From: Promethearchaeota archaeon | GTDB lineage: Archaea; Asgardarchaeota; Lokiarchaeia; Sigyniarchaeales; Promethearchaeaceae | DNA: 32,000 nt | Direction: 5' to 3' | NCBI GenBank assembly: GCA_016933055.1 | Contig: JAFGBS010000001.1 | Location: forward strand, 120,001 to 152,000 | Part shown: piece by piece, positions 1 through 32,000 of the stretch | Position numbering within the stretch: position 1 is the first letter of the stretch | Layout: each line of letters begins with the position of its first letter | The notes under the pieces: generated by a model | The model's input: only the letters and a program-made list of their open reading frames with translations | What the model was told of the DNA's origin: nothing | Databases searched by the model: none | Position numbers and translations under genes: made by a program

Positions 1-95
1 AAAATTCGACTCTTTATGATTATTGAGACAATAGATCTCGCACATTACCCGAAAACTCATTGTACAGGTATTTCAAATAAGAGGGGTAGGACTAT

Positions 96-404
96 ATGAC
101 GAACAAATTTGTAAATGTAACAAAGAAAAATGAACTATTAGAATACTTTTCGGAATGTTTACTTCCTTTCAAAATTTCGAAATCAATCATAAATAAAAAT
201 TTAGATCATGCATTACACCAATTTCACTTGGAAATGAAAAAGGATTTTTCTAGCTTCATAGAAACATCACCACAAGATATGAGATATATATTTTACCAGA
301 TATTGATCAAACACTTCCTTATCTCTATAAATTCCGATAAACATGTGCTAGAACACGATGAACTGGAACAAATTACCAATAAGATCGAACATATGCTAGA
401 TTAA
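96..404 (+). CDS. Hypothetical protein, 102 aa
   Basis: Non-overlapping ORF with a purine-rich GGGGTAGG element just upstream. It converges on alaS with a 10-nt gap. No recognisable motif. Confidence 0.55.
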   Translation: MTNKFVNVTKKNELLEYFSECLLPFKISKSIINKNLDHALHQFHLEMKKDFSSFIETSPQDMRYIFYQILIKHFLISINSDKHVLEHDELEQITNKIEHMLD

Positions 405-414
405 ATCCCTAACA

Positions 415-3381
415 TTACGGTGGAATCATCTTCGAAAAGTGGATCTGTAGTTTCTTAAAGAGGGTTCTCTTCAGATCACCCCTCTCTTCATTTTTTTTAA
501 TAGGCAGGTAACCTTGAAAATTATCTTTTCTCCCTCCTCCTTTGCCACCCATTTCAGTAACTACGGTCCTCATGATTTTTCCCAGATTAATACGTTCCGA
601 TTGAAGTAAATTCTCTCCGAGTAACCCGTTGATAAGAATGCCATCAGATTGTTCTCCAATGGTAATAAAAATAGAATTTTTCTGGATTTTTATCAAATTT
701 TGAGCAACAGCTAAAATTTCTTTTGGATTTAATCCCTCAAACTCTTTTATTACTAGATTTACATCATCTGTGATTGGGATACTTTCTTCCTTTTGGTCCT
801 GCACTTGGTTTACCTTTAAGAATTTCACCAATCTCTTATATTCATTTAAATTTTTTAAGATTGTTTGTTCCAGAATATCACTGGGACATTTTAAGATGTC
901 TGAAAGGACTTCTATTAGATCAAAATTACTCATTCTAATTTTTTTTCGTTTACGCAAAGTTAAAGCTGCATTTGGAGGACTACTCCCAGAACTAAGAGTT
1001 TTTTGTAGAATTTTTTTCTTATCCATAATTTCCTTTACACGTGAGATCAATCGATCTGGATCGACATCAAGGAGATTAGAAATTCTCTCAATTATTCGTT
1101 CATTTAATTTTTCTAAGCGATCTACTGCATTTCCTCCGGTGAAGGTGATTCGAATTATCCCATCTTGGATTTTTTGGGTTTTTAGAATTTTTATCTTACC
1201 TATTTCTGAAGTATTGTGCATATGGGTCCCTCCACACGCTTCTACATCCTCACCTGGGATCTCAACGATACGCACCATAGCTCCTGGGACTGCACCGCCT
1301 TGATATAATCCCATCCCGTACTTTTCCTCCGCTTTTGTTCGTGGCATCAATGTCGAATGCAGTTCTATACCCTCTTGGATTATTTCATTTGCGCGATCTT
1401 CAATTTGTTTAACCTGGCCTTCCGTTAAAGACTCGAAATGGGTTATATCCAAGTGGGCTTTGTCATAAGTTTTCTTTGCACTAGCCTGATTTACATGTTC
1501 TCCTAGTATTTGACGTGCTGCACCATTAATTACATGAGTGGCAGTATGGTTAGCAGCCAGTTGAATTCTCCAATCATCATTTACTTTTATCTTTACGAGA
1601 TCCCCTACATGGAATGAGGGTTTTGTATCTAAACAATGAATGATATAACCACCGAATTTTATCACATTGGAAAATTTCGTGTTATTTATGATTCCAATGT
1701 CATGTAATTGACCACCTGAAGTGGGATATGCTACCGTTTGATCTAAAATTACTGCCCAGCACGAACTCTCTTCTACAACCGTCTTTTCTATGAAAAGAAC
1801 AGTGGATTCACATTCAAGTAATAAATAATCATCATAATACAAAGGTTTAGTTTCAGGAATTCGGGGGTCAATGATAATATTAATATCTTTATGGGTTTGA
1901 GCTACTTGTTCTTTTTGTTCATGCAGTTCTACTACTTTTTGGTAGAAATTATCAGGTTTTTTAATTTTCTTCCCGAACTTCTTTGCTGCAGCTACTAGCA
2001 TATCAGGGTCGATTCCATTTGAATCATAGAGCTGTAACAATACATCTTCTGTTATCTTGCTATCATTTTCGAGGAGATTTCTTACAATTTGAGAAGCTTT
2101 CTTTTTAGTTGTATGATATTTCTTATATTCCACTTTTAGGACTTCTTCAACTTCATCCAACCTTTCACTTACTTCAGGAAAGAGATCAAACAATTCTTTT
2201 GCATGCCATCGACACACATCTTGGATTTTTATGTCCCATTTGAATCGATCAGCAAAGGATACAGCTCTTCGAAATATTACGCGTAAATTATATCCTCCGC
2301 CTGTATTACTTGGGAGTTTTCCATCTGTAATAGCAAATAAAAGCGCACGTGAATGCTCAGCAATAGAATATAATCCGGTCATTGGAAGGATTTTTGCCTT
2401 AAGCTTGTCTACAGGCATGGCAAATTTAGTAGCTACCATTTTCCATGCTTCATCAATGTCTTCCACTTCATCAATATTCAAGTAAGCAGAATATTTCGAA
2501 AATCGATTGAATAGATTTAAATCAGCCATCACGTTAGTATTTTCCCGAAGTTTCTCCAATACTTTGGGAAAAGTTGCCTCATATATGTTTGCAACTCCTT
2601 GGGAAAACCATGCGATCCGTTCTTGCCCCATTCCCATATCTAGTACTTTTAACTGTAATTCTTTATCTCCATCTGGAGTTTGTTCGAACATGGTATAAAC
2701 TTGATTGAATAATTCGACTCCACGACTGAAGAATTCTAGACAAGGTCCGAAACTTCCTCCACCACTCCACGCATCTTCATGGATAACGAACTCAGAAGTG
2801 TCAAGTCCAACCCCTTCTATCAGGAAGTCCATTATATCACGGAAATACTCCGATTGATTCCATTCCTCGGGGGAGACGAACACATGTTGACCTATCATGG
2901 AGAAACATGTTAAATGCGAGCCGGTAATACCCACATTCTCAATATCGTTAAACCTAAGTGACATTTGTGGGATTATGATCTTTTTGGCAGGCGGATCCGC
3001 CTCTCCAGTAATCACATATGGCTGAAATGCAGCAATGGAGGCAATAGTGAACTCTACCGTGGGATTCCATCTTGCTACTACTGGATAGCGTTTAATAGGT
3101 TTATATCCTCGAGGTTCAAGGATTTCTATCATTTTTTCCCATACTCCGATGTAGGAGAGTTTATTTTTCGATGGGTTATTGTCAACAACATCAAATCCTC
3201 CAGAACAAACAGGGTCTCCACAGTAATCTCTTTCTTTAACTGTTGTCCAAAAATATGTTCCACAATTACATTTTTTTCTACTAAATCCCTTTTCTTTCAT
3301 TACTTCCACGGGATAATACTTTTCGGGATTTTCAGAAGCAACTTTCTTGAATACTTTTTTTTGTTCTTTATCGGAGAGCAT
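415..3381 (-). CDS. alaS: Alanine--tRNA ligase, archaeal type (start probably ATG 3381, MLSDKEQ; the track starts at TTG 3393)
   Basis: N-terminal CxC...CGD..C zinc knuckle; FTIASIAAFQP; motif 2 LRFNDIENVGITGSH; GMGQERIAW; YPTSGGQLHD; editing motifs HTATH and CGGTH; C-Ala GGKGGG. Confidence 0.97.
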   Translation of the reverse strand: MLSDKEQKKVFKKVASENPEKYYPVEVMKEKGFSRKKCNCGTYFWTTVKERDYCGDPVCSGGFDVVDNNPSKNKLSYIGVWEKMIEILEPRGYKPIKRYPVVARWNPTVEFTIASIAAFQPYVITGEADPPAKKIIIPQMSLRFNDIENVGITGSHLTCFSMIGQHVFVSPEEWNQSEYFRDIMDFLIEGVGLDTSEFVIHEDAWSGGGSFGPCLEFFSRGVELFNQVYTMFEQTPDGDKELQLKVLDMGMGQERIAWFSQGVANIYEATFPKVLEKLRENTNVMADLNLFNRFSKYSAYLNIDEVEDIDEAWKMVATKFAMPVDKLKAKILPMTGLYSIAEHSRALLFAITDGKLPSNTGGGYNLRVIFRRAVSFADRFKWDIKIQDVCRWHAKELFDLFPEVSERLDEVEEVLKVEYKKYHTTKKKASQIVRNLLENDSKITEDVLLQLYDSNGIDPDMLVAAAKKFGKKIKKPDNFYQKVVELHEQKEQVAQTHKDINIIIDPRIPETKPLYYDDYLLLECESTVLFIEKTVVEESSCWAVILDQTVAYPTSGGQLHDIGIINNTKFSNVIKFGGYIIHCLDTKPSFHVGDLVKIKVNDDWRIQLAANHTATHVINGAARQILGEHVNQASAKKTYDKAHLDITHFESLTEGQVKQIEDRANEIIQEGIELHSTLMPRTKAEEKYGMGLYQGGAVPGAMVRIVEIPGEDVEACGGTHMHNTSEIGKIKILKTQKIQDGIIRITFTGGNAVDRLEKLNERIIERISNLLDVDPDRLISRVKEIMDKKKILQKTLSSGSSPPNAALTLRKRKKIRMSNFDLIEVLSDILKCPSDILEQTILKNLNEYKRLVKFLKVNQVQDQKEESIPITDDVNLVIKEFEGLNPKEILAVAQNLIKIQKNSIFITIGEQSDGILINGLLGENLLQSERINLGKIMRTVVTEMGGKGGGRKDNFQGYLPIKKNEERGDLKRTLFKKLQIHFSKMIPP

Positions 3382-3485
3382 TGGGAATATCAACTGATTG
3401 GAAGTTCGTCTAATTCGTTTCTTTGTATTTTCGATGAAATTTATGGTTTGTCGTTAACATCTATATTCCTCAGCACGTAAGGCTG

Positions 3486-3498
3486 CACTTTTTAAGTG
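3486..3498. promoter_or_regulatory. Candidate TATA-like palindrome CACTT-TTT-AAGTG in the alaS / aminopeptidase divergent spacer
   Basis: The palindrome is seen directly. It reads TTTTTAAG on the + strand and CTTAAAAAG on the - strand, 80-105 nt from each start codon. Confidence 0.3.
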
Positions 3499-3576
3499 AA
3501 ACGTCACAAGGAAGATTTAGAGATCCAACGTTCAAGATACTTAAATGGAGTGAAATGATCTTAAAATCGATAGATT

Positions 3577-4683
3577 ATGCTTGATTTTAATGAAAAATTA
3601 TCACAATTAGCTGTTAGATATTCGGTAAAAGTTAAACCTGGAGACATTGTTGTAATTCGAGGTGGAGAAATCTCTCTCGATCTCATGAGAGCGCTTTTTC
3701 TAGAGGCGTTAAAAGCTGGGGGGCATCCACGATTAGAAGTAAGTGTTTCAGGTGTAGCTGAGTTGTTTTACAAATACGCCAATGATGATCAATTGGTGTT
3801 TGTGAATCCTACGAGAAAAACAGAAATCGAGACGGTTAACTGCATTATACACATAATGGACGATTATAACAGAAAAAAATTTGCAAACGTCGATCCTGAG
3901 AGGATGCAACGAGGTCAAAGAACACCCGAAGCAATGGAATTAATGAAAATATATAAAGAGCGGGAATTAAAAGGAGAACTAAAATGGGTAATCGTCCCAA
4001 ATCCTTGCAACACTTTGGCTCAAGAAGCAACGATGGATCTCTTCGAATATCGCGAATTTGTAACAAAGGCATTGTACTTAGATACAGATGATCCTGCGGC
4101 TGAATGGCAACGAGTTCATGACGAACAGCAAAGATTGATAGATGTGTTAAATACGACATCAGAAATTCATGTGCTTGGTGAAGATACTGATTTGACCATG
4201 TCGGTTAAAGATAGAAAGTGGTTGAATAGTGATGGATCACGTAATTTGCCTGGAGGTGAGGTTTTTACAAGCCCAGTAGAAGATTCCATAAACGGACACA
4301 TTCGTTTTACCTATCCGGCTATTAGAGATGGAAAAGAAGTGGAAAATATCTATATAGAGGTAAAAGATGGCAAAGTAATAAAAGCTACTGCAGAAAAGGG
4401 ACAGGAACTACTAGATGAGATCTTGAAAACTGAAAACGCAGACCGATTCGGAGAGTTTGCAATTGGTACTAATAAAGGAATTAAGCAAATCACGAAAACC
4501 ATACTTTTTGATGAAAAAATTGGTGGTTGTATACATATGGCATTAGGTCGTGGATTTGGAGAAGCTGGTGGTCAAAATATGAGTTCTGTTCACTGGGATA
4601 TCATCAAAAACATGGAATCTCCCGAATCCAAAGTATTTGCGGATGGTAAGGTTGTGTATGAAGCGGGAGACTGGAAAATATAA
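3577..4683 (+). CDS. Aminopeptidase, M29 (AmpS/PepS/aminopeptidase T) family
   Basis: Metal-ligand motifs NLPGGEVFTSP, GEFAIGTN, LFDEKIGGCIHMALG and SSVHWDII; typical length of 368 aa. Confidence 0.93.
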   Translation: MLDFNEKLSQLAVRYSVKVKPGDIVVIRGGEISLDLMRALFLEALKAGGHPRLEVSVSGVAELFYKYANDDQLVFVNPTRKTEIETVNCIIHIMDDYNRKKFANVDPERMQRGQRTPEAMELMKIYKERELKGELKWVIVPNPCNTLAQEATMDLFEYREFVTKALYLDTDDPAAEWQRVHDEQQRLIDVLNTTSEIHVLGEDTDLTMSVKDRKWLNSDGSRNLPGGEVFTSPVEDSINGHIRFTYPAIRDGKEVENIYIEVKDGKVIKATAEKGQELLDEILKTENADRFGEFAIGTNKGIKQITKTILFDEKIGGCIHMALGRGFGEAGGQNMSSVHWDIIKNMESPESKVFADGKVVYEAGDWKI

Positions 4684-4871
4684 TTTCTTATTTCTCCCTT
4701 TTCTAAAATCCATAGGGTGTGTTTTTACGAACAATTTGATCTTTCCTTGTTTCTGATATAAGTGAAAAAATTGTGTTTTAGTCCTAAGCAATAATAAAGC
4801 AAGCATATTAAAGAACTAATTTCCTTAATGAACTAGTTATTTTCTAATCATCAAACAAGAAGGTACATATT

Positions 4872-5591
4872 ATGAAAAAACACACCTATATACTACTCAC
4901 TGTTGTGCTGCTTTCTTTGCTAGGATCTTTCATGACTCCCGCATATGCCCAGAGTGTAAGTGACCCCGAAGGAGATGTAATTGGAGTGGATCAATGGACA
5001 GAAGGAGGAAATCCGAGAATAAATTGTGACTGGGTATGGGAAAACAGTTCAATGATCGATATCGCAACCATTGCATGGTTAGAGGTAGGAACCAATTATA
5101 CAGTAACCATGAGCTTCTACGGACAACCCAATGCTACTTTAATTGAAAATTCGACTATAGTCGCAGGAATCTTATTTTTGATCAATGGAAGTGTCTTTCC
5201 TGAAGAATTAGAGGACGATTCACCCGAAGCACATTTTACGATAAGCACCGAAGCTAATGGAACGGTTATGGGGAACTCAACAAGTGTGCAAATCAATACT
5301 ATGGTTGTAAGCGGGAATGATCTTAGCTGGACGTTCAATAAAAGCTTAGCACCCGTTACACCCGTTGTATTAGACAATTGGGATGTAGTTGCATTTTCAT
5401 TATTCCAGCAAGCTGAAGGTAATCACACTTATGCAGCATTAGATCATTATAACTTCGATTATATGGAAGATTTATTAAAACTGGCATGTTCACTGATTAA
5501 TCTACAAATACCAGGTTATTCTTTGATTGTAGTTGGCGTAATTGCTGTGATTACGGTTGGTATCCTAATAAAGAAGAAATATGATAAATAA
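4872..5591 (+). CDS. Secreted, C-terminally anchored surface (glyco)protein with Loki-CTERM-like tail
   Basis: Signal peptide MKK + hydrophobic core + AYA|Q; acidic ectodomain with 9 N-x-S/T sequons; C-terminal IPGY + TM helix + KKKYDK. Confidence 0.85.
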   Translation: MKKHTYILLTVVLLSLLGSFMTPAYAQSVSDPEGDVIGVDQWTEGGNPRINCDWVWENSSMIDIATIAWLEVGTNYTVTMSFYGQPNATLIENSTIVAGILFLINGSVFPEELEDDSPEAHFTISTEANGTVMGNSTSVQINTMVVSGNDLSWTFNKSLAPVTPVVLDNWDVVAFSLFQQAEGNHTYAALDHYNFDYMEDLLKLACSLINLQIPGYSLIVVGVIAVITVGILIKKKYDK

Positions 5592-5611
5592 TTTTTTCCC
5601 CCTATTTTTTT
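5592..5611 (+). terminator. Oligo-T archaeal terminator candidate between convergent genes
   Basis: A T6 run directly follows the stop codon at 5591. A further T7 run at 5605-5611 overlaps the end of acnA. Confidence 0.4.
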
Positions 5612-8268
5612 AATAAATTTCGTAAAACGGTGTGCAAAATGCCCCCATTTTGGTAATATTCTATATCAACCTCGCTATCTAACCGAACTACTGTCTTAAA
5701 TTTAATCATTTTGTTTTCACGTTCCGCTATCACATCAATTTCCGATAAAGGTTTCATAGTTTCGATTCCCAAAATCGAGATCTTCTCAGTTCCGATTAAT
5801 CCAACTGATTGGGCATTTTCTCCTTCTTTAAATTGCAAAGGTAGAACCCCCATACCTACTAGGTTACTTCTATGGATTCTTTCATATGAGGTGGCAATCA
5901 CAACTTTCACTCCTAATAACCATGTTCCTTTCGCAGCCCAATCGCGACTGCTTCCCATCCCATAATCTTTCCCCGCAATCACTACTGCGGGGATTCTCTT
6001 TTCGATATATTTCATCGCTGCGGTGTATATAGGCAATTCCTCCCCGGTTGGGTGATAAATGGTCCATCCTCCCTCTCTATCCACTAGTAAATTCCGAATT
6101 CTGATGTTCCCAAATGTACCTCGCATCATCACTTCATGATTTCCTCGACGGGATCCAAAGGAATTGAAATCCTCCGGATTTACTCCTTTTTTGATCAGAT
6201 ATCTCCCAGCTGGCATATCTTTAGGAATTGAACCTGCAGGGGAGATATGGTCGGTTGTGACACTTTCACCCAAGAGAGCTAATATTCGAGCTTCTTTTAT
6301 ATTTTCTAAATCGGGAATTTCTACGGGGAAATCCTTGAAAAAAGGAGGTTCTCGAATATAAGTAGAATTCTCATCCCATTGGTACACACTCTCTTGAGGT
6401 GTTTCTAATTTGTTCCAAAGATCCCAGCCTTTGAAAATTTCTCCATATTCTTCTTGAAATAAATCTGGTTTAACATATTCCGCAACCAATTTTTGAATTT
6501 CATCTGAATCTGGCCAAATATCTTTTAAGAAAACTGGTGTTCCATCTTCAGTCAAACCTAGTGGTTCTTTTTCCAAGTTTATCGCTACAGTTCCTGCTAT
6601 TGCAAATACTACCACTAATGGTGGAGAAGCAAGATAATTTGCACGAACATGCGGACTAATTCTTCCCTCAAAATTCCGATTTCCACTTAATACTGACGTA
6701 ACCGCAAGATCTTTTTCAATAATTTGTCTTACTATTTCCGTATCCAATGGTCCGCTATTCCCAATGCACGTAGTACAACCATATCCTACCAGATAAAATC
6801 CAAGTTTCTCTAAATATTTCATCAATCCAGAATTTTCCATGTAATCGGTAACTACTCGAGAACCTGGAGCAAAAGAGGTCTTAACAAAAGGTTTCACTTT
6901 CAATCCTTTTTGAACTGCATTCCGTGCAAGTAACCCGGCTCCAATCATTACGGAGGGATTAGATGTATTTGTACAAGACGTGATTGCTGCTATAACAATT
7001 GAACCATTATTTAAAGTGGAACCATCCGATATTAAATCTAATTCAACAGATTTGTCTAGATATGTTTTCATTGTTTTTCTAAATGCATTTTTCATCTCTT
7101 TAAGCATAATTCGGTCCTGCGGTCTTTTCGGACCTGCTAAACTTGACTCTACGGAGGTTAAATCGAATTCTATTAATTCATTATAATCGGGTATGGATTG
7201 CCCGTCAGTATAAAACAATCCCACTTTTTTAAGGTAGGTTTCAACAAGCTCTACATGGTCCACGTTCCGACCGCTTAAACGGAGATAATTTAAAGTCTCT
7301 TGGGTGGCGGGGAAATAATTCATAGTAGAACCGCATTCAGGAGCCATGTTTGCTATGGTTGCCCTATCGGGTAGTGAGAGAGTATTTAAACCCGGGCCAA
7401 AGAATTCAACAAACTTTTCCACCACACCGATCTCACGAAGTTTTTCTGTAATTGCCAAAACAACATCCGTGGCAGTAATCCCTTCTTTTAATTTTCCTAC
7501 TAATTTTACCCCCACTACTTCGGGAATATTCATATAATAGGGTTGTCCAAGCATAACTGCTTCTGCTTCTATTCCTCCTACCCCCCATCCTAAACAACTA
7601 AGTCCATTGATCATAGTGGTATGTGAATCAGTACCAATACAAGAATCAGGATATACCACGATTTCTCCATTTACGTCCCGTTTGTCAACAATCTTGCCCA
7701 GATATTCTAAGTTCACTTGGTGGCAAATACCTCGACTTGTTGGAACTACTCGGAAATTCTTTAATTTTTCTTGTGCCCATTTCAATAGAATGTATCGCTC
7801 CCGATTCCGCTCCATTTCATATTCTTCGTTTTTCTGTCGTGCGTTTGTGGAATCTGCAAAGTCTACTTGAATGGAATGGTCGATCACCAAATCAACGGGA
7901 TTTACCGGATTGATTTTTTCAGGGTCCCTTCCTGCGCGTTCCATCGCAGATCGTAAAGCGGCTAAATCAACAACAGCTGGAACTCCTGTGAAATCTTGTA
8001 GTAATACGCGGGTGGGTATAAAGGCTATTTCTGAATCCGAACTATTTTTAGTATCCCACTTACATAACGCCATCAGATGATTCTTAGTAACTAACTTTCC
8101 ATCCAGATTGCGTAAAATATTTTCAAGCAGTATCCGATGGGAATAAGGGAGTTTGCTAATTTTTACTAATTTTAACTCTTCCAATTTTTTTATATTATAA
8201 ATCGTTACTTTTCCCATGCTTGTGGGTATTTTTTCTTTAGTGTTGGCTTGAATTTCAATCATGTGCAT
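5602..8268 (-). CDS. acnA: Aconitate hydratase, AcnA/IRP1 family
   Basis: LLQDFTGVPAVVDLA, DHSIQVD, GICHQVNLE, GTDSHTT, the three cluster Cys (SCTNTSNP; GCTTCIGNSG), TTDHISPAG, GSSRDWAAKG; 888 aa. Alternative start at 8262. Confidence 0.97.
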   Translation of the reverse strand: MHMIEIQANTKEKIPTSMGKVTIYNIKKLEELKLVKISKLPYSHRILLENILRNLDGKLVTKNHLMALCKWDTKNSSDSEIAFIPTRVLLQDFTGVPAVVDLAALRSAMERAGRDPEKINPVNPVDLVIDHSIQVDFADSTNARQKNEEYEMERNRERYILLKWAQEKLKNFRVVPTSRGICHQVNLEYLGKIVDKRDVNGEIVVYPDSCIGTDSHTTMINGLSCLGWGVGGIEAEAVMLGQPYYMNIPEVVGVKLVGKLKEGITATDVVLAITEKLREIGVVEKFVEFFGPGLNTLSLPDRATIANMAPECGSTMNYFPATQETLNYLRLSGRNVDHVELVETYLKKVGLFYTDGQSIPDYNELIEFDLTSVESSLAGPKRPQDRIMLKEMKNAFRKTMKTYLDKSVELDLISDGSTLNNGSIVIAAITSCTNTSNPSVMIGAGLLARNAVQKGLKVKPFVKTSFAPGSRVVTDYMENSGLMKYLEKLGFYLVGYGCTTCIGNSGPLDTEIVRQIIEKDLAVTSVLSGNRNFEGRISPHVRANYLASPPLVVVFAIAGTVAINLEKEPLGLTEDGTPVFLKDIWPDSDEIQKLVAEYVKPDLFQEEYGEIFKGWDLWNKLETPQESVYQWDENSTYIREPPFFKDFPVEIPDLENIKEARILALLGESVTTDHISPAGSIPKDMPAGRYLIKKGVNPEDFNSFGSRRGNHEVMMRGTFGNIRIRNLLVDREGGWTIYHPTGEELPIYTAAMKYIEKRIPAVVIAGKDYGMGSSRDWAAKGTWLLGVKVVIATSYERIHRSNLVGMGVLPLQFKEGENAQSVGLIGTEKISILGIETMKPLSEIDVIAERENKMIKFKTVVRLDSEVDIEYYQNGGILHTVLRNLLKK

Positions 8269-8341
8269 TCTATCGTTCCTATATTTTTAAATATGTCTTT
8301 ATCGGTAGATCAGATAATCCATGCAGTAATTTAATTCTACT

Positions 8342-8351
8342 TTTTATAAAA
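8342..8351 (-). promoter_or_regulatory. Candidate TATA box (TTTTATAAAA palindrome) for acnA
   Basis: Lies in the 140-nt gap about 75 nt upstream of the acnA start, suggesting acnA has its own promoter. Confidence 0.35.
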
Positions 8352-8408
8352 GATTACAAATTTAGAGTTGCTGGCAGAGAAAAAGGAAAGTCATCAGACA
8401 TATAGATA

Positions 8409-9470
8409 TTACACTCGTTGCAAAACCTCACTAGATATCTTTTCTAAATTCTTACAGTTGGTCATCAACATTGCTTTTTTTAAGGTCTCTCTCAAATATT
8501 CCATATGAACCCGAACCCCCGCAGAACCAGCACCAACTGCTGCACGAATTAAATCTCTACCAACTAATACACTTTCTGCACCAAGAGCTAGCATTTTTAA
8601 CACATCATAGCCCGTGCGTATACCTCCATCTGCCATTATTTTGATCTTTCCTTTTACTTCCGATGCAATCTCTTGAAGCACATCTGCAGTTCCAGGAGTA
8701 TGATCCAATACTCTACCTCCATGATTACTAACCACTATTCCTGCTGCGCCAGTATTAACAGCAATCAGGGCATCTTCGATAGTCATTACACCTTTTATGA
8801 TCACCGGTAAACTAGTAGCTTGAACTAAATCTCGAATTTCTTCAGGGGATTTTCGATACACGAGTTGGTTATGAGTTTTCATTGCATAACTTCCAGCGCC
8901 ATCGATATCAATACCAACAGCAAGTGCACCTGCCTCTTCCGCTTTCTTGAAAAATTCAATGAGTAATTCTTGTTTTATAGGTTTACATATTTTTACTCCC
9001 CAACCCCTCGCTTCCTTAATTGCATTAATGCCAAAAGGTGTATTCAAAGAATAAGTATAAGTATGTCCCCGCCATCCTATTGTTCCAGCTTCTTTACAGC
9101 CTAAAACAATGGAGTGACAAAAATCTTGTTCAGAAATAACGGTATCTCCTCCGAAACTCTTCACTCCAGAAGTACTTGCTCCCATGATTGGCATAGAAGT
9201 TTCATACCCAAAAAAAGAATAATTTGTGTCGGGTTCAAAATGTTCCCCAATAAGACGCATTTTAAGTTGAAATTTTTCCAATGCTAAAATATTATTATGG
9301 AATGAAGCTCCAGAACCGACTCCCCCTATTCCTAAAGATGACTTATATGATTGATTCTGACATAAACGAGATGGATCTCCATCGCAAATTTTATAAACTC
9401 CGCAAATTCCTTTTAATTTTTCTTTTGCTTGTTTTCGTACATCTTCTAGGGATAACTTTTCCTTTGTCAT
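8409..9470 (-). CDS. FMN-dependent alpha-hydroxy-acid oxidoreductase (glycolate oxidase/L-lactate dehydrogenase superfamily, anaerobe-type)
   Basis: IIKGVMT (FMN Lys), VVSNHGGRVLD (catalytic His/Arg), DGGIRTGYD, VLVGR; N-terminal Cys-rich segment. ATG 9470 is preceded by GAGG and lies 10 nt after the fumC stop; the track start at 9503 overlaps fumC. Confidence 0.9.
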   Translation of the reverse strand: MTKEKLSLEDVRKQAKEKLKGICGVYKICDGDPSRLCQNQSYKSSLGIGGVGSGASFHNNILALEKFQLKMRLIGEHFEPDTNYSFFGYETSMPIMGASTSGVKSFGGDTVISEQDFCHSIVLGCKEAGTIGWRGHTYTYSLNTPFGINAIKEARGWGVKICKPIKQELLIEFFKKAEEAGALAVGIDIDGAGSYAMKTHNQLVYRKSPEEIRDLVQATSLPVIIKGVMTIEDALIAVNTGAAGIVVSNHGGRVLDHTPGTADVLQEIASEVKGKIKIMADGGIRTGYDVLKMLALGAESVLVGRDLIRAAVGAGSAGVRVHMEYLRETLKKAMLMTNCKNLEKISSEVLQRV

Positions 9471-9480
9471 TATTTTTTCC

Positions 9481-18264: not shown

Positions 18265-19545
18265 ATGGCTCAAAAAAGCATATATGAAGCAGCAGCGAAA
18301 CGATTAATCGCTTCTGAACTCCCAAAATATTATACTGGGTGGAAATATCACAATAAATTGCTTGTTATAGACTCAGAAAATATTGATGATATAGACACAC
18401 TAATAAAAAAAAATCCTTGGGTAAAACAAGAAAAATTAGTAGCAAAACCCGATCAACTCTTTGGGAAGCGCGGGAAGGCGAATCTAATATTACTTGGCGC
18501 TAATTGGAATGAAATGAAAGAATTCTGCAGTGCAAAAATGAATTCTGTTTTCGAAATTGGGAATTTGAAAGGTAAACTTGAACGCATCTTAGTTGAACCC
18601 TTTATTCCTCATGATCAGGAATTTTATGTGTCATTTACAACTCATCGACATGGAGATACAATCCATTTTTCTTTGGAAGGAGGTATTTTTATTGAAGAGA
18701 ATTGGGATAAAGTGACACATATTAATGTACCATTCGGAATAGACATCAGATCATTTGATTTAAAATCCAAACTCCCCGATATCGGTAAATTAGGAGAATT
18801 TATTATCCCATTTATCAAAGGTTTATACCAAGTATTTGTGGATCAAGATTTCACTTTTCTGGAATTAAATCCATTCGCACTTACCAAAATCAATGAAATT
18901 GTACCATTAGATGTAAAAGCTCGAATAGATGATACAGCGGCATTTCTTCATGGAGATACATGGGGAAATACGATTGAATTCCCGGTTGGGTTCGGTCAAG
19001 AATTTTCCGATGAAGAAATAAGGATCAGAGAACTGGATGAGAAAACGGGAGCTTCATTAAAATTGCGAATACTTAACCCAAAAGGTAGAATTTGGACTAT
19101 GGTAGCGGGTGGGGGTGCTTCCGTTGTTTATACGGATACGATTGCAGATCTTGGATTCGGGGGTGAATTAGGAAATTATGGGGAATATTCTGGCAATCCA
19201 ACTCAAGAACATACTGAAATCTATGCACATACTATAATTAACCTTATGTGTAAATACCCCTCTCCCAAAGGAAAGTTGAAGTATTTAATCATAGGAGGGG
19301 GTATTGCAAATTTCACGGATATAAAAGCTACATTTTTTGGTATAACTAACGCAATAACAAAATCCGCTGAAAAATTAAAGAAAAATAATGTACAAATTTA
19401 TGTACGACGTGGTGGTCCAAATGAGAAGGCAGGGTTGGAACTCATTCGAAAGGTTGGAGAAAAAACGGGAATCCCCATCCATGTGTATGATAGATATACC
19501 CATATGACCAAAGTTGTAGAATTAATAAAGCAAGCGGAGGAATAA
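18265..19545 (+). CDS. aclB: ATP-citrate lyase small/beta subunit (AclB in Chlorobium nomenclature = ACLA in plants)
   Basis: KPDQLFGKRGKA, VEPFIPHDQEFY, GGIFIEENWDKV, FLELNPF, DDTAAF, LDEKTGASLKL, NPKGRIWTMVAGGGASVVY, NYGEYSG, GGGIANFTD, VRRGGPN. The start ATG 18265 (MAQKSIYE) is preferred over the track's GTG 18172. Confidence 0.96.
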   Translation: MAQKSIYEAAAKRLIASELPKYYTGWKYHNKLLVIDSENIDDIDTLIKKNPWVKQEKLVAKPDQLFGKRGKANLILLGANWNEMKEFCSAKMNSVFEIGNLKGKLERILVEPFIPHDQEFYVSFTTHRHGDTIHFSLEGGIFIEENWDKVTHINVPFGIDIRSFDLKSKLPDIGKLGEFIIPFIKGLYQVFVDQDFTFLELNPFALTKINEIVPLDVKARIDDTAAFLHGDTWGNTIEFPVGFGQEFSDEEIRIRELDEKTGASLKLRILNPKGRIWTMVAGGGASVVYTDTIADLGFGGELGNYGEYSGNPTQEHTEIYAHTIINLMCKYPSPKGKLKYLIIGGGIANFTDIKATFFGITNAITKSAEKLKKNNVQIYVRRGGPNEKAGLELIRKVGEKTGIPIHVYDRYTHMTKVVELIKQAEE

Positions 19546-19547
19546 AA

Positions 19548-21386
19548 ATGAAAGACTATGAACTATTCGATAGGAATACTCAAGCAATTATTTATGGATA
19601 CCAATCGGATGCAATCCAGCGAATGGTGGATTTTGATTATGTATGTAGAAGACAGAAACCAAGCGTTGCGGCAATTATTCAACCCACTCAAACTTCTGCA
19701 ATCGCGTATCACAAAGTATTCTGGGGTTCCACAGAAATTGTGATTCCCATTTATAAAACTATCAGTATTGCAGTCGCAAAGCATCCTACAGCAGATGTTT
19801 TAATCAATTTTGCTTCTTTCCGCTCAGCATTTGAAACCAGCTTAGAAGCACTTCACACAAAAACCATTCGGACAATAGTCATCATTGCTGAGGGTATTCC
19901 GGAAAAACATTCTAGATTATTGATTAAAGTCGCTGAAGAGAACAACAAATTTATTATCGGACCAGCAACAGTCGGAGGGATCGTTGCTGGTGCATTCAAA
20001 ATCGGAAATACGGCTGGAACATTAGAAAACATCATTCTGAGCAAACTTTATCGACCGGGTTCCGTAGGATTTGTATCAAAATCGGGTGGAATGAGCAATG
20101 AAATGTATTTTATGATAGCACAGAACACCGACGGTATTCGAGAGGGTGTAGCAGTAGGTGGAGACCGTTATCCGGGTTCCACATTATTGGATCATCTTAT
20201 ACGGTTTGAGAAAAACCCCAGCATCAAAATGTTGGTCTGCTTAGGAGAAATTGGAGGGACGGATGAGTACGCCATAGTAGATGCTCTTAGCAAGGAAAAT
20301 ATCACGAAACCATTAGTTATGTGGGTTACGGGTACTGCAGCTCGCATATTACCGAAAGGATTACAATTTGGCCATGCCGGTGCGATGGCTGGAAGCGAAA
20401 ATGAAACTGCGGAAGCGAAAAATAGAGCACTAAAAGATGCTGGTGCAATTGTTCCAAATTCATATAACGATTTCGATAAAAAAATAAAAGAAACATTTGA
20501 AAATCTGAAGAAACAAGGTATAATCCAACCTATTGAGGATTTTGAACCCCCTCAGATTCCAATAGACTTCAAAGATGCCGTAAAGCAAGGACTTGTGCGA
20601 CGTCCAACAGACGTAGTTGTAACGATTTCTGATGATCGAGGAGATATCCCCACTTTTAGTAAAGTAGGATTGGATGAAATCATAGAGAAGAATAAATCGA
20701 TCGGATACGTAATCGGTTTACTGTGGTTTAAACGGAAATTACCCGATTTTGCGCAGCAGTTCATTGAGATGGTGATCAAATTAACGGCAGATCATGGACC
20801 TGCAGTAAGTGGTGCCCATAATGCAATTGTTACGGCGCGTGCGGGGAAAGATTTAATGTCATCATTGTCAAGCGGCATCCTTACCATCGGTCCTCGATTC
20901 GGAGGAGCAATTTCTGATGCAGCAAGATATTTCCGAGAAGCTCTTTTGAAAAAAATGAGTCCACAAGAATTTGTTTCCTATATGAAAAACGTGCTAAAGA
21001 TAAATATACCGGGAATTGGTCACAGGATTAAGTCTATTGAGAATCCTGATGTTCGAGTTAAACTTTTGAAAGAGTTTGTATTCCAGAATTTTAAGAAACA
21101 TCCTTATCTTGATTTTGCATTGGAAGTTGAAAAATTAACCACTACTAAACGCAATAATCTGATCTTGAATGTGGATGGATGCATCGGAATCACCTTTCTT
21201 GATATGTTGGAAAATCTTGATTTTACAGCTGAAGAAATTGAAGATGTGATCTACAGCGAAACTCTCAATGGACTGTTCGTATTAGGGCGTTCGATCGGCA
21301 TGATGGGTCATATATTTGATCAGAAACGCCAACGAGCAGGATTATACCGACAACCCTGGGATGAAATTCTGTTTTCAGATTCGTAA
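19548..21386 (+). CDS. aclA: ATP-citrate lyase large/alpha subunit (AclA = plant ACLB): SCS-alpha-like plus citryl-CoA lyase domain
   Basis: NFASFRSA, IAEGIPE, GPATVGG, KLYRPGSVGFVSKSGGMSNE, phospho-His QFGHAGA, TADHGPAVSGAHN, IGPRFGGA, IPGIGHRIKS, LNVDG. Confidence 0.97.
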   Translation: MKDYELFDRNTQAIIYGYQSDAIQRMVDFDYVCRRQKPSVAAIIQPTQTSAIAYHKVFWGSTEIVIPIYKTISIAVAKHPTADVLINFASFRSAFETSLEALHTKTIRTIVIIAEGIPEKHSRLLIKVAEENNKFIIGPATVGGIVAGAFKIGNTAGTLENIILSKLYRPGSVGFVSKSGGMSNEMYFMIAQNTDGIREGVAVGGDRYPGSTLLDHLIRFEKNPSIKMLVCLGEIGGTDEYAIVDALSKENITKPLVMWVTGTAARILPKGLQFGHAGAMAGSENETAEAKNRALKDAGAIVPNSYNDFDKKIKETFENLKKQGIIQPIEDFEPPQIPIDFKDAVKQGLVRRPTDVVVTISDDRGDIPTFSKVGLDEIIEKNKSIGYVIGLLWFKRKLPDFAQQFIEMVIKLTADHGPAVSGAHNAIVTARAGKDLMSSLSSGILTIGPRFGGAISDAARYFREALLKKMSPQEFVSYMKNVLKINIPGIGHRIKSIENPDVRVKLLKEFVFQNFKKHPYLDFALEVEKLTTTKRNNLILNVDGCIGITFLDMLENLDFTAEEIEDVIYSETLNGLFVLGRSIGMMGHIFDQKRQRAGLYRQPWDEILFSDS

Positions 21387-21485
21387 TCCAAATAAAAAAG
21401 AGGAATTTTTTCCCAGATTGTTTGAATTTAAAACCAATAATAATTTAATATACTTCCCCCCAAAATGAATATGGAATTGAATGGT

Positions 21486-22706
21486 ATGGTTGAAATGGAA
21501 GAAAAATATGAGATGTATAAAACGATCCAAAAAGTGAAAGATCATGTGGCTAATTTGGTCATGGAACAATTGGATCGGATTGAACACATGAAACAGGAAC
21601 TTGATTTTATTGATTATACAAACTTGAAAAAAATCATTATTGGCATTATTCCGGGAGATGGAATTGGACCAGAAATAACCAAGCATGCCCACATGATTTT
21701 AGAGTTTCTCCTCGAAGAAGAAATCAAATCTGGTGCTATCGAACTTCGGGAAATCGAAGGACTTACAATTGAAGAACGCGCAAAGGTAATGAAAGCTATT
21801 CCCGATGATGTTCTTGTTGAGTTAAAGAAATGTCATGTGCTTTTAAAGGGTCCCACTATGACTCCTCGAAAAGGGGATAAATGGCCTAATATCGAAAGCG
21901 CAAACGTAGCAATGCGCCGTTATCTGGATCTGTTTGCAAACGTCCGACCTGTTCGAGTACCCCATTTAGGTATTGATTGGATGTTTTTCCGCGAAAATAC
22001 CGAAGGTGCGTATGTTTTAGGCTCGAAAGGAATAAACGTGACCGAAGATCTTGCCTTGGACTTTACCGCAGTAACCAAACAAGGATCGGAACGAATCATT
22101 CGAGCGGGATTTGAGTATGCAAAGAAAAACAGGATCAAAAAAGTATCCATTGTAACCAAGGCAAATGTCATTAAGACAACGGATGGTATGTTTTTGAATA
22201 TTGCTGAAAGAATCGCTGCGGAGTATCCAGATATTGAGTGCGATGATTGGTACGTTGACATAATGACGGCCAAACTCATAGATCCTGCGCGTCAGAAACA
22301 ATTCCGAGTGATTATTGCACCCAATTTATATGGAGATATTTTGACGGATCAAGCCGGTCAGATCCAAGGCGGTGTTGGAACTGCTGGAAGTGCGAATATT
22401 GGCAAGAGATATGCTATGTTTGAGGCAATTCATGGCACAGCAGATAAGATGATTGCTGAGGGGCGTGCAAAATATGCAGATCCCTCCAGTATCATAAAAG
22501 CTGCGGCATTATTGTTAAGCCATATTGAATTAAACATTAAAGCCCAAAAACTCGAAATGGCCTTAGATATTTGCTCAACATATGAAAAAAGACTTAAGGT
22601 GACGGGGAGAAGTACAGGAGTCACTGGAGAAGATTTTGCTAAATATATAATGGAAACCTTGAAAGATCCGAAATTGGAAGAGAAATGGAAAAAATATCAA
22701 GAATAA
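21486..22706 (+). CDS. icd: Isocitrate dehydrogenase (isocitrate/isopropylmalate dehydrogenase family); start uncertain (21465/21486/21495)
   Basis: PGDGIGPEI, LKGPT, isocitrate-specific S-x-N-x3-R (ESANVAMRR), RENTEGAY, TKANVIK, NLYGDILTD, FEAIHG; located in the TCA cluster. Confidence 0.88.
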   Translation: MVEMEEKYEMYKTIQKVKDHVANLVMEQLDRIEHMKQELDFIDYTNLKKIIIGIIPGDGIGPEITKHAHMILEFLLEEEIKSGAIELREIEGLTIEERAKVMKAIPDDVLVELKKCHVLLKGPTMTPRKGDKWPNIESANVAMRRYLDLFANVRPVRVPHLGIDWMFFRENTEGAYVLGSKGINVTEDLALDFTAVTKQGSERIIRAGFEYAKKNRIKKVSIVTKANVIKTTDGMFLNIAERIAAEYPDIECDDWYVDIMTAKLIDPARQKQFRVIIAPNLYGDILTDQAGQIQGGVGTAGSANIGKRYAMFEAIHGTADKMIAEGRAKYADPSSIIKAAALLLSHIELNIKAQKLEMALDICSTYEKRLKVTGRSTGVTGEDFAKYIMETLKDPKLEEKWKKYQE

Positions 22707-22731
22707 CAGCAATAGTTCACATTCCATTCTC

Positions 22732-22743
22732 TTTTTTTTTTTT
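22732..22743 (+). terminator. Oligo-T (T12) terminator after icd
   Basis: An uninterrupted T12 run 25 nt downstream of the icd stop, marking the end of the TCA plus arm. Confidence 0.6.
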
Positions 22744-22867
22744 ACAATTAAACCTTATCCTCTAGCATTTGTTTTCTAAGTTTTCTCAACTCCATCTAAG
22801 CATTTTTCATCTAATGTATCTGTGTTATAAAGGATTACAAACCAAATAAATAAGAGTGAGACAAAAT

Positions 22868-23200
22868 ATGGGTATAAACCAGAAAGTTAAGGAATATTTT
22901 GATAAGCAACCTTCGCCCCAAAAAGAGATTTGCATTAAACTACGTGAAATAATCATCAAAATCTTTCCCAATATTACCGAGGAAATGAAATGGGGCGTAC
23001 CCGTTTATGGAAATGAAAAATTTTACATAGGCTCTTTTAAACATAGTGTCAATCTTGGGTTTAATGTCAAAGGACTAACCCCGCAAGAGTTAAACTTATT
23101 TGAAGGTAGCGGAAAATTCATGCGTCATATTAAAATTCGCACGTTGGAAGATATTGATGAAAGAAATATCGTTAAATTATTGCAGAAAGTTTCTGCATAA
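22868..23200 (+). CDS. DUF1801 (YdhG-like) domain protein
   Basis: V.EY......QKEIC..LREII...P...E.MKWGVPVY pattern, LFEGSGKFMRHIKI; ATG 22868 preferred over GTG 22856. Confidence 0.8.
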   Translation: MGINQKVKEYFDKQPSPQKEICIKLREIIIKIFPNITEEMKWGVPVYGNEKFYIGSFKHSVNLGFNVKGLTPQELNLFEGSGKFMRHIKIRTLEDIDERNIVKLLQKVSA

Positions 23201-23331
23201 ACATTCATTATACTTTACCCATTTATTACCCCGCTTCTAAGCCGATATTGTATAGTTTAGGGAATTTAACCAAAATTTTATATCGTTCTATACTTTTTCC
23301 TTCTCAAATTCTAGCTTTTAAAGTGAGCAGC

Positions 23332-24672
23332 ATGAAGAAAAAATCTGTAATAATTATCGGCGCATTAGGCATGGACTTCCATGTATTTAACACCGTATTT
23401 CGAGACAACGAGGAATATAATGTTATTGCATTTACTATTGCAGGAGAACAAAATGTTGGTACTACCGAGAATGCAGAACGTAAATATCCTTCTGAACTAG
23501 CGGGTGTACTCTATCCAAATGGAATTCCGATGGTACCTGAAACTGAATTGATCTCCATGATAAAGAAACATAATGTAGATGAAGTGGTTTTTGCCTACTC
23601 TGATGTTTCTCATGAAGAAGTAATGCATAAAGCCTCCCGAACACTTGCAGCGGGTGCAAATTATCGGTTAATTTCAAAAAGATTCACGATGATTAAGGCT
23701 AAAAAACCCGTTGTAGCTATTTGTGCGGTTCGTACGGGGTGTGGAAAATCTCAAGTGTCTCGAGCAACCTACCGCTACTTAAAATCCAAGGGACATCGGG
23801 TTGTAGCTATTAGAGAACCGATGCCGTATGGTGATTTGGTAGAACAAGAAGTTATGCGATTCGCAACTTATGAAGACCTTGATAAATACAAATGTACAAT
23901 CGAAGAAAGGGAAGAATATGAGCCGTATATTGAACAAGGTTTGGTTATTTACAGTGGCGTTGATTATGAGAAAATTGTGAGAGAAGCGGAGAAAGAAGCT
24001 GATGTAATTGTGTTTGATGGAGGAAATAACGAAATTTCTTTCTATGTTCCCGATTTGCAATTTGTAGTCGTAGATCCGCTTCGACCAGGTCACGAGATGA
24101 AATATCATCCCGGAGAAGTAAACGCGCGTTTAGCAGATGCGTTTGTCATTAATAAAATGAATAGTGCAAAACCAGAGAATGTTGCAATAGTTGATAAAAA
24201 TCTGGATGAATTAAATCCAAAAGCGATGAGAATTTATACAGATTCCGTAGTAACAGTCGATAACGTCAAAGAAATTAAAGGTAAACGAGCTATAGTGGTG
24301 GAGGACGGCCCAACATTAACTCACGGGAATATGGCTTATGGGGCAGGGTATATTGCTGCTAAAAACAACGATGTAACCATAGTGGATCCAAAACCACATA
24401 TTGTAGGTACTATGAAAAAAGTGTTTGAAGAATTTCCACAAATTACTGAAATCGTACCCGCTATGGGATATAATGATGAACAAATCCGAGATATGCAAAC
24501 GACACTAAATAACATTGACGCAGACATTATCATAGATGGGTCTCCAATTGACTTGGCAAAATTAGTGAAAGTAAATAAACCGATCTATCGAGTGTACTAT
24601 GACATTGAATCTATCCAATCTCCAAGTATAGAGGATGCCTTAGATAAATTTATTGCAAAACACCTTAATTAA
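23332..24672 (+). CDS. P-loop ATP-dependent ligase of the cDPGS / arginine synthetase (ArcE)-like family, with divergent motifs
   Basis: P-loop AVRTGCGKS; AYSDVSH; PMPYGDL; TIEEREEYEP; DGGNN; HPGE; VEDGPTLTHG; PAMGY. The start ATG 23332 (MKKKSVIIIG) is preferred over TTG 23248. Confidence 0.85.
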   Translation: MKKKSVIIIGALGMDFHVFNTVFRDNEEYNVIAFTIAGEQNVGTTENAERKYPSELAGVLYPNGIPMVPETELISMIKKHNVDEVVFAYSDVSHEEVMHKASRTLAAGANYRLISKRFTMIKAKKPVVAICAVRTGCGKSQVSRATYRYLKSKGHRVVAIREPMPYGDLVEQEVMRFATYEDLDKYKCTIEEREEYEPYIEQGLVIYSGVDYEKIVREAEKEADVIVFDGGNNEISFYVPDLQFVVVDPLRPGHEMKYHPGEVNARLADAFVINKMNSAKPENVAIVDKNLDELNPKAMRIYTDSVVTVDNVKEIKGKRAIVVEDGPTLTHGNMAYGAGYIAAKNNDVTIVDPKPHIVGTMKKVFEEFPQITEIVPAMGYNDEQIRDMQTTLNNIDADIIIDGSPIDLAKLVKVNKPIYRVYYDIESIQSPSIEDALDKFIAKHLN

Positions 24673-24701
24673 TCCTCTTTCTTTGTTCTACTTTCTTTTT
24701 T
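24673..24701 (+). terminator. Pyrimidine/oligo-T terminator candidate
   Basis: TCCTCTTTCTTTGTTCTACTTTCTTTTTT immediately after the stop codon. Confidence 0.45.
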
Positions 24702-24881
24702 AATTTCAAGCTTTTTAATCATTATCGACAGAATAAAAAATAGTTAAAATCTTGCTTATTTAATGGGATTCGTTTGGGAATTACTCCAAAACCCTATTCT
24801 CCTTTACTTATAACAACATCCCCAAAAGTTTTTTATTTTCTCGAAAGGTATATTGCTTATCTTGTTTTGGAGTGTGGATAG

Positions 24882-27065
24882 ATGATTCTATCTGAAATGA
24901 AATATGAAATGCATCCTATAGAAAAGGGATATAATAATCGCACTTTATATGTGAATCTTACAACAAACGAAATTCAAATTAAACTCGTTACCCAAGGAAT
25001 GAAAGAAACATTCACTGGAGGTAAAGGGTTTGATCTTTGGTTAATGTGGAACTCGTTGCCGAAAGATCGAATTGTAAAGTGGAATGATCCCGAAAACGAA
25101 ATTTGTATAGCTTCGGGACCACTTTCTGGTACTAACTTCATCCCAGGTTCTGGAAAATCAATTGTTACTACTATATCCCCTTTAACGGGAATGATTATTG
25201 ATTCAAATGTAGGGGGGTTCTATGGTCCTTTCCTAAAATATTCCGGGTTTGATGCAATTGAGATCCAAGGAAAAGCAAAAGAAGAAGTTGTTGTTTTTGT
25301 TGATGGCGAGAATCATGTTGTTCGGATTGAAACAGCGGAAAACACCCCTAAATATTCACATGAACTCACTCAATACCTCACTAATAATTTTTCCCCTGAA
25401 GATAATCCAGCAGATAAGTATCGTGTTTCAGTTGTTTCCACGGGTCCTGCTGCCGGCTACACTAACTGGGGGTTGTTGAATTTTAGCTGGTATATTCGAC
25501 CCCGGGAATGGGCTTCGTATAAACAAGCGGGTCGGGGGGGAATTGGCACTGTGTTTAAAGATAAAAACATCAAAGCTTTAATTTGCTTGTCCCCCAAAAA
25601 ACCCCAACGTGATGTAGGTGCTGCAAATAAGGATATTGCACGAAATTCGGGAGCTAAACATAACAAAGAAATTATTACTAATGATCCAAAGCAAAATCAA
25701 ATGCGGCAGATTGGAACGGGACACCTTCCTATCATTATGAATGAATATGATCTTTTACCTACAGAAAACTATCGATTTGGAAGACATCGGACTTGGAGTG
25801 AAGAAGAGGGTGAATTTCCGTACTCTTGGGATGTCTGGAAAACCTTTATGATTGATGAACATGGTCTTAGTGGATGTTGGACGGGGTGTACTATTGCTTG
25901 CTCGCATTTTTCTCCTAATCACACTTTACTGACAGGTCCACTCAAAGGACAGGTAGTCCCTATTGATGGTCCCGAATATGAAACTATTGCAGGTTGCGGG
26001 TCAAATTGGGGGGTCTGGGATCCGAAATGGATTCTGGAAGTCAATTTTTACTGTGATACCTATGGGCTTGATACCATTTCAGTGGGAACTGGTATTGCAT
26101 TTGTAATGGAGTGTTATGAATCCGGAATTCTGAATAAGGAAATTACCGGTGGTTTAGAATTGAACTTTGGAAATGCAGAAGCTGCAATGGAATTAGTTCA
26201 TCAAATGGCTCGTGGTGAGGGCTTTGGGATGATTGTTGGAAAAGGTATTCGTCAAATGAAGAAAATTTTTGCTGATAATTATGGTGGAGACCCCCAATTT
26301 CTCCAAGATATCGGAATGGAGCATAAAGGACTTGAAGTTTCTGAATATATGACCAAGGAATCTATTGCCCAACAAGGTGGCTATGGATTCACACTTAAAG
26401 GGCCTCAACACGATGAAGCGTGGCTCATATTCGAGGATATGGTAAGAAAGTCAATTCCAACGTTTGAGGATAAAGCTAATGCGCTGTGTTGGTTTCCGTT
26501 CTTTAGAACTTGGTTTGGGTTGAATGGATTATGTAAATTACCATGGAATGATGTGCAACCTCCAGATAATAAAGATAATCCTATAAAAGATGAGAACGGA
26601 GAACTATATCGGGCACGTATTCCCAAGCATGTACAGTTCTACGCGGATTATGCTGAAGGAATTACCGGTGTACCAACTACACCTGAAGATCTTGTAAAGA
26701 GAAGTGAAGTTGTATATAATTTCCAACGTATTTTCAATATTCGACAAGGGCACGGATTGCGGAACGACGATGCAAATTTTCCGTATCGTGGTATGGGACC
26801 GGTTACTCCCTTGGAATATGAAAGTCGGAAGAGTCGTTATGACACTCAGTTGAAAGAGATTTTAGGAATCGATCCTACCGATAAAACAACAGAGGAAAAA
26901 ATTAGGAACTTACGGAAATATAGAGAGGAGCAATACACGAAATTGCAAAATGTTGTATATGAGAAACGCGGATGGAGTAAGCACGGTTGTCCGACCATTG
27001 AGAAAGTTAAAGAACTCGGAATTGATTTTGAAGACGTGCTTAAGGTCATTCAACCATACCAATAA
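24882..27065 (+). CDS. Tungsten/molybdenum aldehyde:ferredoxin oxidoreductase family protein (long 727-aa type)
   Basis: GPLSGT..PGSGK, SPLTG.I.DSNVGG, LKYSGFDAI, GRGGIGTVF..KNIKA, Cys cluster CWTGCTIAC, GPEYET, CDTYGLDTIS, HKGLE, GLCK, Y..RGW...G.P. Confidence 0.93.
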   Translation: MILSEMKYEMHPIEKGYNNRTLYVNLTTNEIQIKLVTQGMKETFTGGKGFDLWLMWNSLPKDRIVKWNDPENEICIASGPLSGTNFIPGSGKSIVTTISPLTGMIIDSNVGGFYGPFLKYSGFDAIEIQGKAKEEVVVFVDGENHVVRIETAENTPKYSHELTQYLTNNFSPEDNPADKYRVSVVSTGPAAGYTNWGLLNFSWYIRPREWASYKQAGRGGIGTVFKDKNIKALICLSPKKPQRDVGAANKDIARNSGAKHNKEIITNDPKQNQMRQIGTGHLPIIMNEYDLLPTENYRFGRHRTWSEEEGEFPYSWDVWKTFMIDEHGLSGCWTGCTIACSHFSPNHTLLTGPLKGQVVPIDGPEYETIAGCGSNWGVWDPKWILEVNFYCDTYGLDTISVGTGIAFVMECYESGILNKEITGGLELNFGNAEAAMELVHQMARGEGFGMIVGKGIRQMKKIFADNYGGDPQFLQDIGMEHKGLEVSEYMTKESIAQQGGYGFTLKGPQHDEAWLIFEDMVRKSIPTFEDKANALCWFPFFRTWFGLNGLCKLPWNDVQPPDNKDNPIKDENGELYRARIPKHVQFYADYAEGITGVPTTPEDLVKRSEVVYNFQRIFNIRQGHGLRNDDANFPYRGMGPVTPLEYESRKSRYDTQLKEILGIDPTDKTTEEKIRNLRKYREEQYTKLQNVVYEKRGWSKHGCPTIEKVKELGIDFEDVLKVIQPYQ

Positions 27066-27083
27066 ATCGGAAGAAACCACCAA

Positions 27084-29180
27084 ATGAAGGATATTCAAGA
27101 ACACCCGATTTTAACCATACCAGAACGCAAGAAAATTTCTTTCACGTTCAATGGAGTACCACTAATGGGATATGAGGGAATTGTTATTTCCTCCAATCTT
27201 TTTCTCAATGGTATTAAGATATTTGGACATCATGAAAAAGATAATTCTCCCCAAGGCATTTTTTGTTGCATGGGGCAATGTTCGCAATGCATGGTTCTCG
27301 TAAACGGGCAAGCTATGAAATCTTGTATGACACCATTAAAAGAGGGTATGCAGATTGAAAGCTGTGAGGGGTTGCCAGAACTTCCAGCTCGCGATTCACC
27401 AAGAGAAACTCAACAAATTGAAATCCTTAAAGTAAATACCCTCATAATCGGGGCGGGACCCTCGGGATTATCCGCTGCTAAAACTCTGGGTGAAAAAGGA
27501 GTGGAAATATTACTTATTGATGATAAGGATAGAGTTGGAGGTAAACTAGTGTTGCAAACGCACAAATTCTTTGGTTCTCAAGAGGATGTGTATGCGGGAA
27601 AGCGAGGAATAGAAATCGCAGATATTTTGGGTGATCAGGTAAAAATACTAGAATCGGTTAGGATCTGGTTAAACTCTACTGCTGTAGGATTATTTAGCGA
27701 TGGATTTGTAGGAATTCTCAAAGATCATGACACGTATGTTCTAGTAAAACCAGAAAACTTACTGATCGCAACCGGTGCTCGTGAAAAAATGCTTGTTTTT
27801 CCTGGAAATACTCTACCGGGAGTGTATGGAGCGGGGGCCTTCCAAGTTCTAGTAAATAGAGATCTTGTGAAACCTGCAGAACAAGTGTTTATTGTAGGGG
27901 GGGGAAATGTGGGCTTGATTGCAGGATATCATGCGATCCAAGCTGGAATTGAGGTGATTGGATTAATAGAAGCACTTCCACAATGCGGTGGTTATAAAGT
28001 TCATGAAGAAAAACTCAGACGATTGGGAGTTCCTATATACACCAGTTATACAATTGTCTCTGCAAATGGAAAAAACCGAGTTGAATCCATAACCATAGGA
28101 AAAATTGATGAAAATTGGATGCTAATTCCCGGAACAGAACGAACCTATAAATGTGATACGATTCTGATTGCGGTCGGATTGAATCCTGTGGATGAGTTTT
28201 ATACGAAAGCGAAAGAATATGGATATAGTGTATGGATCTGCGGGGATGCTCAAGAAATTGCGGAAGCTTCCGCTGCAATATTTACAGGTAGAATTGAAGC
28301 GATAAAGATTCTTAATAAAATGGGGGTGGATATTTCTGATTGTGATGAACTTACATATCTTGAACAAAAAGCTACCATCATGAAAACTCACCCCCCCTCC
28401 CCTACAGAATTCGCATGTCCCGATAAAGAAGAAGGTATTTTTCCTGTTTTTCATTGTACCCAAGAGATTCCCTGCAATCCTTGTACAACAGTGTGCCCAC
28501 AAGGTCAAATCCATACTATAAATGATGCTATTGACAAGCTTCCGTATTTTAAAGGAGAAAAAGAGTGTATTGGATGTGGTGCTTGCGTTGCCGTCTGTCC
28601 TGGGCTTGCAATTACGCTAGTAGACTATCGAAGAGACCCTCAAAATCCACATGTTACATTCCCTATGGAATTAACTGAAGAAAAAATCAAAAAAGGATCT
28701 ACAATAATTGTAGCTAGTGAAGACGGAAACTTGGGAAAATACGATGTTATCCATTCACGTATTTTACCTCAATTTCCCAAAACCCATTTAGTCACTGTAC
28801 AACTTCCCGCGAATATTGCAAAATTAGCAACAGCGATTAAATTAGTCCCTAAAAAGCAGACTACCATCGAGCCTATCGATTTGTATAAATCTGAACGTAT
28901 TGAAGATGATGAAATTGTATGTCGATGTGAACGAGTGACTGCAGCTACGGTACGGATGTGGATACGGAAAGGTGTTAAAGATTTCAATGAACTGAAGGGT
29001 TTAACGAGAGTGGGCATGGGTTCTTGCCAAGGAAAAACGTGTATACCTATCATAATGCGTATTTTTAGAGACGAAGGCGTTCCTATTGACGAAGTTACCG
29101 AAAACACCATTCGTCCCTTATATATGGAAGTCCCCTTAGGAACTTTCGCGGGGGTCAAAAGGGAGGATGAGAATACATGA
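27084..29180 (+). CDS. Fused Fe-S flavoprotein: [2Fe-2S] + FAD/NAD(P) reductase + 2x[4Fe-4S] + BFD-like [2Fe-2S] (sarcosine oxidase-alpha / proline dehydrogenase-alpha-like)
   Basis: FCCMGQCSQC...SC; GAGPSG; ATGAREK; GGGNVG; CTQEIPCNPCTTVCP and CIGCGACVAVCP; VCRCERV...GMGSCQGKTC. Confidence 0.88.
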   Translation: MKDIQEHPILTIPERKKISFTFNGVPLMGYEGIVISSNLFLNGIKIFGHHEKDNSPQGIFCCMGQCSQCMVLVNGQAMKSCMTPLKEGMQIESCEGLPELPARDSPRETQQIEILKVNTLIIGAGPSGLSAAKTLGEKGVEILLIDDKDRVGGKLVLQTHKFFGSQEDVYAGKRGIEIADILGDQVKILESVRIWLNSTAVGLFSDGFVGILKDHDTYVLVKPENLLIATGAREKMLVFPGNTLPGVYGAGAFQVLVNRDLVKPAEQVFIVGGGNVGLIAGYHAIQAGIEVIGLIEALPQCGGYKVHEEKLRRLGVPIYTSYTIVSANGKNRVESITIGKIDENWMLIPGTERTYKCDTILIAVGLNPVDEFYTKAKEYGYSVWICGDAQEIAEASAAIFTGRIEAIKILNKMGVDISDCDELTYLEQKATIMKTHPPSPTEFACPDKEEGIFPVFHCTQEIPCNPCTTVCPQGQIHTINDAIDKLPYFKGEKECIGCGACVAVCPGLAITLVDYRRDPQNPHVTFPMELTEEKIKKGSTIIVASEDGNLGKYDVIHSRILPQFPKTHLVTVQLPANIAKLATAIKLVPKKQTTIEPIDLYKSERIEDDEIVCRCERVTAATVRMWIRKGVKDFNELKGLTRVGMGSCQGKTCIPIIMRIFRDEGVPIDEVTENTIRPLYMEVPLGTFAGVKREDENT

Positions 29181-30343
29181 CCTTTTACGATGTAATTATC
29201 GTTGGAGCGGGTAGTATCGGCACACCTACCGCAATGGCATTAGCAAATGCAGGAGTAAAAACTTTGGTTGTTGATAAACTACCATCCGTTGCTCAAGGGG
29301 ACAATAAACATGCCATAGGAGGAATTCGCGCTACACATTCCCAAAAAAGCAAAATTCTCGTTTGCCAGCGTTCTTTAGAAATATTTTCTACTTGGGAAGA
29401 ATTATATGGAGATGATATCTGGTGGGTAGAAGGTGGATATTCCTTTGTTGCGCGATCTGTAGAACACGAACGCCTTCTAAGAGAAACAGTAGAAATTCAG
29501 AAAGAGTATGGATTGAACATCAGTTTTTTGGATGCTGAACAGATTCAGGAACTTATACCTGGAATAAATCCCATTGGTTTGCATGGTGGTACATATAGCC
29601 CAGAAGATGGGAATGCTTCTCCTCTTTATAGTGTACACGCATTCTACGATAATGCTACCAGAAACGGGGCAGAATTTAAGTTTAAAGAGCAAGTCAAGAA
29701 CATCCTAACTAAAAACAGACACGTTGTCGGTGTTAGGACTGACAAAGCTGATTATCAAGCTTCCTTTGTGATTAATGCAGCTGGTGGTAACGGAAAAGAA
29801 ATCGCTAAAATGGTGGATGTTAATGTTCCTTTAGAACCGGAATCTCATGAAGCGGGTATAACTGAAGGAGTAAAATATTTTTTGAGACCAATGGTAGTAG
29901 ATATTCAGCCAGGAACAGATCCCACCTTCGGTAATTCAAAAAATTATTATTTCTATCAAAATAAATTCGGGAAGATAATTTTCTGTATAACCCCAAATCC
30001 GAGTGTTAAAGGAAAGGATAGAACAGAAACTAGTTTTTTTCTTCCCCAAATAGCAAAACGAATGGTTGATCTGATGCCTCGACTCAGCAATATAAAAGTT
30101 CGTCGTCAGTGGAGAGGATTGTACCCGATGACTCCTGATGGAATTCCAATTGTTGGAACAGTAAAGAATATTGCTGGATATATAAATGCAGTAGGGATGT
30201 GTGGTCAAGGTTTTATGTTAGGCCCTGGATTGGGGGAAGTTCTTTGCCGTTTGGTAGAAAAAAAAATTACATCCCAAGACAAGGAAATACTAAAAGAATT
30301 CTCCCTTTATCGTGATTTTGGCAGTGAAGAGAAATTAAAATAA
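29177..30343 (+). CDS. DAO-family FAD-dependent amine/amino-acid dehydrogenase (sarcosine oxidase-beta / L-proline dehydrogenase-beta-like)
   Basis: GAGSIG, GGIRATHS, DGNASP, INAAGG, WRGLYPMTPDGIPIVG, GMCGQGFMLGP; ATGA overlap with the upstream gene. Confidence 0.88.
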   Translation: MTFYDVIIVGAGSIGTPTAMALANAGVKTLVVDKLPSVAQGDNKHAIGGIRATHSQKSKILVCQRSLEIFSTWEELYGDDIWWVEGGYSFVARSVEHERLLRETVEIQKEYGLNISFLDAEQIQELIPGINPIGLHGGTYSPEDGNASPLYSVHAFYDNATRNGAEFKFKEQVKNILTKNRHVVGVRTDKADYQASFVINAAGGNGKEIAKMVDVNVPLEPESHEAGITEGVKYFLRPMVVDIQPGTDPTFGNSKNYYFYQNKFGKIIFCITPNPSVKGKDRTETSFFLPQIAKRMVDLMPRLSNIKVRRQWRGLYPMTPDGIPIVGTVKNIAGYINAVGMCGQGFMLGPGLGEVLCRLVEKKITSQDKEILKEFSLYRDFGSEEKLK

Positions 30344-30361
30344 AGAAAAAGCAAGAGAATT

Positions 30362-31159
30362 CTACGTTTTATTTCTTTTTATTTTCCAGTATATTATAAT
30401 ATAAATAGAAAGTATTAGAAATAATATAACTCGTAAGATTTCTACTCGGGTGGACGGACCGAATAATTCTCCTGCTAGATTGTTGGAAAAATGTAGAATC
30501 ATCGCAGATATCATGCTAAATTTAGTTTTCTGAAATACAAAAGTTATGATGAACGTAAATAAAAAAGCGGAGATCATGTATATATAAAAATTGGTTGTGA
30601 AGATTCCTAAACCATTTTGATAGGTACCTGAAATTAAGAACAGAGGTATGTGCCAAAAAGACCAGAAAATACCAAGAATACTGGAAGATAACGTTGCGTT
30701 TACATTGTCCAATAATTTGGGTAATGCATAAGCTCTCCATCCAAACTCCTCGATGAGAACTGTAATAAGTCCAAACCCGATTATTGAAAAAACCCCATAA
30801 AAATCTTGCCCTAGATTAACTATATTCGAAAATTGAATGGAATACCCGAAAAACAAAATATCCAATAGAATTGCAGTGATAATTATCATAAATGGCCCAA
30901 AAAGGCTGATGAAGAACCATAGGAACGATATTCGTTTCACGTCTGTAAATCTCAGCCAGTATTCAGCACGCTTTGTTTTATTCTCAAAAAATGAAAGAAT
31001 TATCCCGACACAAGAAGGTGCAATTCCTCCAAATGCATAAAGAACGAAGACATACCAAATTGAAAGTGGTTGGTTTATTATTATGGCAATAATCCAACAT
31101 AACCAGCTCCATACATATGTAAACACGAAAAATAAAACTAGATCTCTATAATTTTTCAT
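30362..31159 (-). CDS. CPBP (CAAX/Rce1/Abi) family intramembrane glutamic metalloprotease
   Basis: About 7-8 hydrophobic segments; EEFGWR (EExxxR), FWSFWH (FxxxH), HFSNN (HxxxN). ATG 31159; the track starts at GTG 31168. Confidence 0.9.
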   Translation of the reverse strand: MKNYRDLVLFFVFTYVWSWLCWIIAIIINQPLSIWYVFVLYAFGGIAPSCVGIILSFFENKTKRAEYWLRFTDVKRISFLWFFISLFGPFMIIITAILLDILFFGYSIQFSNIVNLGQDFYGVFSIIGFGLITVLIEEFGWRAYALPKLLDNVNATLSSSILGIFWSFWHIPLFLISGTYQNGLGIFTTNFYIYMISAFLFTFIITFVFQKTKFSMISAMILHFSNNLAGELFGPSTRVEILRVILFLILSIYIIIYWKIKRNKT

Positions 31160-31202
31160 TCTTATCACTAAATTTACCTATCTAATAGTTAAAAATCACA
31201 AT

Positions 31203-31214
31203 TTTATATATAAA
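31203..31214. promoter_or_regulatory. Palindromic TATA box TTTATATATAAA in the CPBP / OTC divergent spacer
   Basis: A perfect 12-bp palindrome reading TTTATATA on both strands, about 44 nt from the CPBP ATG and about 92 nt from the OTC ATG. Confidence 0.55.
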
Positions 31215-31305
31215 CAAGAACTCAACTTACTAAACGAAATTGCTTGTTTAGAAAATTTAATGTTTAATATTTACTATCATAATTGAAAGAAAAGAAAGTG
31301 ATTAT

Positions 31306-32000
31306 ATGGTTAGACATCTCACTAAAATTTCTGATTTTACGAAAAAAGAATGTGATTTTATCATCCACAAGGCAATCGAGATGAAAAAAACACCCGAAAA
31401 ATTCTATGCTACTTTGCAACATAAAACTATGTTAATGATTTTCGAAAAACCCTCCTTACGAACTCGAGTCTCCTTTGAGACTGGATTAAATCAATTAGGT
31501 GGGCATGCAATTTACTACTCTATTAAGGATTCCCCTCTTGGAAAGAAAGAAAATATTGCAGATACAGCCCGATGCGCCAGTAGATATGTGGATATCATTG
31601 GAGCTCGTGTTTTTAAAAGACAAGATGTATGGAATCTTGCACAGTATTCGGATGTTCCAGTGATCAATATGTTAGATGACTTCGCACACCCATGTCAGAT
31701 TTTGTGTGATTTCCAAACAATCTTGGAGAAAAAGGGACGATTAGAAAATCTTAAACTCTCCTATTTCGGGGATGCGTATAATAACGTAACTTATGATTTG
31801 ATGAGAATAGCAGCGATCTATGGTTTGGAAATGGATGTGGCATGCCCTACCGGAGGAGAATATTCTCCCGAACAAGGTGTATTGAATGAAATTGCGAAAT
31901 TATCTGAAAAATCTGATGCAAAAGTGCGAGTGGTGCACGATGCATTAGAAGCAGCAAAAGAATCGGATGTATTATATACTGATTCATGGATGAGTTACGG
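31306..32000 (+). CDS. argF: Ornithine carbamoyltransferase (ArgF/ArcB), 3'-truncated by the window edge; not in the supplied ORF track
   Basis: Hand translation: MVRHLTKISDF...FEKPSLRTRVSFE...LGGHAIYY...KENIADTAR...INMLDDFAHPCQILCD...YFGDAYNNVTYDLMR...YTDSWMSY; open for 231 codons to the window end. Confidence 0.95.
   Translation, partial: MVRHLTKISDFTKKECDFIIHKAIEMKKTPEKFYATLQHKTMLMIFEKPSLRTRVSFETGLNQLGGHAIYYSIKDSPLGKKENIADTARCASRYVDIIGARVFKRQDVWNLAQYSDVPVINMLDDFAHPCQILCDFQTILEKKGRLENLKLSYFGDAYNNVTYDLMRIAAIYGLEMDVACPTGGEYSPEQGVLNEIAKLSEKSDAKVRVVHDALEAAKESDVLYTDSWMSY

Follow-up and report, generated by a model that had tools for sequence, protein, structure and literature searches.

Desulfobacter postgatei reportedly operates an oxidative citric acid (TCA) cycle in which ATP-citrate lyase (ACL) is the citrate-forming enzyme, while sulfate respiration and a membrane-bound succinate dehydrogenase (SDH) accept the electrons; the ACL of Methanothrix is not known to lie inside a full TCA cluster. 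For Lokiarchaeia, a study of AMARA and TEKIR lake-sediment MAGs, which include a member of the genus discussed here (AMARA_1), describes a complete TCA cycle with ICDH, 2-oxoacid:ferredoxin oxidoreductase (OFOR) and ACL, read as a reductive TCA (rTCA) cycle, and without sdhC/D (Bulzu et al., bioRxiv 10.1101/385732). Two later papers attribute ACL to “various” or “most” lineages of Asgard archaea. A preliminary description of the present locus had regarded a complete ACL-type cycle as a notable novelty among Asgard archaea, but such a cycle had already been reported in the Lokiarchaeia study.

The window analysed here is a 32-kb stretch (120-152 kb) of a 303.5-kb contig from a Lokiarchaeia-type Asgard archaeon (genome 91% complete, 3.76 Mb). 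It contains a 17-kb cluster of twelve single-copy TCA genes in two arms that diverge from a 157-nt spacer, with korA, korB, sdhA, sdhB, fumC, FMN_dh and acnA on the minus strand and sucC, sucD, aclB, aclA and icd on the plus strand. Profile matches and coordinates confirm the identities and positions first proposed for all twelve, none of which has a second close copy in the 3.76-Mb genome. The GC content (~0.35) matches that of all 36 contigs, and synteny with the same-genus relative (AMARA_1; G001, locus L002) extends to the flanking DUF1801 and 474-aa genes, so that the contig does not look chimeric. Nor is it bacterial, another possibility raised at the outset: the genome carries an archaeal 16S rRNA gene and the 36 closest ACL loci all belong to Asgard MAGs.

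The divergent spacer (15953..16109) probably serves as a promoter region, presumably with back-to-back promoters; its AT-rich central block, TAAAACCATTTTGCTATAA, is shared with AMARA_1 and DZ3S.305, and positions 16060-16087 hold a perfect 9-nt palindrome. From korA to FMN_dh the junctions measure 0, 10, 1, -7 and 10 nt, in line with the 0-10 nt first given, one of them being a 7-nt overlap. Larger gaps separate FMN_dh from acnA (140 nt), sucD from aclB (145 nt) and aclA from icd (78 nt). Judged by these spacings, the genes would form several transcription units rather than one co-regulated operon pair, so that the earlier term “co-regulated” is not supported; the division into units appears to be a new detail. 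AT-rich, TATA-like stretches inside the three gaps would also suit a reading without any cycle, in which co-located but separately transcribed biosynthetic modules are kept together by inheritance and not by shared flux: korAB-sucCD would serve succinyl-CoA/2-oxoglutarate, aclBA-icd-acnA would supply glutamate or acetyl-CoA, and fumC-FMN_dh would recycle the fumarate that purine and arginine synthesis release. Elsewhere in Asgard archaea such modules do occur apart, with aclBA-icd alone at many loci, fumC-FMN_dh accompanied by ACL but not by sdhA in two genomes (G027 and G028), and unrelated genes inserted between modules at L052/L053 and L050. However, the full two-arm order is kept in at least three species at 64-83% protein identity, and the stretch from korA to FMN_dh, with its tight 0-10-nt junctions, brings together enzymes for four steps that follow one another directly or nearly so, which makes the modular reading rather improbable. 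The two-arm layout is found at the AMARA_1 locus and at L013, and the korA|sucC junction also at L012, L014 and L035; because the layout recurs and the genes are single-copy, the cluster is more than a product of chance.

ACL is present in about a quarter of the sampled Asgard genomes, where aclB-aclA-icd forms a conserved core, with icd following aclA in 25 of 36 Asgard loci. These three genes make up a three-step link between 2-oxoglutarate and acetyl-CoA plus oxaloacetate. The aclB gene (18265..19545) encodes the ATP-grasp and citrate-binding subunit (ACLY-A type; Citrate_synth_N and Citrate_bind), residues 1-421 of which align with residues 1-416 of Methanosaeta concilii ACLY-A (PDB 6hxi_A, 418 bits). 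A GTG at 18172 was rejected as its start, as the homologues and 6hxi_A align from the ATG at 18265; it is this start that leaves the plus arm with its 145- and 78-nt gaps. The aclA product (19548..21386; ACLY-B type) combines CoA-ligase and citryl-CoA-lyase parts (CoA_binding, Ligase_CoA and a C-terminal Citrate_synt domain), keeps the catalytic GHAGA histidine and matches 6hxi_B with 801 bits and human ACLY with 726, but Chlorobium AclA with only 428. By these alignments, the enzyme is of the Methanothrix/eukaryote-like ACLY-A/B type.

Upstream of aclB lie the genes for the succinyl-CoA synthetase beta subunit (sucC, 16110..17249; ATP-grasp_2 and Ligase_CoA), borderline against NF001913 (369, cutoff 370), and alpha subunit (sucD, 17250..18119; CoA_binding, Ligase_CoA and a GHAGA motif; NF004230, 384, cutoff 336). 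The arm ends with icd (21465..22706; Iso_dh), whose product belongs to the small NAD-IDH/IDH3-like isocitrate dehydrogenases and is extended by 55-58 aa at the N-terminus. Among solved structures it matches isocitrate dehydrogenases best (6m3s, 6ltf and 6lky), and it stays under every NCBIfam equivalog cutoff. On the minus arm, korA (14225..15952; POR and POR_N) encodes the fused gamma+alpha, alpha subunit of a two-subunit OFOR (TIGR03710, 581, cutoff 483), with the Sulfolobus OFOR 5b48 and, over its full length, the Magnetococcus 2-oxoglutarate:ferredoxin oxidoreductase 6n2n as nearest solved structures. Without a gap follows korB (13373..14224), the TPP-binding beta subunit (TPP_enzyme_C and PFO_beta_C; TIGR02177, 322, cutoff 262). 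Gene context alone suggests 2-oxoglutarate as the substrate.

The SDH/fumarate reductase flavoprotein gene sdhA (11650..13362; FAD_binding_2 and Succ_DH_flav_C) exceeds its TIGR01812 cutoff (736 against 567), and its product scores higher against E. coli/mitochondrial SdhA (498 bits) than against FrdA (about 400); a 10-residue motif holds the His for covalent FAD, and there is a Gln variant. This SDH-like type would fit either direction of flux. The iron-sulfur subunit gene sdhB (10869..11648; Fer2_3 and Fer4_8; TIGR00384, 205, cutoff 88) preserves three Cys clusters, while Sdh_cyt (sdhC/D) was not found in the 91%-complete genome and no transmembrane ORF lies beside sdhB. SdhA is found in only 3 of the 31 relatives, and is rare among the ACL-bearing ones (3/31 versus 15/31). 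Next comes fumC (9481..10875; Lyase_1 and FumaraseC_C), a class II fumarase with the motifs GRTHLQDA and GSSIMPGKINP, for which fumarase C is the best solved match (433 bits, against 381 for aspartase); it remains under the TIGR00979 cutoff (564, cutoff 665) and just reaches that of the aspartase subfamily.

As initially noted, the cluster lacks a gene for the malate/oxaloacetate step. A candidate for it is the FMN-dependent alpha-hydroxy-acid dehydrogenase family member FMN_dh (8409..9470; Pfam FMN_dh, 205 bits), which carries a conserved N-terminal Cys motif and whose AF2 model (pLDDT 83.8) resembles mandelate, glycolate and long-chain hydroxy-acid oxidases in Foldseek (TM ~0.74). K226 and H250-G-G-R253 are invariant among 30 Asgard homologues, and in 13 Asgard genomes the gene comes immediately after fumC, a pairing that appears not to have been described before. 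If the FMN enzyme oxidises malate, the malate segment would run oxidatively.

The aconitase gene acnA (5602..8268; Aconitase and Aconitase_C; aconitate hydratase A by TIGR01341, 1336, cutoff 945) is set apart by the 140-nt gap (8269..8408), probably a separate acnA promoter region. In AMARA_1 a gene for a 425-aa citrate synthase sits between FMN_dh and acnA; the flanks of the gap align with that locus, and the interior of ~1.26 kb is absent here. In this 91%-complete genome the citrate synthase profile PF00285 matches aclA only, and tblastn with the AMARA_1 enzyme gave no match. This agrees with the initial proposal that citrate is handled by ACL and not by a citrate synthase, and speaks against a citrate synthase elsewhere in the genome; on its gene content ACL is the only predicted enzyme here for making or cleaving citrate. 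The difference from the same-genus relative looks new; as the latter has an in-cluster citrate synthase, possession of ACL in place of citrate synthase is not a stable trait within the group.

The in-cluster citrate synthase of relatives implies that at least some lineages synthesise citrate, which is the oxidative direction. Its loss here, with acnA and icd retained, could have been tolerated if ACL, running backwards with a gain of ATP as in Desulfobacter postgatei, had taken over the formation of citrate in an oxidative cycle, for which the SDH-like SdhA would also be suited; malate oxidation by the FMN enzyme beside fumC would favour the same direction. Yet terminal oxidase, SDH anchor and futalosine marker were not found in the genome, no respiratory acceptor system is seen that would offer an obvious sink for succinate electrons, and H2-producing succinate oxidation requires membrane-driven reverse electron transport. 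We therefore give the oxidative cycle little credence.

The genome's inventory, with Wood-Ljungdahl genes (CODH/ACS CdhC) and two [NiFe]-hydrogenases and without oxidase or SDH anchor, looks anaerobic; COX1, Mqo and the quinone markers searched (futalosine MqnA/D) were not found, although an absent anchor, citrate synthase or quinone pathway may lie in the missing part of the 91%-complete assembly. The direction of flux cannot be read from DNA, and the case for one is a bioenergetic argument only. Succinate oxidation to H2 or ferredoxin is thermodynamically very unfavourable without a quinone-linked membrane system, and for this reason fumarate reduction is favoured. We infer, at a probability of roughly 45%, a complete soluble TCA set that works in a net reductive, citrate-cleaving sense, its main role being that of a branched pathway for redox balance and biosynthesis. 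One branch would lead from 2-oxoglutarate via isocitrate and citrate to acetyl-CoA and oxaloacetate, and another from oxaloacetate via malate and fumarate to succinate, while ferredoxin-dependent OFOR and SucCD would interconvert succinyl-CoA and 2-oxoglutarate. Glutamate and aspartate would feed this route in a peptide- and amino acid-using, Wood-Ljungdahl-bearing host, for which it would not be the main CO2-fixation cycle. The genome encodes three Glu/amino-acid dehydrogenases, eight AOR paralogues and an L-LDH, and the cluster is flanked by an M29 peptidase, an AOR and a proline/sarcosine-dehydrogenase-like pair. The conserved aclB-aclA-icd core of Asgard archaea, the scarcity of SdhA in relatives and the GTP-PEPCK and PPDK/PEPS-family genes that join oxaloacetate to PEP are likewise in keeping with this route. 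Against the branched reductive reading count the citrate synthase of the relatives, an SdhA that fits either direction and, if it oxidises malate, the FMN enzyme.

Alternatively, ACL, OFOR and fumarate reductase could fix CO2 in an autotrophic rTCA cycle, beside or replacing the Wood-Ljungdahl pathway, as inferred for the same group by Bulzu et al. (bioRxiv 10.1101/385732). Every marker enzyme lies within one cluster, the genome search for citrate synthase was negative, further OFOR paralogues could serve as pyruvate synthase, and PPDK/PEPS-family genes and a GTP-PEPCK, joining oxaloacetate to PEP, are present alongside the hydrogenases. In addition, a gene string on contig C17 (OFOR - HdrA - MvhDGA - HdrCB-like - TfrA-like flavoprotein) could use H2 to generate reduced ferredoxin and at the same time reduce fumarate. 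Autotrophy by this cycle is nevertheless unlikely: with CODH/ACS present there would be no need for another way of fixing CO2, archaeal-type PEP carboxylase and pyruvate carboxylase were not found in the genome, amino-acid catabolic genes are many, the rarity of SdhA in ACL-bearing relatives means that ACL mostly occurs without a full cycle in the group, and the ACL is not of the Chlorobium rTCA type.

Compared with the Lokiarchaeia reconstruction, the enzyme set, the lack of sdhC/D, the uncertainty about MDH and the organism group are the same; its accessible text lists gene presence and describes no two-arm cluster, and contains no mention of the in-cluster citrate synthase of AMARA_1, of its absence here or of the fumC-FMN dehydrogenase pair (Bulzu et al., bioRxiv 10.1101/385732). 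With Desulfobacter postgatei the organism shares ACL without citrate synthase in an anaerobe, but a comparable electron acceptor was not found in this genome. The Chlorobium/Campylobacterota rTCA cycle has, by annotation, the same three markers (ACL, OFOR and a fumarate reductase/SDH flavoenzyme), whereas here SdhAB has no membrane anchor, the Wood-Ljungdahl pathway coexists, no PEP/pyruvate carboxylase was found and the ACL is distant from Chlorobium AclA (428 bits, versus 801 to 6hxi_B). By contrast, the Methanothrix (Methanosaeta) concilii ACLY-A/B enzyme (PDB 6HXI/6ZNW) has the same two-subunit domain order and aligns over the full length of both subunits (801 and 418 bits).

The twelve genes listed in the preliminary description are upheld by an ORF map and two profile libraries, and are arranged in two divergent arms between 5602 and 22706. 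The minus arm reads korA-korB-sdhA-sdhB-fumC-FMN_dh from 15952 to 8409 (-), with junctions of 0, 10, 1, -7 and 10 nt, and ends with FMN_dh (8409-9470), the gene of an FMN-dependent alpha-hydroxy-acid dehydrogenase; acnA (8268-5602, -) follows beyond a gap of 140 nt. A spacer of 157 nt (15953-16109) separates this arm from the plus arm, sucC-sucD-aclB-aclA-icd (16110-22706, +). Since aclB starts at the ATG at 18265, where the alignments with its homologues and with the solved chain of Methanosaeta ACLY-A begin, the gap between sucD and aclB measures 145 nt; that between aclA and icd measures 78 nt. Each gene of the cluster is the sole close copy in the whole genome, the paralogues being a second two-subunit 2-oxoacid:ferredoxin oxidoreductase (OFOR) with about 50% identity, one four-subunit OFOR and two distant SdhA-like flavoproteins. 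The window occupies 120-152 kb of a 303.5-kb contig within an assembly of 3.76 Mb in 36 contigs (estimated 91% complete, 3.3% contaminated), which has a uniform GC content of about 0.35 and contains an archaeal 16S gene. By their record titles, all of the 36 closest ATP-citrate lyase (ACL) loci in named genomes belong to Asgard MAGs (Promethearchaeota, Thor-, Odin-, Hermod- and Hodarchaeota). The nearest relative is isolate AMARA_1 (genome G001; protein identity 75-83%), placed in the same genus by the grouping of the tool used, in which the flanking DUF1801 and 474-aa genes are syntenic as well. Therefore, the contig is neither bacterial nor visibly chimeric, a concern raised at the outset, and the cluster is real, neatly organised and the Asgard archaeon's own. 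Judged by the closest relatives of its genes and genome, the host is an Asgard archaeon, probably of the Lokiarchaeia type. The 474-aa gene just mentioned (23248-24672, +) encodes a soluble protein with a P-loop (GCGKS) and no Pfam or NCBIfam match, and is 76-82% identical in G001 and at locus L031, there too just downstream of the TCA cluster. On the other side, 4872-5591 (+) encodes a protein of 239 aa that has no family match; it has a signal-like segment at its N terminus, a transmembrane segment at its C terminus and several N-x-S/T sequons, and is probably a surface glycoprotein.

The 157-nt spacer contains an AT-rich block that is conserved in the two relatives sharing this layout. It also contains a perfect inverted repeat of 9 nt at 16060-16087 (AGAGTTTTT and AAAAACTCT, 10 nt apart), which lies roughly 25 nt before sucC begins and could act as an operator. 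TATA-like stretches are also present in the three internal gaps of 140, 145 and 78 nt. At 35% GC, the AT-rich block, the palindrome and the TATA-like stretches are weak evidence of regulation. From this arrangement about five transcription units would be expected, namely korAB-sdhAB-fumC-FMN_dh, acnA, sucCD, aclBA and icd. Among the public sequencing runs listed, the stretch occurs in DNA runs only, and the metatranscriptomes of the same study are nearly free of its words, which has no bearing on expression.

Both ACL subunits can be followed in detail. AclB carries the ATP-grasp and citrate-binding domains (PF24948, 216 bits; PF16114, 256 bits) and matches ACLY-A of Methanosaeta concilii end to end (6hxi_A, 418 bits). 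AclA contains PF02629, PF00549 and PF00285 (profile positions 147-354), aligns over residues 2-609 with ACLY-B of the same archaeon (6hxi_B, 801 bits), and scores much higher against human ACLY (726 bits) than against Chlorobium AclA (428 bits). Around residue 284 it has the loop FGHAGAMAG, the GHAGA loop being, in this family, the site of the catalytic phospho-histidine. With all subunit domains and the GHAGA histidine present, the two proteins are identified by sequence as a heteromeric ACL of the ACLY-A/B type, for which ATP-dependent citrate cleavage and reversibility are predicted. Within the same order, 15 of 31 genomes have ACL, as scored by PF16114; in a sample spread evenly over the phylum and restricted to genomes at least 80% complete, it is found in 53/201 genomes, 29/88 high-quality genomes and 8/25 families. 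The core aclB-aclA-icd is contiguous or nearly so at 25 of the 36 loci, and sucCD lies upstream of it at 10. The divergent korA|sucC junction is found at five further loci (L002, L012, L013, L014 and L035); of these, L002, which belongs to G001, and L013 have a near-complete two-arm cluster, and a version with inserted genes is found on a contig common to L014 and L052. SdhA is rare (3/31 relatives). Taken together, these counts indicate that the full cluster is a recurrent layout in a minority of Lokiarchaeia-type genomes and that the core of ACL and isocitrate dehydrogenase is widespread.

The preliminary description assigned citrate to ACL in place of citrate synthase, and this holds for the genome as a whole, where AclA is the sole match to PF00285 and no citrate synthase was detected elsewhere. 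A full-length citrate synthase is present in 11 of 31 relatives, three of which have both enzymes. In G001 its gene lies between FMN_dh and acnA, within the same cluster, and in genome G025 and at loci L052/L053 and L054 it adjoins acnA or is nearby. Since a citrate synthase is found inside the cluster of a genome of the same genus, the use of ACL instead of citrate synthase is a trait of this genome and not of the group. The slot occupied in G001 corresponds to the 140-nt gap of the window: the flanks align, and about 1.26 kb of the interior is missing. No remnant of the gene is present in the gap, and a tblastn search of the whole genome with the G001 protein returned chance matches only (E >3). 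The simplest reading would be a recent loss of citrate synthase in the present genome; a gain in the relatives may have occurred instead.

For the remaining enzymes, the family profiles identify KorAB as a two-subunit OFOR; KorA resembles the broad-range OFOR of Sulfolobus and, over its full length, the 2-oxoglutarate:ferredoxin oxidoreductase of Magnetococcus, and the gene context suggests 2-oxoglutarate as substrate. Both soluble subunits of a complex II can be recognised, a flavoprotein that has the histidine for covalent FAD and an iron-sulfur subunit that has three clusters. SdhA combines this histidine with a Gln variant of the flavin-site motif and resembles SdhA of E. coli and mitochondria more closely than FrdA, and SdhB has its three cluster motifs at Cys 54/59/62/74, 166/169/172/175 and 223/229/233. 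A membrane anchor is missing, as PF01127 (SdhC/D) has no match in the whole genome and no ORF fits between sdhB and fumC, which overlap. Two ORFs of 78 and 209 aa after sdhB at L052 were considered as hidden anchors and rejected, being without hydrophobic segments. FumC scores 564 with the fumarase model TIGR00979 (cutoff 665) and 510.7 with the aspartase subfamily (cutoff 510), which prompted the question of an aspartase. This is less likely, given that its best solved matches are fumarases and that it has GRTH and GSSIMPGK, which we take to be fumarase-type signature motifs. Icd is nearest to the small NAD-dependent, IDH3-like isocitrate dehydrogenases, and has an N-terminal extension of 55-58 residues (21465-21640) that is absent in solved homologues and largely kept in the same-genus relative.

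The interconversion of malate and oxaloacetate was the one step to which the preliminary description could assign no enzyme. No Mqo was found in the genome, and its sole Ldh_1 gene (C11:4189-5178, locus L049) is rejected as a malate dehydrogenase, because it passes the L-lactate dehydrogenase equivalog (TIGR01771, 368 vs 304) and has Gln at the specificity position; by these features it is classified as a bona fide NAD-dependent L-lactate dehydrogenase. Two candidates exist. The first is an Ldh_2 (COG2055) protein encoded 9 kb past the window, at C16:160886-161914, which scores below all equivalog cutoffs and whose family is present in 29/31 relatives, whatever their TCA content. The second is FMN_dh, found in five of the 31 relatives, all of which have fumC, with FMN_dh directly after fumC in each. 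The pair occurs in 13 genomes in total, including Heimdall-, Thor- and Loki-labelled MAGs, the homologues carry names from Prometh-, Loki-, Thor-, Hermod- and Heimdallarchaeota, and the family is 65-74% identical across these lineages. The FMN_dh model (pLDDT 83.8) has the TIM-barrel fold of the PF01070 family, and Foldseek aligns it with mandelate oxidase, LCHAO and glycolate oxidase (E ~1e-24, TM 0.72-0.75). The catalytic Lys (IKG) and the SNHGGR motif align with those of lactate and mandelate oxidases, and none of 30 homologues departs from them. The N-terminal half, which in this family carries the substrate-binding Tyr and Arg (Tyr24, Tyr129 and Arg164 in glycolate oxidase numbering), is divergent, contains three invariant Cys and aligns only weakly with solved members. 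The product of fumarase, L-malate, is an (S)-2-hydroxy acid, and the position beside fumC thus points to malate as substrate by gene order. We put forward, tentatively and with a rough probability of 0.3, that FMN_dh may be an enzyme of a new type, either an L-malate:acceptor oxidoreductase or an oxaloacetate reductase, with an FMN/TIM-barrel and a conserved Cys motif, that replaces classical NAD-dependent malate dehydrogenase or Mqo in the Asgard cycle. No characterised relative was found, the nearest Atlas clusters being uncharacterised bacterial “alpha-hydroxy-acid oxidizing proteins,” and a literature search for an FMN-dependent malate enzyme returned nothing relevant. A malate dehydrogenase does not take the place of FMN_dh in loci that lack it, which have an aldehyde dehydrogenase or an M28 peptidase after fumC; nor is FMN_dh an obligate partner of SdhAB, since the fumC-FMN_dh pair is also present in two genomes, G027 and G028, in which SdhA has no orthologue. 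The orthologue of G027 (G027:C92:5552-6601) contains one in-frame TAA, which may reflect a pseudogene, a sequencing error or recoding.

Much of the surrounding metabolism proposed for checking is encoded in the genome, which has CODH/ACS, two [NiFe]-hydrogenases and GTP-PEPCK, together with three PPDK/PEPS-family genes (PPDK_N), three glutamate/amino-acid dehydrogenase genes and, in the OFOR paralogues, candidates for pyruvate synthase. The likewise proposed PEP carboxylase was not found as the archaeal type (PF14010, the type searched for), and there is no genome match for pyruvate carboxylase (PYC_OADA). Neither a heme-copper oxidase nor the futalosine marker was detected in the genome. Where a membrane quinone system is lacking, the electrons from succinate oxidation have nowhere obvious to go, and flux in the reductive, citrate-cleaving sense is therefore favoured. 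Confidence in the reductive sense is weakened by the SDH-like character of SdhA and by the citrate synthase of the relatives. The cluster is flanked by peptidase, aldehyde:ferredoxin oxidoreductase (AOR) and proline/sarcosine-dehydrogenase-like genes. At 24882-30343 (+), the AOR gene precedes those of a 698-aa 2Fe-2S/FAD/4Fe-4S/BFD protein and a DAO-family flavoprotein, with stop and start codons that overlap; the pair resembles proline/sarcosine-type dehydrogenase complexes and would channel amino-acid carbon to glutamate and 2-oxoglutarate. Because the Wood-Ljungdahl pathway is accompanied by many amino-acid catabolic genes, a branched heterotrophic use is favoured over an autotrophic cycle. 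In one hypothetical redox-balanced scheme that uses both arms, one glutamate would be oxidised through Kor and SucCD and a second would pass reductively through Icd, Acn, ACL, the malate step, FumC and SdhAB, so that two glutamate would yield two succinate, one acetate and one ATP. Outside the window, C17:657000-675000 (-; locus L057) encodes a four-subunit OFOR, HdrA, MvhD, MvhG, MvhA and the HycI protease, as well as an HdrC-like protein, an HdrB/SdhE-like CCG protein, a 2Fe-2S/4Fe-4S protein and a TfrA-like flavoprotein, which keeps the HPT, PRD, HY..GG and NRL.GNSL motifs and is missing the covalent-FAD histidine. L057 could encode a soluble reductase of fumarate (or a related substrate) that depends on H2, is coupled to Hdr and also provides reduced ferredoxin to the adjacent OFOR, and its TfrA-like flavoprotein is a putative second fumarate reductase besides SdhAB.

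Among known organisms, the Asgard archaea are most closely related to the eukaryotic host cell, and eukaryotes make cytosolic acetyl-CoA with ACL, so that the use of ACL and the TCA cycle in Asgard archaea feeds models of the origin of eukaryotes. The ACL-type cycle itself, which the preliminary description regarded as notable for the group, is already in the literature, and that claim of novelty fails: the study from which the AMARA MAGs originate reports for Lokiarchaeia a complete TCA cycle with ICDH, OFOR and ACL, read as a reverse TCA cycle, and adds that sdhC and sdhD are missing and that malate dehydrogenase was found through COG2055 homology only (Bulzu et al., bioRxiv 10.1101/385732), and ACL has later been reported in “various Asgardarchaeota” (PMC11976288) and in “most Asgard phyla” (bioRxiv 10.1101/2022.10.25.513756). 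What is new is the architecture of the cluster, the absence of the citrate synthase that the sister genome has, and FMN_dh, linked to fumC, as a testable candidate for the unassigned step. The window leaves the published picture unchanged and shows the whole enzyme set cleanly in one contiguous stretch, in which FMN_dh is a concrete candidate for the conversion of malate to oxaloacetate, a step without a convincing assignment in these organisms, and it offers a natural comparison between two genomes of the same genus, of which one has a citrate synthase in this cluster and the other has none.

What the first reader, a model, noticed from the sequence alone, without database searches (positions are those of the whole stretch)
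8409..9470. FMN alpha-hydroxy-acid oxidoreductase sits where the missing malate dehydrogenase would be expected
The only TCA step missing from the cluster is malate/oxaloacetate. The only non-TCA gene in it is an FMN alpha-hydroxy-acid dehydrogenase, 10 nt downstream of fumC in the same operon (seen). L-malate is an alpha-hydroxy acid and the product of FumC. The N-terminus carries C-x5-C-x7-C (CGVYKICDGDPSRLC). As I recall, anaerobe homologues have CxxCxxC-x4-C, so the second Cys may be replaced by Tyr here, leaving a possible Fe-S/metal site for electron exit. Inference: this is a non-canonical, NAD-independent L-malate dehydrogenase, or an L-2-hydroxyglutarate/lactate/glycolate enzyme feeding the cycle.
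Basis: inference. Interest (0 to 1): 0.72.

Follow-up and report, generated by a model that had tools for sequence, protein, structure and literature searches.

The report
Iron-sulfur hydroxy-acid dehydrogenase in TCA operon
An Asgard archaeon carries, as the last gene of a citric-acid-cycle operon, an uncharacterised flavin enzyme of the lactate/glycolate-oxidase family with a probable iron-sulfur site; it may oxidise malate without NAD, but the genome also has a conventional candidate for that step.

Summary
Window 8409-9470 (-) encodes a 353-aa PF01070 (FMN_dh) protein 10 nt after fumC. It is the last gene of korA-korB-sdhA-sdhB-fumC-X and carries C-x5-C-x7-C at residues 23-37.

New here:
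- The three Cys are invariant in a large uncharacterised subfamily.
- Anaerobic bacteria have C-x2-C-x2-C-x4-C. The Asgard clade lost the second Cys once, leaving a [3Fe-4S]-like pattern.
- The basal members of that clade are fused to rubredoxin.

The catalytic His/Arg/Lys/Asp of hydroxy-acid oxidases are kept. Tyr24, Tyr129 and Arg164 are not.

In 40 of 201 Asgard genomes the gene recurs next to TCA genes in at least five arrangements: fumC->X, korAB->X, X->citrate synthase, X->aconitase and Rd-X->korAB-fumC-sdhAB. It therefore brackets the malate/oxaloacetate step.

The 'missing MDH' premise is weak:
- The genome has an Ldh_2-family MDH candidate 31 kb away, an L-LDH and a malic enzyme.
- 34 of the 40 carriers have Ldh_2.
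- Of 31 fumC-positive genomes without any Ldh, only one has X.

Best reading (about 0.4): an NAD-independent L-malate:iron-sulfur/rubredoxin oxidoreductase working beside a conventional MDH. L-2-hydroxyglutarate, L-lactate and amino-acid substrates remain open.

Earlier scan notes had seen the Cys4 motif only in ATP-grasp fusions on other DNA.

The parts
8409..9470 (-). Gene X: 353-aa FMN-dependent alpha-hydroxy-acid oxidoreductase family protein with a Cys insertion
   Evidence: PF01070 at 205 bits. AF2 model with pLDDT 94.9 and pTM 0.94. Foldseek TM 0.75-0.79 to mandelate, glycolate and lactate oxidases.
9360..9404 (-). Codons for residues 23-37, C-x5-C-D-G-x5-C: probable [3Fe-4S] or other metal site inside a roughly 20-residue insertion relative to glycolate oxidase
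   Evidence: C23, C29 and C37 are invariant in 56 sequences. hhalign against a GOX-like protein places an 18-residue gap here. Cluster binding is inferred, not shown.
8712..8729 (-). Codons for S248-N-H250-G-G-R253, the catalytic His/Arg motif of the family
   Evidence: Read by hand. Invariant in A1 and A2. Aligns to SNHG(A/G)RQ of lactate oxidase and hydroxyacid oxidase.
9471..9480 (-). 10-nt fumC-X spacer; a GAGG overlaps the fumC stop
   Evidence: Sequence.
9481..10875 (-). fumC, class II fumarase, immediately upstream
   Evidence: Lyase_1 at 289 bits plus FumaraseC_C at 72.5 bits.
10869..13362 (-). sdhB (10869-11648) and sdhA (11650-13362); no membrane-anchor genes in the cluster
   Evidence: Fer2_3 and Fer4_8; FAD_binding_2 at 359 bits plus Succ_DH_flav_C.
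13373..15952 (-). korB (13373-14224) and korA (14225-15952), a two-subunit 2-oxoacid:ferredoxin oxidoreductase and the first genes of the arm
   Evidence: TPP_enzyme_C and PFO_beta_C; POR_N and POR.
8380..8389 (-). T-rich run 20-29 nt after the stop of X, a possible archaeal terminator
   Evidence: Read. Its function is inferred only.
8340..8350 (-). TTTATAAAAAG, a TATA-like box 72-82 nt upstream of the aconitase ATG. It suggests that aconitase has its own promoter and that X ends the operon.
   Evidence: Read. Inference only.
5602..8268 (-). Aconitase, the next gene downstream after a 140-nt spacer
   Evidence: Aconitase at 532 bits plus Aconitase_C.

Best explanation
X is an iron-sulfur flavoprotein of the FMN-dependent (S)-2-hydroxy-acid oxidoreductase family. 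FMN in a TIM barrel takes two electrons from the C2-H of a 2-hydroxy acid. The family's His250/Asp188 base, Arg253 carboxylate clamp and Lys226 are used for this. The electrons then leave one at a time through a three-Cys cluster, probably [3Fe-4S], carried on an N-terminal insertion at the mouth of the active site. The acceptor is a soluble one-electron carrier (rubredoxin or ferredoxin), not O2 or NAD+. The most likely substrate is L-malate, the product of the FumC encoded 10 nt upstream, giving oxaloacetate. That would make X a quinone-free functional counterpart of malate:quinone oxidoreductase. It would pull the thermodynamically uphill malate oxidation alongside, not instead of, an NAD-linked Ldh_2-type MDH. 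With a low-potential donor the same enzyme could run in reverse for the ATP-citrate-lyase (reductive) direction.

Shown: fold, family, conserved catalytic residues, the conserved Cys triad, rubredoxin fusions in relatives, and recurrent TCA gene neighbourhoods.

Inferred: the cluster, the electron partner, the substrate and the direction.
For: - Family and fold.
- The catalytic S-N-H-G-G-R motif, K226 and D188/D190 are invariant.
- The Cys triad is invariant. Bacterial relatives have the 4-Cys C-x2-C-x2-C-x4-C motif. The 3-Cys clade is monophyletic at 99/99.
- Rubredoxin domains are fused N-terminally in the basal 3-Cys lineages: PF21349 in P0122 and P0123, PF00301 in P0124, and the Asgard f7/f12 proteins. 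The window's genome encodes a free 47-aa mini-rubredoxin.
- Gene order brackets the malate/oxaloacetate step.
  - fumC->X is seen in 10 of 11 genomes of family f2, and the 11th is split at a contig edge. It is also seen in two further MAG contigs.
  - X->citrate synthase occurs in families f27 and f16.
  - Rd-X->korAB-fumC-sdhAB occurs in f7, korAB->X in f22, and X->aconitase in f27.
  - In all, 6 of the 7 families that carry X show a TCA link.
- 33 of 40 carriers have fumC.
- No MQO was found in any of 201 genomes.
- Established knowledge: malate oxidation by NAD+ is strongly endergonic (E0' about -170 mV against -320 mV), whereas rubredoxin or [3Fe-4S] potentials make it favourable.
Against: - The gene is accessory, present in 40 of 201 genomes. 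It is not found in the two other genomes of the window's own family.
- It co-occurs with Ldh_2 in 34 of 40 carriers. It fills the gap in only 1 of 31 fumC-positive genomes that lack both Ldh_1 and Ldh_2.
- In relatives that have fumC but lack X, nothing MDH-like takes its place, so there is no sign of gene displacement.
- In family f5 (13 genomes) X stands alone among unrelated genes.
- No member of this enzyme family is known to use malate. The known classes are lactate, glycolate, long-chain, mandelate and hydroxymandelate enzymes plus flavocytochrome b2 (PMC9670274).
- The substrate-binding Tyr24, Tyr129 and Arg164 of glycolate oxidase are not conserved, so the pocket is remodelled and cannot be read from sequence.
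- I could not inspect model coordinates, so the distance from the cluster to the flavin is not established.
Confidence: 0.4

Rival explanations
1. X is an L-2-hydroxyglutarate dehydrogenase. It would return to 2-oxoglutarate the L-2-hydroxyglutarate that Ldh-type malate dehydrogenases make by mistake, or it would feed 2-oxoglutarate to KorAB.
For: X lies directly after korAB in f22 and before korAB in f7. It co-occurs with Ldh_2 in 34 of 40 carriers, as expected for a repair enzyme that accompanies the error-prone enzyme. The substrate would be an (S)-2-hydroxy dicarboxylate, which fits the family's stereochemistry.
Against: The adjacency to fumC and to citrate synthase is not explained. Known L-2-hydroxyglutarate oxidases and dehydrogenases belong to the FAD/DAO family, not to this one (PMC8491902). 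Ldh_2 is common with or without X: 71 genomes have Ldh_2 only.
Confidence: 0.15
2. [quoted passage not shown] It would make pyruvate for the two-subunit 2-oxoacid:ferredoxin oxidoreductase and hence acetyl-CoA for citrate synthesis.
For: The closest characterised relatives are lactate and glycolate oxidases. Automatic names for the bacterial relatives are 'L-lactate oxidase'. korAB-type enzymes can be broad in specificity (my own knowledge). The orders korAB->X and X->citrate synthase fit a route from lactate to acetyl-CoA to citrate.
Against: Scores are far below the LldD and LOX equivalog cut-offs: 126 against 550 and 110 against 646. The conserved Tyr residues of the lactate oxidase pocket are missing. 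No lactate permease was found in this 91%-complete genome. The genome already has an NAD-type L-LDH. The tight fumC->X pair is unexplained.
Confidence: 0.15
3. X oxidises a different alpha-substituted acid. One option is an amino acid: aspartate to oxaloacetate or glutamate to 2-oxoglutarate, by oxidative deamination as MftD does to an amine, or as the reverse of the FMN/[3Fe-4S] step of glutamate synthase. The other is glycolate or another hydroxy acid.
For: MftD shows that the family can oxidise amines (NCBIfam hit TIGR03966). Relatives are fused to ATP-grasp L-amino-acid-ligase domains. A HAD_2 fusion hints at a phosphoglycolate/glycolate route in one lineage. Asgard archaea are thought to ferment amino acids (my own knowledge). 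The FMN plus three-Cys cluster recalls glutamate synthase (recollection).
Against: The catalytic motif is the hydroxy-acid type. No malate synthase or isocitrate lyase was found that could use glyoxylate. The ATP-grasp and HAD fusions lie in the 4-Cys bacterial clade, not in the 3-Cys clade.
Confidence: 0.1
4. X is a general electron-input enzyme for rubredoxin-dependent oxidative-stress defence. Its place in TCA operons would then reflect only co-regulation with central metabolism.
For: The fusions are to rubredoxin, and rubredoxin feeds rubrerythrin, superoxide reductase and related enzymes in anaerobes (established knowledge). One archaeal Rd-X gene sits divergently next to a peroxiredoxin. 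X stands alone in f5 and in two bacterial or archaeal loci.
Against: TCA neighbourhoods recur in five different gene orders across six families, with spacers of 10-140 nt. This is hard to explain without a metabolic link.
Confidence: 0.08

Closest known systems
Glycolate oxidase / hydroxyacid oxidases / L-lactate oxidase / (hydroxy)mandelate oxidase (HAOx family, PF01070; e.g. 1gox, 2rdu, 2du2, 5zzp)
   Same: TIM-barrel FMN fold (TM 0.75-0.79). The C-terminal half aligns at E 1e-35 to 1e-45. The catalytic His/Arg (SNHGGR), the Lys and the Asp are conserved.
   Different: About 25% identity. A roughly 20-residue Cys-bearing insertion follows the first helix. Tyr24, Tyr129 and Arg164 are not conserved. 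X is far below every NCBIfam equivalog cut-off. It forms a separate clade at 98/98. It occurs in strict anaerobes, so O2 is an unlikely acceptor.
Flavocytochrome b2 (yeast L-lactate:cytochrome c oxidoreductase, 1fcb)
   Same: The same FMN domain passes electrons singly to a built-in N-terminal one-electron carrier. The rubredoxin fusions of relatives copy this layout.
   Different: The carrier is a cytochrome b5 haem domain there. Here it is a Cys-triad site, with or without rubredoxin. No fused domain is present in the window protein.
Malate:quinone oxidoreductase (MQO, PF06039)
   Same: The proposed role is the same: NAD-independent malate oxidation working beside an NAD-MDH, as in E. coli and Corynebacterium.
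   Different: MQO is an unrelated FAD fold, is membrane-associated and needs quinone. It was not found in any of the 201 Asgard genomes searched. The likeness is of function only and is untested.
FMN + Fe-S TIM-barrel flavoproteins (trimethylamine dehydrogenase / 2,4-dienoyl-CoA reductase [4Fe-4S]; glutamate synthase FMN domain [3Fe-4S])
   Same: An FMN barrel carries a short Cys motif that relays electrons between the flavin and an external partner. The C-x5-C spacing recalls [3Fe-4S] sites. This rests on my recollection of those motifs.
   Different: These are different barrel families with different motif positions. There is only a weak PF01645 hit over the phosphate-binding region (30 bits).
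ATP-grasp / Cys4 / FMN_dh fusion proteins of spirochaetes and Nitrospinota (earlier scan notes e1-753318, e1-1505185)
   Same: The same Cys-motif FMN_dh subfamily at 33-43% identity. Also uncharacterised.
   Different: They have four Cys and a fused ligase domain, and they fall in the bacterial clade of the tree. No TCA context is reported.

Membership tests
FMN-dependent alpha-hydroxy-acid oxidoreductases (HAOx, PF01070) | Match to the Pfam model above the gathering score | tested here: met
   205 bits against 24.9.
FMN-dependent alpha-hydroxy-acid oxidoreductases (HAOx, PF01070) | (beta/alpha)8 FMN barrel superposable on solved members | tested here: met
   AF2 model with pLDDT 94.9. Foldseek E 1e-25 and TM 0.75-0.79 to 6a4h, 1tb3, 1al8 and 6rht.
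FMN-dependent alpha-hydroxy-acid oxidoreductases (HAOx, PF01070) | Catalytic base His, carboxylate-binding Arg (S-N-H-G-x-R), flavin N1/O2 Lys, and the Asp partnering the His | tested here: met
   H250, R253, K226 and D188/D190 are invariant in A1 and A2.
FMN-dependent alpha-hydroxy-acid oxidoreductases (HAOx, PF01070) | Substrate-binding Tyr24, Tyr129 and Arg164 (spinach glycolate oxidase numbering, from my own knowledge) | tested here: not met
   The Tyr24 segment is replaced by the Cys insertion. The beta3 end reads K-I-C-K-P, with K163-P164 nearly invariant. The Arg164 position is a variable Tyr, Thr or Ala. The alignment of residues 100-205 is of low confidence.
Named equivalogs: LldD, L-lactate oxidase, MftD, type 2 IPP isomerase | Score above the NCBIfam curated cut-off | tested here: not met
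   126 against 550, 110 against 646, 113 against 471 and 54 against 281. A true IDI2 is present in 178 of 201 Asgard genomes, including carriers of X.
Malate dehydrogenases (functional class) | Membership of a known MDH family (Ldh_1 with Arg at the specificity position, Ldh_2, or MQO) | tested here: not met
   X belongs to none of them. The Ldh_2 and Ldh_1 proteins lie elsewhere in the genome, and MQO was not found.
Malate dehydrogenases (functional class) | Oxidation of L-malate to oxaloacetate | not testable with these tools
   There is only gene-order evidence: fumC->X and X->citrate synthase.
Iron-sulfur flavoproteins | Conserved Cys ligand set | tested here: met
   C23, C29 and C37 are invariant in 56 sequences. 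Bacterial relatives have four Cys.
Iron-sulfur flavoproteins | A cluster is actually bound and lies within electron-transfer distance of FMN | not testable with these tools
The motif region has pLDDT 72-88.

The most novel reading that the evidence does not exclude
X founds a third, quinone-free kind of malate dehydrogenase. It would be an FMN/[3Fe-4S] hydroxy-acid dehydrogenase that hands malate electrons to rubredoxin or ferredoxin, letting strictly anaerobic Asgard archaea run the oxaloacetate-forming step (or its reverse) without the NAD+ thermodynamic penalty. More widely, the Cys-motif subfamily would be an unrecognised class of iron-sulfur hydroxy-acid dehydrogenases. It appears as dozens of clusters at 50% identity among anaerobic bacteria and archaea.
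Probability: 0.33. Interest if true: 0.8.

Novelty: new variant of a known kind. Interest (0 to 1): 0.6.

Why it matters
- No member of the hydroxy-acid oxidase family is known to carry an iron-sulfur site or to act on a TCA intermediate.
- If the Cys site is a cluster, this subfamily explains how strict anaerobes use an enzyme family otherwise tied to O2, haem or quinone.
- If the substrate is malate, central-carbon reconstructions of Asgard archaea gain a new enzyme for a step that is often unassigned. These reconstructions feed models of eukaryote origins. In 31 of 104 fumC-positive genomes here, no Ldh_1, Ldh_2 or MQO was found.
- The gene is small and soluble, and about 20 close orthologues are at hand, so the idea is directly testable.

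Tried and rejected
- **Type 2 IPP isomerase.** This genome shows no IDI1 or IDI2, so I asked whether X replaces it. Rejected: IDI2 is present in 178 of 201 Asgard genomes, including almost all carriers and both sister genomes. X scores 54 against a cut-off of 281.
- **Gene displacement.** In 12 relatives with fumC but without X, the slot after fumC holds a DUF4910/M28 peptidase, an aconitase-family gene or unrelated genes. It never holds an MDH.
- **Anti-correlation with MDH families.** None was found.
- **Glycolate to glyoxylate to malate.** No malate synthase or isocitrate lyase was found.
- **Lactate uptake.** No lactate permease was found. The genome is 91% complete, so this is weak.
- **Expression.** No RNA holder was listed; the two metatranscriptomes of the source study hold next to none of the stretch's words.
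- **Context of bacterial and other archaeal relatives** (P0134, P0122, P0123, P0124). Uninformative.
- **Literature.** Five searches found no paper on an Fe-S-bearing FMN_dh enzyme or on this gene in Asgard archaea.
- **Cluster geometry.** Model coordinates are not exposed, so Cys-Cys and Cys-FMN distances were not measured.
- **Complex prediction.** Not used. Carrier-enzyme pairs are poor cases for it, and I make no binding claim.
Full report
**The gene and its operon**

The window comes from an Asgard archaeon. The closest homologues are named Promethearchaeota, Lokiarchaeota, Hermod-, Thor- and Heimdallarchaeota MAG proteins. The window is G000:C16:120001-152000 of a 3.76-Mb genome that is 91% complete.

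On the minus strand, six genes run with gaps of -7 to 10 nt:
- korA (14225-15952)
- korB (13373-14224)
- sdhA (11650-13362)
- sdhB (10869-11648)
- fumC (9481-10875)
- the gene in question, X (8409-9470)

The spacer between fumC and X is 10 nt, and a GAGG overlaps the fumC stop. After X comes a 140-nt spacer with a T-rich run (8380-8389) and a TATA-like TTTATAAAAAG (8340-8350), then aconitase (5602-8268). X is therefore most likely the last gene of the kor-sdh-fumC transcript. This is inferred from the sequence; no RNA data could be had. The opposite arm holds sucC, sucD, both ATP-citrate lyase subunits and icd.

**What X is**

- X matches PF01070 (FMN_dh) at 205 bits. It lies far below the NCBIfam cut-offs for LldD, lactate oxidase, MftD and type 2 IPP isomerase.
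- Only its C-terminal 145 residues align strongly to solved lactate, glycolate, long-chain-hydroxyacid and mandelate oxidases and to flavocytochrome b2.
- An AlphaFold2 model built on 56 sequences is confident (pLDDT 94.9, pTM 0.94). It superposes on those oxidases at TM 0.75-0.79.
- The S-N-H-G-G-R motif (H250, R253), K226 and D188/D190 are invariant. The machinery that abstracts the C2 hydrogen of an (S)-2-hydroxy acid is therefore intact.
- The three residues that hold the substrate in glycolate oxidase are not conserved (Tyr24, Tyr129 and Arg164; numbering from my own knowledge).
  - The Tyr24 segment is displaced by an insertion.
  - The end of strand beta3 reads K-I-C-K-P, with K163-P164 nearly invariant.
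  - The Arg164 position is variable.
- The pocket is remodelled, and I cannot read the substrate from sequence.

**The cysteine motif**

Residues 23-37 read C-x5-C-D-G-x5-C. They sit in an insertion of about 20 residues between the first helix and the segment that enters the active site in classical members.

A search of 1.8 billion cluster representatives found 175 relatives below E 1e-30. The roughly 340-aa proteins of anaerobic Bacillota, Thermodesulfobacteriota and Spirochaetota carry C-x2-C-x2-C-[DN]-G-x2-C at the same place. The Asgard proteins have Tyr, Phe, Asn or His in place of the second Cys, plus 3+4 extra residues.

C23, C29 and C37 are invariant across all 56 aligned sequences. 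In a maximum-likelihood tree the Cys-motif proteins separate from classical glycolate-oxidase-like sequences (98/98). The three-Cys proteins form one clade (99/99), so the second Cys was lost once.

A C-x2-C-x2-C...C motif that loses its second Cys is the classic route from a [4Fe-4S] to a [3Fe-4S] site in ferredoxins (established knowledge). That a cluster is bound here is inference. Zinc or another metal is not excluded, and I could not measure distances in the model.

**Rubredoxin fusions**

The deepest branches of the three-Cys clade carry an N-terminal rubredoxin domain:
- PF21349 in P0122 and P0123
- PF00301 in a Methanomassiliicoccales protein
- Asgard proteins of families f7 and f12, 420-438 aa long

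This is the layout of flavocytochrome b2 with rubredoxin in place of the haem domain. It points to a one-electron acceptor. The window protein has no such domain, but the genome encodes a free 47-aa mini-rubredoxin of the same short type.

Other relatives in the four-Cys clade are fused to ATP-grasp L-amino-acid-ligase domains or to a HAD_2 phosphatase. Earlier notes of this scan describe the ATP-grasp fusions as conserved and uncharacterised. I found no paper on any Fe-S-bearing member. The published functional classes of the family include no malate enzyme and no iron-sulfur enzyme (PMC9670274; searches).

**Is the link with the TCA cycle conserved?**

Yes. X (E <= 1e-30) occurs in 40 of 201 species-representative Asgard genomes, and in 16 of 86 high-quality ones. 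The arrangements by family are:

| Family | Arrangement |
|---|---|
| f2 (sister to the window's family) | fumC about 20 nt upstream on the same strand in 10 of 11 genomes; the 11th is split at contig ends |
| Two NCBI MAG contigs | The same fumC->X pair, but there without sdhAB, so the pair is a unit of its own |
| f22 | X directly follows korA-korB in three genomes; in two others fumC or sdhAB lie 4-8 kb away |
| f7 | Two genomes have Rd-X->korA->korB->fumC->sdhA->sdhB |
| f27 | X->citrate synthase->aconitase, and X->aconitase |
| f16 | X->citrate synthase->icd |
| f5 | 13 genomes; in all 12 loci examined X stands alone, and in the four annotated it lies between a TPR protein and an S58 peptidase |

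Six of the seven families that carry X thus show a TCA link, in at least five different gene orders. X sits after fumC in some lineages and before citrate synthase in others, so gene order brackets the malate-to-oxaloacetate step. Related genomes are not independent, but the different arrangements are.

**Is MDH really missing?**

No. The genome has three relevant genes elsewhere:
- An Ldh_2-family gene lies on the same contig, 31 kb from X (C16:160886-161914, 383 bits). Its best solved relatives were deposited as malate dehydrogenases of Entamoeba and Pyrococcus. It reaches no NCBIfam equivalog cut-off, and its neighbours are unrelated.
- An Ldh_1 protein on C11 scores as L-lactate dehydrogenase (368 against 304). 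It has Gln, not Arg, at the specificity position.
- A malic enzyme is present.

Across the 201 genomes, Ldh_2 is in 105, Ldh_1 in 37 and MQO in none. Of the clear, high-scoring MDHs of the Ldh_1 type, there are only six, all in two families. Of the 40 carriers of X, 34 have Ldh_2 and 33 have fumC. Of the 31 fumC-positive genomes with neither Ldh family, only one has X. In 12 relatives that have fumC but lack X, no MDH-like gene occupies the slot.

X is therefore not a replacement for a lost MDH. It is an accessory enzyme added to some TCA gene sets.

**Reading**

The safest statement (about 0.7) is that X is an iron-sulfur-type, NAD- and O2-independent 2-hydroxy-acid dehydrogenase that works with the TCA cycle.

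The substrate best supported by gene order is L-malate (about 0.4). Having two malate enzymes has precedent in E. coli and Corynebacterium, which keep both MDH and MQO. The reason is that NAD-linked malate oxidation is uphill by about 30 kJ/mol, while a carrier near 0 to -130 mV makes it favourable (established knowledge). These archaea lack MQO, and SdhAB here has no membrane anchor. A soluble route from malate to an Fe-S carrier, possibly onward to SdhAB and fumarate, would fit. That last idea is pure speculation.

Rival substrates are L-2-hydroxyglutarate (kor adjacency; co-occurrence with Ldh_2), L-lactate (nearest characterised relatives; the oxidoreductase could take pyruvate) and an amino acid or glycolate. 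A role limited to feeding rubredoxin-dependent stress enzymes explains the stand-alone copies but not the operons.

The idea that X replaces the missing type 2 IPP isomerase of this assembly was tested and rejected.

**Verdict**

The Cys-motif branch of the hydroxy-acid oxidase family, its three-Cys/rubredoxin clade and its repeated recruitment into Asgard TCA operons appear undescribed. The malate assignment is a reasonable hypothesis that can be tested directly, not a result.

Noticed in passing
phylum survey: 31 of 104 fumC-positive Asgard genomes, mostly family f7, show no Ldh_1, Ldh_2 or MQO. Only one of them has X. The malate/oxaloacetate step is unassigned in these genomes.
   Followed up: partly
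G000 whole genome; f2 genomes: This 91%-complete genome gives no hit above cut-off for type 1 or type 2 IPP isomerase, although 178 of 201 Asgard genomes have IDI2. This is probably an assembly gap. In many f2 genomes the IDI2 match lies in an open frame of 627-665 aa, which suggests a fusion protein.
   Followed up: no
P0133, P0144, P0149, P0150, P0164, P0167; P0162; P0126, P0146, P0200, P0252: Bacterial four-Cys relatives occur as roughly 750-aa fusions behind an ATP-grasp/LAL_C2 ligase and as a HAD_2 phosphatase fusion. Other relatives without the Cys motif start with twin-arginine-like signal peptides.
   Followed up: partly
window 24882-30343 (+): Three genes lie next to the TCA cluster: an aldehyde:ferredoxin oxidoreductase, a 698-aa Fer2_4/Pyr_redox_2/BFD/4Fe-4S protein, and an overlapping 388-aa DAO-family flavoprotein. 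The last pair looks like archaeal proline-dehydrogenase or sarcosine-oxidase alpha/beta subunits.
   Followed up: no
window 23248-24672 (+): A 474-aa ORF with no Pfam family at E 1e-5 lies between icd and the AOR gene.
   Followed up: no
window 10869-13362 (-): SdhA and SdhB have no membrane-anchor subunit genes anywhere in the cluster. The electron partner of this soluble succinate dehydrogenase/fumarate reductase is unknown.
   Followed up: no
G000:C17:414762-414905 (L040:1438-1581 +): A free-standing 47-aa mini-rubredoxin (C-x2-C ... C-P-x-C-G) of the same short type as the domain fused to P0122 and P0123.
   Followed up: partly
f2 genomes, e.g. G141:C323:16427-18737, G077:C206:28857-31166: Many genomes of the sister family carry two Ldh_2 genes in tandem, whereas this genome has one. 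Ldh_2 is also present in genera that lack fumC, so not all copies can be TCA malate dehydrogenases.
   Followed up: no

What the first reader, a model, noticed from the sequence alone, without database searches (positions are those of the whole stretch)
24882..30343. AOR + Fe-S flavoprotein + amine dehydrogenase operon: candidate oxygen-free amine-to-acid oxidation module
The three genes are tightly coupled (18-nt gap; ATGA overlap). DAO-type beta subunits oxidise amines to imines, which hydrolyse to aldehydes, and W-AORs oxidise aldehydes to acids with ferredoxin. Inference: a two-step pathway such as proline -> P5C/glutamate-5-semialdehyde -> glutamate (feeding the neighbouring 2-oxoglutarate enzymes), sarcosine -> formaldehyde -> formate, or glycine -> glyoxylate -> oxalate. 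The beta subunit has GMCGQGFM where proline dehydrogenases typically have GxSGHGFM, so the substrate is open.
Basis: inference. Interest (0 to 1): 0.6.

Follow-up and report, generated by a model that had tools for sequence, protein, structure and literature searches.

The report
Tungsten aldehyde oxidoreductase coupled to proline-dehydrogenase-like flavoenzyme
An Asgard archaeon carries a divergent tungsten-type aldehyde oxidoreductase next to a two-subunit iron-sulfur flavoenzyme resembling archaeal proline dehydrogenase, inserted in an arginine-breakdown operon; the same pairing recurs in sulfate-reducing bacteria, which suggests an oxygen-free route from proline or ornithine to glutamate.

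Summary
The AOR-family gene is at 24882-27065. After an 18-nt gap comes a 698-aa Fe-S flavoprotein (alpha, 27084-29180), then an ATGA overlap and a 388-aa DAO-family beta subunit (29177-30343).

- **AOR:** a separate clade, 21-27% identical to the genome's eight other AORs. It has a Cx3Cx3C cluster motif and intact catalytic residues.
- **Alpha/beta:** both are closest to the Pyrococcus horikoshii L-proline dehydrogenase complex (1y56). Alpha adds two [2Fe-2S] sites and a 2x[4Fe-4S] domain.
- **Context:** the triplet lies between arcE-like and arcB in an arcE-arcB-arcC-ornithine aminotransferase operon. Two same-family genomes have that operon uninterrupted.
- **Conservation of linkage:** about 22 of 44 Asgard genomes that have alpha. 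In 24 Desulfobacterota loci the same AOR clade is linked in another order (alpha-beta-AOR, or divergent), beside GntR, ProC or ornithine-cyclodeaminase genes.

Best reading: alpha-beta oxidises proline to P5C, and the AOR oxidises glutamate semialdehyde to glutamate. This rests on context only. Substrate, direction and physical association are untested. First-stage readers noted the same triplet on other genomes.

The parts
23248..24672 (+). ArcE-like gene (arginine synthetase / 'putative GTPase' family). It is the upstream flank of the triplet. The true start is probably at residue 26 (about 23323).
   Evidence: No Pfam or NCBIfam hit. The ESM Atlas puts it in 'putative GTPase' clusters at score 0.99 and TM 0.98, and holds the sequence from residue 26. 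It has weak similarity to cyclic 2,3-diphosphoglycerate synthetase 9sxb, E 1.8e-4; PMC11032458 names that family as the distant relative of ArcE and reports arcE homologues in Lokiarchaeota. It is contiguous with OTC, carbamate kinase and OAT in two same-family genomes.
24673..24881 (.). 209-nt AT-rich spacer upstream of the AOR gene. It holds T/A-rich TATA-like stretches and a GGAG-like motif about 10 nt before the ATG, so the triplet probably has its own promoter.
   Evidence: Read directly from the sequence. No archaeal promoter model was available, so this is inference only.
24882..27065 (+). Divergent AOR/WOR-family tungsten-type (W or Mo not determinable) aldehyde:ferredoxin oxidoreductase, 727 aa.
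   Evidence: AFOR_N 2.7e-45 and AFOR_C 4.7e-86. Best solved relative is P. furiosus AOR 1aor, 4.5e-50. Residues matching Thr243, Glu313, Tyr427 and His448 are kept, as is the pterin motif CDxxGxD (residue list from PMC13328260). C332, C336, C340 and C551 are invariant in 45 orthologues. It is 21-27% identical to the genome's other 8 AORs and is the only one with Cx3Cx3C.
27084..29180 (+). Alpha subunit, 698 aa. In order it has an N-terminal gamma-type [2Fe-2S] domain, an FAD Rossmann, a second dinucleotide Rossmann, a 2x[4Fe-4S] ferredoxin-like insert, a BFD-type [2Fe-2S] site and an SO_alpha_A3 domain.
   Evidence: Pfam domains. Best solved relatives are 1y56_A (3.7e-20) and SoxA 2gag_A. The motifs can be read in the translation. 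All 16 cluster cysteines are invariant in 45 orthologues: C61/66/69/81, C458/464/467/471, C495/498/501/505 and C613/615/648/653.
29177..30343 (+). Beta subunit, 388 aa. It is the DAO-family FAD amine dehydrogenase (catalytic subunit) and its start overlaps the alpha stop (ATGA).
   Evidence: DAO 4e-56. Best solved relative is 1y56_B, the beta chain of the P. horikoshii L-proline dehydrogenase complex, at 2.2e-44; the next best is 5e-19. Of the 80 related loci fetched, 76 show a beta match next to alpha; the other four showed none, at least two of them because the contig ends there. The motif G[ML]CGQG[FLYV]M is found in 78 of 78.
30362..31168 (-). CPBP/Rce1-like intramembrane protease on the opposite strand. 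It is a window-specific insertion between beta and OTC and is not part of the module.
   Evidence: Rce1-like 1.8e-11. No match to it in the related loci L009, L025, L026 or L053, where OTC is the next matched gene after beta, directly in L009 and L026.
31306..32000 (+). Ornithine carbamoyltransferase (arcB). It runs off the window and is 310 aa in the genome. Beyond the window follow a cyclase-like gene, carbamate kinase (arcC) and ornithine aminotransferase.
   Evidence: TIGR00658 358.5 bits against a cut-off of 280.85. Carbamate kinase scores 310 on NF009007 (cut-off 266). OAT scores 518 on TIGR01885 (cut-off 378.4).

Best explanation
The three genes form a functionally coupled, oxygen- and quinone-independent module acting at the proline / P5C / glutamate-5-semialdehyde node. 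Alpha-beta is a fused-subunit relative of the archaeal heteromeric L-proline dehydrogenase. Beta-FAD oxidises L-proline, or a very similar cyclic amine, to the cyclic imine P5C. Electrons leave through FMN/FAD and the four Fe-S clusters of alpha. P5C is in equilibrium with glutamate semialdehyde, which the ornithine aminotransferase of the surrounding arginine-synthetase operon also produces. The clade-specific AOR oxidises that aldehyde to glutamate and passes low-potential electrons to ferredoxin or to the ferredoxin-like domain of alpha. Glutamate then feeds the neighbouring 2-oxoglutarate and TCA enzymes. What is shown: the gene anatomy, the cofactor-binding residues, the family relationships and the conserved linkage and context. 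What is inferred: the substrates, the direction and any physical complex.
For: 1. The AOR and alpha-beta are adjacent in two domains of life, in different orders.
- AOR-alpha-beta with gaps under 100 nt is found in the window and 21 genomes of one Asgard family, out of 44 Asgard genomes that have the long alpha.
- Eight of the independently fetched Asgard loci show the same order.
- In Desulfobacterota the order is alpha-beta-AOR in 21 loci and divergent in 3.
- The adjacent AOR is always this clade: 53-57% identical, with the same CWxGCxxxC motif. No other AOR paralogue appears there.

2. The triplet is inserted between arcE-like and arcB in an operon whose last gene, ornithine aminotransferase, makes glutamate semialdehyde. 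Two same-family genomes have arcE-OTC-CK-OAT contiguous without the triplet.

3. Neighbours in the Desulfobacterota loci point to the same node: a GntR/FCD regulator directly upstream in 16 loci, P5C reductase in 12 and an ornithine-cyclodeaminase-family gene in 6. One bacterial alpha-beta locus follows an arginase gene. Two Thermoplasmatota loci abut a carbamate-kinase-like gene.

4. Beta is far closer to the L-proline dehydrogenase beta chain 1y56_B (2.2e-44) than to any other solved DAO-family enzyme (5e-19).

5. There is a pathway gap the AOR could fill.
- No PutA-type Pro_dh was found in the window genome.
- TIGR01236 P5C dehydrogenase was found in 0 of 41 genomes of the family that carries the cluster.
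- The only ALDH genes in five complete genomes of that family are at most 28% identical to a P5C dehydrogenase and fall below every P5CDH cut-off.
- One Asgard family has OAT plus P5C dehydrogenase (7 of 7) and neither the AOR nor alpha.

6. The AOR keeps all aldehyde-oxidising residues and cluster ligands.

7. In a same-family genome, the unlinked AOR orthologue is preceded by a 130-aa polyferredoxin. This shows the clade can take a 4Fe-4S partner such as alpha's insert.
Against: No biochemical or expression evidence exists.
- The AOR clade occurs without alpha-beta and without OAT in 31 of 43 genomes of one Asgard family. It also stands alone in several genomes of the family that carries the cluster. 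Glutamate semialdehyde from these enzymes therefore cannot be its only substrate.
- Alpha-beta occurs without the AOR in Heimdallarchaeia-like genomes, Chloroflexota, Acidobacteriota, Aminicenantes, Bipolaricaulota and others.
- The window genome itself encodes a canonical P5C dehydrogenase, TIGR01236 at 747 bits.
- Four of five Desulfobacterota genomes with the module also have a PutA-type proline dehydrogenase.
- Beta differs from the solved proline dehydrogenase in the conserved GxSGHGFM motif.
- Part of the Asgard linkage could be inherited synteny among related genomes.
Confidence: 0.5

Rival explanations
1. The module logic is the same, but the substrate pair is different. One option is L-pipecolate -> piperideine-6-carboxylate / 2-aminoadipate semialdehyde -> 2-aminoadipate (lysine catabolism). 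Other options are hydroxyproline, sarcosine -> formaldehyde -> formate, or glycine -> glyoxylate -> oxalate.
For: The beta subfamily has its own signature, G[ML]CGQG[FLYV]M, in place of the GFSGHGFM of the solved proline dehydrogenase. Beta stays below every NCBIfam equivalog cut-off, including ThiO, SoxB and D-proline dehydrogenase. Four of five Desulfobacterota genomes with the module already have a PutA-type proline dehydrogenase. The OCD/mu-crystallin family next to some loci also includes lysine cyclodeaminases and ketimine reductases (established knowledge).
Against: The flanking genes point to the five-carbon ornithine/proline node, not to lysine, glycine or sarcosine. These genes are arcE-like, arcB, arcC and OAT in Asgards, ProC in 12 bacterial loci, and arginase in one. 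No glycine-cleavage, folate or betaine genes were seen next to any of the loci examined.
Confidence: 0.2
2. The coupling is by electrons and the flavoenzyme runs in the opposite direction. The AOR oxidises glutamate semialdehyde to glutamate and hands the low-potential electrons through alpha's Fe-S chain to beta. Beta reduces P5C to proline. The net reaction is a dismutation of two P5C into glutamate plus proline, a redox-balanced end to arginine and ornithine fermentation or a route to proline.
For: No ProC was found in the window genome (best hit 25.7 bits against a cut-off of 196.75). None was found in 0 of 21 Heimdallarchaeia-like genomes that have OAT and alpha-beta. In Thermococcus kodakarensis the arginine synthetase pathway supplies ornithine for proline synthesis (PMC11032458). 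Alpha carries a 2x[4Fe-4S] ferredoxin-like insert suited to accepting low-potential electrons.
Against: ProC and the triplet co-occur in many genomes of the family that carries the cluster. One genus has ProC in 16 of 16 genomes, and many of these also have the triplet. ProC also lies next to the module in 12 Desulfobacterota loci, which makes a second P5C reductase redundant. A GntR/FCD regulator is typical of catabolic operons. Known members of the flavoenzyme family act as dehydrogenases (PMC4575208).
Confidence: 0.12
3. There is no specific coupling. The AOR is a general single-subunit (Class I type) aldehyde:ferredoxin oxidoreductase for aldehyde detoxification or amino-acid fermentation. 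It merely lies in a metabolic gene island next to an independent amine dehydrogenase.
For: Both partners occur widely on their own. The window block also holds functionally unrelated TCA genes in conserved synteny. Many unclassified AORs in Asgards are thought to have broad roles (PMC11291895).
Against: Linkage of the same two clades recurs in a distant phylum with a rearranged order and gaps of about 10-55 nt. There it sits under a dedicated GntR regulator. In the Asgard lineage the three genes come and go as one unit inside the arc operon. The adjacent AOR is never another AOR paralogue.
Confidence: 0.12

Closest known systems
Dye-linked L-proline dehydrogenase complexes of Thermococcales (P. 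horikoshii PDH1 alpha4beta4, PDB 1y56; T. profundus alpha-beta-gamma-delta type encoded by pdhA-pdhF-pdhX-pdhB)
   Same: Beta is a DAO-family FAD subunit and alpha is a Pyr_redox_2 subunit with an N-terminal gamma-like domain. The two genes are adjacent. 1y56_B and 1y56_A are the best solved relatives. The family also includes opine and D-hydroxyproline dehydrogenases and HCN synthase, which carry FAD, FMN and [2Fe-2S] (PMC4575208).
   Different: Alpha here is 698 aa. It adds an intact gamma-type [2Fe-2S] site, a 2x[4Fe-4S] insert and a BFD-type [2Fe-2S] site in one chain. It may be a fusion equivalent to pdhA+pdhF+pdhX, but this was not tested. Beta has GMCGQGFM instead of GFSGHGFM. It is linked to an AOR, which has not been described for the Thermococcales enzymes.
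Tungsten-containing aldehyde:ferredoxin oxidoreductases (P. furiosus AOR 1aor; WOR family Classes I-V of PMC13328260)
   Same: It has the AFOR_N and AFOR_C domains, four Cys for one [4Fe-4S] cluster, the catalytic Thr/Glu/Tyr/His set and pterin-binding motifs.
   Different: It is about 120 aa longer and has Cx3Cx3C spacing. It is only 21-27% identical to the canonical paralogues in the same genome. It falls far below the GAPOR and YdhV equivalog cut-offs. No WorS polyferredoxin or WorABC genes lie next to it in the window. Its conserved partner is a SoxAB/PDH-type flavoenzyme, a combination that a term search of the classification paper did not find.
ProDH/PutA plus P5C dehydrogenase (canonical two-step proline -> glutamate pathway)
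   Same: The proposed overall chemistry is the same: proline -> P5C / glutamate semialdehyde -> glutamate.
   Different: The enzyme families are unrelated. PutA-type Pro_dh (PF01619) was not found in the window genome. The canonical P5C dehydrogenase is NAD-dependent. Here the aldehyde step would deliver ferredoxin-level electrons, and the amine step would not need a quinone or O2.
Arginine synthetase pathway of Thermococcus kodakarensis (ArcE-ArcB-ArcC; PMC11032458, PMC13260591)
   Same: The arcE-like, arcB and arcC genes are clustered, and ornithine is the product. ArcE homologues are reported in Lokiarchaeota.
   Different: Here the cluster also holds ornithine aminotransferase and the inserted AOR-alpha-beta triplet. 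That would extend the pathway from ornithine to glutamate. The ArcE assignment of the window gene is by family resemblance only.
Multi-subunit WORs with flavin subunits (AorABC of Aromatoleum aromaticum; electron-bifurcating Class IV WorLS-WorABC)
   Same: They set a precedent for a tungsten aldehyde oxidoreductase wired through Fe-S proteins to an FAD/NAD(P) subunit. The low aldehyde/acid potential is used together with NAD reduction (PMC13328260).
   Different: Their partners are polyferredoxin plus NuoF-like or other reductases. None is an amine dehydrogenase. No complex is shown for the present genes.

Membership tests
AOR/WOR family (tungstopterin aldehyde oxidoreductases) | N-terminal (AFOR_N) and C-terminal (AFOR_C) domains | tested here: met
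   PF02730 155 bits and PF01314 289.8 bits, both far above their cut-offs.
AOR/WOR family (tungstopterin aldehyde oxidoreductases) | Four Cys ligands of the [4Fe-4S] cluster and the catalytic residues Thr243/Glu313/Tyr427/His448 (PfAOR numbering) | tested here: met
   The alignment to 1aor shows T, E, Y and H conserved and three Cys with Cx3Cx3C spacing. C332, C336, C340 and C551 are invariant in 45 orthologues. The residue list is from PMC13328260.
AOR/WOR family (tungstopterin aldehyde oxidoreductases) | Tungsten (not molybdenum) in the bis-pyranopterin cofactor | not testable with these tools
   Needs metal analysis of the purified protein.
GAPOR and YdhV subfamilies of the AOR family | Score above the NCBIfam equivalog cut-off | tested here: not met
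   GAPOR_Arch scores 58.1 bits against a cut-off of 1300. PRK09849 (YdhV type) scores 90 against 868.
WOR Classes II-V (PMC13328260) | Adjacent WorS polyferredoxin gene, with or without WorABC or membrane subunits | tested here: not met
   The window neighbours are the arcE-like gene and alpha. A 130-aa polyferredoxin precedes the orthologue only in a same-family genome, G089.
Archaeal heteromeric L-proline dehydrogenase (PDH) | Adjacent alpha (Pyr_redox_2 with N-terminal gamma-like domain) and beta (DAO) genes, most similar to 1y56 A/B | tested here: met
   Domains. 1y56_A scores 3.7e-20 and 1y56_B 2.2e-44, each the best solved hit.
Archaeal heteromeric L-proline dehydrogenase (PDH) | L-proline as substrate and P5C as product | not testable with these tools
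   Only context supports it. The C-terminal FAD-region motif differs: GMCGQGFM here against GFSGHGFM in 1y56_B.
Heterotetrameric sarcosine oxidase (SoxABDG) | SoxA and SoxB scores above the family cut-offs, with SoxD and SoxG subunits | tested here: not met
   TIGR01372 scores 164.7 against 1164 and TIGR01373 scores 97.7 against 529.45. No small delta or gamma subunit ORFs lie between or after the genes.
HCN synthase HcnABC / opine and D-hydroxyproline dehydrogenases (alpha-beta-gamma flavoenzymes) | Separate gamma [2Fe-2S], alpha and beta subunits with the cognate substrate | tested here: inconclusive
   The same domain set is present, but it is fused and has an extra 2x[4Fe-4S] insert. No family-specific models were on hand. 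The family description is from PMC4575208.
Arginine synthetase pathway cluster (ArcE, ArcB, ArcC) | ArcB and ArcC above the curated cut-offs | tested here: met
   OTC scores 358.5 on TIGR00658 (cut-off 280.85). Carbamate kinase scores 310 on NF009007 (cut-off 266) and 355.9 on TIGR00746, just under its cut-off of 358.25.
Arginine synthetase pathway cluster (ArcE, ArcB, ArcC) | ArcE orthology of the 474-aa upstream gene | tested here: inconclusive
   No curated model matches it. The supporting observations are the Atlas 'putative GTPase' clusters, weak similarity to cDPG synthetase and co-location with arcB and arcC. No direct comparison with TK2200 was possible.
Ornithine aminotransferase (RocD/OAT) | Score above the TIGR01885 cut-off | tested here: met
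   518 bits against 378.4 for the gene at G000:C16:153953-155215, minus strand.

The most novel reading that the evidence does not exclude
The AOR and alpha-beta form one physical, electron-confurcating complex. Electrons at about -500 mV from glutamate-semialdehyde oxidation at the tungsten site merge with high-potential electrons from proline oxidation at beta-FAD. They meet on alpha's Fe-S/flavin chain and reduce NAD(P)+ at alpha's second dinucleotide site. The net reaction is proline + 2 H2O + 2 NAD(P)+ -> glutamate + 2 NAD(P)H. This would let strict anaerobes that lack quinone or O2 respiration, Asgard archaea included, oxidise proline. It would also define a sixth, flavoenzyme-coupled class of tungsten oxidoreductase.
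Probability: 0.15. Interest if true: 0.85.

Novelty: new variant of a known kind. Interest (0 to 1): 0.62.

Why it matters
According to PMC13328260, only five of 92 clades of tungsten oxidoreductases have a defined physiological role. This finding gives a well-delimited clade a specific, testable role: glutamate-semialdehyde oxidation coupled to a proline-dehydrogenase-like flavoenzyme. The clade has a recognisable Cx3Cx3C motif and occurs in Asgard archaea and Desulfobacterota. If the role is right, three things follow. It closes the ornithine/proline-to-glutamate step that is unexplained in many Asgard genomes lacking PutA and P5C dehydrogenase. It extends the recently discovered arginine synthetase pathway to full arginine catabolism with ferredoxin-level electron yield. 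It shows how amine oxidation can run without oxygen or quinones. Because the module also occurs in Desulfobacterota, a phylum with cultured members, it may become experimentally tractable outside the hard-to-grow Asgard archaea if an isolate carrying it can be found.

Tried and rejected
- **Complex prediction.** AOR plus alpha residues 432-698, each with a 45-row alignment, gave no verdict (score 0.00, controls not run). It counts neither for nor against binding.
- **AlphaFold2 model of alpha.** The model built from the 45-row alignment had mean pLDDT 63.6 and the Fe-S domains were below 50. It was too poor for fold searches and was not used.
- **Search for naturally split alpha forms.** The 'shorter' search returned mostly contig-end fragments or frameshifted long-read genes. 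It gave no evidence for separate gamma or delta subunits.
- **An interim conclusion, now rejected.** After I concluded that AOR linkage was confined to one Asgard order and could be mere synteny. The genome-contig scan overturned this.
- **Complementarity of ProC with alpha-beta.** This was not found: both occur together in many genomes.
- **Literature.** No paper in the library holds both 'glutamate semialdehyde' and 'aldehyde ferredoxin oxidoreductase'. No relevant paper was found for P5C + tungsten + ferredoxin oxidoreductase.
- **Placement in the published 92-clade WOR tree.** This could not be done because no reference sequences were on hand.
- **Comparison with pdhF/pdhX and TK2200.** This was not possible for the same reason.

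Full report
**Observation**

They are 24882-27065 (727 aa), 27084-29180 (698 aa) and 29177-30343 (388 aa), all on the + strand. The gap between the first two is 18 nt, and ATGA forms a stop/start overlap between the second and third. Pfam assigns AFOR_N + AFOR_C to the first gene. The second has Fer2_4, Pyr_redox_2, a 4Fe-4S dicluster, Fer2_BFD and SO_alpha_A3. The third has DAO. The window belongs to a 3.76-Mb, 91%-complete genome. Its closest protein relatives carry Lokiarchaeota, Promethearchaeota, Hodarchaeales and similar names, so it is an Asgard archaeon.

**The AOR**

Its best solved relative is the Pyrococcus furiosus AOR (1aor, 4.5e-50). The alignment keeps the residues that the recent WOR classification paper lists as typical of aldehyde-oxidising members: Thr243, Glu313, Tyr427 and His448 (PMC13328260; alignment). 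Four cysteines (C332, C336, C340, C551) are invariant in 45 orthologues.

It is not a member of any named subfamily. It scores far below the GAPOR and YdhV equivalog cut-offs. It is only 21-27% identical to the eight other AOR paralogues of the same genome. It alone has a Cx3Cx3C cluster motif. In a tree the clade is separated from three canonical paralogues by a very long branch.

**The flavoenzyme**

Beta matches the beta chain of the P. horikoshii L-proline dehydrogenase complex (1y56_B, 2.2e-44) far better than any other solved DAO-family enzyme (next best 5e-19). Alpha matches 1y56_A and sarcosine oxidase alpha about equally. Both stay well below the SoxA and SoxB family cut-offs.

Alpha is an unusually complete electron-transfer subunit. 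In order it carries:
- a gamma-type [2Fe-2S] motif;
- an FAD Rossmann;
- a second GxGxxG dinucleotide site;
- a 2x[4Fe-4S] ferredoxin-like insert;
- a BFD-type [2Fe-2S] motif.

All 16 cluster cysteines are invariant in 45 orthologues. Published work describes the related opine, D-hydroxyproline and proline dehydrogenases and HCN synthase as alpha-beta(-gamma) enzymes with FAD, FMN and [2Fe-2S] (PMC4575208). The Thermococcus profundus alpha-beta-gamma-delta enzyme is encoded by pdhA-pdhF-pdhX-pdhB (PMC4364671). That the long alpha equals such a fusion is my inference and was not tested.

**Surroundings in the window genome**

Upstream lies a TCA cluster with ATP-citrate lyase, 2-oxoglutarate:ferredoxin oxidoreductase and other genes. 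Directly upstream of the AOR is a 474-aa gene with no Pfam or NCBIfam hit. An earlier first-stage note called it ArcE-like.

I could support that only at family level:
- The Atlas places it in 'putative GTPase' clusters.
- It has weak similarity to cyclic 2,3-diphosphoglycerate synthetase.
- The arginine synthetase paper reports exactly these annotations and relationships for ArcE, and reports homologues in Lokiarchaeota (PMC11032458).

Downstream of beta come, in order:
- an oppositely oriented CPBP protease;
- ornithine carbamoyltransferase;
- a cyclase-like gene;
- carbamate kinase;
- an ornithine aminotransferase above its equivalog cut-off.

The same block, arcE-like, AOR, alpha, beta, OTC, CK and OAT, is found in related genomes. 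Two genomes of the window's own family have arcE-like, OTC, CK and OAT contiguous without the triplet. The triplet is therefore an insertion into an operon whose end product is glutamate semialdehyde/P5C.

**Conservation in Asgard archaea**

I surveyed 201 Asgard genomes.
- The AOR orthologue was found in 91 and the long alpha in 44.
- The AOR lies immediately upstream of alpha in the window and 21 genomes of one family. One more has a 1.4-kb insertion between them, and one is split by a contig end.
- In about 20 genomes that have alpha, the genes are unlinked or the AOR was not found. These include the complete Candidatus Heimdallarchaeum aukensis genome.
- One family has the AOR in 31 of 43 genomes but no alpha and no OAT.

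Taken alone, this pattern would be compatible with inherited synteny.

**Conservation beyond Asgards**

A scan of one genome per prokaryotic species with the alpha alignment returned 80 loci. The long alpha-beta pair is widespread in anaerobes at 52-58% identity. The groups include Desulfobacterota, Chloroflexota, Acidobacteriota, Aminicenantes, Bipolaricaulota and Thermoplasmatota.

In 24 Desulfobacterota loci the same AOR clade is adjacent, but in another arrangement. It is 53-57% identical and carries the same CWxGCxxxC motif. The order is alpha-beta-AOR in 21 loci, with gaps of roughly 10-55 nt where I looked. In 3 loci the AOR is divergent upstream. None of the seven other AOR paralogues used as probes was ever the adjacent gene.

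The neighbours in these Desulfobacterota loci were counted by sequence clustering and tblastn, with one representative of each confirmed by Pfam:
- a GntR/FCD regulator directly upstream of alpha in 16 loci;
- P5C reductase in 12;
- an ornithine-cyclodeaminase-family gene in 6;
- a class-III aminotransferase plus an ALDH in 2.

One further bacterial alpha-beta locus follows an arginase gene. Two Thermoplasmatota loci abut a carbamate-kinase-like gene.

In the trees, the Desulfobacterota AORs form one clade (99% support). Most Desulfobacterota alphas form another clade. Linkage therefore persists through rearrangement in two domains. This is the strongest argument for functional coupling. The neighbours in both domains point to the ornithine/proline/P5C node.

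**Pathway-gap evidence**
- No PutA-type Pro_dh domain was found in the window genome.
- TIGR01236 P5C dehydrogenase was found in 0 of 41 genomes of the family that carries the cluster. It was found in 7 of 7 genomes of another family that has OAT but neither the AOR nor alpha.
- The only ALDH-superfamily genes in five complete cluster-bearing genomes are at most 28% identical to a P5C dehydrogenase. They fall below every P5CDH cut-off.

Counter-evidence:
- The window genome itself has a bona fide P5C dehydrogenase on another contig (747 bits).
- Four of five Desulfobacterota genomes with the module also have a PutA-type enzyme.
- ProC shows no complementary distribution with alpha-beta.

**Mechanism**

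I consider the following most likely (about 0.5).
- Beta-FAD oxidises proline, or a close cyclic amine, to P5C.
- P5C opens to glutamate semialdehyde, which OAT also makes from ornithine.
- The AOR oxidises the aldehyde to glutamate.
- Electrons go to ferredoxin and/or through alpha's Fe-S chain.

The aldehyde/acid couple lies near -500 mV and NAD near -280 mV (PMC13328260). From memory, the proline/P5C couple is far more positive, about -0.1 V. A coupled or confurcating arrangement would therefore make thermodynamic sense in organisms without quinone or O2 respiration. This is speculation.

In a same-family genome the unlinked AOR orthologue is preceded by a 130-aa polyferredoxin. This shows the clade can work with a 4Fe-4S partner, which alpha's insert could replace.

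The rivals are:
- the same logic with another substrate pair, such as pipecolate/aminoadipate semialdehyde, sarcosine or glycine;
- a reversed flavoenzyme that dismutates P5C to glutamate plus proline;
- no specific coupling at all.

**Comparison with what is known**

The parts belong to known families: the WOR/AOR family and PDH/SoxAB/Hcn-type flavoenzymes. The novelty lies in four things: the divergent AOR clade, the all-in-one alpha, their conserved pairing and the implied physiological role. In the text I read and term-searched, the 2026 WOR classification (Classes I-V) does not describe a partner of this kind. No paper in the library links glutamate semialdehyde with an aldehyde:ferredoxin oxidoreductase. 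I rate it a new variant of a known kind.

First-stage readers of this scan noted the same triplet, and in some cases the same idea, on other genomes. Those notes were unchecked.

**What failed or was unavailable**
- The complex prediction gave no verdict.
- The alpha model was of low confidence.
- Reference sequences for the published WOR clades, for PdhF/PdhX and for TK2200 were not on hand.

Noticed in passing
L130:53-3045 and 7001-10038 (deltaproteobacterial MAG, CP070673.1): ATP-citrate lyase AclA and AclB (59-60% identical to the window's) and isocitrate dehydrogenase (69%) lie a few kb upstream of alpha-beta in a bacterium. This echoes the ACL-ICDH-...-alpha-beta neighbourhood of the Asgard window and may reflect inter-domain transfer of a larger block.
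   Followed up: no
L050:6996-9065: In an archaeal MAG contig that also carries mtrA, alpha is called as two genes (333 and 354 aa) separated by one in-frame stop codon. Several Asgard alpha matches also contain a single in-frame TAA or TGA. This could be sequencing error, pseudogenes or recoding.
   Followed up: no
L023:8441-8833 (G089, same family as the window): The AOR orthologue (54% identical, not linked to alpha-beta) is preceded, 16 nt upstream, by a 130-aa multi-[4Fe-4S] polyferredoxin. That is a WorS-like small subunit for this clade.
   Followed up: partly
window 30362-31168 (-) and L030:2256-2879: Two genes interrupt the arc cluster in this genome. One is a CPBP/Rce1-like protease on the opposite strand between beta and OTC. 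The other is a cyclase/arylformamidase-like gene between OTC and carbamate kinase. A cyclase match also occurs in the AMARA_1 MAG (L053), but not in L009, L025 or L026.
   Followed up: partly
G000:C17:640373-641953: The window genome has a TIGR01236-type P5C dehydrogenase (747 bits). This type was not found in any of 41 genomes of the neighbouring family or in the 2 other genomes of its own family, so it may be a lineage-specific acquisition.
   Followed up: partly
201 Asgard genomes: P5C reductase ProC (TIGR00112) was found only in three families (30/41, 6/10 and 1/2) and in none of the other 24. How most Asgards make proline is unclear.
   Followed up: no
L075:6534-7454 and L078:10231-11151 (Thermoplasmatota): A carbamate-kinase-like gene (43-46% identical to the window genome's) lies directly downstream of alpha-beta on the opposite strand. 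This is another arginine-pathway association of the flavoenzyme without an AOR.
   Followed up: no
L030:10796-11938 (-) = G000:C16:160796-161938: An Ldh_2-family dehydrogenase lies about 9 kb downstream of the triplet (PF02615 at 1.1e-114; best NCBIfam hit is sulfolactate dehydrogenase, below its cut-off). To my knowledge the family also includes pyrroline-2-carboxylate reductases.
   Followed up: no
L033:7821-9050: In one genome where the AOR stands alone, a MoeA (molybdopterin molybdenum/tungsten transferase) gene lies next to it, which fits the pterin cofactor.
   Followed up: no
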